Shown here one piece after another: positions 1-64,000 of a stretch of DNA of 64,000 nucleotides. Within the stretch, counting starts at the first letter, position 1; each line of letters starts with the position of its first letter. Under the pieces are notes generated by a model, which was given only the letters and a program-made list of their open reading frames with translations, had not been told where the DNA came from and made no database searches. The stretch is from Cyanidioschyzon merolae (lineage: Eukaryota), in the NCBI GenBank assembly GCA_000091205.1, contig AP006495.2; one strand, given 5' to 3'. The translations under genes were made by a program, and so were the position numbers.

Positions 1-420
1 TCGCGTCAGCTCCTCGGGTTTCGTCTTCGGCACGGCACACCGTCTTTTATTGATGGCGGTGTTGAAATCTCAGTTCATGAACTCCATGTGTTACCTGCTG
101 ATGGTTGAACCCATCAGTGCTTAGATTGCTAGAACTCGCGCCCTCGGCGCCACTAAAGTCTCGTCATCGCCCCGTCGCGCAGAAAGCTTTTTCTCCGATC
201 TCCCCTTCTTCTTCTTTACTGGCTCATCTGCTATTGATGATCGGCGAGAAGAGGATTTTTTCGTTGTTTACCAGCAGTAGGCGGCAATGACGGCACTCCG
301 GAATCCCCCACTTCCATGGCCAAACATTTCCTTTAGATTTCCTATTTCTTCAAATGAACGCGCTTCGAACAAATCTCCCGTAAACTGCGAAAAAGCATTC
401 AATAGCATCCACATGGGGTG
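1..420 (-). mobile_element. Truncated left-end-proximal fragment of a Fanzor/TnpB-family element running off the window start
   Basis: Bases 300-420 align with 54640-54740 (ttagatt..tatttcttcaaatgaac..ttcgaaca.atct..cg.aaac..cgaaaaagcatt), which lies just upstream of the ORF-A remnant of copy 3. The minus-strand reading of 180-300 is lysine-rich like the ORF-A N-terminus. Confidence 0.3.
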
Positions 421-989
421 GAACATAATTAAGGTACTCCAAACCTAGACTGTTGCGCCTGGGCGTGAGCAGCCTGCGAACAATTTTACGCTGAGTTATC
501 TGTTAAAGTCTTGGACTGATCCTGTGTGAAAGATAGTTGGTTTCAGAGCTTGCTGCGGTACGAAGATCGTGACCGAAAGTCAGGAAGGTTTGCGTTAGTC
601 GCTTCGGCGTTTCACAGTACCCTTGATAAACGTTGGGCTGTGTCGAGGTATGCAATCGTAAGCGTTCCTGTTCAGCACCTCTGGAGCACCTGTTTTGGAT
701 TTGGTCTCAGCCAGTAGGAGCTCTCGCAAAACCACAGAGTTGAGCGACCATAATTTAATGTGAGTTGCGGGAGCCGTAGTTTTCGTCCGCAAAATTGCCA
801 TCAACCACGAACGACGCACTCGCTTAGGACCTCTTTTGTGTAGACTGGACAACAGCATCAAAGCTTGGGAATAAGGTTGTGCTGTATCCGGTCGAAAAAG
901 TGCACGGCGGCGTCTCCGAAACGGCCACCAGGTTGCCTCCTTTCGTGAAAACTCTCGGACTCGCCGGGCATAACACCGAAAGAGGATCT

Positions 990-3900
990 ATGCCACTTGG
1001 TTGTGGTGCGCGGTTTCTCAACGGCAGCGGCTGCGCCCCCGGTAACGACGTTAGCGTCGACCTTAATGGGAAAGTACCCGAATTTATTGACATGCAGCCG
1101 TGCAGGGAGAAATCGCATAGTGCTGCTCGCCTATCTATAGTTTCAGATGACAGCAATGTCCACGCTGCGGATCAAGCCAGGCTCCGAATCATAGCCCGGG
1201 ACGTGCGCCCGCTGAATGTTACAAAACCGGAAATCGCCAGCGTCAGATTAGTAGAGAGATCTGTGCAGCAAGATCAGGGTACGCACGTCAGCATTGATGG
1301 CTATTCTCTGCTGCTCAGTGGACAAGTCGCTGGATACTTGCGCACGCTGCAGCAGTTTCTTGATTTTGAAGTGCTAGAATGTGTCAAGCAGGAAATCGAT
1401 CGCCAGATCTGGTTCGTGGTTTCTCTAACGCCGCATCTGAAGAAAGAGCCACCAGAAAATGCAACCATTGGATTGATACCAGGTAAGCGATCCGCAACAC
1501 ATGATTCTTTTCTATGGCTTGCACGTCACCTCCTGATGGAGCGTCTCTTCGGCAGCACCCTGGAGCCGTCGCCTCGAATTCCCAGCTGCGGCGTTTATCC
1601 ATGCACAGCGTGCGACGCGAGAGATAACAGGCACTCTGCGACGCCCAAGCGTTTTCGCTTGGCGCAAGTTATCCGCGTTTTACCATCGAAACTCAAAGCT
1701 TTCCTGCATTTGAAGCACAGAGCGATGCAGCACCTCGAGAACATCTATGCGTCAGCGTATACGCAGTGCTCCTCGTTACAAACTCTGCCGGAAAATGTGC
1801 TAGTGCAGATATTTCAGCACACAGATAGCCCAACGATTTTGGCGCTTGGTCAGCTGTCGAGTTGGTTCCGCTGCCTAACGAACCCGATCGTACCCGAGCT
1901 GAATGTGGAGCTGTTTAAGCACCAGCAGGCAGCTGTCTTGTGGATGCTCTCGCGCGAGCGTCATCGAGAGCACCGATGCGGGCCAGTAGCGCCACTACCC
2001 CAGTGGAAAAACCCTCTTCTTCAGCATTTGGACGGAGATCTCTATTTCAACTGGATGCATCGGCGTCTAGAGCGCAATCAAAGCACCTGCTATGATTGTC
2101 GCGGAGGGTTGCTCTGTGATGAGCCTGGTCTGGGCAAAACCGTAACTGCACTTGCGCTGATCGCACGTACACGCAGTACAATTCCCGCCATTCCATTGTT
2201 TTCCGTAGACGTTGAGTACTTCGGCTCTTCGGAAACCGATTTGGCCGTCTTTATTTGTAAGCAAACACTACAATTCCTGGACCAGGTTATTGAGAAAGCG
2301 CGAGCGAGGCTGAGCAGAGCAAGTTTGGATGAATTCACACAGGATGTTGGAGCAGTGCGCAGTCGGCTGGAGGAGTATTCAGATATGTTTCACAACCACA
2401 TCAACGGATGCTGTACGGGACAGGTACCGGAACTGCTGCGGTTTTTGGGCAACTGGCTACAATGCCACGAAGGTGTGCTGTCATCGATCGTCGGAAGCGT
2501 TGCCGCTAAGGGCGCTATAGGAGCTTATCTGCGCCTCGTGGTCCAGCAAAACCCATACACAGCAAAGACTTGCGTATTGCCGCCATCGGAAATGTTATAT
2601 GTGCAGCCGGGACGCGAAAAACTTTGGTTCTTCATTGTTAGCGGAAAATATCTGCAGGGACCGAGCGGTTTTCTCCGTCTCGCATCGGAGGGCATTCCCG
2701 CTGCCTCCGCTGCGGGTGCTCGCTTGTGCAGGGGAGCCTCGCGGAGCACAATCCTGGAATGCGCGGGTCTGTGCGCGCTGGCGAATGAACACACTGGAAA
2801 CCAGGGCGCGGACGGTACGCTGCTCATGGAGCCATCAGAGTACGCGCAGGGACCCAGCGCAGCGATAGAGCCGTTTGCGATGCCATTTCGGAGACGGTGC
2901 AAGAGCAGGCGCGTACCAGAAATAGAGTGTGCTTTCGACTATCACCTTATTGTCTGCGTTCCAACGACACTTGTAGCATTACCCGAGAACCTGATACCTC
3001 ATTGGACGGTTCAGATACGTCGTCTCGTGCGAGCACCACATGAGCTCCGCTACTGCCTCTTCAGCCAGATTCGAAATGCTGTGGTGCGGGAAATCGCCGA
3101 CTACGATGTCGTCTTCATATCATTGAACGAACTTCGCAGCGAGTATAGCTCACTGGTTCGTGGGCTGAGCATTTTGAATCGGGTTTATTGGCTACGTATG
3201 ATTATCGACGAGGGACACTCACTGGGTTCGCTTTCATGCACCAGTCTGCAGCGCTGCTGCCTCATAGTACTAGCAGAGCGGCGATGGATCATGACTGGAA
3301 CTCCAACTCCAACTACCAAGAGTGGAATTGCAGAGGTGCATCACCTGTACCCACTTTTTTCCTTTCTTGGACTGGAACCGTTCGTATGGGCGCGCCGTGC
3401 GGTCTTCCAGCAGTGCGTTCAGCGACCGCTGGAGCGCGCACTAGGCTACGAGGGCATTCATATCCTACAGCAAACTCTAGACCATATCATGATCCGGTCC
3501 ACGAAGGAAGAGGTTCAGGACATACCTCATCTGGAAGTACGCGATGAAATGCTTTCTTTCACCAAAGAGGAGGCGGATGCCTATAATGCGCTTGTGTCCG
3601 TAGTCAAGCGTAATTTGTTCCTAGCTGACTTTTTCGACGAGAATCATCGGGAATCGCTTTTGAATCCCGAAAACAGAAAATCCGCGCGAGTTGTACTGCA
3701 GAACCTAAGGCTCTGTTGTTGCGTGACAGGCCATATGAAATTTGAAGTTATTAGAGAGGAACTCGAAGAGCTTCTTCGCACCTTAAGACAATCTATGCAG
3801 GCTGCAAAGGACAATACGAGCCCATCGTTGGGCTTTCGTTGCGGTGCAAAGCGCCACGTACCTGAGACGAATCAAGACTGGTGGAGCCCCTGTAGCGGGG

Positions 3901-5375
3901 ACGCAATTGCTGATTTCGAAAACGGAATGGATCGAGCTGTGAGCACCGGAAGCTCCACTCTAGCCCAATCATCCGATTGCAAGCGGAGAAGAGCCCAGGT
4001 CCTGATGAAGCATGATCACTCTGCGTGGAACGCTTTGGACGCCGCTCCAGCTGCCCCAGTGCGGCGGTGCCTCTGGTCGCTGAGCCCGAGCTTGGCAGCA
4101 GGCAACCTGGATCCAGAGCTTGCACAGACGGGGACCCAATCGACGGCGGTCGAAGCGCTGCGCTACCCCATGCAAGCATTCGAGTCTACGGGCATAGAGA
4201 CGGGACCTTTCGCACAACGCTGCGCACAACCTTTGCCCCCCGCAGAATCTCCTGGAGAACACTGTGGTGGGCCTCCAGCGCTCGGCGACGCCGGCGCCGA
4301 CATTGCCGCGGCACTGTCACCAGTCGATTACATAGAAGATAGACTACGTCATATTGAGCGCGTGCTTCGCGACCCTGTATATGCCCAAGGCTGTATTTGC
4401 GAATCCTGTGGTCGCATTGGCTCCCTCATGCCAATCGTTACGCCGTGTGCTCATATCCAGTGCCTTGACTGTGCGGCTACGAATAGGTATGCGTGCAACA
4501 TATGTGGCCGCAAGTATGTGCTCGGTCGCCGCCAGGAGCCGGTCGATTTGATCGAAATGCAGCCCAGCTTCACTCAAGAGGCCTGGGTTCCCAGGTGGGA
4601 TCGAAAAATGACGAGTAAGATCGCCCGCATGCTGCAGCTTCTCGGAGAGTGGTCCAGCGCGACATACACAGCGAGCCGGGAGGGCGCTCCCTGTTCTGAT
4701 CAAGGAGGCAACAGCAGACAGAGTTGTGTTGCGCACGGCAAGCGGGAAAAAGTGATCATTTACTCAAACTTTGCTCATCATTTCGACGTCATTCACTACC
4801 ATTTGTGTCAAGGAAATTTTGACTTTGCATACTATTGCTCGCGCTTGAGTCCAACAGAGCGACGCGCTCAGATCGACCGGTTCATCTACGATCCGCACAC
4901 TTGGATCCTCCTGATGGATGAAAAAGGCGCACTGGGACTCGACCTCAGCTTTGTAACACGCATGATCATCATGGAACCTGTTTGGAATCGCTCCCAAGAG
5001 CATCAGATCATAAGCAGAGCGCATCGTATTGGAGCGAAGCAGCGGGTCATTGTCTATCGTCTGATGATGGTGGACAGTGTCGAGACAGATCTGATCGATA
5101 TGAGTTCGGAACCGACACATCAAAATGGTACTGCGCGCAACTCAGACCGCCTTTCTGATGCCGGGGAGACAGACTCATACCAATACTCTGGTGTGGATGC
5201 GTCACCAAAAAAGTCCAGTGGGATTTCTCTGAGTAACAAGGAAAAAGAGGAAAAGCTCCGCCGAAATCGTCTACTGCAACGTCTACATTTTGTCGTGGCA
5301 GCATCCGGCCGCCCGGGCACAATCGCTTTCCGCCGAGTTCAGGTTTTCCGCAAGGGAGCGGCTCCCATGCCATGA
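990..5375 (+). CDS. SNF2-family helicase with an F-box-like motif and a C3HC4 RING finger (Rad5/HLTF-like architecture); the track ORF is 879-5375 with a GTG start, and the first ATG is at 990
   Basis: DEXDc motif I LLCDEPGLGKTVTALALIA; DEGH box IIDEGHSLG; RING CICESCGRIGSLMPIVTPCAHIQCLDCAATNRYACNICGRKY; helicase-C block ILLMDEKGALGLDLSFVTRMIIMEPVWNRSQEHQIISRAHRIGAKQ; F-box-like LPENVLVQIFQHTDSPTILALGQLSSWFRCL. Single 1498-aa ORF. Confidence 0.85.
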   Translation: MPLGCGARFLNGSGCAPGNDVSVDLNGKVPEFIDMQPCREKSHSAARLSIVSDDSNVHAADQARLRIIARDVRPLNVTKPEIASVRLVERSVQQDQGTHVSIDGYSLLLSGQVAGYLRTLQQFLDFEVLECVKQEIDRQIWFVVSLTPHLKKEPPENATIGLIPGKRSATHDSFLWLARHLLMERLFGSTLEPSPRIPSCGVYPCTACDARDNRHSATPKRFRLAQVIRVLPSKLKAFLHLKHRAMQHLENIYASAYTQCSSLQTLPENVLVQIFQHTDSPTILALGQLSSWFRCLTNPIVPELNVELFKHQQAAVLWMLSRERHREHRCGPVAPLPQWKNPLLQHLDGDLYFNWMHRRLERNQSTCYDCRGGLLCDEPGLGKTVTALALIARTRSTIPAIPLFSVDVEYFGSSETDLAVFICKQTLQFLDQVIEKARARLSRASLDEFTQDVGAVRSRLEEYSDMFHNHINGCCTGQVPELLRFLGNWLQCHEGVLSSIVGSVAAKGAIGAYLRLVVQQNPYTAKTCVLPPSEMLYVQPGREKLWFFIVSGKYLQGPSGFLRLASEGIPAASAAGARLCRGASRSTILECAGLCALANEHTGNQGADGTLLMEPSEYAQGPSAAIEPFAMPFRRRCKSRRVPEIECAFDYHLIVCVPTTLVALPENLIPHWTVQIRRLVRAPHELRYCLFSQIRNAVVREIADYDVVFISLNELRSEYSSLVRGLSILNRVYWLRMIIDEGHSLGSLSCTSLQRCCLIVLAERRWIMTGTPTPTTKSGIAEVHHLYPLFSFLGLEPFVWARRAVFQQCVQRPLERALGYEGIHILQQTLDHIMIRSTKEEVQDIPHLEVRDEMLSFTKEEADAYNALVSVVKRNLFLADFFDENHRESLLNPENRKSARVVLQNLRLCCCVTGHMKFEVIREELEELLRTLRQSMQAAKDNTSPSLGFRCGAKRHVPETNQDWWSPCSGDAIADFENGMDRAVSTGSSTLAQSSDCKRRRAQVLMKHDHSAWNALDAAPAAPVRRCLWSLSPSLAAGNLDPELAQTGTQSTAVEALRYPMQAFESTGIETGPFAQRCAQPLPPAESPGEHCGGPPALGDAGADIAAALSPVDYIEDRLRHIERVLRDPVYAQGCICESCGRIGSLMPIVTPCAHIQCLDCAATNRYACNICGRKYVLGRRQEPVDLIEMQPSFTQEAWVPRWDRKMTSKIARMLQLLGEWSSATYTASREGAPCSDQGGNSRQSCVAHGKREKVIIYSNFAHHFDVIHYHLCQGNFDFAYYCSRLSPTERRAQIDRFIYDPHTWILLMDEKGALGLDLSFVTRMIIMEPVWNRSQEHQIISRAHRIGAKQRVIVYRLMMVDSVETDLIDMSSEPTHQNGTARNSDRLSDAGETDSYQYSGVDASPKKSSGISLSNKEKEEKLRRNRLLQRLHFVVAASGRPGTIAFRRVQVFRKGAAPMP

Positions 5376-7279
5376 ATGCTGTACGGGGGGTTTTCGTGCG
5401 TTAACCTAGAGCCTGGACGGCAACTTTTTTAAGGCTGAACTTGTCGGCAGCGTATTCTGGCCATGGTGCCTTCTGGACGCGGAGACACGGCGAATGGCGA
5501 ACTCACAGGGCAGCAGGCGCTCCGCTTTTTCACACAAGAGCAACATCGCACGGCATGCACATCGGGAAATCGCGGGCTCCGTTGCGCATAGGAGATTATT
5601 GTTTTGCCTGGGGTTCATAGAACCGCTTGGTACAAAATACCTGGACCTTGATGTAGCTCAGAAGCGTGCCGTTTTCGCACTGCATCGTAACGTGTTCGAC
5701 GCGACAGAAGCGCCAGAGCAGCTGCGTTGCGTATGTGCGGCTATGTGACGCTAGTTGTGCATAGATTTGCTTTCGTGATCCACAGGTTATATGCTCTATT
5801 TATATTTTTATGACATGGGATTCATGCAACGAGACGGCCTCGTCCGGATAGATGCCGGCTGACAGTTCTTGTTCCAAGGATCTCGCCCTTGATGCGGATA
5901 CTTGCGGACTCGACCATGAGCCCTGGAACTGTATTCTTCTCAGAAACAATGGCTGGATTTGGCAAGTTTCCAGGAATCGCGTTTATGAGAGACGCCTTCG
6001 ATGGCGCTGGATGTGCCGCTACCGGTCCCGCAAGTGGACTGGAAGGCTCAGGCAGACCATAGCAAGGGTCAGCTCGAAGCTTGCTTCCGCGTATTACCAG
6101 TATTTAGTGCATCCCTGCGTAGTCAGGAGGAGAGCGATTCCGAATTGCGACTGCGATCCGGTCGATCTCGTCTCTTCAATCGTGCCTGAGCTGAAGTCAC
6201 GCTCGAGAAGTGCAGCTACCTGTTTGGTCCACTGAAACACATAACAATGCCGCCAATTTGGGGGCCGCAAGCAGTAGTCTGTCATCTTCGTTCTATGCGT
6301 GCTAGGACACGCGTCTACCAATGCCCACTCAAGCTCGCGTGCGAATTATGCAGAGGACTCGTTCTTGTGCACCTTTGAAGAATTTCCCGTGCGGCGTCTA
6401 ATGCTACTTAAAGCTCGTCAATGCAAAGGGAGTGGAGGCTTTTCCACCGCGGTTCCAAATAGAATCTGATTCATTCTACAAACCGTGGGGATCGGTGACT
6501 TCCATAGACGACAGAGCGGAAGCTTGCATTCTAACTTTACTTGCAGCGAGATGGTCCATTCGAAAGGAATTCACGGAACCCAGGTCAGTTCTGGCGCCAG
6601 ATTAGCTCATGGTGCGAAGAGTACGATGCGCACTAACCCAAGAGGTGTCAGAATGCGTAAATGTTTCCATCATTCCCAGGTTCGACGATATGCATGCGTT
6701 TCAACAGGTTCATGGCAACCTTCACTGCATCGGCGAGGGATGTGTGCGATTTGACGAACGTTCACTATCGTATGCAGCTCGACAACGGCAAGATTTCTAC
6801 AGCCTTCCCTGCCACGGGCCTCTCTGGGCAAAGCGCGACGCGGTCACGATCCCTTGCGTCGTCGGAGTGTTCATGGACCCACAAAAGCGTTAAAGTGGAG
6901 GTGCTGAGGTTTGGATCCGTTTAGTGCACTTCTGGTGGCGATCTGAAAGGCACTTGCACGTATTGGCACCCCCGCCAGTTACAAGAGTACCCCGACCAAA
7001 GTGCTCGCTCACGTCGCAGCAGGTGTTGCCGAAAGCAAGCACCTTCGGCTCTCTCACAGACGGCAACTTTCCCCGTCCACTCGAATATGGGCAGGAGCTG
7101 GCAAGTCCTTTTCCGTCGCTTCTCCTGGGAAGCAGGGCCGAACGTCCCCTTGCTCGTCAACTAGACACTTCATGGGGGCGGGGAGTCATCTTTTCAGCTT
7201 CATACCCAAGAACATCGTCAAAAGACCACAAACCGCAGTGGAAGCGCCTTGAGAAGAATAAAACAAATGGACGGCGCTG

Positions 7280-7420
7280 ACACCGCACACCAACAACGCC
7301 GTTCGAAAGTCGAACGACGTCGGGCGTGTACAGAAGTGGCGAGTGACCCGCCCTAGACAAGAAGTCGCCATCTGTGGCGCAGACGCCTCCCAGCCCTTTT
7401 GGACCGGCCACCTACTATTG
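7280..7420 (-). ncRNA. Candidate omega-RNA / right-end region: the last roughly 60 nt of the nuclease ORF plus about 70 nt after the stop, conserved across copies, with a subterminal hairpin cgttcga-ctt-tcgaacg
   Basis: This block is conserved at 7280-7420, 19974-20110, 52530-52660, 10746-10880 and 25580-25700 even where the coding sequence has diverged. It has a perfect 7-bp stem (7299-7315) and a ggcg.gtgac.cgcc palindromic core. The position matches where TnpB/Fanzor omega-RNAs are encoded. Confidence 0.3.
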
Positions 7421-8957
7421 CTTCCAACCCTGTCTCATATATTTCAACTTTTAGAGGTTGTCCAATGAAGTTGTCTCTCGTCAACTCTGGAGGTCTCTTC
7501 TCCAGCACCGCACATCTCCTTATATTGATTGCGGCATTAAAGTCTCTGTTAACAAATTCCGTACGTTTCTTGCCATCATTGGTTGTACACACTAATGCAA
7601 GCAGCCCTCGCACTTTCGCCCTCGTTTCCATTTGCTCCTCCATCAGCGGTCTGTACTTTGCTATTTCCTCAGGGCTCCTCTGGCACTTTTCCATTTCGAC
7701 CCTCTGAAGTGTGCACCCCAGCTCGTGGTGTGTATAGGACGTTCGGAACTCGTCTACAGGTATCGTAACGAAACGCCTTGCGCACTCCTTGTACACCCTC
7801 GTCGTTGGAGCTGGCGTAGTGCCGTTCTTGGGCGCCCAGCGCCCTGCCCCATACGTTACTACGAGCCTCTGACTTTCATTCTACTCGAGGGCGCTCAATT
7901 GATTAAAAAAATTCGCGAACGCCCGCTGCTTTTCACAGTAGAGATTCATTCGCAACCGAGCCCACCGGGGCTTGGTGTACTCCTCCCACAGCGCATCCCA
8001 ATGCGCAACGCGAACTTCCATGCATTCCCGAAAAGCTCGAAAGTCCGCTCCGCGGCTCGTCACCTCGCTCAAAGCTTCCAGGTGATCCTTCATTCCTGCT
8101 CTCCATGCCTCGATTTTCTTCCTTGCATTCATGATTCCCGATTCTCGATAGTACCTCGCTCTCGAGAATCTCAAAAGACGCATATCTTTCTGACGTAAGT
8201 TACCGTCAGTCCCATCTTCCGTACGCTTCGGTGCTGCGATGGTTATGATATTCGTATTCCCGGGGTCCGCGCCAAGGACAAAGTCGTTATCTTGCACTTT
8301 CTGGGTCGCAAGATCCGCCTCCTTCTTTTCTTCATGCTTCGCCGCGCTAACGACAATGTGGTTATCCTCCATCTCCTGCGTCGCAGAATCCGCCTCCTTC
8401 TTTTCTTCATGCTTCGTCACGTCAACGACAAAGTCGTTCTCATGCACTTTTTGCGTCGCAGGACCCACCTCCTTCTTTTCTTCATGCTTCGCCTCGTCAA
8501 CGACAAAGTCGTTATCCTCCACCTCCTGCATCGCAGGATCCTCCTCTTTGTTTTCTTCATCTTTCGTCACGGGCGCAGCTGAGGGAGGGACTGACCGATC
8601 TTTCTTCAACCGCCGATAGTGTACACACAAGGCTACTCCATCGGTTTCGATCATCCCAGTGAACAACTTTTGCTCGCTCACTCTCAGACGTTTGAAATTG
8701 AAGATATTCTTCCAGTACGTCTTCCGGTTTTCGCCGGTGAAGTCCTCCCTGCTAACAATGAACTCCGGACTGATCTCCTTCATGATGTCGTGAAGGACTG
8801 CGGAGTCGATAGTCACAAAATGTGACTTGATATTGTACAATGGAACCGCGTTGAAGCGCTTACCCATTAGGAAGGCCTTCCGTCTCTCCCACTGTTCATT
8901 TGTCTCTTCACTCAGCTTCATCTCTACTTTGCGTTCGAGTTCACGGTCCAGAAACAC
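7353..8957 (-). pseudogene. TnpB/Fanzor-like RuvC nuclease, about 535 aa, intact except for one in-frame TAG (plus-strand 7879-7881); the track splits it into 7881-8957 and 7353-7796
   Basis: Ruv[16 protein letters not shown]; a VVTYGAGRW block; zinc-finger-like DEFRTSYTHHELGCTLQRVEMEKCQ; RuvC-III FVNRDFNAAINIRRCAVLEKR. Both ORF segments are in the same frame, separated only by the TAG. The first codon is GTG (8957), and the first ATG is at 8921. Confidence 0.7.
8273..8561 (-). repeat. 75-bp (25-aa) coding tandem repeat within the N-terminal region of the nuclease ORF, about 4 units (KHEEKKEA..ATQKV.DNDFVVD)
   Basis: The DNA unit ccgcctccttcttttcttcatgcttcg recurs at 8316, 8391 and 8463. The protein shows four acidic/lysine-rich 25-aa units immediately before the RuvC-I GADPG motif. 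Confidence 0.7.
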
Positions 8958-9083
8958 AACTTAGCGCAGGACGAGGCGGTAGTATCTTTCCTTATCTTTT
9001 TTCAGCTCTGATATCTTGTCTGTTGGATTCGCCAGACCCAAAACTGCACGGTGCTCTTCTACAACTGCACGGATTACAGAATC

Positions 9084-9782
9084 CTAATTTGTGCTCCTGC
9101 GTGACGCCTTCTTGTCGACAAATTCGAACTCATCTTCACACTGTCGATTGTTCGTGATGCCATTGATAATCGTCCATATCCCCTTGCGAGAGACGCCGGG
9201 ATAGAGTGCAAACACGTCGCGTATCATGAAACGTTCGTGGTTCATCGTCAATTGGTTCTTCAGGTTCGTAATGTACTTCATTGCCCCGTATGTGTAAATA
9301 TTTCCGTCACCGCAGTATCGATTACCCTCGAAGCAGAATTCCGCGAAGTTTTCGTGGAGGACTTCCACCCGCTCATTTTCCCTCCGCGCTTCCTCTGTAC
9401 CAAGCATCAGCTGACGAATAAAGGTCTTATCGAAAAACTCGTCCGGAATCTCGACCGTTTCCATGTTCGTCACGTCGCGATACATCTCCCTCGCTAGATG
9501 CATCAGTCCTGACGACGCCTTGAAAATACTCTTGGAGTACGAATCGAAACGTTTTTCGAATGCGTCTCGCATCTTTTCCCTGTAGTGATCCTTGATATGT
9601 TTAAGAAGACCGGCTTTCGCCACCATCTCGTCGTACAGTTGTCTTTCTTGCCGCCTTAGACGTTGAGCCTCCCCCTTTCGGTTCTTCTTCTCTTCCTTTT
9701 CTTCTGGACTCGGTACTGTTTTTTGTTTTTTTCTGGCAGCCGGCGACCCTGGACCTCCAGGATCGTCGATTTGCTTTTTCAT
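9084..9782 (-). CDS. ORF-A: conserved 232-aa protein of unknown function encoded upstream of, and co-oriented with, the TnpB-like gene; it has a basic KKQK/RLRRQERQ N-terminus and a Cys/Tyr-containing C-terminal half
   Basis: ATG at 9782. Homologous ORFs or remnants occupy the same position relative to the other nuclease copies (21712-22465 and 54344-54586). No recognisable transposase motif (no HUH, DDE or serine-recombinase signature). Confidence 0.55.
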   Translation of the reverse strand: MKKQIDDPGGPGSPAARKKQKTVPSPEEKEEKKNRKGEAQRLRRQERQLYDEMVAKAGLLKHIKDHYREKMRDAFEKRFDSYSKSIFKASSGLMHLAREMYRDVTNMETVEIPDEFFDKTFIRQLMLGTEEARRENERVEVLHENFAEFCFEGNRYCGDGNIYTYGAMKYITNLKNQLTMNHERFMIRDVFALYPGVSRKGIWTIINGITNNRQCEDEFEFVDKKASRRSTN

Positions 9783-10745
9783 AGCTTTCCTATTTTAGTT
9801 TTTTTGAAAAAGAATGCTCTTTGAACCCTTGTGTTACATACAGCGAAAAACACTTGACTAGACTTGTTTGAGGGCTGAAACAGAAACGAGCTGAAAGACT
9901 GTACTTGGCTACCACCTCAACGGATATCCGACTTTTTACAGCTGAACAACACGCTCCTGGTCAGCATCGCGTTTCCCTTCAACGGCGGCATGTGCATCGC
10001 GTCAGTTGACTGCCTGATCTCCGAGATGCGTTCATTAAGCGCAATGCGTCCACCGCACGAGACGCCACTCCGATCGATGAAGGACACGTGTCCGACACCC
10101 CGCATTGGCACATGCGTGTTCGCATCGCATTGCAGCCAAACTAAAGTATCGAAAATAGGAAACTCATGTAGAACGATCTCTTGCTATAGACTCTGTCGCT
10201 GGTGCCGAAGCTACTGCCCATCGCAGTACCGCCTTGACATACATGGAAATGTTGGGACCTGACGCGATACCTCGCGATGCTTCTATCAAAAGCATAGCGT
10301 TCTCTGCGGCTTACCGTTGTGTGGATGACGTATGCATCACTCTTCTCAAAAGGAATTTCGTTAGTTTTATTCATCGTAACCAAACTAGGTACGGTGGGAT
10401 TCCTGAACACGGACATACGTTTAATGCCGATGCTTGTCATGCATGCTGCACTGACGCTGGAATGAGGAACTGACCTGAATTATGCTTCTATCCTGCGTCA
10501 TAGGCTGGTACTGGTGACCGTTCAAGTCATTTCCATGCTATCGTCGTAGCCAACTTATGGTGCCCGCTACGTTCCCCGGATCCGGTGATCATGGTAGAGG
10601 CACACCACACATGTAGCGTCCATATCTGCCAAGACGTTCGAGCCTTGCATCTCGGCTGACACGATCGAGGAACCCGACAAAAGCACATACTGTATTCTGG
10701 TCTACTCCATAAGATTAGCTTCAAGAGCCTAACCCGTACATCGAC

Positions 10746-12140
10746 GACCGCACACGCACACAAAACGCCGTTCCAAGTCGAAAGACGGCAGTGTACAGTA
10801 GTGGCGGCGAACGCGCCCTAGACAAAACGTCTCCAACTGATGTGCAGATGCTTCCTAGTTTTTCTCGACCAGTCCCCTGCTATCGGTTTCAGTTTCTCCA
10901 CGTTCACTTGGGCCTGGAGAAGCTGTCCCACAAAGTTGGTTCGCTTCAGCTCTGCGGGTCCCTTCTTCTGCACCGCAAAGCCCCATATATCAATAGCAGC
11001 ATTGAGGTCTCGCTCCACGATCCCCAAGCCTTTATTGATGCTGCTTGGACCGACCAGTGCAAGTCGTCCTCGAACTCGTGCCCTCTGTGCCAATTCCTTC
11101 TTTATCAGGTCTCCGTGTTTTTCCATCGCCGAAACGCCCCGCTGGCTCTTCTTAAAGTCGACGTTCTGAAACGTACATCCCAGCTTACATTTCCCGTGAA
11201 TTTTTCATTTCCTCAGAATGAACGCACTTCTTCGCGCCTCTAGGCGACGACCTGCCCGGAGACAGACGGACCTGCGGATGGACGACGATATGTGCCCCGG
11301 TGCGTTACATTGCGGTGCACGCTTCAGCGATTCGCCATGTGCAGCGATCATCACGTTTCACGAAAGGAAACACTCCTTCGATGCGGCTCAACCATGGACT
11401 GTACGAAGCAATGGAAAGCAGCGCTACCCCGATAGAATCGGCAAAGCCCGGGCGCGACGGGAAATAGTGCATTGGCGTATTGTCCTATATAAAAGGATAC
11501 GGCCAGGCGTCAGGGGGTGTGTCTTGAATGACTCGACGAAGTGGCTGGTGCTCTTGTATGAGCCTTCTGCAACAGCGAAACGGAGACCTCGAAATGAGTC
11601 CGCTGCAGCTGGAATAGATGATGATTTCCGAACTCTCCTTGAGTTTGGTGTTAGATATGAAGGGCGCCCTGTATGCGGATGCCCATGTACGATCCGGCTG
11701 TTTCGCGCGAAGGAGGTCTCGCCGGCTGAGCAACCGAACAGAAGCCCCTACGCCGCATACCGGCGGAGACGTTCCAGGAACTCTGCCGTTGCGATTTATG
11801 CGGAAGACAGGCATGAATGAAACAGGACTCTTTTTTGCGACTGTGTCGCAATGTCTCCAGGGCCGCACGAACGAGATGTCGACAAACAAAGACGACCGTG
11901 GTGGCTGCTATCGTCGCTTTTGGTTTCCGCAGAGTGCCTGTTGGGGCGCTTTTCTACGATTGACCGAAAACTTGCTTTAAGAATATCTGTTTACGCCGCG
12001 GAGCGAATGCACACTATTCCAGCGTTTCTCAACCATGTGAGTTCTGTGGTATGAGTGACCTGAAGAAAGAATGCAGTACACCTTGCACTGTTCAGAAACG
12101 ATATATACCCTACAGGCAACTCATCTATAATCTATGCGGC
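10746..12140 (-). mobile_element. Family II internally deleted (non-autonomous) Fanzor derivative, copy 4: right end plus a RuvC-III-only fragment, fused to a roughly 1-kb noncoding left-end-side region
   Basis: Same unit structure as 30300-31877 and 36310-37660. The 1-kb region (11150-12140) begins with ttcatttcctca.aatgaacgcacttcttcg, which resembles the left-end region of family I. Confidence 0.6.
10818..11126 (-). pseudogene. TnpB-like C-terminal fragment (RuvC-III only)
   Basis: IVERDLNAAIDIWGFAVQKKGPAELKRTNFVGQLLQAQV; identical fragment at 36345-36602. Confidence 0.55.
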
Positions 12141-13625
12141 ACACAGCATAGTGATTTCGATATACCGCAATACATTCCAGCAAGGGCGAAACAAAGTTGA
12201 GATGAAAGACTACAAGCCAGGTGTACAAAATCTCAAGTTTTGGTCGCTTCCCACTGTCATCTGCAGAAGCCTTTGATGGCTTTTTATGCGTCTTCTTCGG
12301 TAATCACCGAGCCGAAGTCGGCTTTTAACTTTTCTGGTCTTTACTTTGCCTCCAGATTCGATATAGGCCAGCGAGGATTGTTGACGACGGCGTTCAAGAA
12401 CCTATTTTGGCGCCTCTCGCTGTTGCCAAGGCATACCATTCCATGACGGAGGTTGCCATCCAGCCTTCCCTTGCCATATTCGTCTTCTCTGCATGCAGGC
12501 TAGCTTATTCCTTGATAATGATACCACTTGGCTGTGGTAAGTGGTCCCATAAATTCACTACACCTCCTCTGCCTTCTGAGTACGACCCTGCGTCGCGTGA
12601 ACGCTTGTTCCGTCGCTCATTGCACGCCCATGACAGGTACTAATGGCTTTCCCCGATATCGTCCTCCGTCTCTGCGCCCGATACAGTACTGTGCAATCAG
12701 GGGCTACTTCTCGAGGATCTCCTCGGCGATTACTCTGTGAACTGACCGCGCAAGCGCACTGTCCCGTCCGATTTAGCATTTTGTAGAACGCGATGCTGCC
12801 CCTAACGAAAAACATACCATACACGAATCCGGTCTAGAGAACAAGTCGATTATTTTCATTCCGTCTACGCTTCCTTTGCGCAAAGTGATGACGGAATTTG
12901 TACATGAAGCGATTGCTGTGATGATTCTGGCCAGAAACTAGGACGTTTTCAATGCGGACAAAGGAGCCTGGAGATTCTGGTAACATATGCCATGAAAGGA
13001 ATCATGCTGGAGCCGAATACCATGTCGTCGACATTGACGGAGAAAGGGGGGTTTTATTTCGAACTAGATCGATTGTTAGACGTGAGAAAGTCATTGAGCT
13101 TTTGGATTAAGCGTATGTAGAAATCGTCAATGGACGACGTCAAATTTCTTTCTCTGTGAATCCAGCGGCGTGCATTGCTGTGCCCAAGCATTGCCTTGAA
13201 ACGGAAAGATGGAAAAATTGAAGTACGCAGGATTTGAACATGTTACATGGAAGGACGGGAGAAGACTGAAGGCCTGTCCGAATGGAATGGATTGTGATAA
13301 CGGGTATTTTTGAGCATTTGCTCAAAGGCGTCGCGAATAATTTTGTTTCAGATGAAGTGACGAATCCCGGCATCGAAGAGTCGACGGAATCTCTCTGCAA
13401 ACTCTAAGAAGACTCCTAAAACTAAGTATGAGCCTGTAAGCTTTTGTTGCTGGGCGTCGAATGCCGACGCGGCACAGAAATTCGGAATAAAAATCGAAAG
13501 GCAGGAGCGCAGCGAACAGTACAATGCTCCATTCGAACTGAATACGTTTTGGACAACAGATCCGGTGTTGTTCAGTGGCCACGGTTTGTATTTTTTGTGT
13601 GTCGATCCCTCGCCGGCGTAGCAAA

Positions 13626-14900
13626 ATGCTGAAACGTTCATCGAAGGTGGATCTACCATGCTTCCTGATTCGTTGGCCCGAAGCTAGTTTACGTTTAAGC
13701 TGCAGAAAGATCGCTACTTTTTCGACTCCGACGAAACGCAGCCACACGAGTGGTGTCGAACTGCGTGCTTTGCAGAGGACACGAGCAAGCTGCCTGGATC
13801 GAAGGCCCATTACGCTCAATGGACTTCAACTGGCGGAGGATGGATCTGCGCATCCAGTTAGGAACGAGCTATTTTACCACCTCGTCGAAGGAAGACGTCG
13901 TGTACGAGCGGACGCTAAACAGCCCAGGTTCCAAGTTAGCCCAAGCTACGAGTACGGCGCAGTGGCACCCGGCGGCGGTTCGGGCGATGGGACACGTTCG
14001 AGGAAGTACGGTGGTGATAATGACGATAATGAAGAGGACAGGGCCCTCGACCCTGAAATTGAAGCTTTGCTAAGGAGAGAGGAACGCGGAGTTTCTTCCC
14101 TTCCTGAGGAGTTCCAGCGCAAAGTCGGTGAGGGCAGTCTCGCTGTGAAGGATCTGAAACGCCTCCTCATTATCGAGAAAATCCCTCTAATCGGTGCGCT
14201 GGCCAGTAGGTGGCCTGGTCTTCGAAGTCGTCTTGTTGCAAATCCTCGTTTTATGTCGGTCATGGCGGTGGAGCTAGTCATCGGCTTCTTTTCCAAAAGT
14301 GCAGCGGAGGTTAAACAGCGGGGCCGGAATTTTTGGTCCGAGTTTGACTTCTACCTATCGGATATCATGCTTGAACTTGTAGGTGACTTTTCCCTTGTCT
14401 GGTTGCTCTCACCAACGATGAATGCATATCGAATGCCCGCGACAAACTCTGCTTTCACTTCGTTGCTTGGGCATCTAGAGCGGCTACCCAAGTTTGCTCT
14501 GCAACCGGGCATGCAGTATACCCTTGGTCAACGTTCGGCTTGTTTGCTTCTCAAAGGATTGCAGTTTGGTGCTGTAGGATTCTGTGCGTCCGTTGTTGGT
14601 CACTCACTTACGAAACTGCTCGTGTACTCGCGAAGGTGTCTCGGTCCTCAATCAGCATCGAGCTCGGTGAAGCTTGCCCCTGTCTTGGCCAATTCGATAT
14701 CTTGGGGGGCTTTTATGGGACTCTCGAGCAACCTCAGATACCAGGCCGTGAGCGCTGTGGAGGCTCGTATGCTGGAGCCGCTTTTAGCTGGCGCTCCTGC
14801 GATTGTCTTCACGACGATATCGTTTTTGCTGCGATTCGCGAATACATATATAGGCGGTGTTCACTGGATTCAATGGGCCCGGTGGACAGGCGTTCAGTAG
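13626..14900 (+). CDS. RETICULATA-related (DUF3411) chloroplast-envelope-type protein; the track ORF starts with GTG at 13575, and the first ATG is at 13626
   Basis: Conserved RER-family block LKRLLIIEKIPLIG...ANPRFMSVMAVELVIGFFSKSAAEVKQRGRNFWSEFDFYLSDIMLELVGDFSLVWLLSP, followed by hydrophobic segments. Confidence 0.5.
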   Translation: MLKRSSKVDLPCFLIRWPEASLRLSCRKIATFSTPTKRSHTSGVELRALQRTRASCLDRRPITLNGLQLAEDGSAHPVRNELFYHLVEGRRRVRADAKQPRFQVSPSYEYGAVAPGGGSGDGTRSRKYGGDNDDNEEDRALDPEIEALLRREERGVSSLPEEFQRKVGEGSLAVKDLKRLLIIEKIPLIGALASRWPGLRSRLVANPRFMSVMAVELVIGFFSKSAAEVKQRGRNFWSEFDFYLSDIMLELVGDFSLVWLLSPTMNAYRMPATNSAFTSLLGHLERLPKFALQPGMQYTLGQRSACLLLKGLQFGAVGFCASVVGHSLTKLLVYSRRCLGPQSASSSVKLAPVLANSISWGAFMGLSSNLRYQAVSAVEARMLEPLLAGAPAIVFTTISFLLRFANTYIGGVHWIQWARWTGVQ

Positions 14901-16239
14901 TCTCCTCGGCTTTACAGACTGCCTGGAATATCCTAGAGGACACAACGCATGTTATATCCTTTTCCTAGCAGAGACTGCATAATCCAGATCGCACATAGTT
15001 CCTCCGATTGCGACATGCATCAGTTCCTGCTTGAAAATCTGCACCGATTTTTCTGGGAAAGTTTATGCGGAAAACCGTTGCCGCCCGCTTCTACCAAAAT
15101 GCACCAATACGTAGCGCGTGTTACACCGGGTTCGTATTATGTGGAAAGTGTTTCCAGAAATGGAGATGAGTCAAGGCGAGCGATGAACCGAGGACGTGTT
15201 CGTGCATTTGGCGCTGCCGTTTCTTCTGGTATGGAGGCAGCCGAGTTCGTCTCGCAAACAGATCTGGCGGATGGAAACAGAAACCCAAGGAAGTTTCTCT
15301 TGAGACACGACCTCGTTACGATCTGCTTTCAGGAGAATGCTTTCGCGGACAACGTCAGTTTCTTATTAGTTTCTGATCCAGTGCTGCGAACTCTCAGAGG
15401 AGGCGGATAACGGCTACGGGTGTTTTCATTCCGAGAAGTTGCGCACCATTGCGTTTGCACGTGCTCTCTGCTAAGCCAATTCCTTACGAAGCACGTTCTT
15501 TTGGACGTGAATCTTCCCACGGATTTCGTGAGCACGATCGAGCTTGATCACGTAGTTGTTTGCGGACTCCACTATCGCTCTTCATGAGATCTACTGGAAA
15601 AGCCTAAGAAATGCCATTGGGACGCAACGGGTAAAATGCCAGGTGCGAGCAGGTCTGCGAGCGAAACGCTTATAATTGAAGACGAGGGTGGAAGCGTTCA
15701 CGCTCAAACTGGCGAACATGCAGTTCCTACTGGCTAGCACTTGAAGTGCGGAAGGAGCTCAGCTGCACGCTTCCCGACCACGTGGTGCTTGACGGCATGG
15801 AACGAGAGCGACTCATCGAACTTGCGTTTAGCTTTCAGCCTGACCAGAGGTTTCGGTCGGACCCGAACTTCTCTTTCTGAAACCAATGCCGCAATTGGTT
15901 GCCTGACGGAAGAATGTTGAATTTGCCCTTCAGAGGGAATCAACAAAGGGTCTGCTGTGTAGACCTCTGTAGAGGCATCTTCTCTAGTTTTTGACAGTTT
16001 TACGGCGGCAAGGTACACCTTCTGACAGGGCGAATGCATCATATGGCATGGCGAGGGACTCCGCTCACCATTGATCAACTTGCACGCAACTATCGAGATG
16101 GCTCGCCCTGACCATATTTTATCTGAGCACGCCAGGGAGCCCGATGGATAGACTCAATTAGGAACACGATGTTTCACACCCATTTCAGAATAAACTGTAA
16201 GAGGTCGCCTGTTGAGCAAGTGCACGCTGACTTTTGATT

Positions 16240-17575
16240 CCCTTCATATTGTCATCAACGCCAACCTTTGCGGGATATTTATGCAGCTGCTTCCTTTTGC
16301 TCTCCCACCTCCGAGTTTAGATGCGCCCGTCTCTCATGTCGCTCCAGCTGCGCTCTCGGCAGTCGAAGGATATGGACGTCCCCGTACAAGTCAAGATTTC
16401 GTCGCTTCTGCCCGTTGTCCACGCCTTTCCTGCACAGACTGTAGTTCCGATGAACGCTTCGCTTGCCATTCTCATCTTCTGTACGTACAGTCTCGGCGCG
16501 TCATTCGAAACAGATGCACTCCGCTGTCGACATGCGTTCTAACATATCATCCACGTCGCCATGGCCGGCGGCCGCCATGCGGACCATGAACGCTGACTTG
16601 AACGCGCGCTACATGCCCTTTACGAGTGTAAGAGGTTTCCGTAGATGCCGTTCTCAGTCTCCGCGCTCGATGCCGCACCCGACGATCACGGGCTTCTTCG
16701 GCGCGATGCCTCGTTGCGTACGCTGTCCACTGCAAAAGCGAGCGCAAGCGAGCGCAAGCAAGCGCAAGCAAGCGCAAGCAAGCGCAAGCTGTTCCATGGG
16801 ATGTCGGACTCTGGGCACGCGATGCTGTCCGTGGTGAACCAAGCAACGGAAGGAGAATCCAGACGGGAGATCAAACCGTAAAATTCCGACCCGTCTGCGC
16901 TCTCTTCATGCAAAGCTGTGACTCCCTCTACGGGTTGCTATCGTGGCGATGGCTCAGGGCCGAGCCCAGACCCTTCTCCCTCGAAAACAGAAGCGATAGA
17001 AGGCTTCGGGAGCGTACGACGCCAGAAGTGTCATGCTGCTGAGGAATGCCGCGTGGTCGTTGGCAACAAAGAGAGGTACGTTTGTGGTTCGAATAGAATC
17101 GATGACTCGACGTGACATGGTTAGTGAACTTTCGCCGTGAGCTTGTGAAGGACTTGGCGGGAGGCGAAGTCGACTTTTTGCCGTCGTCAAACGACTAGAG
17201 CGAATCACAGCGCCACGAGTTGCTTCGCGACTGATAGATCGAAAATTGGAAGAACGCGTGCTTTGAGCACGCTACGAGTACGGAGCTGAGAAGGGTTGAG
17301 GCTTCTGATTGTGGGATGAAGTATGGTACAGCTTATTTTGCTAAGCTTTTCTCGAGGGCGTCGCGAATGCTTTTTACGAGAGTGGAAGAATGAATGCCCT
17401 TCTGCGAGAGTCAGAAGAGCGACCAGGAAGATACAACCGAGAATCCTAGAACTACGCATGGATCCTAGGAAGACCAGTACTGCTACATGTCGAATGTGCA
17501 GTCTATACATTTGCAAAAGTTCGGAAAACAATGAGAAATCCAGGAATAGAGGACATGGATCAGAATACCCTTTTA
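16240..17575. repeat. 1.35-kb segment B, present again in inverted orientation at 31907-33232
   Basis: Near-identical ORF translations on opposite strands: 16212-16589 (+) matches 32882-33418 (-); 16463-16837 (+) matches 32610-33008 (-); 17205-17594 (-) matches 31961-32296 (+); 17323-17640 (+) matches 31825-32169 (-). Confidence 0.7.
16736..16789. repeat. 10-bp minisatellite (agcgcaagcr) x5 inside segment B
   Basis: aagcgagcgcaagcgagcgcaagcaagcgcaagcaagcgcaagcaagcgcaagc; the inverted copy at 32701-32733 has only about 3 units. Confidence 0.8.
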
Positions 17576-19066
17576 CTGGACACATGTATGGCATCTCCGC
17601 GGCTCATGCGCCATACGGTCGCTTTGCAGAACGCATCTGAATCGACATCGCGGCGACGATTTTGCTGCACAGCTTATCGTGCGGTGCACCAGCTCCGTCT
17701 GCCGCTGACGGTCGCGTTGACGTGTTTGCAGGCTGGTGCCGGTGCTTGTGACTGTACCTGTGCAGGCGTGGACTGCACTCGTTTCTACAAGGGTTGTGGT
17801 GCTTTTATCCGATATCGCGAAAGATACTCTGAGAGCGTTGCTATTGTTTTCGTATTAGGATTTCGTCCGAGTTGCAGCCAGAGAAATGGCGCTCTGAACA
17901 ACGAGGCCGGCGAGCGTTTTATGTTTCTCCAAAGGCCGTCTTCGAAAGTTTTATTCACGTGCTCTACCGCTGCAGTCGCAGATGGACGCAGCAGGCTGTC
18001 CGCCAAGCGGACCAACCGAGCCACCTGTTGTTCGAAGCGAGGGAACACTGCAGTGTGGTGCCTGCAGTCTGCAGAGCCCCCAGCGTTGGCGCCCTCTGGA
18101 GGAGTCTTCTTTGCACCGGCGAAACTGAAACTTTTTGCCGGCAGTTCGAATAAAGAGTTAGCTTTTGGCGTGGCGCGATATCTTGGCAAAGAGGGGCCTG
18201 ATGAGCTAATTTGTAAAAATTTCGCCGACGGGGAAAAATACGTGCGCCTCGTCCAAAGCGTGCGGGGTTGCAACGTCTTCATCCTGCAGTCGACGTGCCA
18301 GCCGGTCAATGAGAACCTCATCGAGCTCTTGCTTATGATAGATGCGTGTCGTCGAGCCCATGCGTTTCAAATCATTGCGGTCATCCCGTATTCCGCGTAT
18401 GCTCGAGCTGATCGGATCTTTGATCTGGATTCGAAGCGCCGGGAGGCACTCACATCCAAACTTGTAGCGAATTTGATCTGTGAAAGCGGCGCGGACCGTG
18501 TGATTCTCGTAGACATTCATTCGCCGCAATCATGCGGCTTTTTTGACATTCCCGTGGAACACATTTATGCGTCACCTGTTTTGGTTGACTATGTACAAAC
18601 ATGCCTCGAAAATCTTGGAAATATCATCATTGTTTCACCAGACATAGGTGGAGTTGCCCGCGCCAGAGCATACGCAAAAGCACTTGGCGATGCTCCTTTG
18701 GCGATCGTGGATAAACGTCGCGACAGCAGAACAAAGCATGAAGTCATGAATCTTGTTGGCGATGTCGCGGGTAAGGTAGCAATTGTGGTGGATGACATGA
18801 TCGATACTGCTGCAACCGTCTACTCTGCGGGACAGCTTTTGAGGTCGAGTGGTGCTGCCAAGGTCTTGACGCTCGCCACACATGCCGTGTTCAGCGAGGT
18901 GGCGCTCAAACGCGTGTCTTCAGGCCTTTTCGAAGAGGTGATAGTCACAGATACTGTACCGGTGCCGCCAGAGAAACAGTTTCCACAGCTCCGCGTTGTT
19001 AGCTGTGCGAACCTGATTGGAGAGGCAATATGGAGGGTGCACGAGGAGACTGCGCATGCCCTGTGA
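17531..19066 (+). CDS. PRS: Ribose-phosphate pyrophosphokinase (PRPP synthetase) with an N-terminal extension of roughly 190 aa that is probably an organellar targeting peptide; the true ATG is uncertain
   Basis: KLKLFAGSSNKELAFGVARYLG...FADGEKYVRLVQSVRGCNVFILQSTCQPVNENLIELLLMIDACRRA...IAVIPYSAYARADR and the PRPP-binding loop VVDDMIDTAATV. The first 15 codons overlap repeat segment B. Confidence 0.85.
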   Translation: MRNPGIEDMDQNTLLLDTCMASPRLMRHTVALQNASESTSRRRFCCTAYRAVHQLRLPLTVALTCLQAGAGACDCTCAGVDCTRFYKGCGAFIRYRERYSESVAIVFVLGFRPSCSQRNGALNNEAGERFMFLQRPSSKVLFTCSTAAVADGRSRLSAKRTNRATCCSKRGNTAVWCLQSAEPPALAPSGGVFFAPAKLKLFAGSSNKELAFGVARYLGKEGPDELICKNFADGEKYVRLVQSVRGCNVFILQSTCQPVNENLIELLLMIDACRRAHAFQIIAVIPYSAYARADRIFDLDSKRREALTSKLVANLICESGADRVILVDIHSPQSCGFFDIPVEHIYASPVLVDYVQTCLENLGNIIIVSPDIGGVARARAYAKALGDAPLAIVDKRRDSRTKHEVMNLVGDVAGKVAIVVDDMIDTAATVYSAGQLLRSSGAAKVLTLATHAVFSEVALKRVSSGLFEEVIVTDTVPVPPEKQFPQLRVVSCANLIGEAIWRVHEETAHAL

Positions 19067-19373
19067 GCATCTCTGGTTGTTGTGCCCAGAGGAAAATTTT
19101 TCTCCCGAGATGGCCTGGTTTGGCTGAACCTCCCTCGCGGCTACCAGGATCTGTCCAGCAGGACCGTCTCTGCAAATGCTGATGCACGCCAATTAGTTCT
19201 GGAGCAGTTCGTAAATTTCGTTCCAAGACAGAGGTTGAACCGACTTACATCTTCGCTTTAGGCCAAAGAAGGATCCATAACCACATCACTACAACCATTC
19301 CCATCATCCACACGTCTCGTCCGAAGGAATCATGCCTGGGGCACCCAGCCCTTGGTAGGCGAAGAGCTAGATA

Positions 19374-19973
19374 CTAGGTAGCTTTTCCGTAGACACCCAG
19401 AATTTGTTTCAGCTCTCCACTGCGGTACATACTCTCCATAATATCGCTCCCTCCAATGAATTCGCCATCGACAAATAATTGCGGTATGGTGGGCCATTGG
19501 CTGTACTTTTTGATCGCCTCCCGTAGAAGCGGGTCCGCTAGCACATTATACGACTGGAACGGAACCCCCATGGCTTTCAGGATGCTCACAGCTTTGTAGC
19601 TGAAGCCACAGAGTGGGGCCTCGGGTTCCCCCTTCATATATAAAACAACTTTGCTCGACATGACGTCCCGCTCGATGCGCTCCATGACGTCCGCCCAGTC
19701 AGCGTCTGACGGCTGTTGCTTCCGCTGCGGTTGAAAGTCCGGGTGTGAGTTCCCTGAAGGGGTCTGCGAGGAAATAGCGCTATAAAGACGAAGGCCTCTC
19801 GCCCGGGGCGAAAAAGTTCCGTGATGATGCACAATGTGCTGCTGGCGACTGCAAGCAGCTGAAAAATTGCGGAAACGACCCCAAGCTGTTTCCAACTGCC
19901 CAGCACCCCGGTGCAGCTGCACGAAACCCATCAATAGCTTGGTCCCAGATACACCAAAACTCTTTGTCGCCAT
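19374..19973 (-). CDS. GRX: Monothiol glutaredoxin (CGFS type, Grx5-like) with an N-terminal targeting extension
   Basis: VVLYMKGEPEAPLCGFSYKAVSILKAMGVPFQSYNVLADPLLREAIKKYSQWPTIPQLFVDGEFIGGSDI. ATG at 19973-19971; the track ORF adds one GTG codon. Confidence 0.8.
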   Translation of the reverse strand: MATKSFGVSGTKLLMGFVQLHRGAGQLETAWGRFRNFSAACSRQQHIVHHHGTFSPRARGLRLYSAISSQTPSGNSHPDFQPQRKQQPSDADWADVMERIERDVMSSKVVLYMKGEPEAPLCGFSYKAVSILKAMGVPFQSYNVLADPLLREAIKKYSQWPTIPQLFVDGEFIGGSDIMESMYRSGELKQILGVYGKAT

Positions 19974-20058
19974 CACACCGCAAAACGCCTTTCAAAAGAC
20001 AAAAGCTGTCGCCGGCAGTGCACAGCAGTGGCGAGTGACCCGCCCTGGACAAGACCTC

Positions 20059-21495
20059 TCAACTAATCTGCAGACGCCTTCCAGCTTTTCTCGACCGGCA
20101 ACCTACCAGTGATTCCAACTTTTTCTCATATACTTCCACCTTCAGAGATTGTTCCACAAAATTCCCTTTTGTCGGCCCGGGAGGTCTCTTTTCCATCACC
20201 GCACATCTACGTATACTGAAAGCGGCGTTAAAGTCTCGGTTCACGAATTCCATGCGTTTCTTCCCGTCCGTCCGACTCACTAGTGCGAGTCGCTCACGAA
20301 CTTTCGCCCTCCTTTCCATTTGCTCCTCCGTCAGCGGTCCGTACTTTTTTATTTCTTCAGGGTTCCGCTGGCACTTTTCCATCTCGGCCCTCTGAAGTGT
20401 ACAGCCCAGTTTATGGTGTGTATACGATTTTCGGAACACATCTATCGGTATCGTAACGAAACACCGTGCATACTCTTTGTAGGGTCTTTTCGCTGGAGCT
20501 GGCATAGTGCCTTTCTTGGGCGCCCATCGTCCTGCTCCGAATGCCACTACGAGCCTCTGACTGTCATCCTCCTTCAAGGCGCTCAACTCGTTGAAAAAAT
20601 TCGCGAATGCACGCTTCCTCCCACAATACATGTTCAGTCGCAGACGAGCCTACATGGGCTTCGAATACTCCTTCCACAGCGCATCCCAATGAGCAACGCG
20701 AACTTCCATGAACTCCCGAAAAGCTTTAAAGTTCGCTCCGCGGCTACTAGCCTCGCTCATAGCTTCCAGGTGATCCTTCACTCCTGGATTCCACTTCTCA
20801 AATTTCTTCCTCTCATTCATCATACCGGATTCTCGGTAGTATCTCGCTCTCGAGAATCTCAAAAGACGCATATCTTTCTGACGTAAGTTACCGTCAGTCC
20901 CATCTTCCGCACGCTTGGGCACAGCGACGGCTATAAAATTCGTGTTTCCAGGGTCAGCGCCAAAGACAAAGTCGTCCTCATGCACTTTTTGCGTCGCAGG
21001 ACCCGCCTCCTTCTTTTCTTCGTGCTTCGCCTCGTCAACGACAAAGTCGTTATCCTCCACCTCCTGCATCGCAGGATCCTCCTCTTTGTTTTCTTCATCC
21101 TTCGTCACGGGCGCAGCTGAGGGAGGGACTGACCGATCTTTCTTCAACCGCCGATAGTGTACACACAAGGCTACTCCATCGGTTTCGATCATCCCAGTGA
21201 ACAACTTTTGCTCGCTCACTCTCAGACGTTTGAAATTGAAGATATTCTTCCAGTACGTCTTCCGGTTTTCGCCGGTGAAGTCCTCCCTGCTAACATTGAA
21301 CTCAGGACTGATCTCCTTCATGATGCCGTAGAGGACGCCGGAGCCGATAGTCACAAAATGTGACTTGATATTGTACAATGGAACCGCGTTGAAGCGCTTA
21401 CCCATCCGGAAGGCCTTCCGTCTCTCCCACTGTTCATTTGTCTCTTCACTCAGCTTCATCTCCGCTTTGCGTTCGAGTTCACGGTCCAGAAACAC
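20059..21495 (-). pseudogene. TnpB/Fanzor-like RuvC nuclease, copy 2: intact except for one in-frame TAG (plus-strand 20650-20652, a TGG-to-TAG change relative to copy 1)
   Basis: [14 protein letters not shown] (RuvC-I), VVAFGAGRW, FRKSYTHHKLGCTLQRAEMEKCQ, FVNRDFNAAFSIRRCAVMEKR. The track splits it into 20650-21495 and 20059-20631, which share one frame. Confidence 0.7.
20961..21099 (-). repeat. Same 75-bp coding tandem repeat, 2 units
   Basis: EAKHEEKKEAGPATQKVHEDDFV; copy 2 has two units where copy 1 has four. Confidence 0.65.
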
Positions 21496-21711
21496 AACTT
21501 AGCGCATGACGAGGCGGTAGTATCTTTCCTTATCTTTTTTCAGCTCTGATATCTTGTCTGTTGGATTCGCCAGACCCAAAACTGCACGGTGCTCTTCTAC
21601 AACCGCACGGATTACAGAATCCTAATTTGTGCTCCTGCGTGACGCCTTCTTGTCGACAAATTCGACCTCATCTTCACACTGTCGATTGTTCGTGATGCCA
21701 TTGATAATCGC

Positions 21712-22465
21712 CTATATTCCTTTGCGAGAGATGCCCGGGTAGAGTGCAAACACGTCGCGTATCATGAAACGTTCGTGGTTCATCGTCAATTGGTTCTTCA
21801 GGTTCGTAATGTACTTCATTACCCCGTATGTGTAAATATTTCCGTCACCGCAGTATCGATTACCCTCGAAGCAGAATTCCGCGAAGTTTTCGTGGAGGAC
21901 TTCCACCCGCTCATTTTCCTCCCGCGCTTCCGCTGTACTAAGCATCAGCTGACGAATAAACGTCTTGTCGAAAAACTCGTCAGGAACATCGACTGTTTCC
22001 ATGTGCGTCACGTCGCGATACATCTCCCTCGCTAGATGCATCAGTCCTAAAGAAGCCTCAGGAAAACTCATGGAGTCCAACTCGCAACAGTTTCTGATGG
22101 ACTCCCGCAATTTTTGCTTTTACGAATTCTTGCTATGTCCGAGAAGACAGGCTTTCACGACCATCTCGTCGTACAGTCGTCTTTCTTGCAGCCATTAACG
22201 TAGGGCCTCCCCCTTCTGCTTCTTCGTCTTGTCTCGTTCCTCTATGTTTGGCTCTATGTATCGTTTTTTTCGCCAGCCAGCGATACTGGCCCTCCAGGGT
22301 CCTCCACGTCGCTGTCCAGAACATTGGTTTTTTATTTTTTGAAATAGAACGCACTATGAACGTCTCTGCTCTAAACCACGAAAAATACTCGAATACTCTT
22401 ATTTGAGGGTTGAAACACAACTGAAATAGAAGCCGTACTTGGCTACGACCTGACCGGAAATCCAA
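21712..22465 (-). pseudogene. ORF-A remnant of copy 2: premature TAG (TGG to TAG) and a degenerate N-terminal region
   Basis: 21712-22110 encodes ...GLMHLAREMYRDVTHMETVDVPDEFFDKTFIRQLML...GISRKGI then a stop where copy 1 reads GIWTIING. The upstream 22133-22465 segment is homologous at DNA level but disrupted. Confidence 0.6.
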
Positions 22466-24680
22466 CTTTTACATTACGGCCACACGCCAGAGATTAAGAT
22501 CACGTTTCCTTTCAACGGCGACATGCGCGTCGTGTCTCATGTCTGCCTGATCTCCCGGGTGCGCTCACCAAGCGCAATGCGTGCACCGCGCGAGACGCTG
22601 CACCAATCGATAAAGGCCTAAGATCGTTGCCGCGCACAACTTGCCTCTAGAGCCCGGTACGCGCTGCGCTGCACCACAGCGTGAGATGCGTCGCGCCCGG
22701 TGCGGCATTGATCGAGTTCCTGGTGCCTTCGACTGCGATCGCGGGCTCTCGCCCCGCGGAACGGCTATCTCTCTATAAGCGCTATACGTTTGCGAATTGT
22801 GTGGATGTCAGAATGACGCGCAACTGGCCGAACAGCGCCGCACAGCACTCACATAGAAGCGAGCATGGACTGAAAAGCAGGTACGGGCATAGGCACACGG
22901 CGTTGCGCCGCATGCTGCCGCCTTTCGCCGCGCAGCACACCGACCGAGGCGGCGTTCAACCGGCAACGCTCCGCGCCCCTGCCAGATATATTGCTTGGGA
23001 ATCTGCGCATCGCCGCTGCGTCGAATCGCGGGGCAGTATCGCTCCTGGCATCGCGTGCGTGCAGGTTTGGATCGATTGTGCCAGATGCGCGAGCGAGCGC
23101 GCGCGCCGCGGATCCCTGTGATCGATGTTTACCGAGATATATGCGCTGTCTATGAATAACTATTTTTGTTTGAAATGAATGCTAGATGTACAGTCTCAAC
23201 AATCGAGGTTCATCCATAACGAGTTCAGGAATGCGCAAACCGGTTTTCTGTTGAATTTTCGAGGGGTTGCTTTCGTGATTTGCAGCTGGAGTTTGTAGCG
23301 TTATGGAAAACAAAAGGATGTTGGAAACCTTCGAACAAGGATTCGTGAAATGATGGATATCAGAATCCGATGCATATGGACACGGCTCGAATCATCCTGT
23401 TTCCTTGCGAGAAGCATGCTGAAATCACGCGTGATTCAGGTTTTCGAATTTTTTGTTTCAGGGCAATTCGCGGGCGTAGCTATTTGCGCGGCTTGATTGA
23501 CAAGGCATAAACTGGACGCCACTGGTTAACGGCCTTTTCTATAAGCTCATGCAGAAAGTACCCGTAACTTTTCAGGTCGAAAAATCAGTTCAGATCGAAT
23601 GATAAATCATCCTGACTGTGTGGCCATCGACGAGTCAGGATTCGACGGCAGCATGATACACCCCGCGAGATGTGCTCACAGAGGCTTCGATCTCTTCTAG
23701 TTGCGTGGAAAGGGTTGCTCGACTCGTTGTTTTGTCCTCGCAGCGCTTGCTTCCAGTGGAGCGTGCATCGTCGCCTTGCACGAACGGCGGACAGGCGGAC
23801 CGAATTTTCCTTACTTGTTCTCCGGCTTGGATTTTACTTCCGGTACTTTTCTCATCACGGGCAACATGGCGTTCCATAAGCCCTGTATTGCCTGGGACAG
23901 TGTGCGCTAGCGCATGCAGCAGACAGTGTACTCGCCGAAAGCATTGACGATGACAAGCCCAGGATCGCAGGGAATGGCTCGAGTTCCAGAAACGGATGCG
24001 GGAATCTGTGGACGCCTTCCGTATCCGTAGAGGGCATGCACTGAGCGATAAGGCAAGCATTTATACGCCACAGGGTGACGCGCAAAGAAGCGTAAGCGGC
24101 GGTCACACGGAAGCACCTGACCACAACTAAGTGTCACAGCAGTGACGAGCGCACCAAAAATATGCACAGGAACGATGAACATGGGAAGCGAGGCCTAGAT
24201 CGCAACCTTTGCCTGTGCAAGAAATTGGTGCGCAACAGGAGTAAGCAGCAGAATACCGGACCTGAACGCTGCGGTAAACAGCTCTCAAGAGTTGGCGACC
24301 GAGCTGCAGGACTAGGAGGTACCAGCTAATTGAAAGCCAGCGGTGCGAGGGAGACGATAAGCGAGCAGTTGCAAAAAAAATCCGACACGGACTGGTGTTT
24401 ATTACAATGGGAAGAGATCAAAATTTAAGGACGTACACCTGACTTGTCTACCCGATCCCATCGAACTGTATTTTGACATGAGTGTTATCGGATCAACGTA
24501 GACGAACGCATGATCTACTGTATGATGCATCGCACATCCATCGCGTGAAGATGCTCATTCTCATCATCATGCTCGCCATGGCAAATATCATCGGGATCAA
24601 CGACCACTAGATACTTGACCGCTATGACCTTTATCGATTGTAAAGGCGCTCCGTATGTTCATAAACATCCAATGAAACCG

Positions 24681-25514
24681 TCAAGCTTTCGGGTCCGTTG
24701 CCTCCGGAGCTAAACTGCTACGCGGTTCAGCTGAGTACTCGCTTTCCACTCGTTGCTTGACGCGCATGAATTCGTGCTCCCAACGCATGCGCAGTCGGAA
24801 AACAGTGTCCAGGCGCTCGGGTTTCATGAGATTAAAAGCATCAATTCGTCGGTTCACTTGATGCATCTGTTCCTGGAGCTCCCGCGCTGCTGCCTCCCAG
24901 CGCTCAGCTCGTTGTGCTGTGCTCGCAGGTGACGTGTCCTCGGCGGTAGCAACTCGAGCTCGATACGCTCGTTCCAGAGCCAGACGAATACGTTTCACTT
25001 CGGCGTCTACTTCATGCATACATTCTATCCAGACAGGTCGCAGTCCGTGCCGCTGTAAAAGACCATGCATGGTATACGTGACAAGGTCGACACCGAGTGG
25101 TGGTTGCGGCAGCTGCAGTGGCCCTCGTGGGAGCCGCTCGAACGCCCCTTGCCGAATCGCTTCCTGAATCTGTGACTCAACCCAGTCACGAATGGCTCGT
25201 TCATCTTCGAAGCGACTCGAGTCCTGCTCCAGAACGGCCAGGAGGTCCTTGCGTTCGGCCTCGCCAGCAACCTTTTGCTCTAGAAAGGGATAAATGCGAT
25301 TTTGTAGAAGGTCTACGGCGCGACGCAGACGGGCAGTGCGCTCCTGTCGAGCGGCCTCACTCGGTACGACGCGTTCGGTGCGCTTTTGCACGCCTCCAGG
25401 GCCAGCAGGGCGCTCTGCTACGGCCACGAGTGCTCGGCTCGGTACTGCGTGCCAGTGACTGCGTCCACGAGTGGTGAGCGGGCGAAGCAGATATGAGCGC
25501 AGGGTACCGAGCAT
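24681..25514 (-). CDS. DUF1992 (DnaJC28-like C-terminal domain) protein; the track ORF begins with TTG at 25574 and the first ATG is at 25514
   Basis: WVESQIQEAIRQGAFERLPRGPLQLPQPPLG resembles the DUF1992 core (IREA...G.FDNLPG.GKPL); overall helical, charged protein. Confidence 0.45.
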   Translation of the reverse strand: MLGTLRSYLLRPLTTRGRSHWHAVPSRALVAVAERPAGPGGVQKRTERVVPSEAARQERTARLRRAVDLLQNRIYPFLEQKVAGEAERKDLLAVLEQDSSRFEDERAIRDWVESQIQEAIRQGAFERLPRGPLQLPQPPLGVDLVTYTMHGLLQRHGLRPVWIECMHEVDAEVKRIRLALERAYRARVATAEDTSPASTAQRAERWEAAARELQEQMHQVNRRIDAFNLMKPERLDTVFRLRMRWEHEFMRVKQRVESEYSAEPRSSLAPEATDPKA

Positions 25515-25579
25515 ATGCGACTGTTGCACAGATGACCGCCCGGGCCCTGTGTCAGTCCTCCGGAGGTGCGCCAACGCTT

Positions 25580-26100
25580 ACACCGCTGGCAAACGCCTTT
25601 CAAAAGTCGAAAGCAGTCGTCAGCAGTGCACAGTAGTGGCGGCAAACGCGCCCTGGACAAAACGTCTTCAGCTGAACTGCCGAAGCCTCACTGTCTCTCT
25701 CGACCGGCCACCTACAACTGGCTTCAACTTCATTCCGTACAATTCGACCATGGAAGGCTGCCACACAAAGCTGGCTCCTGTCAGCTCCTCGAATCGCTTC
25801 TCCAGCACCGCGCATCGTCTGATATTGATAGAAGCATTAAAGTCTGGGTTCACAAACTCCATGCGCTTCTTGCCCCCGTTGGTTGTACCCACCAGTGCGA
25901 GGAGTCCTCGAACTTTCGCCCTCATTTCCATCTGCTCTTCCGTCAACGGTCTGTACTTTTCTATATCCTCAGGGATTGGCTGAAACTGCTCTATCTTGAC
26001 CCTCCGGGACGTACACCGCAGCTCGTGGTGTATATATGATGTTTGGAGCTCATGTATCGGTATTGTGACGAAGCATCGTTCGCAATCCTTGTACGCTCAT
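25580..26100 (-). mobile_element. Solo right-end-side fragment of a Fanzor-family element (copy 5), with a RuvC-III remnant at 25668-25946
   Basis: FVNPDFNASINIRRCAVLEKR plus the conserved 3' block tacaccgctggcaaacgcctttcaaaagtcgaaag..gtgcacagtagtggcgg..cgccctggacaaaacg. Confidence 0.6.
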
Positions 26101-27279
26101 TCCGAGTCGCTGTTAACCGGAAACGATATTCTCCTCGAAAAGCCATGAAAGTGGTGCTGTGGCTTTCCGCCAGACACGGTGGCTGCTTTTGCCGTGCCCA
26201 TGGCCCTGCAGGCGTGTTTCAGGGTGCGCTGACTGCACAAAAGCGCCGAGTTCGCGCTGCTGCCCTAGCATCTGGGTGCTGGCAGCTCCACAGCACAGAT
26301 ATCTCATGATGTGCGGGTGGAGCATGCTGCTTCAGCACCGTAAGAACGACGCGCTCTCATGCGCGTTCCCCCATGATCCAAGATGTAATCCATAGAGTGA
26401 TACTGGCGGCTATCACCGAGCGTCTTGCATATAGAATGCAAATCTGGGAACTGCATCCTAGGGCTCGGAGTTCCATGTCACGAACAGTGCATATGCTCAA
26501 GATCGGTGCTCGAAGCGAACGCGCTGTACACCATACACTGCATTGCTGCACGAGAACAGTGCTATGCTCGGGGCCGGATAGAGTACCTTACGAAAAGTCA
26601 GCAGGAACGTCGCTTTCAGGTACGGTGCGTGACACGGGCCAGGCGAGAGCGATCCGTTTGCCCCTCACTTCGGAATGCGAATTCGCTGTTCATGAGTGTC
26701 TTCCCGTAGTAATGCCTCTTTACTTCAGTTCAGAGGCGCGCCTGTTCGAGTTGGTTTTGCGCTTGCGTTCGAGCTTTTTGCCGATTCTATCGTGGAGTAG
26801 ACCTGCTTTTTATTCCTCCTTGTACTCCGTGATTCACGCCCATCAAAGACGTATTTTCTATTGTGAAACGTAATGATCGCAGCACTGGGCGAATCGCTGA
26901 AGCGTTCTGCACAATCACGTCGGAGCATACGTCGTCGTTCTTCAGCAAGTCTTTCTCCCTCCGGCCAGATCGTCGACTACGGGCATTCAGAAGTGCGTCC
27001 ATTTGACGAAATAGAAAATCCGTGCGAAAGGTATGGACATGAAATCTAGGGATTCCGGAGGGCTGTCATTGCCAGGCACCGGGAAAATGGAAATAATCCC
27101 CTTCTCGTCGACCACTGAGCGAAGAAGAGCAAGTGACGACGACGACAAAGAAGAGAATAGATAGGCGAGAAAAGATGCATGCCCGACGAGACGCAGGCGA
27201 TTCTTGAGTAGCACAGAGGGCGCGAGCTCTTAGAATCTTCGCATAGATGAATTCAGTCAGCGGCAATAAATGAAAGGTA

Positions 27280-27460
27280 TTCGTGAACCGAGACTTCAAC
27301 GCCGCCATCAACATCAGGTGATATCTGGTGTCCAGGACGAGACCCGAGGATCTGAGGCGATCCAGCTTTGTGGGGCAGCCTCTCAGACTCGAATTGCAGA
27401 AGGAGGAGCTGAAACCGATAGCAGAGGGGCTGTCTAAAACGGGCTTGGAGGTGTTTGTGA
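27280..27460 (+). mobile_element. Short plus-strand RuvC-III fragment of a Fanzor-family element (copy 8)
   Basis: Plus-strand translation FVNRDFNAAINIR*..RPEDLRRSSFVGQPLRLELQKEELKPIAEG. Confidence 0.45.
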
Positions 27461-27910
27461 GTGGATATTGATTTATCATGCATCGCTGCCGAACGTTTGT
27501 AGTTTCACGGACGATGGGCAACTTAGTGTTAATTTTTCAAGTTACTGTAATATATGTCTAATGATTACCAGAGCCGTCGGCGTCGATTGGGGCCTCGTGC
27601 CGAGTTACATGCGCGCTCGCACAGAGCGTCGCAGCACCGTCGAGTCGCTGTGTTTTCGACGAGGGTGGCTTTTCATAGACGACGGCGGCTGAAGCTCTGC
27701 GTGCTTCTGTAATCGTCTGCTTTCCTCGCAAATACGCTAATTTGGATCAGCAACAACAGACGAGGCGCTTAAGCTCTAGATCTGCGGTTTGCTACTGTTC
27801 CACTCGATAGACGATTCTTTTTTGTTCACCAAAGTTCGCAGTGGTCTCGAGCTCCGCTTTGTAGCAAGGTTTCGTGCTTCTCGTCGCTGCTCTGGACCAT
27901 CTGTTGTTCT

Positions 27911-29083
27911 ATGTCGCACCGCAAGTACGAAGCTCCACGGCACGGGTCGCTTGGCTTCCTTCCCCGGGGAAGAACGAAGCGTCACAGAGGACGCGTGCGC
28001 TCCTGGCCACGGGACCCTGGACCAGCTGTGCCGCCACACCTCACTGCTTTTCCGGTGGTAAAGGCGGGCTGCACACATGTTGTGCGGCAGATCGATCGTC
28101 CTGGAAGCAAGGTCCACAAGAAGGAGGTCGCTGAACCTGTCACGATTCTGGAAGCGCCCCCGATCGTGATCTGTGGTATCGTTGGTTACAGCGAAACGCC
28201 CCGCGGCCTTCGAGCAATAAGGACGGTTTTCGCAGAGCACTTGAACGATGAAGTGAAACGCAGGTTCTACAAAAACTGGTATCGTGCGAAGAAGAAGGCC
28301 TTCACCAAATATGCGCTGGCCAAATACTCCATGGGTGAATACCGCAATGATCTAGACACCATACGCCGACACTGCAGCGTGGTGCGCGTCATTGCGCACA
28401 CCCAGCAGCGAAAGTTCCGGTTACGCCAGAAGAAAGCACATATCTTGGAAATTCAGATCAATGGCGGCACTATCCCTGAAAAGGTTGATTTTGCGGAGCG
28501 TCTGCTGGAGAAGACCGTTTCGATCGATGACGTAATCTCTAACGATGAAATGGTCGATACCATTGGTGTTACGAGAGGTAAGGGTTTTGAGGGCGTAGTC
28601 ACGCGCTTCGGTGTCCGTCGTCTGCCTCGGAAGACGCATCGTGGACTTCGAAAAGTGGCATGTATTGGAGCGTGGCACCCGGCCCGGGTGCAGTTTACTG
28701 TTCCTAGGGCTGGCCAGAGAGGCTACCATCATCGAACTCAAATGAATCTCAAGGTTTACCGAATCGGCAAGAAAGGTGATGGTAAGTCAGCAACGACCGA
28801 GTATGATCTCACGGAAAAGGGTATAACCCCGCTCGGTGGATTCCCACACTACGGTGTCATTCGTGAGGACTGGGTTATGCTTCGCGGCGCCGTGCAAGGT
28901 CCTAAGAAGCGTCCTATAATCTTACGCAAATCCCTATTCCCGCAGATTAGCCGTCGTGCTCAAGAAAAGATAGAGCTCAAGTTCATCGACACCTCGAGCA
29001 AGTGGGGCCACGGGCGTTTCCAGACTGCCGCAGAAAAAGCCCGCTACATGGGTGTTCTCAAGCGCACGGCCATCAGTACCTAG
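27911..29083 (+). CDS. RPL3: 60S ribosomal protein L3 (uL3), full length as a single exon
   Basis: [19 protein letters not shown]...HLTAF...[28 protein letters not shown]...[15 protein letters not shown]; collinear with eukaryotic RPL3 end to end. Confidence 0.95.
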
Positions 29084-30462
29084 TCATCCGCTCGTTCCTT
29101 GACTTGCGGCAAATTATAGAGCCATATTCCAAATAAGAGCACGCCTAAACCGAGCAGGACCATAAACGAAAAACGAGACTGGACCAGCAGCGGTACTGGC
29201 AGGCAGAAAACTAGCGTTGTTAGCGGCACAGAAATCAACGATGCAACCACGGAGTCGAGAGCGGATGCGATTTTCAGCAATCGCAAACCCGTGATGTTGA
29301 ATACAATATTCACAGCAACGTACGCAAGAGCTAGCCACGGCATCCAACTGCTCTCACGCCCCGCAAATGTGCTGAGTGCACTAGAAAAGTAATCGCCAAT
29401 GGAGGGGCTTTCAGCCAAGCGAGCTGCAAAAGGTGTTGTGAAAGGCAGCATGAGCGAGATAGCAGCAAACTGCATGAGGCTCGAAAAAGTATTGACAATG
29501 AACAGATCCGGTTGCACGCCACTTCGTTTGAAAACGCGCTCTTTGAGTACAACGGCTAAGGCAACGAATGCGTAGGATCCGAAGAATAAAAACGCATTCA
29601 TCCATACGCCTCCCGAAGAGAGATTCAAAGCTGCTTCGTTCACAGTTTGAGGGCCAATGGAAATCAGCACACCGGCGAGGACAACAAGCATGCCATAAAT
29701 TTGGGTGAGCGTGTAGCGACGACCTAGCAGAGCATACGAGGCCAAGGCAATGAATATGAGGATTCCTTGATTCAGTACTGGAAGCAGAGCACCGGGAAGC
29801 CGAGAAGCAGTAAACATACCGATTACGAAAGTAAGCGCCTCCAGTGCCCCAATGAGGGCGAACAGACGCCAGTTATTCACTGCCCACTTGACCTGCGTCA
29901 TAGGGACAATACGCATGCGCACTCGTATCCAGAGAATAGAGGCATAAACCAGCACGTAGCACAAGGTGACAAAAAGTGAGAGGAAAAATGTGTACGAATA
30001 CATTATCTGCAAGTCCATCCGGTAAACTACGCGGTTCAAGACCGATAACGCCACGTACGCTGCAGTGGTCAACAGCACGTCAGACGACACCCGCGTCGCT
30101 ATTCTACCACCCGTTTTTGCAGTTTTATTCTGCTGCATGAGCAAAGAGGCTTTCCGCATTTCAACGGGTCTACTTCGGGGTGCAGTAAAGCGGGGTCCAG
30201 GCTCCACGGGGCACCCCGCAAACGTTACTCGTGCCCTAGCGCCAGTCGAGCGGAAGGCTTGGTAAAGCCGACTGACAGGCGCTTTATTTACCTCCGCTGG
30301 ACTAGCAACATGATTTCTACGGGCAAAGGGGTTAGACTTTATGGAGTGAGCGGAACAAAACTGTGATATCCATCCACTGTTGGTGAACATTGCATGCTCA
30401 TCTTTGCCACCAGAACGAAAAATTTGCCACCGCCGGGTAAATTCATGCTCGCGCGCAGACAT
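29080..30462 (-). CDS. CLT: CRT-like transporter (CLT, chloroquine-resistance-transporter-like thiol transporter). The first roughly 40 codons of the ORF read through Fanzor copy-6 sequence, so the true start is probably an internal ATG (about 30390 or 30156)
   Basis: [10 protein letters not shown]...[27 protein letters not shown]...VLKERVF match the CLT/PfCRT-family core; multiple transmembrane segments. The 3' end overlaps RPL3 by 4 bp (convergent). Confidence 0.75.
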
Positions 30463-31877
30463 CTGCTAGCCTCTCTCGACTGGCTACCTGCTACAGGATT
30501 CAGTTTCTTTTTGTACATTTCTACCCTGAGAGATTGCCCCACGAAGTTGGCTCTTGTCAGCTCTGCGGGTCTCTTCTTCAGCACCGCACATCTCTCGATA
30601 TTGATAGCAGCATTAAAGTCTCGTTTCGCGTACTCCTGGCGTGCATAGTCGTTGGTTGAAGTCATCTCTCCAGGAATTTCTGGTAATCGTTCCCTCTGTA
30701 CCACGTTAGTAATGTCATCGCCCCGTCGGTCAAAAGAGTCTTCTCGGCTGTCTCCCTTTTTCATATTCTTCTTCTACGTCATCGTCACTTGCTCTTCTTT
30801 GCTTGATGGTCTTCGAGACGAGAAATTTTTCATTTTCTTTCGAGGCCGGAGATGACGGCCCTCCAGGATCTTCGAATTCCATGTGCTAACGTTTCCCATG
30901 AATTTTTCATTTCCTCAAAATGAACGCACTTCTTCGTGCCTCTAGGCGACGACCTGCCCGGAGACAGACGGACCTGCGGATGGACGACGATATGTGCCCC
31001 GGTGCGTTACATTGCGGTGCACGCTTCAGCGATTCGCCATGTGCAGCGATCATCACGTTTCACGAAAGGAAATACTCCTTCGATGCGGCTCAACCATGGA
31101 CTGTACGAAGCAATGGAAAGCAGCGCTACCCCGATAGAATCGGCAAAGCCCGGGCGCGACGGGAAATAGTGCATTGGCGTATTGTCCTATATAAAAGGAT
31201 ACGGCCAGGCGTCAGGGAGTGTGTGTCTCGAATGACTCGACGAGGTGGCTGGTGCTCTTGTATGAGCCTTCTGCAACAGCGAAACGGAGACCTCGAAATG
31301 AGTCCGCTGCAGCTGGAATAGATGATGATTTCCGAACTCTCCTTGAGTTTGGTGTTAGATATGAAGGGCGCCCTGTATGCGGATGCCCATGTACGATCCG
31401 GCTGTTTCGCGCGAAGGAGGTCTCGCCGGCTGAGCAACCGAACAGAAGCCCCTACGCCGCATACCGGCGGAGACGTTCCAGGAACTCTGCCGTTGCGATT
31501 TATGCGGAAGACAGGCATGAATGAAACAGGACTCTTTTTTGCGACTGTGTCGCAATGTCTCCAGGGCCGCACGAACGAGATGTCGACAAACAAAGACGAC
31601 CGTGGTGGCTGCTATCGTCGCTTTTGGTTTCCGCAGAGTGCCTGTTGGGGCGCTTTTCTACGATTGACCGAAAACTTGCTTTAAGAATATCTGTTTACGC
31701 CGCGGAGCGAATGCACACTATTCCAGCGTTTCTCAACCATGTGAGTTCTGTGGTATGAGTGACCTGAAGAAAGAATGCAGTACACCTTGCACTGTTCAGA
31801 AACGATATATACCCTACAGGCAACTCATCTATGATCTATAGAACGCATTATACAGTGACGTCGAAGACCTTCTGCAA
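30300..31877 (-). mobile_element. Family II internally deleted Fanzor derivative, copy 6 (more diverged RuvC-III fragment at 30339-30764, plus the 1-kb left-end-side region at 30860-31877)
   Basis: AKRDFNAAINIERCAVLKKRPAELTRANFVGQSL. The 1-kb part is near-identical to 11150-12140 and 36630-37660 and ends ..gacgtcgaagaccttctgcaa. Confidence 0.6.
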
Positions 31878-31906
31878 ACTTCAGCTGGGATGGAACGAAA
31901 GTGCGT

Positions 31907-33232
31907 TGAAAGAGCATAAAAGGGTATTCTGATCCATGTCCTCTATTCCTGGATTTCTCATTGTTTTCCGAACTTTTGCAAATGTATAGACTGCACATTC
32001 GACGTGTAGCAGAACTGGTCTTCCTAGGATCCATGCCTAGTTCTAGGATTCTCGGTTGTGTCTTCCTGGTCGCTCTTCTGACTCTCGCAGAAGGGCATTC
32101 ATTCTTCCACTCTCGTAAAAAGCATTCGCGACGCCCTCGAGAAAAGCTTAGCAAAATAAGCTGTACCATACTTCATCCCACAATCAGAGCCTCAACGCTT
32201 CTCAGCTCCGTACTCGTCGCGTGCTCAAAGCACGCGTTCTTCCAATTTTCGATCTATCAGTCGCGAAGCAACTCGTGGCGCTGTGATTCGCTCTAGTCGT
32301 TTGACAACGGCAAAAAGTCGACTTCGCCTCCCGCCAAGTCCTTCACAAGCTCATGGCGAAAGTTGACTAACCATGTCACGTCGAGTCATCGATTCTATTC
32401 GAACCACAAACGTACCTCTCTTTGTTGCCAACGACCAAGCGGCATTCCTCAGCAGCATGACACTTCTGGCGTCGTACGCTCCCGAAGCCTTCTATCGCTT
32501 CTGTTTTCGAGGGAGAAGGGTCTGGGCTCGGCCCTGAGCCATCGCCACGATAGCAACCCGTAGAGGGAGTCACAGCTTTGCATGAAGAGAGCGCAGACGG
32601 GTCGGAATTTTACGGTTTGATCTCCCGTCTGGATTCTCCTTCCGTTGCTTGGTTCACCACGGACAGCATCGCGTGCCCAGAGTCCGACATCCCATGGAAC
32701 AGCTTGCGCTTGCTTGCGCTTGCTTGCGCTCGCTTTTGCAGTGGACAGCGTACGCAACGAGGCATCGCGCCGAAGAAGCCCGTGATCGTCGGGTGCGGCA
32801 TCGAGCGCGGAGACTGAGAACGGCATCTACGGAAACCTCTTACACTCGTCAAGGGCATGTAGCGCGCGTTCAAGTCAGCGTTCATGGTCCGCATGGCGGC
32901 CGCCGGCCATGGCGACGTGGACGATATGTTAGAACGCATGTCGACAGCGGAGTGCATCTGTTTCGAATGACGCGCCGAGACTGTACGTACAGAAGATGAG
33001 AATGGCAAGCGAAGCGTTCATCGGAACTACAGTCTGTGCAGGAAAGGCGTGGACAACGGGCTGAAGCGACGAAATCTTGACTTGTACGGGGACGTCCATA
33101 TCCTTCGACTGCCGAGAGCGCAGCTGGAGCGACATGAGAGACGGGCGCATCTAAACTCGGAGGTGGGAGAGCAAAAGGAAGCAGCTGCATAAATATCCCG
33201 CAAAGGTTGGTGTTGATGACAATATGAAGGGA
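31907..33232. repeat. Segment B-prime: inverted copy of 16240-17575, starting about 30 bp from the copy-6 left end
   Basis: See segment B. The shorter minisatellite is at 32701-32733. Confidence 0.7.
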
Positions 33233-33635
33233 CCCAAATTTTCGCGTATATGCCCAAGTAAGATGAAGCGACCCTTTCCATTTTTTATGACATGGTTGTA
33301 ATAGATGCCGGTCAGCTTTCTTCAGGATGCATTCCGAGACGGGGAGCTCCGGAAAAATTTTTGAACTTTCCAAATTTTGGAGAGAGCACAAAGCGCGCTC
33401 AATCAGACTGGATGGCATGCAGTAGAAAAACTGAGTCGAAAAACATGTATTCTATAAGGAGAATAAATCTTAATCGAACGAAAATCACACGATAATAGCA
33501 GATCATGTCAGTCTCGCGAACAGAGCGATGAAAACGAGAATTTACACAAAGCCTCCACAAGGATGCGCGCGAAAGTCTTCCTGCAACGCTGTGCGCACAG
33601 CCTACTATGCGAGCTTCAGCTCAATTTTCCGAGAC

Positions 33636-35441
33636 TCAGCGAAGTGCAAGTGCGATTTCCTGATCATCGAGTTGGCTGCCGATCTCTTCCTCGCTAGAAA
33701 TCACGTTTGCCGACTTGAAGGGACGCAGCGCGTCGCGTACGTGCTGCTCAGATCTGGGTAGACCGTAAACTCGAAAGGGCATCAGGTCATCCAGAGAGAA
33801 TCGCGGCACTCTTCTGACCTCATCAACAAAAAGTTCGAAGACAAAAGCGAATTCTGGGAGTGTTGTAATCGCTTGCAGCAACTCCAACGGAATCCTTTCC
33901 ATCAGATTTGGCATCATGTGTATCAGGCGCCCGAGTCTCATGCGACGAACTTGCTCTCTGTAAAAGTCAGAAAAAGAGAGATGAGACGCGTATGCTCCCA
34001 ATACGTAAAGCACGCCAGTCATGCCCGCGTACACAGGCTCCTCCGAGACCTCGCCGAAACTATGCAGTTCTGGACAGTGACTCGTGTATGCCCTATCCAA
34101 CTGGTTATGCAGCCAGGAGCTAACTGTTTTCATCCACTGAAGAGCCATCAATAGATTTGCAGCAGCGTTAGAAGCAACGAGTGCACCTGCATTAAGAACT
34201 GCCAATGATCGTGAGCTTAACGGGCGCCCAGTGTCGAAGAAAAACGTAAGAAGATGTCGCAGAATAAGCTCTAACGCTGCCGACCCAGAGTGACTCAAAA
34301 ACACAAAGAGTATGAATGGAACACGGCGACTCGTCGCAACTGGCATCACGTGTGCTTCAAATGCTACATATAGAGCATCTAGAAACGTATCAATCTGTTT
34401 TCTAGTTATCTGACTGCAAAACAAGAAAACTTCGTCTAAGCATGTGTCGAGTTTTTTGCTCAAAGACTCGGCAGATAGCTCCGCGATCGCAGGATCCACT
34501 AGTGTGGAGCTATCTTGCTCAATACTAGCTTCGGTCCTTTCCGAATCTCCAAGCTCAAACACGGAGAGATCATGATTGCCGTCGTCGCTCAAATGCTTTT
34601 CAACAAAAGACTCTGGGCTCGTCACCAGTCCTGTGGGGAAATCAAGCGCAGCCAAATATTCGAGTTCTAAAATCACCAGCCTTCGAAAGAGAAGGGAAAG
34701 CATCGCAGAAACACGCGTCTTTGCGTAGCTTAATGAGCAAAGCAGCATTCTTACGTACATGATGAACTGCTTCTCTGGACGGGAGGCATGCGGAAAGTAC
34801 TTTTCGAGATAAAATAGGTAACACTCTTCCGTTCGGGGTATCAGCGATATCAGGTTGCTAAGGACGTCATGCACAGTACCGCAGCCATCTTCCGACAAGG
34901 TTGGAAAACTCTGAACAAGGAAAGAAACCACCGGTTCTAGGTACTGAACGTCTTGCAGTACCAGACTCGTGACGAACCCCCGAAACGCAATTTTATTCGT
35001 CGTGGAACGGCAGACACCGGCCGTGAGCAAAGCGGCGATCACGCCGTCCCAGAAACCATTCGTTATTTTTGGTAGCACCCTGATAATGATCTCAAAGAAA
35101 AGTTCAAGTTCAGAGTCATCGGCCTTGGCGAGTCTCGCGGGAAGTGCGTCTCGAAGCTCAGCCAGAACAGTTGACTCGCCTAATAACCCAGTACCTTCCG
35201 AGCACGTTTGCTCGTTCAGGCATCGCTCGAGGTTCCTTACGGTTTCTTCTAGGCTAGATTGCGTGTTGGCGGAAGTTTCGACATCGTAGTCGTCTCTTGC
35301 CTCTGAGGCCAGTGTTGCAGCACACTCCATACGGCCGCTCGGGCACTGAAAAGCGGACTTCAACTCCCGGCCAGTCTGTACCAACACATATGCAGCGGCG
35401 TCGGGGCGAACATCGGCGGCTTGCATGGCAGCGCTGTCCAT
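33636..35441 (-). CDS. Large hypothetical protein with weak RRN3/TIF-IA-like resemblance (tentative). The track ORF extends to 35564 (GTG), and the first ATG is near 35441
   Basis: Uninterrupted 600-640 aa ORF, helical-repeat composition. RVPFILFVFLSHSGSAALELILRHLL...LAVLNAGALVASNAAANL is reminiscent of the RRN3 core, but I cannot verify this. Confidence 0.3.
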   Translation of the reverse strand: MDSAAMQAADVRPDAAAYVLVQTGRELKSAFQCPSGRMECAATLASEARDDYDVETSANTQSSLEETVRNLERCLNEQTCSEGTGLLGESTVLAELRDALPARLAKADDSELELFFEIIIRVLPKITNGFWDGVIAALLTAGVCRSTTNKIAFRGFVTSLVLQDVQYLEPVVSFLVQSFPTLSEDGCGTVHDVLSNLISLIPRTEECYLFYLEKYFPHASRPEKQFIMYVRMLLCSLSYAKTRVSAMLSLLFRRLVILELEYLAALDFPTGLVTSPESFVEKHLSDDGNHDLSVFELGDSERTEASIEQDSSTLVDPAIAELSAESLSKKLDTCLDEVFLFCSQITRKQIDTFLDALYVAFEAHVMPVATSRRVPFILFVFLSHSGSAALELILRHLLTFFFDTGRPLSSRSLAVLNAGALVASNAAANLLMALQWMKTVSSWLHNQLDRAYTSHCPELHSFGEVSEEPVYAGMTGVLYVLGAYASHLSFSDFYREQVRRMRLGRLIHMMPNLMERIPLELLQAITTLPEFAFVFELFVDEVRRVPRFSLDDLMPFRVYGLPRSEQHVRDALRPFKSANVISSEEEIGSQLDDQEIALALR

Positions 35442-36309
35442 TTTGTACAGCTTGAAACCCGATAAAAGTTCGTCACCGAAAGATGCTACAGAGAAGGCGT
35501 CGATCTCATTGGCTAATCTGGTATGTTTCTGCTTTCGCTGTCCCGCACTTCCGCACAAGGACACATGGTTTTCGAATGGACTGGGGAATGAATGTTTCCG
35601 ATGGTACCGTCAGTGGCGAGCGATGTGAAAGAGCGCTTGCTTTGATTTTGGAGCGTAACACTCAGAGCTCTTGACGCGTGCCTGAACTATAGTTGACAAG
35701 CTGGTATGTGTGCAGTCAAATTATCATTCCAGGTCGAAGCCGTAGCGTTTGATCTGATGCAATTCTTCCAAACGCCCGCAGGTAGGCGATGCGGAGTCTG
35801 GCCAGACTTTGAGTCCCTTTAGTGCGGTTAGCAGCAGCAGCAGCGAGTCAGGAAACGATAGAACTGGCGACATCTGGACCGTGCATCGCTACCGCCAGCT
35901 TTTCTGTTTGGTGGCATCTCAAACGAGCCCGTTGTTCGTACAAAATGGGTACGGAGACGTACAGAGCAGCAAATGTCGTCAGGGTGTGTTGCTTCGTTAC
36001 AGACTCGTTTTCCATGCACCGAAGGAAAACTTCTGCGAGTCGCGCGCTGTCTTCCGACGCTCTGTGAACTCTTTAGTCTTATTCCTTCGGCTTTGCAAAG
36101 CTGGATCAAACAAAACTGTATGGAATGCACCCAAGAGGCACTGGAAGCAATCCAAAACGAACCGCAAGCCTGCCGTCAATTCCGGAGATGTATGGTGCCA
36201 CTCGGTTTCCTCCGTTGCAGGAAATGCGCATTTCCTATGAGGTTCCATTCAGTTTGCCATCGTGCAGAGTCAAACGAGCAAAAAAGTTTCGTGACCCTTA
36301 GGTAAATTA

Positions 36310-37660
36310 AAATGCTCCTGTAGGCGCCTCCCATCCTTTTTTGACTAAATGCCTCTTATCGGTTTCAGTTTCTCCACGTTCACTTGGGCCTGGAGAAGCT
36401 GTCCCACAAAGTTGGTTCGCTTCAGCTCAGCGGGTCTCTTCTTCAGCACCGCAAAGCCCCATATATCAATAGCAGCATTGAGGTCTCGCTCCACGATCCC
36501 CAAGCCTTTATTGATGCTGCTTGGACCGACCAGTGCAAGTCGTCCTCGACCTCGTGCCCTCTGTGCCAATTCCTTCTTTATCAGGTCTTCGTGTTTTTCC
36601 ATCGCCGAAACGCCCTGCTGGCTCTTCTTAAAGTCGACGTTCTGAAACGTACATCCCAGCTTACATATCCCATGAATTTTTCATTTCCTCAAATTGAACG
36701 CACTTCTTCGCGCCTCTAGGCGACGACCTGCCCGGAGACAGACGGACCTGCGGATGGACGACGATATGTGCCCCGGTGCGTTACATTGCGGTGCACGCTT
36801 CAGCGATTCGCCATGTGCAGCGATCATCACGTTTCACGAAAGGAAACACTCCTTCGATGCGGCTCAACCATGGACTGTACGAAGCAATGGAAAGCAGCGC
36901 TACCCCGATAGAATCGGCAAAGCCCGGGCGCGACGGGAAAGAGTGCATTGGCGTATTGTCCTATATAAAAGGATTCCGCCAGGCGTCAGGGAGTGTGTGT
37001 CTTGAATGACTCGACGAGGTGGCTGGTGCTCTTGTATGAGCCTTCTGCAACAGCGAAACGGAGACCTCGAAATGAGTCCGCTGCAGCTGGAATAGATGAT
37101 GATTTCCGAACTCTCCTTGAGTTTGGTGTTAGATATGAAGGGCGCCCTGTATGCGGATGCCCATGTACGATCCGGCTGTTTCGCGCGAAGGAGGTCTCGC
37201 CGGCTGAGCAACCGAACAGAAGCCCCTACGCCGCATACCGGCGGAGACGTTCCAGGAACTCTGCCGTTGCGATTTATGCGGAAGACGGACATGAATGAAA
37301 CAGGACTCTTTTTTGCGACTGTGTCGCAATGTCTCCAGGGCCGCACGAACGAGATGTCGACAAACAAAGACGACCGTGGTGGCTGCTATAGTCGCTTTTG
37401 TTTTCCGCAGAGTGCCTGTTGGGGCGCTTTTCTACGATTGACCGAAAACAGGCTTTAAGAATACCTGTTTACGCCGCGGAGCGAATGCACCCTATTCCAG
37501 CGTTTCTCAACCATGTGAGTTCTGTGGTATGAGTGACCTGAAGAGAGAATGCAGTACACCTTGCACTGTTCAGAAACGATATATACCCTACAGGCAACTC
37601 ATCTATGATCTATAGAACGCATTATACAGTGACGTCGAAGACCTTCTGCAATACATCGCC
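36310..37660 (-). mobile_element. Family II internally deleted Fanzor derivative, copy 7 (fragment 36345-36602 plus the 1-kb region), truncated at the right end
   Basis: The fragment is identical to 10818-11126 and the 1-kb region matches copies 4 and 6. It lacks the terminal agtggcg..gacaaaacg part of the right end. Confidence 0.6.
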
Positions 37661-37847
37661 TCCGGGGTGGAGCACAATGCAGTTGCAAGGTCATAAACGA
37701 ATCCACTCTGCGCGCAATGCGGAGGCGTTTCCGAAGTTGTATATGTAGCGACATAGTTATTCCGTTTTCGATCGTACCCTGTTTACGATTCTTTCCCGGA
37801 ACCGAAAATTGTCGGCCTGCTACGTCCTAGACGGGTGCCACAAGTAT

Positions 37848-38213
37848 ATGTCCGTAGACCAGTCCACAGCCGAGCCTGGTGAGAAAGCTAATTTAGAAGA
37901 GTGGGCGGCATCTCGTGTGGAGGAGTTGCGGAAAGTGGTCGCAAGCGGCCAGGCCGCTGGTGTGTTTACGGCCGCCGAAGTCCTTCCCGCGCTCGACGTT
38001 GACAGGGCAGTTCGCGAACTGGAGCGCGTGCATGCCCGAACTCTGCGTCTGGAACAGGCAAAACACGCCGTTAGGGCTCAACGTGAAAGTCTTGCACTTT
38101 TGAAAGCAGAGTTCGCCCTCGAAGATATAAGAAGGACGGTTGAAAACCTGCACGGAAAATCTGAGCGTTTACAACGGTGTTACCATTTTATCGAACAAGG
38201 CTGGCATAATTAG
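37848..38213 (+). CDS. Hypothetical small coiled-coil protein (track ORF 37809-38213, TTG start)
   Basis: Charged, heptad-like EELRKVVASGQAAG...LERVHARTLRLEQAKHAVRAQRESLALLKAEFALEDIRRTVENL; no family assignment. Confidence 0.25.
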   Translation: MSVDQSTAEPGEKANLEEWAASRVEELRKVVASGQAAGVFTAAEVLPALDVDRAVRELERVHARTLRLEQAKHAVRAQRESLALLKAEFALEDIRRTVENLHGKSERLQRCYHFIEQGWHN

Positions 38214-39353
38214 AAGCCGCACAACAGCAAACTAAGTTGCAGTTTAAGTGCGGAGATCCTTGGCACTCTTTGAAGAGGCTCGCTTTGACAACGCGGGGCC
38301 TGGTGATGCTTTGCTTTACGATATAGAGGCTACACTGGGTCATCATGCGAATAATGTATTGGGGAACGTGAAAGCGAGCCGCATCTGATCTGGTTTCGTG
38401 CTGGAGGAGCCTCGTATTCGTTTGTTTGACTGTTTCTCGTCTGCTGGTGCCGTATCTCGCTCATGGACTTTTGCCGGAATAACGCGTGGATACTCTCGTT
38501 TGTTTTGCAAAGTCTTTAGCACACAGATTTTGCCTCAGGGTGCTGTGGTCACGCCTTAAAGTCTTTCATAAGCCTACTATCACAGAAGACGAGGTTTTGC
38601 ATTTGGAGCTCGTAGCACACGAGATGTAGCTGCCCAACAGCGTTGTCGCACAGTTGATCTGGTGCAAAACATTGCCGGACAGCATTGCAACTGGAGTGTG
38701 TGTGTGGGGGAGAGGGAGGTTCCACTTGGGCATCAGCGTGGCTGCGCATGCGGAAAGCATCTTCTTCACGGTTGCGTCACGAAACGCAATATCAAAGCAT
38801 CGTGCTTGAAAGCACCCTGTCTGCTGACACATCGGCTCGATTTCCTGGAACGAGTTATTTTGTGCACGAACAGGACTGGCCGGGGTGCTAGATGATGAAC
38901 TGTTTGGGATAAGGCAGAGCACAGCAGATTATCACTCGAGTGCAGCAGCGCTGCTGGAGCTTGCATCCCAGATGGCGACTCGATTGGTCCTCGCCTTCAT
39001 GGAGCTGCGCTTTGAGCGCCTCCAAAGCGTACATGGAAAGGAGCATACAAATATAGAGGTACACGGGCACTCAGGTACATTTTCATGCAAGAGCCGTCGT
39101 CGAGCGCGTTTCGGCTATTGTGTTTAGACAACCATTCCAAAGCCCAGCGACTGTGCCACCGGCCTCACGCAAACAGTGCTAGCGAGAGCGCGCCGTGCTC
39201 CACTGCTAGGCCAGATGAACGCGACAACTCTCAGAGAGCTTGCACCTGAGATCGGACGGCTACGCAGTGGGCAATGCACTTGGAGACTACAGGTACACAG
39301 GTGAGATCACTCGAGATCGCTCTGCTGCGTGCCTGGAGCTCGGCCTTCGAACA

Positions 39354-40125
39354 GGAGCGGTTTCGTTTCGGGGAACTTTCGCGTGCGCTATGTGAGTTCT
39401 AGGGCTCCTATGCTCGACTGAGGGTACGCTGACGGTATTTCGAGACGTCATGTATGCGAGTGCTCCTCAGGCGCAGCCGCGGTGGTATATATGCTGCAGC
39501 TTGGGTTGGCGCCGGCGCCCAGCTCAGCTAGGACGCCATGTTGGGAGAGATGCTGCGCCGAAGCGACACAGGATATGCTTTGTACAGTTTTGAGCAGAGG
39601 CAGAATGCCGTGTTGCAACAGACGCTTTACAGCAGCGAGGCGCAGTAGTCACCAGAAAACTGCGGCGCGCCCGCTGTTGTCTCTGGGCTGTGTTACCGGC
39701 CTGTGCGTTATCGCACCCGTGTGGTAACTGGCCCTTCCAAAGGGCACCTCGCGCTGGCCCTACTGAATCCAGACGTCCACGAGTGACTACGTATGCTCCA
39801 GAGAGACCAAGCTGTCCCGAAGAGATGGGATGGCGACGCTCGCTCACCGCGAACCTATCATCATATCACTCTGGTGCATGGAAGGCCTGCTGTCTCAGTG
39901 GCGTACTCCTTGACTGCGCACTTGGCCTGCTCAAGCCGTCGGATGCCTGTAAAACCTAATGGAATATTCGACGCTGTGCTTCGGAAAGGCAGCGCTGGCG
40001 TCCAATAGACCTCCGGCAGGGAGCTGGCGGTGCTGCTGATATTGATGCTGGTGTCGTTGTCTCGTGCAATAAACGCAGGCCGGGTAATGCTCTTTTTCTT
40101 GAACGAGCCATTTTCCGAGATACTT
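39354..40125. repeat. 772-bp dispersed repeat R1, about 98.8% identical to R2 at 59903-60674 (direct orientation)
   Basis: Begins ggagcggtttcgtttcggggaactttcgcgtgcgctatgtgag and ends gaacgagccattttccgagatactt. The identical 81-aa ORFs 39482-39727 and 60031-60276 lie inside. Confidence 0.8.
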
Positions 40126-40480
40126 ACCAGCAGTTTGAAATCCAGTTGCTCTCAAAATAGGTACAAGTGTCGAAACAGGTATCCGAGCAAGAGATGTTTT
40201 GTACGTGTTGAAGCTCATGCGGGAGATACTGATCATGACAATGTAAACGGCGTGTCTCACGAATAATCTGACAGTTTCCTTGCTGCTGTCAATTGATGTT
40301 CAAAAGAGCTTCGTTCTTCCTCAGCAAAAAAGTGTAGCCCTCAGGAAGCTCCTTCCAGACGTAACCACATAATAGCACTTCCCACAGCAGGACGATAAGT
40401 CCCCAGGGAAGAGAGTTGCAGAACGGTGCCTTTTTGGCGTACGCTCCGGGACGCCTGCAGCGTACGAAACGAGGCGCGAA

Positions 40481-41473
40481 ATGGCAGGGAAACAGACACG
40501 GGTCCCGAGAAAAGAGTTTTTTAGGAGAGCAGACCTGCTTCTTCATAGGCTGCGTTACGATCGAGTGAAGCTTCTGAATGAAATACCCTGGCAGCCCTAC
40601 AATCCGGACTACCAGCCGCGGAGGGATTGGCTCACCGTTGCTGCTCTGCTCCCATGTGCGCTCCTGGGCCGCTACGTTCTCGAGAGGCTAATTCTGAAAC
40701 CTTTTTTTGCAAAGTTCAGTGAAAGGGGTCGCAAATCTCCTCGTTTAGCGTCAAAGATGGCCGAGAACTGCTTTTACGCTCTTTTCTATATCTGCAGCCT
40801 GTGCGCGGGGTTGTATGTATATCGCTCGGAAAACTGGAGAGTATCCTTCTTTGATGGAGCCTGCATAAGCGCATTCTGGGAGCTGTATCCACCAATATCA
40901 ACAGTTTTTCGACTCTACTACCTTTCAGAGCTCTGCTACTACATCTCCAGTGTCATTTTTCTTCTGACGCACGATACGAAGAGGAAAGATTTTACTGAAA
41001 TGGTTGTACACCACTTGGCAACAATATCGCTTATCACATTGTCCTATATGTGGGGCTGGATGCGTCTAGGTTTGGTCATTCTCATGCTGCATGATGCGGG
41101 CGATATTCTACTGTACACTGCGAAAGTAGTGCATTATCTTGGCTTGTGGCCCTCGAATATAGTGCTTTTCGTGTGCTTTGCCATTGTATTCTATATTACA
41201 AGGCTATTCCTCTTCCCGCGAATCATTCTGTCGGTATCTACGGAGCCGTGGATTGAGGTTACCAGAGAGCCGCTCGCCAACAGAATTTGGGTTGCCTACT
41301 GGGGGTTCTATATCGTGCAATTGATTGGTTTCGCCCTTTTCCTGAATATACTTTTGTATCTTCACTGTTTTTGGTTCACACTCATTCTGAAGATGATGTA
41401 CCGTGAAGTACTGCACCCCGGAAACGCCAAGTACTCGAAAGGCGATATTCGCTCCGATGATGAAGCCGAGTAG
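40481..41473 (+). CDS. LAG1: TLC-domain ceramide synthase (LAG1/LAC1 longevity-assurance homolog)
   Basis: Lag1p motif LLTHDTKRKDFTEMVVHHLATISLITLSYMWGWMRLGLVILMLHDAGDILLYTAKVVHY; multiple transmembrane segments; ATG at 40481. Confidence 0.85.
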   Translation: MAGKQTRVPRKEFFRRADLLLHRLRYDRVKLLNEIPWQPYNPDYQPRRDWLTVAALLPCALLGRYVLERLILKPFFAKFSERGRKSPRLASKMAENCFYALFYICSLCAGLYVYRSENWRVSFFDGACISAFWELYPPISTVFRLYYLSELCYYISSVIFLLTHDTKRKDFTEMVVHHLATISLITLSYMWGWMRLGLVILMLHDAGDILLYTAKVVHYLGLWPSNIVLFVCFAIVFYITRLFLFPRIILSVSTEPWIEVTREPLANRIWVAYWGFYIVQLIGFALFLNILLYLHCFWFTLILKMMYREVLHPGNAKYSKGDIRSDDEAE

Positions 41474-42180
41474 TCGAGTTTCACCGGGCAGACCTTGTTC
41501 TCACCCGAAGAGTATCAGTTTTTGCATCTCGCAAAGAACATGCGGGGGACAGAACGATTGCTTCTCTTCGTCAGTATCAAGAATTTGCGATTTCTACGTG
41601 TCGTCGACATGCCAATCGTCTGCTGTTTCCTTAAAAAACAAAGCATTCTGCGCGTTAAAAATTGTGCGCATACGCTGGGGAAATATCTTAGCATCACAAT
41701 ACGATTCATGCTTGCACCGATGCAAGATCTTTTTTCATCTTGAAAGCTGTTCTGAGATGAAAAGGTTATTCAACGAGGACCGAGCGATCCCATGTAGTAA
41801 CGCCACCCGTGCGCTTCGCTTGCTCTTCTCCACAAGATGACCGCATACTGTGTAATCGGAAAGATGCCTGCAGTATGTGCAAGGCCAATCTAATCATTGC
41901 ATTATGAACCATGAGCGCTGTCGAGCCGCATGCATATCAACACCCTGTACGTCTGGAAGGCCAATCTGATCACAATGCAAAATCATCCAAATGCGCTTTT
42001 GGGCCGTATGCACATCAACAGGCACCCAGAGAATGCAGCAACAGATTGGTTCCATTAGCTGGGAACGTTTCGAGTCTAGCTGGAGAAGGTGCGCATGTAG
42101 AAATTAAATGACTGCAGAGCAACGACGCTCATGATTATTGATCCAGTTCAGACGTTGTTAGGCCTGATTTGGGTCTCCTC

Positions 42181-43332
42181 TCAGGTTGGAACCCACCCTA
42201 CCATGTAGACGACCTGGAAAGTTGCCCCGATCCAGTCATTGTAGTGATCTGAAACGGAAACCTGTCCGTCACCGCGAGCGTTTTCTATTTGCATGTTCGG
42301 GAGAGAGAATCGTTCGCGATATATTTTTGATGCCTGTTGTAAGACTTTGCGACTGAGCCATGATTGCCGCCCCGCTAGTGCATTGCTCTCAGCCATTTTT
42401 TGCAAATGTTTTATCAATGTCATCATATCTGGGTACGGTACAATCATCGTGTCGACGTCAATCGTGATCATTTCGAAACCAACCCGCGTGAGAAGTCGGG
42501 CTGTATCCTGGAATTCTACCATGGGGCTGGTATGGATCCCGACGCCGCCGAGGAGTGAGTCCTCAGCAAGTTGCAAGGAGACTCGGAGTTCGTGTAGAGT
42601 TTCACCACCGAGCATCGCGCCCAGAAAGACCCCTCCTGGTAGCAGTGCTGCACGAACCTGAGCGAGCATACCTGGCAAATCATTGATCCAATGCATTGCC
42701 ATGCATGAGATAGCAAGATCAAACGGCGCTTTCTCGAGATAACCTCCCTGCCATAGCGCCGGCAAGAATAATTCTTCATCCGCAGTTAGCTGTGTAGTGC
42801 GAAACGGTGTTTCTGACAGCGGAAGACGCTCTAGACCATGCTCCAACATAGCTGATGACAGCTCTACCTCTACGAGCAGCTCGAGACCAGAAACGATCTT
42901 GTTTCCAACCAAGGAACGCCGAACATATGACGCTCCAGCTCCCACGTCCAATACTCGCCGAAACGAGCAGCGAAAGTCTAGCAGTCTTTCACACAGACGT
43001 TTCGCTACTTCACTGCGTAGGTATTCATATTCTGAAAAGTCTGCCTCTTTAGCCGCCCACTGGCGCTGAAGGTATTTAACCTGACGATCGAAAACGCACG
43101 TCCCGGTGCTCGCACAACGAAGAGTGCCCCAGCGGTGCAATAACGACTTGGCCCGACTTGCCAAGCCCAGCGCTAATAGACCGCGTTGAAGGCGCGCCCC
43201 AAGCGACTTGTTCACCAACCTCGCACTCGCGCTGAGGCAAAACAGCATTCCTAAACGTGAGTGGCATATTCCTTGCGCACTCAACAACAACAAAAAATTC
43301 ACGTTCCATGCGTCGTTCCGAGAACCAAGCAT
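42181..43332 (-). CDS. NDUFAF5: NDUFAF5-like SAM-dependent methyltransferase (complex I assembly factor)
   Basis: VLDVGAGASYV (SAM motif I) and FDLAISCMAMHWINDLPGMLAQVRAALLPGGVFLGAMLGGETLHELRVSLQLAE, closely matching the NDUFAF5 signature block. Confidence 0.8.
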   Translation of the reverse strand: MLGSRNDAWNVNFLLLLSAQGICHSRLGMLFCLSASARLVNKSLGARLQRGLLALGLASRAKSLLHRWGTLRCASTGTCVFDRQVKYLQRQWAAKEADFSEYEYLRSEVAKRLCERLLDFRCSFRRVLDVGAGASYVRRSLVGNKIVSGLELLVEVELSSAMLEHGLERLPLSETPFRTTQLTADEELFLPALWQGGYLEKAPFDLAISCMAMHWINDLPGMLAQVRAALLPGGVFLGAMLGGETLHELRVSLQLAEDSLLGGVGIHTSPMVEFQDTARLLTRVGFEMITIDVDTMIVPYPDMMTLIKHLQKMAESNALAGRQSWLSRKVLQQASKIYRERFSLPNMQIENARGDGQVSVSDHYNDWIGATFQVVYMVGWVPT

Positions 43333-43787
43333 GCTGTGGCCAACTGCGATTCAGTGCATTCGGTTCTGGAGATGGTTGCCTTCGTGCGTTAGTTCGGCAA
43401 ATTCTGTTCCCTGAATATCGAAGCGACTCTTTCTAGATGCCTCTAGAGCAATAATCCACAATGTCCGTCTTTGCCGCCGACTTTATTCATGAGGATTCCC
43501 CAGGTGTCTGACACTGAGCACCGTTCCAGAGACGCAAAGTGGCACCTCGGCTAGCGCGTCTCTCATGGATCCGCGAAGGCGCTGCCCTGCTGTTCGTCCA
43601 CATGATTTTTAGTATTAGATACGAACGAATTGGATGGTGCTTGCGCTTGAAGTCACTGTGCTGGTAGACGTTGCGCTGAAACCCGTGTGGTCCTAAAACG
43701 GAACGTGTTTACCAAGGTAACGCTGGCATGCGTCCAAACATTCGGGTCTAGAGCCATTTGCACCAACACCAGCATTTGCGACCTTTT

Positions 43788-45093
43788 TCACTGACTGCTT
43801 CTTCCTCCACTCTCTATAGCTCGCACCTCCGGTTTTGAACGCGCGAGTCTCCCTTGTTCCTCTACCTCTGTTGTAAGCAGTCGAAGGACGTTGATGGCAG
43901 CGTTCAAGTCTCGATTTGGCTGCACCCGGCTTCTGTCAGAGCATTTCATGCACAGACGGAAGTAGCGATCTAAGTTTCGGTTGCTATGTTCATCTCCTGT
44001 ATTTTCAGCCTCGATGTGCGATTCGCAGCAGTAACATTTGGCTATTGTTAGGTGTTCCCATATGTCCAACAAAACTCCTTTTCCGGGTGCAGCCCTGTCG
44101 GACGTGACGGTCCGCTTCATCGCTCGATATAATCTCATGACTGGTACAGAATGATCCCCCGGATGCCCTCCTTTGTTTCCACGCGGGTTGCTGTGCACGA
44201 GGATCGCGGATTTGTTCTGGGCAAAATTCTCAGTGAGTAGCCCTTCCTTTCTACGCAAACGGGCAAGCGGATCCATTCGAGAGAGGACTTTTTGGAATGA
44301 TATGTTGTCCGTGATGAATCGGGTATCGAAAGGAAAACCAATGCCGAAGTACAAGCTCAGAAATTTCGGTCCTTCTGTACACAGGTCATGTCAAATGGTC
44401 ACGTATTCTTGAAGTGAAGCGAAAGCTCCAATGACCGAAGTCCGCTTCCATGATTCTTTACCCTAAAAACAAAAAATACTCTAGCGCCGTGGACCAAATC
44501 ACATGAGTGGAACCATGCTATTGTGAAATGCCTTTTCTTTTTCGTCAAAGAGAATGGAAGATCTGTTCTTCGCATGGAATCGATAAATCTTACAGCTGAA
44601 TTCCAGGGATCTTCCGGCATCAGCAGCTGAACAGGTCCTCAGGGAACGACGTTCAGTTTTCCCTTCCTACTATTCAGGGGGCGCGTTTCAGTGTCCACGA
44701 TTTGCCTTGAAACGGAAAGAGCCATGCTTGAACAATTTGCGATTTGAGCATACCACGCGTGAGGAGAAGAAAAGATTGAAGGTTTTTACATATGCGTTGG
44801 AGGATGCTATCGCTTCTTTTACGAATTCTTGCCCGAGCGCTTCGCAACTCACATTGATAAAGGTGAGGTGACGAACTCGAGAGAGGAAGCGTCGAAGGAG
44901 CCACTTCGAAAAGATGACCTGGAATCCTCAGAGTACTTGTGAACCCGTGAGTCCTTAGTGCTGCACATCCAATGTCGAGGATGCACATCGAAAAAGTGCG
45001 GAAAAAATAAGATGGCATAAACAAAGCGAGCGATCTAATGTTCGATTTACCTCTGACACGGACATCGCCATGTGCTCGCTGCGCGAATCTCAA
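43788..45093 (-). mobile_element. Second TnpB-like lineage (family III), degenerate. The 188-aa ORF 43788-44354 carries the zinc finger plus RuvC-III; a possible RuvC-I remnant is near 44980
   Basis: EHLTIAKCYCCESHIEAENTGDEHSNRNLDRYFRLCMKCSDRSRVQPNRDLNAAINVLRL (C-x-CC...C-x-x-C then RDxNAAxN). The upstream ORF 44674-45093 contains MCILDIGCAALRTHG, which is GIDLG-like. The frames are disrupted between these. Confidence 0.45.
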
Positions 45094-45324
45094 GCGACGT
45101 CTTACAAAGCTCGGAAGCTCTTATCTGTCCAGAACATTGCACTCACAGCGCTTCCTCACTATAGTCGACAGTGCCGCTGCTCGTTTAGCGAGAGAGCGAG
45201 AGGAAAATCCTCCCGAAAACATATCACTTCCTAATTTCGGTCTGAAGCAACCGTTTTCGGACTGGTCTGGCAGTTTTTCAAAGAACACGCCATACTTGTC
45301 CCCGGAAATAGTCCGTTGGCTGCC

Positions 45325-46350
45325 ATGTTTACGCTCCAGTACTTGAACCCAGTGCGCGTCAAAGCATCTGTGCGGCAGGGGGGTGTAGCGGTTTGCCGCA
45401 GGGACCAGAGACGCGTGCGGCTTGTGCCTGCGATACATGCGCAACTCTTGCGGAACTTGAAGTATGCGATTCCTGACGAGAAATTCAAACAGTTTGCTAC
45501 CCGCTCCGGCGGGGAGTTTATCGGCTTTGAGGCGTATTTCGATGCGACGACTGGAGAACCGCTCGAAGTACCAGAGCGTTTTGTTCCTCAGGAGTACCGC
45601 GACTGGCACGTTCGTGTGTTCGGTCTCGATGAAAACTACTCAGAGGCTATTGATGGGGCCACGCTTTTTGGCAAAAGGCAGCTTATAGACGTGAAGGTTG
45701 GTTGCCAAGAAGATGCTGTGAGTGCAGAGGCAAAGCATATCACTATAGATCTCAGCAGAACGGATATGCATGCAGTATTCCCATGTGGATGCTTCTCAGC
45801 ACGTCTATCAGCGACCTCAGCACACGATGAGAAAGTTTTGTTCTCTTTAATATTTCGCGATTTGAAAGAGCTGCGTCGCATCCAAATCGAATTCACCGCG
45901 TTTCCGCTGGAGTCGAAGCACCCGTTTGGTCGGGAGATTGTCGTTCGGCGCGAAATGTATGATCAGCCGTTTAACGGGGGGGTTCAGCTCATCGGTTGCG
46001 GCGGCAAAGTTGAGAGCTTCGTTACATTTGAACGCCGGCTAGGTTCACCCCGCGGCCTGCGTCGTCGCATTTGCTCGCTAGACGATCACGTGTCTATGGA
46101 AACGATTCGGGATCTTGCAGGAGATACTCGACAAGAATTTAGAGAGGTACACTTTCTGAGCTTGCCGGCAAACATCAGCGTGCGTCGTTATGCGACGCGC
46201 GATGCAAGTACACTCGTCTATGAGGCTGCTGCTATGATCAGTGATCTCTCGACTGGGCCTGGTCCAGCGCTAGCGCTGGCAAGGAACTACGATGCAAGCA
46301 CTGGCCAATACAAGGGCTCAGAGCTTTTCATCGAATTCTTTGAGAACTAA
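45325..46350 (+). CDS. Hypothetical protein of about 342 aa, with no family recognised
   Basis: Long uninterrupted ORF with coding-like composition. The 3' end overlaps the P5A-ATPase gene by about 23 bp (convergent). Confidence 0.4.
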   Translation: MFTLQYLNPVRVKASVRQGGVAVCRRDQRRVRLVPAIHAQLLRNLKYAIPDEKFKQFATRSGGEFIGFEAYFDATTGEPLEVPERFVPQEYRDWHVRVFGLDENYSEAIDGATLFGKRQLIDVKVGCQEDAVSAEAKHITIDLSRTDMHAVFPCGCFSARLSATSAHDEKVLFSLIFRDLKELRRIQIEFTAFPLESKHPFGREIVVRREMYDQPFNGGVQLIGCGGKVESFVTFERRLGSPRGLRRRICSLDDHVSMETIRDLAGDTRQEFREVHFLSLPANISVRRYATRDASTLVYEAAAMISDLSTGPGPALALARNYDASTGQYKGSELFIEFFEN

Positions 46351-49300
46351 GCGTTGCGAGGTAATGCACAAGAATGTTCCAGATCCAAGCTGCGATAAAG
46401 TCGCCGCTCAGGAGAGCGAAAACAAGCCAACGAGCTTGCCAACTAGGCAACGCTGCGAGCTCCATGTACTGATTCAGTTCGGGCGACACTTCCAGACATG
46501 CAGCAAGCATTAGAAAAGCGCAAGCTAGAAGCGAATATAGCAGGGCCTTGTTCTTCGTTATGCTCTGCATGAATGGTTCGCCCTTGTAATTGACCAGAAA
46601 GACCGAGACCTGCTGCATCGTTGACAGAAGAAAAACGATCGTATTGAGGATATTTGGCGCAAATTCCCCCTTGAGATCCACTTCAAAGTCTGGAGGAAGG
46701 TATGCCTGCGACAGCGCTGTGCAGCATGCAAGCGCGAAGAGGTGAATCGCGAACTGACCCACAAGCGATATGAACAGACTTGGTGTAAACATGGAGCGAG
46801 GGGGACGCTGTGGCGCCAGCCGAGCAAGCGGTTTGCCGCGCGATACAAAATAAAATGCAATTGCGATCAGAATACCGGTAACCGTCATCTGCCGATCACC
46901 AAATTTGACTCCCTCCAAATAAAGCACACTGAGGCTGTACGCAGATATCAGGCAATTCAGAGCAAGAATTTGATACATTTGCAACGTTGTCACCAGCGTG
47001 CAGCGACCTTGTCGGATTATGTCCACACAACTAGCAATGCTCGCTCGCTTAGACGTAAAGGGCGAGGCGATTGATGCATCTCCCAACCGCACAATTGGCA
47101 TCTCGTTATCCAGTTCCAACAGAGAGCCCGACCTAGGTCCATGCGAGGATTCAGAACGTCTGTGGTCCCCATTGTGAGATCTTGTCGAAGTGCTTGCATG
47201 CGCTCGCAAACTGGCATTTGCGGCAGTGGACCCGAGCTGCGGATCCAATGACGGGCGACTCTGTGCAGAGGGCGATCCTAGAGTATCCTGCTTGGCGACG
47301 GATTGTAGCAGCGCCACGCCGACGTGCGCCTGCTTGAGGGCGCCCACGTCATTGGTCCCATCACCACACATTAGGCAGTACATTCCGGCATCCTTCAAGC
47401 TAGTGATAACGAGTTCTTTTTGCGAAGGGGTCATTCGGGCGAAAACTTGGACATATTGAAGCAGCTCCTTCAAGCTCGCGCCACGCATCCGATACTCGTT
47501 CAGCACGTCACCAGTCATCGCCAAATTGTATTCAGAGCCAAGCTTGGGCAACTCAGCAGCCTCAAATTTCCGACTATTTTCGATTTTCCCATGCATGGCG
47601 CGTGACGGCTTCACCCACACAAAATCGCTCGTTGCTGCTTCTCCCGGCCTCGTGCAGAGAATAAGATTCTTCTTCCTACGAGAGCAAATTCCAGTTTCAA
47701 GCGCGACATACAACGCGGTCATGAGCGAGTCACCTGTAATCATCGCCACTAGATGATTTGACTTGCGAAGGGCCTTAATTGCGCCACGGGAATCTGGTCT
47801 CGCAGGACACCGAAAGGCAGCAAAACCTGCAAATTGAAGCTCGCACTCGATCGCACCCCTGCTGAGCCGCCGTATCTCCGCATGGGTCATTTCGGCCGAC
47901 AACTCTTTCGTTGCGAGTGCAATCACGCGCATACCGTCCATCGCGAGTTGGCGATACTGCGCATCATAATCAGGGGGAACCTCCCTCAGGCAACCACGAA
48001 CTGACTCGGGAGATCCCTTGACGAGACTGAGAAGGTACGGTGTCCTGGTAGATTCTCCATCTGATACGGATACGGCTACACTCATCCGCTGAATGGTAGC
48101 ATCGAAACCGTGCCGCTGCAGTATCTGTATACGTGTTCCCCGACATGATCCCTCCCGCGCGTAGACTGTATTGTTGGCACCGAGGGTCCAACCGATTGCC
48201 CTGAAGGCAGCTGACTCGATGGGGTCACCGGAAACCTCTCCGCTCAGGGAAACCAGCGAGTTACAAGCAGCCAAAACCAGTATCGCATGTTTCGGCATGT
48301 TTTCCGCTGGGGTCAGCGAGTCCTGGCCAGTACACAAAAGTCCAGCAAAGTCAAGTCTGTCGACGGTTAGGGTTCCCGTCTTATCAAAAAGGCACACGTC
48401 GAGCATACCGGCGTACGGGATCCGGAACGGTTCTGTGCAGAAAATCCCCATCTTTGCGAGATCCGCAAGCGAGCCCTGAACTGCGAGAGAAAGCTGCATT
48501 GGGAGCTCAGGCGGGATCACCGACGTGATAATCAGCACGCAGTGCAACAACAGTTCATACCGAGATCTTGAAGGATCGCGCAGACCGTGGTGAAGCACGT
48601 ACGCCGAGGCTACTACCGCGAATACCAAAAGAAAAAGAATACAGAGAAAGCTCTCTCGGTTGTTCGCCGAAGCTGTCTGGCTGGAATACATAATCGTGCG
48701 CAACAGTTTTCCCTGTGCAGATCCGAACCCCGTGCGGAGAACGCAACCAACACAGTAATTGCCCGGTGGTGGAGGAATCGAGCCCCAGTCATTTCCTGGG
48801 GTTTCAGTTTGCAAGAGCATTGTCCCGCCGAAAAGGACATGCATCTTGTCCTTGGTTCGCGGTTGAAGTTCCGATCCATTGCTTCCAGCACTTCTGGCCG
48901 CTTCTGATTCCTCTATTCTAAGGGCTTCTTTCATCAGAGGAACAGATTCTCCAGTTAGCAGCGATTCGTTCACAACAACCTTTCCTGCCAGCAAAAGAAT
49001 ATCGCAAGGCACTGCTAAACCCTGGGGACTTGTGCCTAGGGCCACAAGGTCGAGCGGTACTAGCTTATCGGAGAGCACCCGCTTCCATTTGGCGTCCCTG
49101 TATGCGAGCAACGGGTACGGCTGGATGCGCATGTCGCGCAACTCTCGGAGGCTGCGCTGTCGTGATCGGACGACTGTTGCCTCGAAACTAAGCATCATAC
49201 CGAGCGTCATGAGAGAGTACTTCCACATTTCATCGAGACACCACAGAATGACACAGAAAACTTGGAAAGCGAAAAGCGGTGCTGTAAGCTGCTCCTTATA

Positions 49301-49843
49301 GAGCTCCCAGAAACTGGGCATAGGAATTTGCAACCTATTCTGGCCGTACTGTTCGAGCTTTGTAGAGACCTCCGCTGTGCTCAAGCCTTTCACACCCTCA
49401 TGGAGATAGAAGCTCAAGGGAAACTCATCCGGGTACCGCAGCTTGCAGAACCTATGCTCACCATCATCAAAGTAATAACGACGACACTGAAACTCGAAAA
49501 AAAACTTGTCATGCTCTTTTCGAAGTGCTACAATTTCTGGACGGCCACGATGAACCCGCGGCTCGACTAAGAGATGCGTACTTTGAACTAGGTCGCTCGT
49601 GACAAAATAGCCTATTCGACGATCAAAGTGCGCTGACCAAAAGCGGGCCAACCAGCACAAGATCTGTAGGATCACCGCCGCTCCCAGGCACAGAAGCGTG
49701 CTGAACGCACTCCATTGTTTTACCGCGAACAAAACTCCGAGTGTTACGTAGGCGACAAGAAAAGGTTGCACATCAAGACGTTGCCAAAAGCCGCGTTTTT
49801 TTAGCAGGGTAACGCGTGTGATCACTTTTCCGTCCGTTCTCAT
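46328..49843 (-). CDS. P5A-type cation-transporting ATPase (Spf1/ATP13A1 family). The track ORF extends to 49960 (TTG), and the first ATG is at 49843
   Basis: PPELPMQLSLAV (P5A PPELP motif), CLFDKTGTLT phosphorylation site, TGDSLMTA, GDGTNDVGALKQAHVGVAL; N-terminus VTLLKK...QPFLVAY is Spf1-like. Confidence 0.9.
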   Translation of the reverse strand: MRTDGKVITRVTLLKKRGFWQRLDVQPFLVAYVTLGVLFAVKQWSAFSTLLCLGAAVILQILCWLARFWSAHFDRRIGYFVTSDLVQSTHLLVEPRVHRGRPEIVALRKEHDKFFFEFQCRRYYFDDGEHRFCKLRYPDEFPLSFYLHEGVKGLSTAEVSTKLEQYGQNRLQIPMPSFWELYKEQLTAPLFAFQVFCVILWCLDEMWKYSLMTLGMMLSFEATVVRSRQRSLRELRDMRIQPYPLLAYRDAKWKRVLSDKLVPLDLVALGTSPQGLAVPCDILLLAGKVVVNESLLTGESVPLMKEALRIEESEAARSAGSNGSELQPRTKDKMHVLFGGTMLLQTETPGNDWGSIPPPPGNYCVGCVLRTGFGSAQGKLLRTIMYSSQTASANNRESFLCILFLLVFAVVASAYVLHHGLRDPSRSRYELLLHCVLIITSVIPPELPMQLSLAVQGSLADLAKMGIFCTEPFRIPYAGMLDVCLFDKTGTLTVDRLDFAGLLCTGQDSLTPAENMPKHAILVLAACNSLVSLSGEVSGDPIESAAFRAIGWTLGANNTVYAREGSCRGTRIQILQRHGFDATIQRMSVAVSVSDGESTRTPYLLSLVKGSPESVRGCLREVPPDYDAQYRQLAMDGMRVIALATKELSAEMTHAEIRRLSRGAIECELQFAGFAAFRCPARPDSRGAIKALRKSNHLVAMITGDSLMTALYVALETGICSRRKKNLILCTRPGEAATSDFVWVKPSRAMHGKIENSRKFEAAELPKLGSEYNLAMTGDVLNEYRMRGASLKELLQYVQVFARMTPSQKELVITSLKDAGMYCLMCGDGTNDVGALKQAHVGVALLQSVAKQDTLGSPSAQSRPSLDPQLGSTAANASLRAHASTSTRSHNGDHRRSESSHGPRSGSLLELDNEMPIVRLGDASIASPFTSKRASIASCVDIIRQGRCTLVTTLQMYQILALNCLISAYSLSVLYLEGVKFGDRQMTVTGILIAIAFYFVSRGKPLARLAPQRPPRSMFTPSLFISLVGQFAIHLFALACCTALSQAYLPPDFEVDLKGEFAPNILNTIVFLLSTMQQVSVFLVNYKGEPFMQSITKNKALLYSLLACAFLMLAACLEVSPELNQYMELAALPSWQARWLVFALLSGDFIAAWIWNILVHYLATLSSQRIR

Positions 49844-50379
49844 CGGGTGCAGTACAAGTACCGGGTCACGTTCTGCGAGGGATATACGCCGAGCGCCGTG
49901 TTTGTTGTTTACGAACTGTATTGCGCTTTGAGGGACGCGCCTGCAGCTGTTCCCGAACAACTCGGTATATCTGACAGTGTGCGCTTCTCATGGGAAACTG
50001 GTCAGTTTTGCTTGGAAAAGCAGCTCGTTTGGGTGAGTTTGTTCTTGTGCCCTCTGCTTTTCTTGCAGGCAGCCTGCTTTTATGGTCAAGAAGGAGCCCT
50101 AGTGAACGTACGGAAAAAACTGCAAATACGACGAGGACCTGAATGCGAGACAGCCGAGTTGCCAACACGCGACGCTGTGCAATCTTTTTGACGTTGATCA
50201 CGTGATAGAAACCTCATGTCTGGAGCTGACGGCTGCTCTGAGGGCTGAGCAGCGGCTACGGGGTCGCTCGGCAACCTAACGTAGAAAACACGCCGTGCGG
50301 AGCCGTTCTGAGAACTCTTGGCGTCCTACTGAAGGCTCACAGCTTGTAAAGCATTAGAATGATTAGATGAAAATAGTTT

Positions 50380-52500
50380 TTATGTGGAAGCCCCTGAGGG
50401 ATCGTTCGAAACGACGTTGCTGATTGGGAAACGAAAGTCCTCGCTTACCCCCATACTCCACATAAACTTTTCCTGTAGCGCGCGAGGGAATATTCGCTCA
50501 ATAGGAACCTCATGTCTTTTGCACCAAGCAACTGTTATTCGCGGATCTAAATAGTTGATCTTAGAGGTGCTCAACGACACCGTAGCGAGCGAATCCCTCG
50601 TTTTCAGGTCAGCCTCTAGGCGCCTGATTTTTTCCTGTGTTTGCGCTATTCCTCGTGTGATAGACGCGAGCCCCATGTTCACTACCTGTTTTTCTTTCGG
50701 TCGCTTTTCGGCCTCCTCGCGAATGCGCTTTCGCTCAGCGAGGGAGCAGTCCTCGGGAATCTCAACTACTGGCCGTCGCCAGCGTGTTACTTGTGCGCGG
50801 CTGTCTGGAGATGCCTGAGCCTTTCCTCGAGCCATTTTGAGCGCCTCAAGATACGCTCTGCTCTCCTCTAGCTTATCGCGCAGTCTTTCAAGCATTAACG
50901 AATGAGTCTTTGGAAGGGATCGCTGATGGTTACATAATACAGCTACATCTTTGTTCGCCTCATTGTAGAACAGAAGGCGCGAATGAATATCCGGTCCAGG
51001 GGTTTTCACGCTGTGCAAAAGCTTATCAAGGGTGTAAGATGCATTGTAGGTGCGAAAAACTTTCGCAGATAGGCCCGGCATTAGGCTTTTCAAATAGTCA
51101 TTAAGTTCCTCGACTTTCAGTTCGTCGAATACATTATCTGATACTCGTTTTCCTTTCAAGAACTCTCGCAGGCGATGAAAAACTAGCGCTTCGACTCGCA
51201 CTCTGTTAAAGTATCGCATCGAATCCTTGCCGAGAAAGTCGAGCTGCACTATATTAGGCTCTTGAAGGGTTATGTGTTCTACCCGCAGGGAGCAGCAACC
51301 AACAGTGTCCGCTTCGTCTTCTCCTTTCTCGTTCCCGACTCGGAGTGCAAGCTTATCAATAAGATACAGTGCGACGGATCTCTGCTGCGTGTGCCTATCA
51401 GCAGATTCTAATCCTTTCGTGTACTCATTGCGTATCTTCGTGATATGCTTGCTCAGCTGCTGCGCCTTCTCAAATTTTTCTTGATCGCTCATCGCCTTGA
51501 AGTGCGAAGACGCACTCAGCCAGACGTACTTGTACTCATCGGAGATTGGATCTCGCCAGCAAGCCAGCCACGTGACCCTCTGGTTGTGCACGATGGATCC
51601 CCAGTCATGGCCTTTAAATGGACACGGCGGAATAGGTGCGTCACGACCAAGATTCAGTGTGACATCCTCTGGGAATATGCGACGTTTGACTCGGCCCATT
51701 AGCGGATGGTCACCGCGCCCCAGGAAGAGACCCGGAGGCTCGACACGATAATTGGCCACTTTCTCCTTGCGTCCATCAACGATTGCAACCGTGTAATGCG
51801 CAACTCTTTGCGCTTCCGCTTCTCGTAACTCTTTCCGTTTGCTTGGAGGCATGCTTTGTTTTCGTTCTTTCAGCTCGTCGAGATACTCCCGGATACGGCT
51901 GAAGTCACAGTGTTCGAGTTTCACGATGCGCTTCCGTAAATCAACGGGCAAGGTCTTCCGAAAGTCGTCAAAAAAGTTTTTCCGAAATGTTTCCTTTTCT
52001 AAATAAACAGTTCCCAACTTCGACGCATAAAAGGTGGCCACTTCTTCGGCCTCGGGCGGGAGCGCTATTTCGCAGCCATCGTAGAGTAGAGGCCGTCCGT
52101 GCGGTTCATATTCCGGAGGGAATAAGACTCCGTTATGTTCGAGGCTGCACCACTTGATCGATTCATCTTCCGCTCTATGTTTAGTACTTGTTGCCTGCAA
52201 CTTTTTCGCCTTGCGGTGCTTTTCGGCTTTCATTCGTTCGCATTTCCTTTTCGGCGCTTTTCGACATGGTTCGACTTTGCCCTTCCTTCTACTGCACTCC
52301 TTCTTTCTTTCCGTACCAATAAGTAGAGCTAGAGGCAGTTCATCTTCCGAAAGTGCAGCTGAGGAAGACTTCTTGGCAACCTGTATCGACGGTGCGCCGA
52401 AGCCACCTTGTCTGGCAACTGAAACAACTCTCGGCACCGATTCTCCAGAGTTCCCAAGGAGTTCAGAAAGCGGTATCTCGTCAGGGTCCTGCTGATGCAT
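50380..52500 (-). CDS. TOP1: DNA topoisomerase I (type IB). The track ORF extends to 52644 (GTG) through Fanzor copy-3 right-end sequence, and the first ATG is at 52500
   Basis: PPGLFLGRGDHPLMGRVKRRIFPEDVTLNLG, KYVWLSASS, ALYLIDKLALRVGNEKGEDEADTVGCCSLRVEH; active-site region ATVSLSTSKINYLDPRITVAWCKRHEVPIERIF. Confidence 0.9.
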   Translation of the reverse strand: MHQQDPDEIPLSELLGNSGESVPRVVSVARQGGFGAPSIQVAKKSSSAALSEDELPLALLIGTERKKECSRRKGKVEPCRKAPKRKCERMKAEKHRKAKKLQATSTKHRAEDESIKWCSLEHNGVLFPPEYEPHGRPLLYDGCEIALPPEAEEVATFYASKLGTVYLEKETFRKNFFDDFRKTLPVDLRKRIVKLEHCDFSRIREYLDELKERKQSMPPSKRKELREAEAQRVAHYTVAIVDGRKEKVANYRVEPPGLFLGRGDHPLMGRVKRRIFPEDVTLNLGRDAPIPPCPFKGHDWGSIVHNQRVTWLACWRDPISDEYKYVWLSASSHFKAMSDQEKFEKAQQLSKHITKIRNEYTKGLESADRHTQQRSVALYLIDKLALRVGNEKGEDEADTVGCCSLRVEHITLQEPNIVQLDFLGKDSMRYFNRVRVEALVFHRLREFLKGKRVSDNVFDELKVEELNDYLKSLMPGLSAKVFRTYNASYTLDKLLHSVKTPGPDIHSRLLFYNEANKDVAVLCNHQRSLPKTHSLMLERLRDKLEESRAYLEALKMARGKAQASPDSRAQVTRWRRPVVEIPEDCSLAERKRIREEAEKRPKEKQVVNMGLASITRGIAQTQEKIRRLEADLKTRDSLATVSLSTSKINYLDPRITVAWCKRHEVPIERIFPRALQEKFMWSMGVSEDFRFPISNVVSNDPSGAST

Positions 52501-52529
52501 AAACAGAGCACTCACTGCCAGCAACGAAC

Positions 52530-54740
52530 ACTTTAAAAGACAAACGCTGCAGTCTGCAGTGTACACTAGTGACGAGAAACCCGCCCCAGACAAGAACTCT
52601 ACACCTGATGTGCAGACGCCTCCCAGTCTTTTCGGACCGGCCACCCATTGCTACTTCAAATTTTTCTCAGATAGTTCCACTTTGAGGAATTCTCTTACAA
52701 AATTCTTTCGTGTCCACTTTGGATGTCTTCTTTCCATCACCGCACAACTGATGTTAATCGGGGCGTTCAAGTCTGGGTTCACAAACTTCACACGATTCCT
52801 CCCGTTGGTTCTACTCACTAATGCGAGTAGCCCTCGAACTTTCGCCATCCTTTCCATTCGCTCTTCTATAAGCTCTCCGTACTTTTTTATATCCTCAGGG
52901 CTCCGCTGGCACTTTTCCATCTCGACTTTCTGAAGTGTAGACCCCTGCTCATGGTGCGTATAGGACGTTCGGAACTCATCTATCGGTATCGTAACGAAAC
53001 GCCTTGTGCACTCCTTGTACGTTGTTGTTGACGGAGCTGGCGAAGTCCCTTTTTTCGACACCCAGCGCCCTGCTCCGTATGCTACTACGAGCCTCTGACT
53101 TTCATCCTCCTTCAGGGCGCTTAACTAATTGAAAAAGTTCGCGAACACATGCTGCTTCCCGCAGTATAGATTCATTCGCAGACAGGCCCATCGAAACTTT
53201 GTATACTCTTTCCACAGCGCCTCGCAACGGGCAACGAGAACCCCCATGAACTCCCGAAAAGCTTTCAAGTCCGCTCCGCGGCTGGTCACCTCGCTCAAAA
53301 CTTCCAGGTGATACTTCATTCCTGCATTCCAAGTCTCGAATTTCTTACTTGTATTCATGATTCCCGATTCTCGATAGTATCTTGCTCTCGAGATTCTCAA
53401 AAGACGCATATCTTTCTGATGCAAGTTACCGTGAATGCCATCTTCCGCACGCTTGGATACAGCGATGGTTATGATATTCGTGTTCCCTGGGTCTGCGCCA
53501 ACGATAAAGACGTCATCCTGCACTTTCCGCGTTCCAAGATCCTCCCCCTTCTTTTCTACATCCTTCATCATGGGCGATTCCGAACGCATGATAGGACGAT
53601 ACGCCCTCAAGCGCTTGTAGTGTACACACATGGATATTCCATCGGTTTCGATCATCCCCGTGAATATTTTTTGCTCGCTCGTTTTGAGACGTTTCAAACC
53701 GAAGATATTCTTTCAATGAAATATCCGGTTTTCGCCCGTAAACTCGTTCTTGCTGTCATCGAACTCCCGACTGATCATTTCATGATGCTGTAAAGGACTC
53801 TGGAGTCGATTGTTACAAAATGCCACTTGATGTTGCACACCGGAACGACGTTGAAACAGTTCCCTTGAAGCGCAGCCTCCCATTCTACGACACTGCATTT
53901 GCTTCCACACCCTGCTCCATATCGGACTTGCGTTCCATTTCTCGATGCAGGAACACGAAATAGCGCATGAAGGGGGAAAAATATCTTCCTCTCATCTTTT
54001 TTCATGTCTGATACTTTTTTGCTGGATTGACAAGTCCCCAAATGGCATGGTGCTCTTGAATATCCTCACGGATTACAGAACCTCCATTCCTGCTCCTTCA
54101 GAAATCGTTCGAAGTCCATGATCATGTGGTTCTTCGGGTCCGTGAGGTTCTTGGTCGCCCCGTAGAAGCAAATGCGCGAGTCACCCTATGTTGAACGCCA
54201 TTCAAGCATTCAAAAGGGGCGATTTTCATGCAGGACGAGCACTCGAGAGTTTTCCTCGGCATTTCCCTGTACCAAGCATCAGGTGGCGAATGAAGCTCAC
54301 CCTGTAAAATCCTCCGAAGTCTCGCTGTGTTGATGTCCTTGACTTAGTGGTATGTCTCTCTCACAATATGCATCAGTTTTAAAGAAGCGTAAGGAACACT
54401 ACTGGAGCACGACTCGACACGGTTTCTGATGAACACTTGCATCTGTAGCTTCTGCGGACCCTTTTTATGTCCAAGAAGACTGGCTTTCGCAACGATCTCA
54501 TCCTTGCGTCGCCTTTCGTGTAGCTTTTGGCGTCCGGCCTCCAGTTTCTGCTTCTTACTCTTCACTTGCTGCTCTGGTCTCGGCACTGTTTTCCGTTTCT
54601 TGTCGAACTCGGCGGCTCCAGGTCCCCGGGATCCGCGACTTGCATCTCCATATCATTTCTTAGATTATTTATTTCTTCAAATGAACATATTTCGAACATA
54701 TCTGCGATAAACCGTGAAAAAGCATTTGATTACATTTACC
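52530..54740 (-). mobile_element. Fanzor/TnpB-like element, copy 3 (family I), degenerate. Nuclease remnants are at 52651-53061, 53125-53697 and 53775-54041, and the ORF-A remnant is at 54344-54586
   Basis: YKECTRRFVTIPIDEFRTSYTHHEQG...[31 protein letters not shown] and RFNAVP..NIKWHFVTIDSRVL align with copy 1, with frame disruptions and only one 75-bp repeat unit. Confidence 0.65.
52651..54041 (-). pseudogene. TnpB/Fanzor-like nuclease, copy 3, with multiple frame disruptions
   Basis: As above. Confidence 0.6.
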
Positions 54741-56072
54741 TAGGGGTAGAACAGAATTGAGTCGATAGCGATGAATGCGTTCCAGGCACGTCAATGAAGC
54801 ACACCGTATCAAACTTATTTACTCTGCACAAGGCGCATGAATATCGTTCGCTTCTCACTCACTAACTCAAAGTTCGTTTGGACCCCGTATGCGATCCAAT
54901 CGTTTCCGCGTCTCCTCAGACTACGCAAGAAAAGGCGACAGCGTCCTGTCGTGGAGGTTCTTGGCACTCCGCCAGACTTCCGATGGAAGCCGGATATCTA
55001 CCAGCAGCGTATCGGAGTGGGATTTAGAAAGGTTTCCCACTCGAATACAACACTTAACGAACTGCATTTTATTTCAGAGACGCTCTGATGAAGCATGCCG
55101 TTATCCAAAATTGTCGGAGCGCTCCCACAAACGTCGGTGTGCAGATCGCGGAAACGTGACATACATCCAGTCGCTTTGCAGTGAAAGAAAACGGAGCTTG
55201 CTAGAGGTGCACATGGTAAGCCACGCTCGAGAGAGCATAGCAACGCACCGTCATGCCTCAATATACAAACCATGCTTTTATTGCTATATGCAACTCTGGC
55301 ACTCGCTGCTGTCTCGCCCGAGCCGCAGCAACTGCTGGCTGGCACCAATCTTGAGCGTGAATCTCCTGGTGGAACGTCATGCGGACTGGACGCAGCCGTC
55401 CAGCCAGTGTCCTTTTTACCGAAGCAATATCGGGTTTTGGCTGCGAAGTCTCCGCAGATCGACTGTCATATGCTCCTCATACAAAGACGAGGGAGCCTGC
55501 CTTTGGGCTTTCGCGATCGTCGCCCCGCTCCTCCAGAATGTACTTTGGAGCAGCTTTCGCCAGCTTGCACGGCCTGCTAGACCAAGACGGACGAAGAGTT
55601 CTACGTCCGTAGTTCGGGCCCGTACCATATGAACTGTGGCCTCGAACAGACGCCATTAAAAGAAGAAAAAGACCATTCGGGTCTCCATGCGATATCACAT
55701 ACGTCGCTGGGTCGGTGCAGTCTCTTTTTCAGAAGGGAATGCTGGTTTGCGGTTGACGATAAACCATAGCGTCTTTTCGAGAACCGAGGTTTCTCTCATT
55801 GATACAGGCTTCGTTGCTGCGTTCGAGAGCAGCTCATAGGTAAATTGATCCTCGCTTGGAGAAAATTTTCCAAACGAAATCCGTCCGCGAACAGCTTGCG
55901 AGCGATCTGTGATGTACTTTGCTATTCACTCCCCAAAATCTGCAATTCAGAAAAGAGATACAAGCTTGGCTTACATACGACTCAATGCCAACCATCTCCG
56001 CAATCAATCAGCTATCGCGATATCCGCGAAACAAACCAATAGACGCTACCGCCATTCAACTTGCATGCAGTC

Positions 56073-57758
56073 TCAAACTTGAGCTATAGCACAGCCATCT
56101 GCGCGGGGATCGCTGCCTCCCCAAAAGACGCCTGCATCTGCATCCCGCATTATGACCTGGCCGCGGCCAAAAGCCATCCGAGCAGGTCCTCGAACATCAC
56201 TCATTTTGATAGGATGCCCCAAATGCTGCAATTCAGAAGCCACATGCGGCAATATGCCCTGCTCCAGCAGAAGGGGAGCGTGCGCAATGTTCTCCGGCCG
56301 GAAGTTTCGGGACTCGATGAAAAAACGAGGCGCATCGAGGGCAGCTTGCGCATCCATTTTGCGATCCATCATATTCACGATGACCTGAAGATGACCTTGC
56401 GGTTGCATCATACCCCCCATGACCCCGAAAGCTGAGAACAGGCATCCAGACGAGGCATGCACTGCCATTCCTGGCATGAGCGTGTGATATGGACGACGGC
56501 ATGGCCCCAGAACGTTCGGGCTCCGTGAATCAAGACTGAAACCGAGACCGCGATTTTGGAGCGAGAAACCAAAACCTTCCGGAACAATGCCGGTACCGAA
56601 TCCCTTGCAAGTTGAGTTAACGAAGGAACATGCGTTTCCTTGTTCATCCACAACACAGAATTGGACAGTATCGGATCCAGCGAATCCGGCAGCGGATGAC
56701 GATTGTTGGCTGAGTTGGGCACGACCTTCGCGGAATATACGTCGCCAGGTTCTCATGGAATCGTCGGTAAAAAGTCTGCACACTGCTCCACAGTCTACTT
56801 GACCGCAACAACGACACGAGTCCGGTGCGTGTGATCGATCCGCTATGTAGGTGTCGGCCACTAGGAACCCGACGCGCATCGCCCGTATCAGCGCATCCAA
56901 CAAGGCAGCGTCTTGCCCGGCCGTGTGAAGGCTCTCGAGATCAATGCCATCCAAAATCTTAAGTGCTATCAATGTTGCGAGGCCTTGCGTTGGTGGCGGC
57001 ATCTCGTAGATCCGAACACCCCGGTATTCCGCCTGAAGCGGCTCTGCCTCTTCCGTGCGATGCGAACGCAAATCCTCATGGAGCATGGGCACCGAAGCTA
57101 AACTCGAAACGATCGCATCTGCTACTGGACCTTCGTAAAAGCCCGCTTTACCACGTTCCGCGATAAGTCGCAACGCTCGGCCTAAACCGGGGTTTCGGAA
57201 AACTTCACCGGCTCGCGGTGCTCTGCAGCGTTCCACGAGCAGCGCAGACCCGCCCGGGGACCTTTTCAGCAAGTCCACGCTGCTCCGCCACTGCAGCGCT
57301 GTCAGCGGGGACACTGGGAAACCGAACTCTGCAAGCTGTATAGCCGGGTCAAGAACTGACCTTATCGGAACAGATCCGCTACTGAAGCGATCAATCGCGT
57401 CACACCATAAAGCCGGTGCACCGGGTACGGTGACAGTTAGTGGTGACGCTGGGGCAAGCTCCTTCAGACCTGCTCTCTGCACGGCTTCCAGTGTTAAGGC
57501 TGCTGGCGAGCGTCCACAACCTAACAGTGCGGACACTTTCTTCTCTTTAGCGTCAAAATACAAAAGCAGGGCATCGCCGCCTATGCCTGTGGAGCACGGC
57601 TCCGTCACGGCGAGCGTCGCCGCAACGGCCACAGCCGCGTCTACCGCGGTCCCGCCTGCTGTGAGCACCTGAATCCCAGCCTGTGAGGCCAGCGGTTGAG
57701 AAGCGGCACACAAACCTCTCAAACTCAAGACGGGAGAACGCCGAGAGTGGAACTCCAT
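56073..57758 (-). CDS. GGT: Gamma-glutamyltranspeptidase
   Basis: GGTAVDAAVAVAATLAVTEPCSTGIGGDALLLYFD and SDTVQFCVVDEQGNACSFVNSTCKGFGTGIVPEGFGFSLQNRG; full GGT length (561 aa). Confidence 0.85.
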   Translation of the reverse strand: MEFHSRRSPVLSLRGLCAASQPLASQAGIQVLTAGGTAVDAAVAVAATLAVTEPCSTGIGGDALLLYFDAKEKKVSALLGCGRSPAALTLEAVQRAGLKELAPASPLTVTVPGAPALWCDAIDRFSSGSVPIRSVLDPAIQLAEFGFPVSPLTALQWRSSVDLLKRSPGGSALLVERCRAPRAGEVFRNPGLGRALRLIAERGKAGFYEGPVADAIVSSLASVPMLHEDLRSHRTEEAEPLQAEYRGVRIYEMPPPTQGLATLIALKILDGIDLESLHTAGQDAALLDALIRAMRVGFLVADTYIADRSHAPDSCRCCGQVDCGAVCRLFTDDSMRTWRRIFREGRAQLSQQSSSAAGFAGSDTVQFCVVDEQGNACSFVNSTCKGFGTGIVPEGFGFSLQNRGLGFSLDSRSPNVLGPCRRPYHTLMPGMAVHASSGCLFSAFGVMGGMMQPQGHLQVIVNMMDRKMDAQAALDAPRFFIESRNFRPENIAHAPLLLEQGILPHVASELQHLGHPIKMSDVRGPARMAFGRGQVIMRDADAGVFWGGSDPRADGCAIAQV

Positions 57759-57779
57759 GCAGAGGCCCGCCAGTCTCGT

Positions 57780-58958
57780 CTAATCAACGTAAAAAAGCGA
57801 ACTCCGATCTCCACCCTTGCGATATTGGCGCAGCGTGTTACGACCGAGGTCGCTCAAAAGATCGTGCGGTATGATGTCCAGGTCATCAAATGTGCCCAGT
57901 GCTTCACGCTCCTCCCCTGATGATAATATGGAGCTGGCTATCACATCAGACGCCTCTCTGACGGCATCGCTCTCCGTAAAAAGCGGTGAAGGGTTCACCA
58001 AAGGTAGCCGCATTCCCGTGAGGCGCATGACGACTTTGGCAATAGGGAGGGGTAAGTTCAAAAGATTAAGCTCCCTTTTCGTAGAGTCTGCGACAAATTC
58101 TACTACTTCACGGCGGGTAAGCACCCGGGGACCGAATAGTTCGTACGTCTTCCCCGCAGTGGACTCGGGATTGCGCACACTCGATACAATTGCTCGGGCG
58201 ACATCGTCTACCCAAACTGGTTGAGTCCGGCTTTTTCCGCCTTGGACGACGGGAACAAACCCTAGCCTACTGAGCGAAGTAGCTATCCTCGCAAGAAAGC
58301 GATCTTCCATGCCCCAAATATCTGCTGGGCGGAAAATCGTCGCTCGCGGGAAAGCTTGTCGAACAAGCCGTTCGCCCTCGATCTTAGAGCGAGACCAGCG
58401 ATCTTCTGGATACTCCGAGTTCGCCTTACTGTAAGCAGGTAGAGCGGACACATGGATAAAGTGCTCTACCTGTTCGAGGCTTGCAAGACGCGCGATAGTC
58501 TCCGCAACACCAATATTCACGTCCTCGAGGGAGTAGTACCTCGTATCGTACCATTTTCCGATAAGGTTGATTACGACGTTCGAGCCCGCAATTGATCGAC
58601 GCAGGGAATTGATGTCCCGAGCTTCAATCTGAATAGGATTGATCTGACCTAGATCGCCCATAACCTTCAGATGTCGATTGTCCAGTTCGTCACCTCTCCA
58701 GGCAACAAAAACTGTGCTCCCAATGCGCCCCAACTGACTAACAACGTACCGTCCCAGAAAGCCCGTTGAACCAAAAACAGTAGCAATAATCCCGGAGACC
58801 GAGGAGCGTCCTCCAGTGCCCTCGGCTCGCAACACAGGCGAAACAAGTCGAGCTTTCTCGCTTAAGTTCGTTGGAGAGCTCATGTACCGCACTGCGCTAC
58901 CATTACGCTGCAGGCTGAGCCGCAGCAGCCGGACGGACGCAGCCCCACAGCTGTCCAT
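57780..58958 (-). CDS. NDUFA9: NDUFA9-like NAD-dependent epimerase/dehydratase-fold protein (complex I 39-kDa subunit homolog)
   Basis: IATVFGSTGFLGRYVVSQLGRIGSTVFVAWRGDE...MGDLGQINPIQIEARD...NVVINLIGKWYDTRYYSLEDV...FIHVSAL, collinear with NDUFA9. It lies 22 bp downstream of GGT on the same strand. Confidence 0.8.
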   Translation of the reverse strand: MDSCGAASVRLLRLSLQRNGSAVRYMSSPTNLSEKARLVSPVLRAEGTGGRSSVSGIIATVFGSTGFLGRYVVSQLGRIGSTVFVAWRGDELDNRHLKVMGDLGQINPIQIEARDINSLRRSIAGSNVVINLIGKWYDTRYYSLEDVNIGVAETIARLASLEQVEHFIHVSALPAYSKANSEYPEDRWSRSKIEGERLVRQAFPRATIFRPADIWGMEDRFLARIATSLSRLGFVPVVQGGKSRTQPVWVDDVARAIVSSVRNPESTAGKTYELFGPRVLTRREVVEFVADSTKRELNLLNLPLPIAKVVMRLTGMRLPLVNPSPLFTESDAVREASDVIASSILSSGEEREALGTFDDLDIIPHDLLSDLGRNTLRQYRKGGDRSSLFYVD

Positions 58959-59902
58959 GAGGCTTGAAACGCAGCAAACGAAGGTGTTTTCAGTATGGAC
59001 CGCCGCAACGACTGTAAAGTTTAGTCAGTTGGCACGTTGGTACGCTCTCTGCCAATGGCATACGGCGCCGCGGCTGGGATCACAGCTGCTCCTCGAGCAT
59101 CTGGGCGGCATTGTTTCCGGCCCGAACACCCATGAGCCAGCAATGCTGGTTGCGACAATAACCTCTGGAGATATATATAACAGAACTGCTCTAATGTGAG
59201 GCAGACAGTAAGATCTGGACCAACTATTGAAATAATCCTGCAGTGCCCAATTCGTTCGCCGGTAAGCTCTTCGGATGAGAACTATGAGTTGAAGCAGCTC
59301 TCCGAAACTTTCGGTAACATGTAGAACGGCTGGATGGAGAGGATGGATCACAGTCGTTGTACAGACTGTTATCGAATGGGTCCGAGAAATCCCAATCACA
59401 CAAATTCGCACCAAGGCTGTTAGAGAACAAGAGAACAGCAGCTCGCTTCCACAGTGATGCACAGCAAAAATTCAAGATCGATTAGCGTACGGAAAGCGAA
59501 CAGAACTTGTACACTCTAAAAGGAAGCTATCGATCAGGTTGCATCCTCTACTAAGTGAATTCACGCTTCACTTAAATGATTTCGCTATATACTGCTCAGC
59601 TGTTGGCATCATCCAGACAAGTTCTTTCAATTCGAAGTGAGCTCAAGCGCCTCTTCATTTGATGCTACAAGACGAGTTTGTGGTTCAAAGTTGGATTGTG
59701 AGACCTGTCGCCGTCGGGCTCCCCAACTACTTTGCAGCATTGAGTTGAGATTCTGTGATGAACCGTGGGCACAGATAAAATAACGGGCTTTTCATACGAG
59801 AGTCTTCAGCCGAGAACGGTCAGCACGACGAAGACTGTGCGAACGTTTACCAGGTACATCGATTCCCGCCGCATACATGGTCTGTCTCTATAAATCGGAG
59901 TT

Positions 59903-60674
59903 GGAGCGGTTTCGTTTCGGGGAACTTTCGCGTGCGCTATGTGAGTTCTAGGGCTCCTATGCTCGACTGAGGGTGCGCTGACGGTATTTCGAGACGTCAT
60001 GTATGCGAGTGCTCCTCAGGCGCAGCCGCGGTGGTATATATGCTGCAGCTTGGGTTGGCGCCGGCGCCCAGCTCAGCTAGGACGCCATGTTGGGAGAGAT
60101 GCTGCGCCGAAGCGACACAGGATATGCTTTGTACAGTTTTGAGCAGAGGCAGAATGCCGTGTTGCAACAGACGCTTTACAGCAGCGAGGCGCAGTAGTCA
60201 CCAGAAAACTGCGGCGCGCCCGCTGTTGTCTCTGGGCTGTGTTACCGGCCTGTGCGTTATCGCACCCGTGTGGTAACTGGCCCTTCCAAAGGGCACCTCG
60301 CGCTGGCCCTAATGAATCCAGACGTCCACGAGCGACTACGTATGCTTCAGAGAGACCAAGCTGTCCCGAAGAGATGGGATGGCGACGCTCGCTCCCCGCG
60401 AACCTATCATCATATCACTCTGGTGCATGGAAGGCCTGCTGTCTCAGTGGCGTACTCCTTGACTGCGCACTTGGCCTGCTCAAGCCGTCGGATGCCTGTA
60501 AAACCTAATGGAATATTCGACGCTGTGCTTTGGAAAGGCAGCGCTGGCGTCCAATAGACCTCCGGCAGGGAGCTGGCGGTGCTGCTGATATTGATGCTGG
60601 TGTCGTTGTCTCGTGCAATAAACGCAGGTCAGGTAATGCTCTTTTTCTTGAACGAGCCATTTTCCGAGATACTT
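59903..60674. repeat. 772-bp dispersed repeat R2 (copy of R1)
   Basis: See R1; about 9 mismatches over 772 bp. Confidence 0.8.
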
Positions 60675-61079
60675 TCGAAAGCACGCACGCGGGCAGGACA
60701 CCGGCGAACTCTATTCGGCTGTATAGCAGATCAAATCTGATCTCCTGAGGACAGATAAGGTGCGAGGAAAGTGCGATGATGCCGATTTCGCTAGGGTTTC
60801 ATTCCACTGAAAGAGCCTCCAAAATCTTTGAAAATCGTTGCACTCTGTGTTAATATAAAATTCGATTCAGGAAAAAAATGCGAACACAAAGGTACCAGTT
60901 GCTCCTGTTAACAGAAAATTGTGTGCACCTGAGCTACGAGAAACTGAGGTGTTTAGTTCTGAGCCGATTTTTCATGCAAACGAAGAAGAAATATCCTAGA
61001 AACGGTGTCTATAGCTCCTTAGATGCTCTCCTCAAGGATATCCTCCATACTGTTTTAAGGGCTAGCTAAATAAAGACTA

Positions 61080-62180
61080 TCATTTCGATCTCTTGTAGAT
61101 GCTCTGCAACAGAAATCTGAGGGCCTCCACCGGGAAGTCCGCATCCAGGGCTTCAAGTTTGCGTTGAATTCGGGCATAACTTTCCTGATCATAGGTTTGA
61201 AATCGTTGCGGTAAACCAAGCTCGCGGTAGAGCGCCTTGATGCGAGCCACGCTATCGGAATCCTGTTTGCCATACGAACAGCGCAGCATTTCCCGCTGGG
61301 CAGGAGAGCAGCACTTTAGTGCTTCGACGATCAGCCAAGTACACTTTCTTTCTTCAATGTCTGTTCCAACCTTTCCTGTCACCACAGGATCCCCAAAGCA
61401 GTCCAGAAAATCATCCTGTGCCTGAAAGTAAGCACCCATCTCGAGCAGGATTTCCTTCGCTTGCTGGTAATACAACGAGTTCCGGATGCCCGCCAGACGC
61501 ATTCCAAGTGCCACGGGAAGATAAAAACTGTAAATTGCGGTCTTGAAGCGATAGATTCGGAGAAGGTTCTGCTCAGTAAACTTTTCGAGCATAGCGTCGG
61601 ATCCGGTGCTCGATTCGAGGTCTAACATCTGTCCGACTTCTGTGCTGTATGTCGTATCGAGAAAGAGTTCAACAAGGTCCAGATAAAGTTCGGGATCACT
61701 TTCACGGGCCCGAAACCTCCTGCGGAGCAGACGATAGATTTGTGCCTCTATCAGCAGGCAGTCGTTCACGGAACTTAAACCAATATGGTCCAACAAATAG
61801 TAGCACGGACGGCCGCGGCGGGTCTTGCTCCCGTCCATAACGTCATCAGCGACCAGAAAAAAAGCTTGGAGCCACTCGACGCACCAGCCAAGTAGCAACG
61901 CATCCTGACGCTCCTGTTCCGAGAGCGCTTCGAAGGTCTCGCAGCGGCGTGCTGCTCGATACGCTTCCAGAACCGCGAGACCTCGGTTCAGCTTACCGTG
62001 CGGAACATTGTAGTCCAAGCAAAACTTCACTCTTTCAAGGATGTTATCCGGGAGCTGAAAGTCCCCTGAACTGAGATCAGAAAGAATCTCTTCCCGTATC
62101 TTTGCATAAGCTGCCAAGAACGCCTCCCGCTTCTCCATAGGAACTGCAGTCTCAAGGGCGGCACCGGGAGTGCGCTGCAT
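61080..62180 (-). CDS. FPS: Farnesyl diphosphate synthase. The track ORF extends to 62291 (TTG); candidate ATGs are at 62180 and 62138
   Basis: First aspartate-rich motif LLLGWCVEWLQAFFLVADDVMDGSKTRRGRPCYY and second aspartate-rich motif GAYFQAQDDFLDCFGDPVVTGKVGTDIEERKCTWLIV. Confidence 0.9.
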   Translation of the reverse strand: MQRTPGAALETAVPMEKREAFLAAYAKIREEILSDLSSGDFQLPDNILERVKFCLDYNVPHGKLNRGLAVLEAYRAARRCETFEALSEQERQDALLLGWCVEWLQAFFLVADDVMDGSKTRRGRPCYYLLDHIGLSSVNDCLLIEAQIYRLLRRRFRARESDPELYLDLVELFLDTTYSTEVGQMLDLESSTGSDAMLEKFTEQNLLRIYRFKTAIYSFYLPVALGMRLAGIRNSLYYQQAKEILLEMGAYFQAQDDFLDCFGDPVVTGKVGTDIEERKCTWLIVEALKCCSPAQREMLRCSYGKQDSDSVARIKALYRELGLPQRFQTYDQESYARIQRKLEALDADFPVEALRFLLQSIYKRSK

Positions 62181-62232
62181 CCGCCGCACACGCTTCCGAA
62201 CAACGGTTGAACTTCCGAGGCTCCACACCGAA

Positions 62233-64000
62233 ATGTCGCACTGTTTCGTACCATCCACTTTTCTGTGGACTGTAAACGTGCGAAATTGCAAAACTGTTCC
62301 TCAAAGACAAACTTTGCAGAAAGCGTTCGGCAGCCGTGTTTTCCGACTACGGCCGGGAGCGTTAGCAAGGCTGCGCTGCCTGGACACAGTCCCTGTGACG
62401 TTGAACACAATATCAACCCCTGAAGACGGAGATGCAACCCCTCGGGATTCCATACGGGAGACTTTTCCCCTTGTGGCCGTCGTCGGCCATGACTTAGTTA
62501 AGCTGGCCTTGCTGCTTGCGGCTGTGAACCCAAAGGTTGGAGGTGTCCTGATATCCGGTGGACGGGGCACTGCCAAGTCAGTGCTGGCCAGAGCAGTGCA
62601 AGCGCTGCTTCCTCCGATAGAGGTTGTCTTGGGATCACCGTACAATGAGGTGCCCCGTGGAGACTTGCCTGAAAGCAAAAGAGCAATCATTCCAGCACCA
62701 TTTGTACAAGTGCCCCTAAATGCAACGGAGGATCGACTGGTGGGGTCCATCGACATAGAGCGCTCTATGAAACTGGGGGAATCTGTTTTCCAACCTGGTG
62801 TCCTAGCTAGGGCCCACCGAGGTATCCTCTATGTTGATGACATCAATCTGCTGGATGAGAGCATTGCTAACCTGCTGCTTTCGGTTGTATCTGAAGGTCG
62901 CGTGCTGGTGGAAAGAGAAGGCATCTCTCTCGGCTATCCCTGTGAACCTCTTCTGATAGCAACTTTTAACCCAGATGAAGGCCCTATCCGTCCACACTTG
63001 GCAGATCGCATGGCAGCTATTGTGAACGCAGATTCTCCACCGCTCTCTATCGAGGAACGCATACGGGCTGTAGATGCCGTTACCGAGTTTTACCGTAACC
63101 CTCGTGAATTTGTACGCAAGTACGAACAGGAGATGGATGAGCTCCGACAGCGCATTATATTCGCACGGGAAGAGTATCGCGACGTGGTCATCGCTCGTAA
63201 GCAGGTAGAATATCTATGTGAAGAGTCCATTCGAGGTGCCGTCCAGGGCCATCGGGCCGAAATCTTCGCCGCCGAACTGGCTCGTGCGAATGCTGCCTTC
63301 GAAGGACGCCTCCGTGTCAATGAACAAGACCTTCGTATCGCAGTTCGCCTAGCCATATTCCCCCGAGCAAAGGTCTTCTATCGCGACAACAATGATGAGG
63401 AAAATGTATCCCAGAAGCGCCCGCCTCCACCACCCCCACCGCCATCAAATGAGCAGGATGGTGAAGAGAAGGAAGATGAATCGGAGCAAGAACAAGAAGA
63501 GGAGGATGAGAATGAGATCGAAGAGGCTCCGCAGGTACCCGAAGAGTTCATGTTTGATCCCGAAGGCGTCCCCATCGATCCGGAGCTGTTGAATATTGCA
63601 CAGGGGCAGCAGAAGCAGGGCCGCAGCGGCGGTCGAGGTATCATATTTTCCGACGAGCGAGGGCGCTACGTCAAGGCGATGTTTCCGCGCGGGAAAGTGA
63701 AGCGTGTGGCTATCGATGCTACCATACGCTCTGCGGCCCCCTACCAAAGAATGAGGCGCGCACGCCATGCTCAGGAAAATGGAAGAAGGGTCTTCATTGA
63801 GCCTCCAGATCTTCGAGCCAAGCGTATGGCCAGGAAAGCGGGAGCTTTGGTCCTTTTCGTGGTGGATGCTTCGGGGTCCATGGCCTTAAATCGAATGAGC
63901 TCCGCCAAAGGAGCAGCGATTCGACTGCTCGCAGAGGCGTACCAGTCCAGGGATCAAATCGCCTTGATAACCTTTGGAGGGGAGTGTGCAAGCGTGCTGC
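62233..64000 (+). CDS. CHLD: Magnesium chelatase subunit D (ChlD), 5'-partial at the window edge, with an N-terminal transit-peptide-like extension
   Basis: AAA+ N-terminal domain FPLVAVVGHDLVKLALLLAAVNPKVGGVLISGGRGTAKSV...ILYVDDINLLD; Pro/acid-rich linker PPPPPPPPSNEQDGEEKEDESEQEQEEEDENE; start of the vWA domain VLFVVDASGSM. It is not in the ORF track because it runs off the end. ATG at 62233, in frame with no stops. Confidence 0.85.
   Translation, partial: MSHCFVPSTFLWTVNVRNCKTVPQRQTLQKAFGSRVFRLRPGALARLRCLDTVPVTLNTISTPEDGDATPRDSIRETFPLVAVVGHDLVKLALLLAAVNPKVGGVLISGGRGTAKSVLARAVQALLPPIEVVLGSPYNEVPRGDLPESKRAIIPAPFVQVPLNATEDRLVGSIDIERSMKLGESVFQPGVLARAHRGILYVDDINLLDESIANLLLSVVSEGRVLVEREGISLGYPCEPLLIATFNPDEGPIRPHLADRMAAIVNADSPPLSIEERIRAVDAVTEFYRNPREFVRKYEQEMDELRQRIIFAREEYRDVVIARKQVEYLCEESIRGAVQGHRAEIFAAELARANAAFEGRLRVNEQDLRIAVRLAIFPRAKVFYRDNNDEENVSQKRPPPPPPPPSNEQDGEEKEDESEQEQEEEDENEIEEAPQVPEEFMFDPEGVPIDPELLNIAQGQQKQGRSGGRGIIFSDERGRYVKAMFPRGKVKRVAIDATIRSAAPYQRMRRARHAQENGRRVFIEPPDLRAKRMARKAGALVLFVVDASGSMALNRMSSAKGAAIRLLAEAYQSRDQIALITFGGECASVL

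Follow-up and report, generated by a model that had tools for sequence, protein, structure and literature searches.

In the red-algal element CMe-1A, the approximately 70 nt that separate the TAG stop codon of the Fanzor1 gene from the right boundary of the element most likely encode the scaffold of a Fanzor guide RNA (omega-RNA), a reading that our folding models and comparative analysis support with moderate confidence. We prefer this reading because the segment has the same position, size, layout and constraint pattern as the guide RNA module of SpuFz1, and because the family includes loci that resemble the gene-less "ghost" loci of that system. The first-pass annotation of this DNA had proposed as omega-RNA scaffold a conserved 3' block that begins inside the nuclease ORF. 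The layout after the stop codon, the sense-specific pairing, the covariation and the retention of the block by truncated copies speak for this proposal, whereas the 60 nt inside the ORF showed no structural signal of their own.

The window (the whole stretch of 64,000 nt that was analyzed) contains four ORFs that are sequence-identical to database proteins, three of them annotated in Cyanidioschyzon merolae 10D (RPL3, BAM81088; gamma-glutamyltransferase, BAM81097; LAG1-like, BAM81092). Its genes have no introns, and typical eukaryotic and plastid-lineage families are among them. These matches identify the window as nuclear DNA of C. merolae 10D, a red alga. The flagged element is CMe-1A, a Fanzor1 transposon family that, according to passages in Bao and Jurka (PMC3627910), was already described in 2013. 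There, CMe-1A is listed as Fanzor1 and has a Fanzor1 ORF; it is given as present in ~150 copies of ~3 kb, each ~80% identical to the consensus, and without terminal inverted repeats, while its target duplications and classification are left undefined in those passages (PMC3627910). Furthermore, its 5' 635 bp are stated to equal a separate repeat, TE-N2_CMe (PMC3627910). The 2013 paper predates the discovery of omega-RNAs, and the passages found in it by term search do not describe a structured 3' module (PMC3627910). No report of a guide RNA in this alga was found in the literature searched.

Self-comparison of the window revealed seven copies, all in the same orientation. The three family II copies have a common 5' part (11183-12135, 30885-31839 and 36357-37613) that is 98-99% identical and far younger than the attached nuclease remnants, which are ~66-72% similar. 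This part starts with a ~635-bp repeat (11183-11816) that fits TE-N2_CMe as described in the passages cited above (PMC3627910). The full-length copies in the window differ from CMe-1A as presented there, since their 5' segments are other than TE-N2. An eighth remnant, absent from the earlier annotation, lies at 26777-27432 on the plus strand; it is an inverted, diverged and partial family II copy with ~70-72% identity.

Judged by its sequence, the protein of the element is a Fanzor1 in which the catalytic D/E/D residues are retained. The frame of copy 1 still contains GADPG, VDEFRTS and NRDFNAA (within NRDFNAAINI), which provide the three RuvC residues D, E and D and line up with the corresponding motifs of SpuFz1. 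Homology to solved structures was detectable with a family profile rather than with a single-sequence search. The profile matched SpuFz1 (8GKH; E = 5.7e-13, profile positions 287-654) and GtFz1 (9CER; E = 1.3e-5), in both cases in the RuvC/TNB half, while single-sequence phmmer against the PDB gave no match and a Pfam scan of the ORF fragments gave a weak PF07282 match alone. Among distant relatives, PF07282 was matched by P0041 above the Pfam cut-off and by P0042 just below it. Together with the listing of CMe-1A as Fanzor1 in the published passages (PMC3627910), the profile matches support the identity of the nuclease as a Fanzor1. Homologues with 55-82% identity are plentiful on JGI metagenome contigs.

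Copy 1 has a single continuous frame with three in-frame stops (7881-7883, 8961-8963 and 9084-9086). Since these stops are its only lesions and there is no frameshift, we consider it a young pseudogene. The same locus is present on the metagenome contigs L002-L004 with ~99% identity. All three full-length copies in the window are pseudogenes, so that any activity of their blocks would depend on a Fanzor protein provided in trans, as has been described for ghost loci. Long open frames of 744-819 codons (stop to stop) were found upstream of the block in L001 (819 codons), L009 and L008. In CMe-1A, the C4 zinc finger of the TNB domain, which is placed between RuvC-II and RuvC-III, has degenerated at the protein level (window 7600-7720; TSYTHHELGC...KC versus CxxC...CxxC), and we counted this against the omega-RNA reading; its four cysteines are kept in the distant relatives P0042-P0044. 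The Fanzor frame also contains 75-bp tandem repeats (8270-8569) that encode 25-aa acidic, lysine-rich units (DNDFVVD.KHEEKKEA...), the number of which varies among the copies.

A protein-based scan of the metagenome contigs yielded 80 loci, and ~70 distinct copies carry the block. We searched the window with an nhmmer profile built from 57 copies and with the covariance model (CM) R1, which covers the post-stop ~73 nt alone (Table 1). The block consists of the last ~60 nt of the nuclease frame, as originally described, and ~67-70 nt after the TAG stop. The nhmmer matches to the complete block extend over 7287-7415, 10754-10878, 19979-20106, 25583-25715 and 52518-52647, and CM R1 located these five sites as well. 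Retention at seven sites was upheld for five, where the block is complete, and copies 5 and 6 are without it. In copy 5, the coding start of the block is left, CM R1 gave no match and the post-stop module is absent; copy 6 was matched neither by nhmmer nor by CM R1. Both lack the post-stop part and have another short 3' end in common. Likewise, retention in the family II copies holds for one of three (10754) but not for the other two. The truncated copies at 10754 and 25582 retain the block, and solo blocks of ~135 nt are present in L015 and L074. A 26-nt core of the block had two window matches at up to 3 mismatches, with 0 expected by chance.

The right boundary is sharp. Similarity among the copies is lost ~67-70 nt past the TAG stop, BLAST similarity of other copies to copy 1 ends at window position ~7276-7295, and the flanks past the model end differ between the copies and have no common motif. 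L084 comes from a strain with 96% identity over the neighboring 5 kb, and its homology to copy 4 breaks off exactly where the 3' arm of the hairpin is complete (L084:7560-7800 compared with window 25470-25710); relative to the window, L084 has 6 inserted nt, by which its outer stem is extended to 10 perfect bp. At window position 10744-10757, only ~10 nt separate the right-end block from the next full-length element, which begins there with its 5' segment (TCGATGTACGGG...). Such head-to-tail abutment was also seen in one other locus pair (L015:1264-1358 / L074:1535-1619), the two members of which share ~81% identity across 1.4 kb upstream and are probably orthologs.

Table 1. Features of the CMe-1A 3' region in the window
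Feature	Position	Strand	Basis and remarks
Fanzor1 (CMe-1A) frame, copy 1, pseudogene	7353..9782	-	Translation, homology; ~810 codons
TAG stop of the Fanzor1 frame	7353..7355	-	Translation, fold; A and G take part in the basal pairs of stem-loop 1
Stem-loop 1	7335..7354	-	Fold; stem GGCG/CGCC near-invariant, GC pairs in 59-63 of 66 copies
Near-invariant segment CGCCACU(A/U)CUGUACAC (= CGCCACUUCUGUACAC)	7326..7341	-	3' arm of stem-loop 1 plus linker
Terminal long hairpin (stem 2)	7285..7331	-	13 + 6 bp in copy 1; its 3' end is the element end
Flank directly 3' of the hairpin, candidate guide	7265..7284	-	Putative, by analogy with the 14-15-nt SpuFz1 guides (PMC10432273)
3' block, copy 1	7286..7415	-	nhmmer 7415-7287, E = 2e-36; CM R1 7286-7360, 87 bits
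Complete 3' block, copy 2 (internally deleted family II; ~430-bp 3' remnant plus TE-N2-like 5' part 11183-12135)	10754..10878	-	
Complete 3' block, copy 3 (full-length, frameshifted)	19977..20106	-	nhmmer, CM R1
Complete 3' block, copy 4 (~500-bp 3' fragment of the element)	25582..25715	-	nhmmer, CM R1
3' block, copy 7 (degenerate full-length)	52518..52647	-	nhmmer, CM R1
Copy 5, first ~40 nt (coding part) of the block alone	30452..30490	-	nhmmer E = 0.005, profile positions 2-40

The two parts of the block behave differently. The first 60 nt are coding, because the frame stays open to the TAG in most copies: it is open at least to the TAG position in ~50 of 68 copies, and 33 of the 68 stop at this position or at most 1 codon from it (codon 38-39). 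An earlier stop after NFIG was considered as the true end of the ORF and rejected, a stop being present there in just 5 of 69 aligned rows. The C-terminal tail encoded by the block is basic (...GGRSKKTGRRLHVSWRRFV, followed by the stop). Codon periodicity is clear upstream (~0.93 at positions 1 and 2, ~0.82 at position 3) and fades over the last ~45 codons, which fits a tail under weak constraint, whether or not a further constraint acts at the nucleotide level. Neither the swap test nor consensus base-pair probabilities revealed a conserved structure in the ORF part, and no covariation was detected there. In many single-sequence folds, the loop of stem-loop 1 paired over a long range with the ORF part (GUGGGUGGCC...); this pairing was discarded, since the swap test gave p = 0.45 and no consensus pairs were found. 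With the frame kept open in most copies and no covariation, the structural role proposed for the 60 nt inside the ORF was not borne out, and these nucleotides seem to be conserved mainly as code for the basic tail. The ~70 post-stop nt are not coding, because they lie after the stop codon and carry 2-nt indels. The possibility raised by the first-pass annotation that coding constraint explains the conservation of the block therefore fits the 60 ORF nt but fails for the post-stop nucleotides.

After the stop codon, the predicted RNA comprises two stem-loops connected by a linker. The loop of stem-loop 1 (~7 nt) varies freely between the copies (identity 0.4-0.7), and the linker that follows this stem-loop is almost invariant (CGCCACUACUGUACAC / CCACUACUGUACAC). 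The segment from 7341 to 7326 reaches a majority identity of 0.94; it is the best-conserved stretch of the whole 3' region and is conserved at least as well as the first two codon positions. In stem 2 and in the loop of stem-loop 1, the sequence varies at least as much as at third codon positions (identity of 0.72-0.75 compared with ~0.82), yet stem 2 stays paired. Across the copies, the terminal hairpin has 15-21 bp, with up to 19 continuous bp in L073. The perfect cgttcga/tcgaacg stem reported for copy 1 is present, but at 7300-7316 instead of 7299-7315, and this 7-bp palindrome is the tip alone of the 13 + 6 bp hairpin. Moreover, the hairpin is not subterminal, as had been thought, but terminal, since it reaches the end of similarity. 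Two hairpin types (A and B) occur, with the sequences CGUCG-UUCGA-cuu-UCGAA-CGGCG and CAACG-UUUUUC-uuuu-GAAAG(A/G)-CGUUG. They differ by multiple compensatory changes, and the outer stem differs among the copies yet stays paired. No curated Rfam model matched window 7150-7650, up to E = 1.

The 72-nt post-stop RNA of copy 1 folds with -37.5 kcal/mol (z = -5.26), an energy reached by 0 of 200 shuffles; for the antisense strand of this copy, z was -1.57. In the other four window copies the two-hairpin topology is kept, with energies no better than those of shuffled sequences (z from 0 to -1.2). That the hairpins of four of the five window copies were no better than shuffled ones was counted against the omega-RNA reading. 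Across the family, the sense strand gave the more stable fold in 54 of 57 copies (mean, -25.0 kcal/mol, versus -18.3 kcal/mol for the antisense strand). The sense strand folds better because of G-U pairs, and in the model-fitted alignment G-U is the commonest pair at four pairs of stem 2 and at five pairs in all. When the 3' arms of the hairpins were swapped between copies, the energy changed from -18.3 kcal/mol (native) to -15.3 kcal/mol (chimeric), a difference found in 0 of 10000 permutations. Within type A, the swap gave p = 0.004; within type B (n = 12), the difference was not significant.

Covariation was analyzed in an alignment of 66 distinct copies fitted to model R1. Sixteen pairs changed on both sides, compared with 10.3 +/- 1.7 in shuffles; furthermore, 51 compensated cells (25.3 in shuffles) and 52 further pair types (40.5 in shuffles) were counted, and 0 of 500 shuffles reached the observed value for any of the three counts. 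Paired cells amounted to 79%, compared with 30-50% in slid controls. When 20 type-A copies were aligned with MAFFT without fitting, 80.5% of cells were paired under the proposed structure (29-61% when slid), and covariation was not above shuffles. RNAalifold on the MAFFT alignment of 57 copies returned no structure, and a simple scan for paired columns returned many uninformative G/U-rich helices. We rate the covariation as moderate and not decisive, because the R1 alignment leans to the structure and because the copies are related. A covariation between the stop codon and CUA (UAG/CUA to CAG/CUG, copy 3) was also considered and was not consistent across the copies. In summary, the post-stop pairing is specific for the sense strand and shows modest but significant covariation.

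The system that most resembles this layout is SpuFz1 (Spu-1 of Spizellomyces punctatus; PDB 8GKH), for which a 75-nt omega-RNA scaffold was solved (Saito et al. 2023, PMC10432273). In that RNA, stem-loop 1 is joined by a linker of 6 nt to a long stem 2 whose distal part does not contact the protein, and the guide that comes next is a 14-15-nt copy of flank sequence (PMC10432273). Like the SpuFz1 module, the CMe-1A segment comprises ~70-75 nt, would have a Fanzor1 nuclease as its partner and starts with a short stem-loop 1, from which a linker leads to a long stem 2 with its base against a variable flank. The position is alike as well, and the constraint pattern agrees: in CMe-1A, the sequence itself is constant in stem-loop 1 and the linker, but in stem 2 only the pairing is. 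Gene-less ghost loci of the SpuFz1 system keep the omega-RNA module and are functional (PMC10432273); the CMe-1A loci that look like them are copies 2 and 4, together with the solo blocks of L015 and L074. The two systems also differ. Spu-1 has 30-nt terminal inverted repeats, TA duplications and a CATA TAM (PMC10432273), whereas CMe-1A is without inverted repeats. The RNAs have no sequence similarity, and the CMe-1A RNA is predicted, whereas the SpuFz1 RNA was sequenced and solved.

If the block of CMe-1A acts as an omega-RNA, the short stem-loop that includes the stop codon would be the first part of the scaffold, the sequence-invariant linker would contact the Fanzor protein, and the base of the long stem would abut the flanking host DNA. 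Transcription in the sense of the Fanzor gene would run through the right end into the flank, and the RNA would be processed and bound by the Fanzor protein. The first ~15-20 nt of the flank would then serve as the guide and direct the Fanzor1 RuvC nuclease to matching DNA beside a TAM. In this case, the block would be the missing RNA partner for a high-copy red-algal Fanzor1 family (~150 copies). With the boundary and the ~70-nt two-stem scaffold defined, the RNA can be synthesised and tested directly. C. merolae is a genetically tractable hot-spring species. If the reading is true, CMe-1A would provide a candidate heat-tolerant eukaryotic RNA-guided nuclease and would allow a test of how a Fanzor-only element without a known transposase persists. 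The element family was already known and the principle of RNA guides is established, so that the block is probably a plausible further example; it extends the paradigm set in 2023 and does not change it.

IS200/IS605 elements encode the Y1 transposase TnpA and a pseudoknotted scaffold of ~130-150 nt that overlaps the ORF, and they have subterminal hairpins at both ends. If the CMe-1A block is an omega-RNA, it is like the reRNA/omega-RNA of IS200/IS605 TnpB (ISDra2), which is encoded where the nuclease gene ends, continues across the right end and uses flanking sequence as guide. In contrast, the bacterial features just listed were not found in CMe-1A, and its right-end hairpin is terminal. When TnpA (Y1 HUH) or any other transposase was looked for, the Fanzor frame was the only long ORF, and the other ORFs of the element had no Pfam match. 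A left-end hairpin matching the right end or a fixed target motif was not found either. We therefore do not retain the IS200/IS605-like nature ascribed to the element. Its left side is variable: a common left boundary, a TAM or a flanking motif was not found, which weighs against the omega-RNA reading, and the 5' segments, which form at least four unrelated groups, are heterogeneous mosaics of other repeats.

The same nucleotides could instead be a cis-acting transposon end, which we regard as unlikely although several observations fit it. The hairpin would form in top-strand single-stranded DNA, or be bound as a duplex, and would be read by a transposase or a replication-type enzyme acting in trans. 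There are precedents in the right ends of IS200/IS605 and in the 3' hairpins of Helitrons, and Fanzor1 genes are known passengers of Helitrons. With Helitron/Helitron2 3' ends, CMe-1A shares a hairpin near the 3' end, variable 5' parts and the lack of inverted repeats. The CMe-1A hairpin stops exactly at the element boundary, and with DNA parameters the top strand, and only this strand, folds equally exceptionally (z = -4.2, -2.9 and -3.8); the folding data are matched just as well by a single-stranded DNA hairpin that would serve transposition. The copies combine a common 3' end with heterogeneous 5' segments, synteny with the related strain breaks exactly at the 3' end of the hairpin, and hairpin quality is independent of ORF integrity (no correlation with stability, Spearman rho 0.03), which at the same time speaks against the omega-RNA. 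However, no transposase is encoded and the other ORFs of the element have no recognizable domain; unlike Helitrons, CMe-1A has no conserved CTRR-type terminus after the hairpin and no Rep/helicase. Neither a matching left-end hairpin nor a target motif was found, and a cis-acting end would leave the conserved stem-loop 1 and the linker upstream of the hairpin unexplained. A cis-acting end is compatible with an omega-RNA, since both functions overlap in IS200/IS605, and the hairpins may coexist as RNA and as DNA signal.

Empty sites in other strains were sought via the neighboring RPL3 gene; rearrangements were seen, but no clean empty site. Synteny between strains breaks at L083:4880-5120 versus window 22790-23030, near the 5' side of copy 3, and L086 and L087 show further breaks versus window ~30811 and ~32700, inside or near copy 5. 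The breaks in L083, L086 and L087 may be real rearrangements or assembly joins at repeats.

The right ends frequently lie next to host gene starts, in many cases 5-50 nt upstream of them. Among 41 independent (clustered) flanks, 21 have a co-oriented ATG-ORF of at least 120 aa that starts within 150 nt of the right end, 13 of them within 50 nt, while the end of an opposite-strand ORF is that close in 5 of 41. In the window, the glutaredoxin ATG (19973) lies 3 nt beyond the right end of copy 3 (19977), the topoisomerase I ATG (~52500) ~17 nt beyond that of copy 7 (52518), and the ATG of a DnaJC28-like gene (~25515) ~67 nt beyond that of copy 4 (25582). Further right ends just upstream of a co-oriented ORF were found in L007, L026, L037, L049, L060, L061, L080 and other loci. 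Copy 1 has no gene close downstream. This arrangement suggests insertion or retention at the 5' ends of genes, or a promoter or 5'-UTR role of the right end, which may have to supply such a function to the host gene. Since about half of the right ends lie close to co-oriented gene starts, the putative guide would often correspond to the 5' end of a host gene.

The gene starts also bear on a second alternative, in which the block is a 3'-UTR or intergenic signal that serves 3'-end formation or stability of the Fanzor mRNA, or acts as an outward promoter or 5'-UTR for the host gene. In this case, the 21 of 41 flanks, including the glutaredoxin, topoisomerase I and DnaJC28-like cases, would be accounted for, and the invariant linker could be a protein-binding or initiator-like motif. 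Nevertheless, we consider this role very improbable: compensatory upkeep of a long hairpin is not expected of a promoter, the same layout belongs to a proven guide RNA in SpuFz1 (PMC10432273), and copy 1 lacks a close downstream gene. Still less credible is a functionless block whose copies are alike by descent from one recent master element, because, although conservation in most of the block does not exceed that of third codon positions, the hairpins have decayed in four of the five window copies and the unfitted alignment gives no excess covariation, the linker is conserved above synonymous sites (0.94 versus ~0.82), the stems remain paired despite sequence divergence, with multiple compensatory changes separating the two stem types, and the use of G-U pairs in the sense strand is consistent across the copies.

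More speculatively, and with little probability in our view, the elements might target gene starts or be kept there, the right end acting as a mobile promoter, 5'-UTR or RNA-guided regulator; or a transposase-less Fanzor1 might spread by RNA-guided breaks and copying. The latter, if true, would in addition account for the 5' mosaics that copies have in common and for the break in synteny located exactly at a right end. Finally, the window contains a direct repeat of at least 300 bp (39354-39653 and 59903-60202), 100% identical and 20.5 kb apart, that is unrelated to the Fanzor element.

Follow-up and report, generated by a model that had tools for sequence, protein, structure and literature searches.

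Fanzor1 proteins are eukaryotic TnpB-like nucleases of the RuvC type, and those of their relatives that have been characterised are RNA-guided. A rearranged position of the catalytic glutamate has been described for the Fanzors (PMC11832414), and a Fanzor1 gene is carried by CMe-1, a family of transposons that was reported in 2013 from the hot-spring red alga Cyanidioschyzon merolae (Bao & Jurka, Mob DNA 4:12, PMC3627910). CMe-1 elements are ~3 kb in size, number ~150 copies and are devoid of terminal inverted repeats (PMC3627910). The published CMe-1A consensus comprises 3169 bp and the published CMe-1 protein 734 aa; the 5′ ~635–660 nt of this consensus are 95% identical to TE-N2_CMe, and the CMe-1A copies, with an identity of ~80% to the consensus, are described as old and diverged, some of them being reported as intact (PMC3627910).

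Here we analyse three CMe-1 copies located on the minus strand of a 64,000-nt stretch of DNA (hereafter, the window). The evidence makes it very likely that copies 1 and 2 are decayed CMe-1 insertions representing the ordinary decay of an already described family; a ~1-kb tract was probably exchanged between them after their death. The finding as such re-discovers CMe-1, shows the usual fate of the copies of this family, and is of small importance.

CMe-1 copies in the window and their host

The window derives from C. merolae, either from strain 10D or from one nearly identical to it: the topoisomerase I encoded by a host gene at 50380–52644 (minus strand) is identical to XP_005537132.1 of strain 10D over its entire length (706/706 residues). 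Copy 1 spans 7291–10083 (minus strand), as delimited by the alignment with CMe-1A, by homology with copy 2 (7286–10083) and, at the 3′ boundary, by a multi-copy alignment; a subgroup-specific 5′ homology extends further upstream, to at least ~10300. Nucleotides 661–3137 of the CMe-1A consensus align to 10030–7326 of the window with 84–89% identity. Copy 2 spans 19986–22616 (minus strand), with nucleotides 671–3169 of the consensus aligning to 22552–19986 (~85% identity) and the homology to copy 1 reaching up to 22616. Copy 3 (52532–54760, minus strand; 73–83% identity to the consensus) is heavily decayed, with at least six stops and ~10 frameshifting indels.

The window copies share with CMe-1A the host, the ORF and the 3′ terminus (a hairpin ending ...TTTTGAAAGGCG), and they resemble the published copies in age and divergence. 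On the other hand, nucleotides 1–660 of the consensus gave no alignment to any of the three window copies, which have other 5′ leaders replacing the TE-N2_CMe-like ~660 nt. The subfamily assignment is loose because of this absence, and the window copies could represent either a different CMe-1 subfamily or 5′-variant copies.

Gene model of copy 1

A mechanical list of open reading frames shows two ORFs in copy 1, of 232 and 358 aa (ORF-A and ORF-B). These are two halves of one 809-codon gene in a single frame (7353–9782, minus strand), which runs from an ATG at 9782 to a terminal TAG at 7353–7355 (810 codons including the stop) and contains three internal stops and no frameshift. The gene model is thereby corrected to one Fanzor1 ORF instead of two. 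The stretch between ORF-A and ORF-B is in the same frame, encodes a conserved protein sequence (DSVIRAVVEEHRAVLGLANPTDK...RYYRLVLR) and aligns with 25–55%-identical homologues as well as with the published CMe-1 protein. In fact, the entire frame of copy 1, albeit now interrupted, aligns end to end with this published single-ORF protein (75% identity over the N-terminal 428 aa and 86% over the C-terminal 330 aa). The conceptual protein of copy 1 exceeds the published one in length (809 vs. 734 aa) by three additional repeat units of 25 aa: the corresponding tandem 75-nt repeat (8267–8571, minus strand) has four units in copy 1, two in copy 2 and one in the published consensus.

The two entries in the ORF list could also be read as separate genes, or the stops as lying inside spliced introns, of which C. 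merolae has a few. The probability of this reading is close to nil: the stretch between the ORFs is in-frame and conserved in the homologues and the single-ORF CMe-1 protein, and the sole GT...AG pair around the third internal stop encloses 16 nt, the removal of which would shift the frame.

The three internal stops of copy 1 (all coordinates on the minus strand) are a TAG at codon 233 (9084–9086), a TAA at codon 274 (8961–8963) and a TAG at codon 634 (7881–7883; GAG>TAG). The first two are common to copy 2, and the third is private to copy 1 within the window. At these sites the homologue P0001, the consensus of 62 family loci and the published CMe-1 protein have Glu, Tyr and Glu, respectively. 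Codon 233 is Glu in 37 copies, and none but copies 1 and 2 have a stop there; codon 274 falls in a RYYRLILRY motif that is conserved in homologues with only 25% identity. The stop at codon 634 was the one flagged in the preliminary description, which placed it at 7879–7881, 2 nt away from its actual position; the TAG is real, and translation of the minus strand reproduced its reported context (NFFNQLSALE-TAG-NESQRLVV, where copy 2 reads KEDDSQRLVV).

Copy 1, at ~90% identity to the family consensus and free of frameshifts, is among the better preserved copies. The 810 codons of its frame contain three internal stops vs. ~38 expected in random sequence, a frame far more open than chance would produce, and three stops are compatible with as little as a few percent of neutral divergence.

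Fanzor1 motifs

Copy 1 and the family consensus both carry the GADPG, VDEF and NRDFNAAINI motifs. In copy 1 (minus strand), the RuvC-I motif GADPGNTN is at 8250–8273, with its Asp present in 52 of 61 copies, and the RuvC-III motif NRDFNAAINI is at 7521–7550. Between them, VDEFRTS (7737–7757) aligns with LLDEYKTS of SpuFz1 from Spizellomyces punctatus, and its Glu678 is the putative rearranged RuvC-II glutamate, a catalytic role suggested by this alignment. The family profile matches SpuFz1 (PDB 8GKH) with E=2.6e-12 over ~370 positions including the RuvC core. A single-sequence search of PDB sequences gave no match, and a Pfam search with copy 1 and the consensus returned only a sub-threshold hit to TNB (Cas12f1-like), at 10 bits vs. 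a cutoff of 26.3. The AlphaFold2 model of P0001, based on 14 aligned sequences, was of low quality (mean pLDDT 37.5).

The likeness of the CMe-1 family to SpuFz1 and other Fanzor1 proteins thus includes the D...E...D motifs, a K/R-rich N-terminus and a Glu in the DE(F/Y)xTS position beside the zinc-finger region, which fits the reported rearrangement (PMC11832414). In contrast, the CxxC...CxxxxC cysteines of SpuFz1 and of the homologues P0024–P0027 are replaced in the CMe-1 family by THHELGC ... VSTTNDG together with an insertion of ~25 aa, and no cysteine zinc finger was found between RuvC-II and RuvC-III in the family alignment. The window copies further differ from Fanzor1 systems in being pseudogenes, with a guide RNA as a candidate only.

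Lesions of copy 2

Copy 2 has lost the ATG, and a 1-nt deletion near 22272 shifts its frame just upstream of two TAA stops in the N-terminal region (22120–22197, minus strand; stops at 22195–22197 and 22120–22122). The remaining four of its six internal stops are a TAG at codon 203 (21712–21714; TGG>TAG), the TAG at codon 233 (21622–21624) and TAA at codon 274 (21499–21501) that are common to copy 1, and a private TAG at codon 607 (20650–20652; TGG>TAG). In addition, copy 2 reads IDVFRKS (20425–20445, minus strand) where 54 of 61 copies have VDEFRTS, a replacement of Glu678 by Val.

This inventory bears on the preliminary description, in which each copy was an intact frame interrupted by exactly one in-frame TAG, with all catalytic motifs preserved. 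Two of its observations on copy 2 were reproduced, namely the TAG at 20650–20652 in place of Trp (KPM-TAG-ARLRLN vs. KPRWARLRMN in copy 1) and a TGG>TAG change in ORF-A. The single TAG per copy does not hold for either copy (three stops in copy 1; six, a frameshift and a missing ATG in copy 2), and neither does the preservation of all motifs, given the Val in copy 2. The identity between the copies, described as 85–90%, is indeed 87% overall at the nucleotide level; it is not even, forming a mosaic along the element (see below).

That two otherwise intact and potentially active copies were each lost recently and independently through a single TAG is very unlikely. The idea draws on the different sites of the two flagged TAGs (codon 634 vs. 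codon 607), on the lack of a frameshift in copy 1, and on the presence of just one internal stop in each copy past a GTG at 8957 and 21495, respectively. However, ORF-A and ORF-B are one gene, the frame of which has two further stops common to both copies at sites with sense codons in the published consensus; copy 2 combines six stops with a frameshift, a missing ATG and E678V; the stops recur in several independent assemblies; and the tract shared by the two copies has diverged by 3.7% since its exchange. What remains of the earlier interpretation is that these are nonsense-disabled TnpB-like (Fanzor1) copies and that the two flagged TAGs arose independently; a purely independent and very recent inactivation is at odds with the shared stops and the divergence of the tract. 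Outcomes that the preliminary description had itself named as speaking against it were observed: exact alignment revealed a frameshift in copy 2, and lesions occur in each of the near-full-length relatives examined.

Recurrence of the stops in independent assemblies

The TAG at codon 634 is present in two independent assemblies, L011 (99.5% identical) and L045 (98.7%). The TAG at codon 607 is found in L082, L083 and L084, and the stops at codons 233 and 274 in L082 and L083. Codon 203 of copy 2 is polymorphic, with TAG in L082 and TGG in L083. The recurrence of identical stops in metagenomes that were assembled independently shows that they are not sequencing or assembly errors. An origin in such errors, with the real loci being intact, is extremely unlikely, even though contigs do break or mis-join within these repeats (L011 begins inside copy 1, and L082 is a hybrid) and many indels of the family are located in A-runs: the stops are the same across different samples and assemblers, and the lesions are substitutions rather than homopolymer errors.

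Copy 1 differs from L011 at seven sites, six of which are third codon positions, and selection on copy 1 was considered as a cause. Five of these differences lie close together in the repeat region, where the contig ends, and most of them represent consensus alleles, which points to conversion or chimerism and not to selection.

Shared tract and exchange between dead copies

Copies 1 and 2 have the same orientation and are separated by 12.7 kb. Along the element their identity is 65–79%, then 92–100%, then 72–89%. The near-identical tract (approximately 8430–9480 in copy 1, minus strand) is ~1 kb long and holds both shared stops; the two copies are 93–100% identical there, as opposed to 72–81% in the flanks. 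Within it copies 1 and 2 are each other's closest relative, and their flanks are closer to other members of the family. The divergence between the two copies in the tract amounts to 3.7%, whereas the window differs from the corresponding region of another assembly by 0.5%. The location of the shared stops in a high-identity tract with diverged flanks points to gene conversion or recombination between dead copies; since TAG233 and TAA274 are inside the tract, the copies would have been already dead at the exchange. Gene conversion, a chimeric element and a mis-assembly across the repeat would all leave the same pattern; a metagenome contig, L082, joins the 5′ side of copy 1 to the 3′ side of copy 2.

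A plausible order of events would start with an ancestral element that encoded a single long Fanzor1 protein and had conserved hairpins in its ~60-nt 3′ tail. Once inserted, the copies would have evolved neutrally and collected missense changes, nonsense mutations and A-run indels. Copies 1 and 2 would then have swapped the central ~1-kb tract once at least one of them had TAG233 and TAA274, the private stops TAG634 of copy 1 and TAG607 of copy 2 lying outside the tract. Stops that spread between neighbouring dead copies by exchange can make old pseudogenes resemble recent, independent breaks.

Decay across the family

The majority consensus derived from 62 distinct loci among 80 fetched has an intact ORF of 809 codons. 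In each of the 43 near-full-length loci examined, the ORF is interrupted. This differs from the published account of CMe-1A, in which some copies are intact (PMC3627910). The earlier suggestion that intact copies may exist elsewhere is accordingly possible for the family and does not extend to the two loci studied here, which are interrupted in the sampled assemblies.

Substitutions private to one copy are distributed flatly over the three codon positions (563∶566∶517), and those shared between copies are concentrated at third positions (3893∶2918∶5817). The private substitutions comprise 238 synonymous, 890 nonsynonymous and 44 stop changes, in agreement with the random expectations of 21.7% synonymous and 4.4% stop; this neutrality test is indicative rather than exact, because the private class is distorted by saturation (transition/transversion ratio 0.5 vs. 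1.4 in near-identical pairs). The flat spectrum of private substitutions was also considered as a sign of something unnatural, an idea rejected since near-identical pairs give 305 transitions and 216 transversions, which identifies the flatness as a saturation artefact. A RIP-like mutation process would fit the two TGG>TAG changes of copy 2; it is no general explanation, because the stops of copy 1 are transversions.

The same data bear on whether TAG (and TAA) might be decoded or read through by recoding or a suppressor, with the long frame still being translated. Copy 1 does retain a long single frame, and TAG is the commonest stop lesion of the family. However, its 56 among 121 distinct events (with 30 TAA and 35 TGA) are as expected from codon content (61 TAG, 39 TAA and 21 TGA); TAA and TGA lesions are just as frequent, as are frameshifts; the stop positions vary among copies and have sense codons in the consensus, and the private substitutions look neutral. 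No tRNA gene was found within the 64-kb window. Of the 17 host ORFs in the window, six end in TAG (eight in TGA, three in TAA), which confirms TAG as a genuine stop and rejects an alternative genetic code. As the preliminary description had assumed, programmed readthrough is not supported, because TAA and TGA lesions occur, TAG is not in excess and host genes terminate with TAG; we regard it as extremely improbable.

The 3′ tail and the potential of the consensus

The 3′ tail of copy 1 (7291–7352, minus strand) has two conserved hairpins and may represent a guide-RNA scaffold or a hairpin of the DNA terminus. Folding of individual sequences showed compensatory variation, the terminal stem being formed either by TTCGA/TCGAA or by TTTTTC/GAAAGR. 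RNAalifold applied to 50 3′ ends gave a weak overall signal with a single small covarying hairpin, a yield limited by the alignment being out of structural register at the terminal stem. A search of the 3′ end against Rfam produced no match. The arrangement is reminiscent of IS200/IS605 TnpB and its omega-RNA, which likewise show conservation and structure at the 3′ end of a RuvC nuclease gene and at the transposon end next to it, and a role of the tail as RNA may be proposed from these sequence features. Unlike IS200/IS605 elements, CMe-1 resides in a eukaryotic host and encodes no TnpA, and it differs also by the weak TNB score and the lack of an Rfam match.

The copies allow an intact consensus to be reconstructed for tests of a Fanzor1 from a hot-spring alga. 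We consider it unlikely that the family consensus or the best-preserved locus encodes an active Fanzor1 without the canonical cysteine zinc finger, that the 3′ hairpins serve as a guide-RNA scaffold, and that the copies have been homogenised by ectopic gene conversion; copies 1 and 2 would still be dead. If true, an alga that is acidophilic and moderately thermophilic would have an active Fanzor1, in a family partly homogenised by frequent exchange between dead copies. The best-preserved type of locus (L001) is damaged at just two places: the A-run at nt 51 has slipped by 1 nt, and codon 775 reads TAA. Codon 767, close to the latter, is hypervariable and reads TAG in 13 copies.

CMe-1 elements in the window

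The other ORFs of the window are eukaryotic (topoisomerase I, RRN3, P5A-ATPase, a RETICULATA-like protein and glutaredoxin), and the topoisomerase I is identical over 706/706 residues to XP_005537132.1 of Cyanidioschyzon merolae strain 10D. One Fanzor1 family, CMe-1A, has been described in C. merolae, its ~150 copies each matching a ~3.2-kb consensus at ~80% identity, without terminal inverted repeats and with its class given as unknown; "some individual elements" were stated to be still intact (Bao & Jurka 2013, PMC3627910). The consensus DNA and protein from the supplementary files of that study matched all three long copies on the minus strand of the window: consensus nt 661-3137 corresponds to copy 1 (10030-7326, minus; 84-89% DNA identity), nt 671-3169 to copy 2 (22552-19986, minus; ~85%), and copy 3 (52532-54760) is 73-83% identical. 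The window copies differ from the consensus in being without its first ~660 nt. What had been noticed are dead copies (two, in truth three) of a published, already known transposon family.

The conceptual protein of copy 1 shares 75% (N-terminal 428 aa) and 86% (C-terminal 330 aa) identity with the published 734-aa CMe-1 protein, which has E, Y and E at the three copy 1 stop sites. The copy 1 product is longer (809 versus 734 aa) because of three extra 25-aa tandem repeat units. This 75-nt repeat (acidic, KHEEKKEA..ATQ.V.DNDFVV) immediately precedes the RuvC-I motif, with four units in copy 1 (8267-8571), two in copy 2 (20958-21107) and one in the published consensus.

When 5.8 billion proteins were searched, every match was a metagenome ORF. 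The longest, P0001 (752 aa, 76% identical), is uninterrupted across the junction of ORF-A and ORF-B, the two reading frames initially distinguished in each copy; it shows E, Y, E and W at the four stop sites carried by the two copies from that junction onward (codons 233, 274, 607 and 634). Remoter homologs (P0024-P0027, ~25% identical) bear the TnpB/Cas12f zinc-ribbon domain (Pfam PF07282), and the family profile matched the Spizellomyces punctatus Fanzor1 structure (SpuFz1, 8GKH) with E=2.6e-12 over ~370 positions. The GADPG, VDEF and NRDFNAAINI motifs are present, and the family glutamate adjoining the zinc-finger region would, judging from homology, correspond to the catalytic glutamate that is "rearranged" in Fanzors (PMC11832414). 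In contrast to SpuFz1 and P0024-P0027, which have four zinc-finger cysteines, CMe-1 has THHELGC ... VSTTNDG and a ~25-aa insertion. This region (7680-7733 in copy 1) is likewise replaced in the family consensus and still displays coding constraint (shared substitutions 55:45:100).

Lesions in copies 1 and 2

Translation of copy 1 gave a single continuous 810-codon frame from the ATG at 9782 to a terminal TAG at 7353-7355; ORF-A and ORF-B share this frame, and the stretch joining them (DSVIRAVVEEHRAVLGLANPTDKISELKKDKERYYRLVLR) is conserved protein sequence. The preliminary description held each copy to be one intact frame with exactly one TAG, and so a single mutation short of intact. In fact, both have several lesions. 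Copy 1 contains three internal stops on the minus strand (TAG 9084-9086, codon 233; TAA 8961-8963, codon 274; TAG 7881-7883, codon 634), and copy 2 has six in the same frame (22195-22197, 22120-22122, 21712-21714, 21622-21624, 21499-21501 and 20650-20652, minus); copy 2 also lacks an ATG and has lost 1 nt near 22272. Codons 233 and 274 are stops in both copies. The TAG originally recognized in copy 1, between NFFNQLSALE and NESQRLVV, is present on the minus strand, albeit two bases away from the 7879-7881 first assigned to it; copy 2 indeed reads KEDDSQRLVV at this site. The TAG of copy 2 at 20650-20652 (KPM TAG ARLRLN versus KPRWARLRMN in copy 1) was confirmed, as was the TGG-to-TAG change in its ORF-A (21712-21714). 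The in-frame stops in both copies bear out their nonsense inactivation. The suggested preservation of all catalytic motifs fails in copy 2, which has IDVFRKS where VDEFRTS is expected.

These stops were compared with 80 related loci fetched from hot-spring metagenomes and three orthologous copy-2 loci obtained by exact protein look-up. TAG634 of copy 1 also occurs in L011 (99.5% identical) and L045 (98.7%), TAG607 of copy 2 in L082, L083 and L084, and TAG233 together with TAA274 in L082 and L083; codon 203 is polymorphic (TAG in L082, TGG in L083). Since the same stops recur in these metagenome loci, assembly errors are ruled out as their source.

Recoding or readthrough is also unsupported. 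Host ORFs in the window end with TGA (8), TAG (6) or TAA (3), so TAG is, as originally argued, a true stop, and the window contains no tRNA gene. Nor is TAG over-represented among the distinct stop lesions family-wide: 56 TAG, 30 TAA and 35 TGA were observed, against 61, 39 and 21 expected from consensus codons and the observed spectrum.

Probable sequence exchange between the two copies

Copies 1 and 2 are mosaic in their similarity: they match at 65-79% over the 5' part, at 92-100% over ORF nt ~300-1350 and at 72-89% over the 3' part. The central tract, which holds both shared stops, is the sole part in which they are mutually nearest relatives; the flanks are nearer to other loci. The pattern is most simply explained by gene conversion or recombination, once the stops were present, between neighbouring copies lying in the same orientation. 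Divergence of the tract since the exchange is 3.7% (differences 9:10:16 over codon positions); the window differs from L011 by only 0.5%. With two stops in common and a tract this diverged, the earlier view of purely independent, very recent inactivation is wrong.

Contig L082 (Ga0080006_1136386; locus positions 1482-3679 and 2010-8408) is a copy 1/copy 2 hybrid, in which the copy 1 upstream flank and 5' part (10610-8416) are joined to the copy 2 3' part and downstream genes (to 16233). Its junction is either that of a recombinant haplotype or duplication, or a mis-join across the near-identical tract.

Decay across the family

When each locus was aligned pairwise to the copy 1 coding sequence, no near-full-length copy proved free of both stops and frameshifts. 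None of the 43 near-full-length loci has an uninterrupted ORF; L001 stays open the longest, over 793 codons, and carries TAA at codon 775 and the loss of 1 nt from an A-run at nt 51, while the next longest open stretch has 621 codons. The 752-aa ORF recurs in several assemblies, and no longer product is present in the database clusters. A majority consensus derived from 62 distinct loci yields an ORF of 809 codons without interruption. Single-copy substitutions are even over codon positions (563:566:517), with synonymous/nonsynonymous/stop counts of 238/890/44, near random expectation; shared substitutions lean to third positions (3893:2918:5817). This is the usual transposon pattern of selection while a lineage is active and neutral decay after insertion, the neutrality test being indicative rather than exact because the private class is transition-depleted by saturation.

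Recurrent 1-2-nt indel hot spots, all A-runs, occur across many loci at ORF nt ~51, ~781-788 and ~874-884 (in copy 1, window ~9732, ~8995-9002 and ~8899-8909); at nt ~881 a C-to-A change first makes an A7 run, and slippage follows.

Element architecture

The ~60 nt 3' of the stop codon, conserved in all copies including solitary 3' fragments, comprise two hairpins. The terminal stem is preserved as two variants, GTCGTTCGA-CTT-TCGAACGGC and ACGTTTTTC-TTTT-GAAAGRCGT, with folding energies of -10 to -16 kcal/mol for the majority of copies. One pair in the inner hairpin covaries (19 C-G versus 18 G-C). An Rfam search of the 3' end gave no match. By analogy with TnpB elements, the hairpins may represent a guide-RNA scaffold or a terminal DNA hairpin.

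Codon 767 (7482-7484 in copy 1) is hypervariable (TTG 14, TAG 13, TGG 10, CTG 9, TCG 5), and past it the third-position bias of shared polymorphisms is almost nil (22:23:31). In some subfamilies the native ORF may have terminated there, the last ~125 nt being constrained as RNA or DNA, not protein.

Solitary 3' fragments (last ~120 codons and 3' tail) lie at 1-162, 10788-11185, 25594-26098, 27262-27393(+), 30452-30636 and 36303-36662, all except one oriented like the three long copies; the second to fifth of these are also matched by the CMe-1A consensus DNA. They resemble the 3'-overabundance reported by Bao & Jurka for Chlamydomonas Fanzor1 families. A young ~1-1.25-kb repeat (10881-12135, 30885-31839 and 36357-37613; 97.9-98.7% identical among copies) is fused to a diverged Fanzor 3' fragment and may be a non-autonomous element with the Fanzor 3' end.

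A 5' leader of at least 520 nt (10084-10610) is common to copy 1 and a subgroup of metagenome loci (L004, L007, L023, L030, L033 and L037) and missing from copy 2 and the published consensus, so alternative 5' modules exist within the family.

Other features of the window

The 3' terminus of copy 2 (19986) lies 12 nt upstream of the ATG of a monothiol glutaredoxin (19973-19971, minus), placing the element in the immediate 5' region of that gene. A ~1.35-kb inverted duplication (16224-17575 and 31917-33247; 98-99% identity) has one arm adjoining the start of a PRPP synthetase gene (17531). Two stretches of at least 300 nt, 100% identical and 20.5 kb apart, form a direct repeat (39354-39653 and 59903-60202).

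What the first reader, a model, noticed from the sequence alone, without database searches (positions are those of the whole stretch)
10746..12140. Three near-identical internally deleted (non-autonomous) derivatives that keep only the RuvC-III segment, the 3' block and a 1-kb left-end-side region
Units at 10746-12140, 30300-31877 and 36310-37660 share about 99% identity over the 1-kb region (for example, the identical 120-aa spurious ORFs 11618-11980 and 31322-31684) and end at a common left-end terminus ..gaagaccttctgcaa. They have lost the N-terminal two-thirds of the nuclease and ORF-A but keep the candidate omega-RNA and right-end region. This is the classic signature of recently trans-mobilised deletion derivatives, implying the family has been active recently.
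Basis: seen in the sequence. Interest (0 to 1): 0.65.

Follow-up and report, generated by a model that had tools for sequence, protein, structure and literature searches.

The report
Old Fanzor transposon relics, patch-homogenised by recombination
The three look-alike units are old, decayed, internally deleted remnants of the known Fanzor1-carrying repeat of the red alga Cyanidioschyzon merolae. Their ~1-kb near-identity is best explained by copy-to-copy recombination (gene conversion), not recent jumping, so the finding is real but fairly ordinary.

Summary
The window is Cyanidioschyzon merolae 10D, a finished genome. The ~2.7-kb minus-strand elements (7284-10083, 19974-22616, 52532-54768) are pseudogenised copies of its known Fanzor1 repeat (CMe-1A; 253-copy "interspersed repetitive element").

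The three units are real. Their true limits are about 10755-12216, 30418-31920 and 36282-37697. They are internal-deletion derivatives: the "1-kb region" is the 5' UTR/left-end region, which begins 3 nt upstream of the nuclease start codon.

They are not three copies of one young derivative:
- c1/c3 fuse the 5' UTR to about aa 637.
- c2 keeps ~50 N-terminal plus ~58 C-terminal residues, the same junction as older fragments at 26756-27475 and 1-433.
- Both derivative types have relatives only 59-70% identical, so both are old.

Near-identity (97-100%) is an internal patch. The outermost ~46 nt at the left end are only ~60-65% alike, c1 lacks the "ctgcaa" end, and only c1 keeps the conserved 3' block. 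Which pair of units is most alike changes from segment to segment. In another population the c3 locus carries a c2-type patch.

Best explanation: recent ectopic gene conversion among old, clustered relics. No evidence of recent mobilisation was found. Interest is low to moderate.

The parts
10755..10817 (-). c1: right-end 3' block downstream of the stop codon (same type as the full-length copies: GTCTAGGGCGCG..CGCCACTACTGTACAC..TTCGAC..GGAACGGCG)
   Evidence: Aligns with the 3' block of A1, A2, A3, B, L012 and L013. It is absent from c2 and c3.
10818..11186 (-). c1: Fanzor1 C-terminal remnant (about aa 637-752 of a 752-aa relative). It starts KLGCTFQNVDFKKSQR at 11186 and has the RuvC-III motif RDLNAAIDI at 10986-11012. 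The 102-aa ORF 10818-11126 lies inside it.
   Evidence: tblastn with P0003, translations. 6/302 differences to c3 in this segment.
11187..12135 (-). c1: 5' UTR/left-end region of the ancestral element, the near-identical 'core'. The deletion junction is at 11186/11187.
   Evidence: 97.8-98.7% identical to c2 30885-31839 and c3 36659-37613. No Fanzor-like or Pfam coding signal. The first ~50 nt and the c2 sequence just before it are homologous to the start-codon region of A1.
12136..12216 (-). c1: left-end terminal ~80 nt. 12136-12170 is private to c1 and only weakly alignable with c2/c3. 12171-12216 is homologous to the c2 and c3 ends at ~60-65% identity.
30418..30536 (-). c2: diverged 3' region after the tail. 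It is weakly similar to the corresponding part of c3, d and L015, not to the 3' block of the full-length copies. It overlaps the 5' extension of the CRT-like ORF 29080-30462.
30537..30882 (-). c2: remnant start codon (30882-30880) plus ~50 N-terminal residues (to about 30736), fused to the last ~58 residues of the nuclease (30698-30537). RDFNAAINI lies at 30597-30623. A frameshift and stops lie between the two parts.
30885..31920 (-). c2: 5' UTR/left-end region. The core is 30885-31839. 31840-31877 is identical to c3. 31878-31920 is the old terminal segment. The end abuts repeat C2, which starts at 31917.
36282..36356 (-). c3: diverged 3' region (c2/d/L015 type). It lacks the conserved 3' block.
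36357..36662 (-). c3: Fanzor1 C-terminal remnant of the c1 type (KLGCTFQ at 36642-36662, RDLNAAIDI at 36462-36488).
   Evidence: In metagenome locus L011 the same locus switches to c2-type sequence at 36465.
36663..37697 (-). c3: 5' UTR/left-end region. The core runs to 37613. 37614-37651 is identical to c2. 37652-37697 is the old terminal segment.
26756..27475 (+). d: old member (59-72% identity) of the c2-type deletion derivative, with the same junction. It has ~280 nt of 5' region homologous to the start of the core.
1..433 (-). e: old member of the c2-type deletion derivative, cut by the window edge. Its 5' part resembles the 5' end of A3 (54589-54761, 71%).
7284..10083 (-). A1: full-length Fanzor1 element (CMe-1A type), a pseudogene. 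Three same-frame ORF pieces (9794-9087, 8960-7884, 7880-7356) are separated by stops. RuvC motifs: GADPGNTN 8250-8273, DEFRTS 7737-7754, RDFNAAINI 7521-7547.
19974..22616 (-). A2: full-length element, pseudogene (81-88% identical to A1).
52532..54768 (-). A3: full-length-type element, heavily frameshifted.
25591..26104 (-). B: 5'-truncated tail of a full-length-type copy (aa 641-751) with the conserved 3' block.

Best explanation
c1, c2 and c3 are old, non-coding, internally deleted relics of the Fanzor1-carrying interspersed repeat of Cyanidioschyzon merolae. They represent two independent deletion types.
- c1/c3: the 5' UTR is fused to about aa 637 of the nuclease.
- c2: the first ~50 residues are fused to the last ~58, the same junction as fragments d, e and the L006 copy.

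Both types spread long ago (shown: relatives with the same junctions at 59-70% identity at other sites). How they spread is unknown; the family has no terminal inverted repeats, target-site duplications or known transposase.

The ~1-kb near-identity is not inherited from a recent transposition. It was written onto these three relics, which lie within 27 kb and in the same orientation, by recent non-allelic homologous recombination (ectopic gene conversion). Tracts of roughly 1-1.3 kb homogenised the interior and left the element ends and flanks at their old divergence. This step is inferred from the mosaic pattern and supported by a patch polymorphism at one locus.

The units have no evident present function. 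They act as substrates for recombination and, probably, for inversions in this chromosome region.
For: 1. ORGANISM AND FAMILY. RPL3 and topoisomerase I of the window are exact matches to C. merolae 10D proteins BAM81088.1 and BAM81096.1 on an 866,983-bp record. That genome is finished telomere to telomere and carries 253 copies of a ~3.2-kb repeat with a WSV486-like ORF (PMC1955436). The repeat was later named the Fanzor1 element CMe-1A (PMC3627910). A family profile hits SpuFz1 (8GKH) at E = 0.004 with the RuvC D/E/D motifs aligned.

2. DELETION ARCHITECTURES. Read directly.

3. AGE. c2, d, e and L006 are colinear across one junction at 59-68% identity. L015 shares the c1 junction and ~210 nt of the core at ~70%. 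The first ~200 nt of the L006 core are 60-70% identical.

4. MOSAIC.
- c1-c2: 12/955 differences in the core against 24/45 in the next 45 nt (p = 3e-27).
- c1-c3: 21/955 against 21/45 (p = 8e-20).
- c2 and c3 are identical over 31840-31877 / 37614-37651, exactly where c1 departs from them, and then diverge.
- The terminal 46 nt are homologous in all three at ~60-65%.
- Groupings change along the unit: (c1,c3), then all three, then (c2,c3).
- Only c1 has the conserved 3' block.

5. SAME LOCUS, DIFFERENT PATCH. L011 has the RRN3 flank at 99% and is identical to c3 up to 36465. It then switches to c2-type sequence (97-100%), including the N-terminal remnant that c3 of strain 10D lacks. The switch lies within a shared run of only 24 nt.

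6. CORE VARIANTS. They are reshuffled among loci and samples.

7. FLANKS. Unrelated, so this is not segmental duplication.

8. BACKGROUND. Homologous recombination is efficient in C. merolae, where it is used for gene targeting (PMC3764038, PMC5348525). Gene conversion between dispersed transposable-element copies is well documented elsewhere (PMC6598467, PMC8230782).
Against: - No whole-genome analysis was possible, so the copy number of the core and the existence of a donor or master elsewhere in the 16.5-Mb genome are unknown.
- The left limit of three-way identity (11187 / 30885) coincides with the point where the two architectures stop being colinear. That boundary is therefore uninformative about tract ends.
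- The population evidence (L005, L006, L008, L011) comes from short metagenome contigs that can be chimeric in repeats. L011's switch within only 24 shared nt makes a chimera unlikely but not impossible.
- c1 and c3 (98% over 1.25 kb) could in principle be one recent copying event followed by changes at both ends.
- No formal recombination program (GENECONV, RDP, GARD) was run; only windowed identities and Fisher tests.
Confidence: 0.72

Rival explanations
1. One reading: one internally deleted non-autonomous derivative was recently mobilised in trans by an active family member, giving three young copies.
For: The core is 97.8-98.7% identical and the flanks are unrelated. Deletion junctions are real. 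Derivatives with identical junctions do occur at several loci, so such derivatives were mobile at some time. The family is transcribed according to PMC1955436.
Against: There are two different deletion architectures among the three units. Tails shared by c2 and c1/c3 are only ~64-80% identical. The ends are not shared: the terminal 46 nt are ~60-65% identical, c1 lacks the 'ctgcaa' segment, and only c1 has the 3' block. Identity limits differ between pairs. No master was found. The full-length copies in the window are pseudogenes.
Confidence: 0.1
2. The ~1-kb core is a separate, young mobile element that inserted site-specifically into older relics.
For: There are sharp drops of identity at the edges of the core. 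The core matches nothing else in the window beyond its first ~280 nt.
Against: The edges differ between copies: 12135 in c1, 31877 in c2/c3, about 200 nt further in for L006, and 10881 for c1-c3. The core occupies exactly the position of the native 5' UTR, and its left part is homologous at 60-72% to the 5' UTR of old members d, L006 and L015. This is replacement, not insertion. No terminal repeats or target duplications were found.
Confidence: 0.05
3. The core is conserved by strong purifying selection (a promoter or non-coding RNA exapted by the host), while the rest of each relic drifts.
For: The family is transcribed (PMC1955436). A TATA-like motif (CCTATATAAAAGG) lies near 11490, read directly from the alignment.
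Against: Zero differences in 588 nt next to ~50% divergence would need selection on every base. The limits differ between pairs. Other members of the same derivative families are only 60-72% identical in the homologous region. There is no Rfam or Pfam signal.
Confidence: 0.04
4. Assembly or polishing artefact: repeat copies were homogenised or mis-joined by the assembler.
For: The metagenome contigs that carry these repeats end in or switch within them.
Against: The window is from the finished C. merolae 10D genome, described as 100% complete from telomere to telomere. Artefactual homogenisation cannot raise ~65% identity to 99%. Independent metagenome contigs reproduce c1's private end and the c2/c3 end.
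Confidence: 0.03

Closest known systems
CMe-1A Fanzor1 element of C. merolae (Bao & Jurka 2013, PMC3627910), equal to the 253-copy 'novel interspersed repetitive element' with a WSV486-like ORF (Nozaki et al. 2007, PMC1955436)
   Same: Same organism. The full-length copies in the window are ~2.6-2.8 kb, 80-88% alike, lack TIRs and TSDs, and encode a Fanzor1-type RuvC nuclease. The units under study carry that element's C-terminal coding tail and, in c1, its 3' block.
   Different: The units lack 85-90% of the ORF. They carry a ~1.03-kb 5' region that the full-length copies in the window do not have; theirs is ~300 nt and unrelated beyond the first ~50-100 nt. Identity to the Repbase consensus could not be tested.
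TE-N2_CMe (635-bp non-autonomous element equal to the 5' end of CMe-1A; PMC3627910)
   Same: A short non-coding derivative of the same family built from its 5' side, showing that the family spawns non-autonomous forms.
   Different: TE-N2_CMe is described as the 5' 635 bp only. The present units join a different, longer 5' region to the 3' tail. No sequence was available for comparison.
Internally deleted non-autonomous DNA-transposon derivatives (e.g. Ds from Ac, deleted P elements); from general knowledge
   Same: A deletion junction joins 5' and 3' parts of the parent. The same junction is found at several loci.
   Different: The parent's transposition enzyme and ends are unknown here. The copies are old, and their similarity is patchy rather than end to end.
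Ectopic (non-allelic) gene conversion between dispersed repeats, as described for Alu and other TEs (PMC8230782, PMC6598467)
   Same: Internal high-identity tracts with sharp, copy-specific limits, incongruent groupings along the element, and unrelated flanks.
   Different: The tracts here are ~1-1.3 kb, occur between relics only 6-25 kb apart, and lie in a haploid-genome alga known for efficient homologous recombination. The donor, direction and timing are not resolved.

Membership tests
Fanzor1 (eukaryotic TnpB-like RuvC nuclease), for the parent element | Split RuvC triad D ... E ... RD in the C-terminal half | tested here: met
   GADPGNTN (8250-8273), DEFRTS (7737-7754) and NRDFNAAINI (7521-7547) in A1. 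They align to the corresponding motifs of SpuFz1 in the profile match.
Fanzor1 (eukaryotic TnpB-like RuvC nuclease), for the parent element | Detectable sequence homology to an experimentally characterised Fanzor1 | tested here: met
   The profile of 16 family members has as best PDB hit 8GKH (Spizellomyces punctatus Fanzor1), E = 0.004 over ~370 positions. A single sequence gives nothing. Pfam gives only a sub-threshold TNB-domain hit.
Fanzor1 (eukaryotic TnpB-like RuvC nuclease), for the three units | Encodes a nuclease with all three RuvC motifs | tested here: not met
   Only the RuvC-III part remains: aa ~637-752 in c1/c3 and ~695-752 in c2. The units are relics, not nuclease genes.
CMe-1A / C. 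merolae interspersed repetitive element | Located in the C. merolae genome; ~3 kb; many diverged (~80%) copies; no TIRs or TSDs | tested here: met
   Organism. Three copies of 2.2-2.8 kb at 80-88% identity. No TIR or TSD. Descriptions in PMC3627910 and PMC1955436.
CMe-1A / C. merolae interspersed repetitive element | Sequence identity to the Repbase consensus | not testable with these tools
   Repbase is not available here.
Recently mobilised non-autonomous deletion derivative | Internal deletion junction joining 5' and 3' parts of the parent | tested here: met
   c1/c3 junction at 11186/11187 and 36662/36663. In c2 the N-terminal remnant (30882-30736) is joined to the tail (30698-30537).
Recently mobilised non-autonomous deletion derivative | All copies share one junction and both termini | tested here: not met
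   There are two different junction types. The 3' block is present only in c1. Left-end segments differ.
Recently mobilised non-autonomous deletion derivative | Uniformly high identity from end to end | tested here: not met
   97-100% identity only in an internal patch; 40-80% or ~60-65% at the ends.
Recently mobilised non-autonomous deletion derivative | An autonomous or intact master with matching ends exists | tested here: inconclusive
   None in the window, in ~40 kb of further genome, or among proteins retrievable from a 5.8-billion-protein collection. The whole genome could not be searched.
omega-RNA-bearing right end (TnpB/Fanzor type) | Conserved non-coding block at or after the 3' end of the nuclease ORF | tested here: met
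   Met for c1 only. The block GTCTAGGGCG..CGCCACT.CTGT.CAC is conserved in A1, A2, A3, B, c1, L012 and L013. It is absent from c2 and c3.
omega-RNA-bearing right end (TnpB/Fanzor type) | Secondary structure supported by covariation, or a match to a curated RNA family | tested here: inconclusive
   The RNAalifold covariation term is +0.11 with 7 sequences, and most pairs are invariant. No Rfam match even at E <= 1. Expression is not testable here.
Ectopic gene conversion among dispersed repeats | Sharp, pair-specific identity transitions and incongruent groupings along the repeat, with unrelated flanks | tested here: met
   (p = 3e-27 and 8e-20).
Ectopic gene conversion among dispersed repeats | The same locus carries different patches in different individuals or populations | tested here: met
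   L011 against c3 of strain 10D, and reshuffled core variants. Caveat: these are metagenome contigs.

The most novel reading that the evidence does not exclude
The patchwise homogenisation is not passive. A still-active Fanzor1 element carrying this 1-kb 5' region exists elsewhere in the C. merolae genome. Breaks made by its RNA-guided nuclease, or its own copying intermediates, are repaired against relic copies. In that case the nuclease would drive a homing-like conversion that keeps relics 'refreshed'. Nothing here tests this directly. No guide-like matches were seen and no master was found.
Probability: 0.06. Interest if true: 0.65.

Novelty: new member of a known kind. Interest (0 to 1): 0.25.

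Why it matters
- It corrects an age inference. In this genome near-identity between transposon relics does not show recent transposition, so these units give no evidence that the Fanzor1 family of C. merolae is currently active.
- It shows that the abundant Fanzor1 relics (about 5% of this very compact genome) are substrates for ectopic recombination. Metagenome contigs also suggest they mediate local inversions. This bears on genome stability and on the design of homologous-recombination targeting constructs in this model alga.
- It documents two old internal-deletion subfamilies of the Fanzor1 element with exact junctions. That helps anyone reconstructing the element's ends, its possible omega RNA and its unknown transposition mechanism.

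Tried and rejected
SEARCHES THAT LED NOWHERE
- Exact look-ups of three ORFs inside the core in public assemblies found nothing on record.
- No copy-number estimate was possible because repeats collapse in those assemblies.
- Rfam (gathering over the whole window; E <= 1 on 10500-12500) and the tRNA scan found nothing.
- Pfam on core ORFs and on repeat-C ORFs found nothing meaningful.
- A single-sequence PDB search with the nuclease found nothing. Only the profile worked.
- The search for a full-length master failed with the c1 tail ORF, with the c2 N-terminus plus tail, by blastx of all tails against 123 family proteins, and by BLAST of the core against ~40 kb of extra genome.
- The omega-RNA structure test found no covariation support.
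- No terminal inverted repeats or target-site duplications were found.
- The guide-like match check on right-end flanks gave one 14-mer hit, at chance level.

EXPLANATIONS CONSIDERED AND REJECTED
- Segmental duplication: the flanks are unrelated.
- A nested young element: its limits are not constant, and the core replaces a homologous old 5' UTR.
- Selection on the core.
- Assembly artefact: the window is from a finished genome.
- My own early guess that the window came from an uncultured alga was wrong. One search showed only the 4 best of the 23 contigs read, and all 4 were metagenome contigs. One search showed exact matches to strain 10D.
Full report
WHAT THE WINDOW IS

The window is gene-dense and almost intron-free. 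It carries eukaryotic housekeeping genes as single ORFs: SNF2 helicase, RETICULATA-like protein, PRPP synthetase, RPL3, CRT-like transporter, RRN3, P5A-ATPase and topoisomerase I. The RPL3 and topoisomerase I proteins are exact matches to Cyanidioschyzon merolae 10D (BAM81088.1, BAM81096.1) on a record of 866,983 bp. That genome is finished from telomere to telomere (PMC1955436), so the repeat structure in the window can be trusted.

THE PARENT FAMILY

Three ~2.2-2.8-kb elements lie on the minus strand: A1 7284-10083, A2 19974-22616 and A3 52532-54768. They are 80-88% alike.

They encode one ~750-770-aa protein, broken by stops and frameshifts. A 752-aa relative from a metagenome aligns colinearly to 9716-7461.

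The protein has the motifs [14 protein letters not shown] and NRDFNAAINI. A profile of 16 relatives finds Spizellomyces punctatus Fanzor1 (8GKH) as the best solved structure (E = 0.004), with these motifs aligned.

This matches two published descriptions:
- the 253-copy, 3.2-kb, transcribed "novel interspersed repetitive element" with a WSV486-like ORF (PMC1955436);
- the Fanzor1 element CMe-1A, with ~150 copies ~80% identical to the consensus and no TIRs or TSDs (PMC3627910).

THE OBSERVATION

The three units exist. Gapped alignments give limits of about 10755-12216 (c1), 30418-31920 (c2) and 36282-37697 (c3).

All three share a ~950-nt core at 97.8-98.7% identity. c1 and c2 are identical over 588 nt, and the two 120-aa ORFs are identical. 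The flanks are unrelated.

Four points do not hold:
- The "ctgcaa" end is shared only by c2 and c3.
- Homology continues ~46 nt beyond it in all three, at only ~60-65% identity.
- c2's left part is not near-identical to c1/c3.
- Only c1 has the conserved 3' block that the full-length copies carry after the stop codon.

ANATOMY

The core has no protein-level similarity to Fanzor and no Pfam or Rfam signal.

In c2 the core begins 3 nt upstream of a remnant start codon (30882-30880). A ~50-residue N-terminal remnant follows. It reads MEFEDPGGPSSPASKENEK..., against MKKQIDDPGGPGSPAARKKQK... in A1. It is fused to the last ~58 residues of the nuclease.

So the core is the 5' UTR/left-end region of an ancestral element, and c2 is a true internal-deletion derivative. 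Fragments d (26756-27475), e (1-433) and a copy on metagenome contig L006 share c2's junction and are colinear with it at 59-68% identity.

c1 and c3 have a different junction. The 5' UTR is fused directly to about aa 637: KLGCTFQNVDFKKSQR..., against ELGCTLQRVEMEKCQR... in A1. Contig L015 carries the same junction at ~70% identity, including ~210 nt of the core.

Both deletion types therefore spread long ago. The ordinary divergence of the 5' region among family members is about 30-40%, not 1-2%.

WHY THE NEAR-IDENTITY IS NOT RECENT TRANSPOSITION

Along the unit, the closest relatives change from segment to segment (c1 coordinates unless stated):

| Segment | Pattern |
|---|---|
| 3' region | c1 resembles the full-length copies; c2 and c3 resemble each other |
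| 10881-11186 | c1 = c3 (6/302 differences); c2 has another architecture |
| 11187-12135 | all three 97-100% |
| next 35 nt (12136-12170; 38 nt in c2/c3) | c2 and c3 identical (31840-31877 = 37614-37651); c1 strongly diverged from both |
| last 46 nt | all three ~60-65% |

The jumps are abrupt. For c1-c2 there are 12/955 differences in the core against 24/45 in the next 45 nt (p = 3e-27). For c1-c3 it is 21/955 against 21/45 (p = 8e-20).

The L006 copy has yet another limit. Its first ~200 nt of core are 60-70% identical, and the rest is 97-100%.

Copies made by a recent transposition should be uniformly similar up to shared termini. A patch with copy-specific limits inside old, diverged ends is the signature of non-allelic gene conversion.

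One caveat applies. The left limit of three-way identity coincides with the point where the two architectures stop being colinear, so it says nothing about where a tract ended.

POPULATION EVIDENCE

L011 is the c3 locus from another sample, with the RRN3 flank at 99% identity. It is identical to c3 up to 36465. It then switches, inside a shared run of only 24 nt, to c2-type sequence at 97-100%. This includes the N-terminal remnant that c3 of strain 10D lacks.

The same site thus carries different architectures in different populations. Replacement by recombination explains this. Independent insertion does not.

The diagnostic variants of the core are also reshuffled among loci and samples.

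These data come from metagenome contigs, which can be chimeric in repeats, so I treat them as support rather than proof.

Two background points make the process plausible:
- Homologous recombination is efficient in C. merolae (PMC3764038, PMC5348525).
- Gene conversion among dispersed transposable elements is well known (PMC6598467, PMC8230782).

WHAT WAS NOT FOUND

- No full-length element with this 5' region or these tails.
- No further core copies in ~40 kb of additional genome.
- No TIRs or TSDs.
- No covariation-supported fold for the 3' block.
- No guide-like matches of right-end flanks.
- All full-length copies in the window are pseudogenes.

VERDICT

The units are real, and they are internal-deletion derivatives of a known Fanzor1 repeat in a well-studied genome. 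The inference of recent trans-mobilisation is not supported.

The best explanation, at about 0.7 confidence, is recent ectopic gene conversion among old relics that lie within 27 kb of each other.

This is a new member of a known kind and of modest interest. The decisive test is a segment-wise whole-genome analysis of C. merolae 10D and its sister strains.

Noticed in passing
window 16233-17575 and 31917-33238 (inverted); L008 (94.8-kb contig Ga0080006_1136386): A 1.3-kb repeat 'C' is present as an inverted pair (97%) 14.3 kb apart, and c2's left end abuts C2 exactly. The gene order on L008 can be derived from the window by two inversions: one between C1 and C2, and one between inverted c cores. 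This suggests recombination isomers in natural populations, or an assembly mis-join.
   Followed up: partly
window 12232-12462, 16192-16466, 24189-24443 (-), 33005-33285 (-), 43765-43984; L016 1709-1988: A further ~250-nt dispersed repeat (mean column identity 67%). It ends in ...GCTTCGCTTGCCAT, i.e. an ATG-initiated short ORF on the opposite strand. One copy sits directly next to c1's left end, and two form the outer edges of repeat C. Its nature is unknown.
   Followed up: partly
window 8267-8571 (A1) and 20961-21104 (A2): A 75-nt tandem repeat lies inside the nuclease ORF, just upstream of the RuvC-I motif. It encodes ~25-aa acidic/lysine-rich units (..KHEEKKEA..ATQKV.DNDFVV..). There are 3.9 units in A1 and 1.9 in A2, and relatives have variable numbers.
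   Followed up: partly
window 39354-40125 and 59903-60674: A 772-nt direct repeat at 99% identity, 20.5 kb apart. It is unrelated to the Fanzor family and has only short ORFs. It was not identified.
   Followed up: partly
L009 (JGI 3300050388) versus window 10472: In another population the c1 locus is colinear with the window only down to 10472. It then continues into an adenylate-kinase gene that is absent from the window. This is a structural difference next to the full-length copy A1.
   Followed up: no
window 25591-26104 (-) and 26756-27475 (+): Two Fanzor relics lie head to head upstream of RPL3: a 5'-truncated full-length-type tail (B) and the deletion derivative d. Including the fragment at 1-433, the 64-kb window holds nine Fanzor-derived pieces, all in intergenic spacers.
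   Followed up: partly
window 29080-30462 (-): The mechanical ORF of the CRT-like transporter extends at its 5' end into unit c2 (30418-30462). Metagenome gene calls for the same gene are shorter (352-436 aa), so the real start is probably downstream.
   Followed up: no
window 8001-10000, 20001-22000, 52001-54000: Strongly negative GC and AT skew (-0.17 to -0.20) marks the bodies of the full-length Fanzor elements. This reflects a purine-rich coding strand on the minus strand.
   Followed up: no
window 7284-7356 and equivalents; alignment A2: The ~70-nt block after the nuclease stop codon is more conserved than the adjacent coding sequence. It contains a short hairpin (CGTTCGA-CTT-TCGAACG in A1) followed by a G/T-rich run at the element end. 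This is a candidate cis element or omega-RNA part, but it lacks covariation support with 7 sequences.
   Followed up: partly
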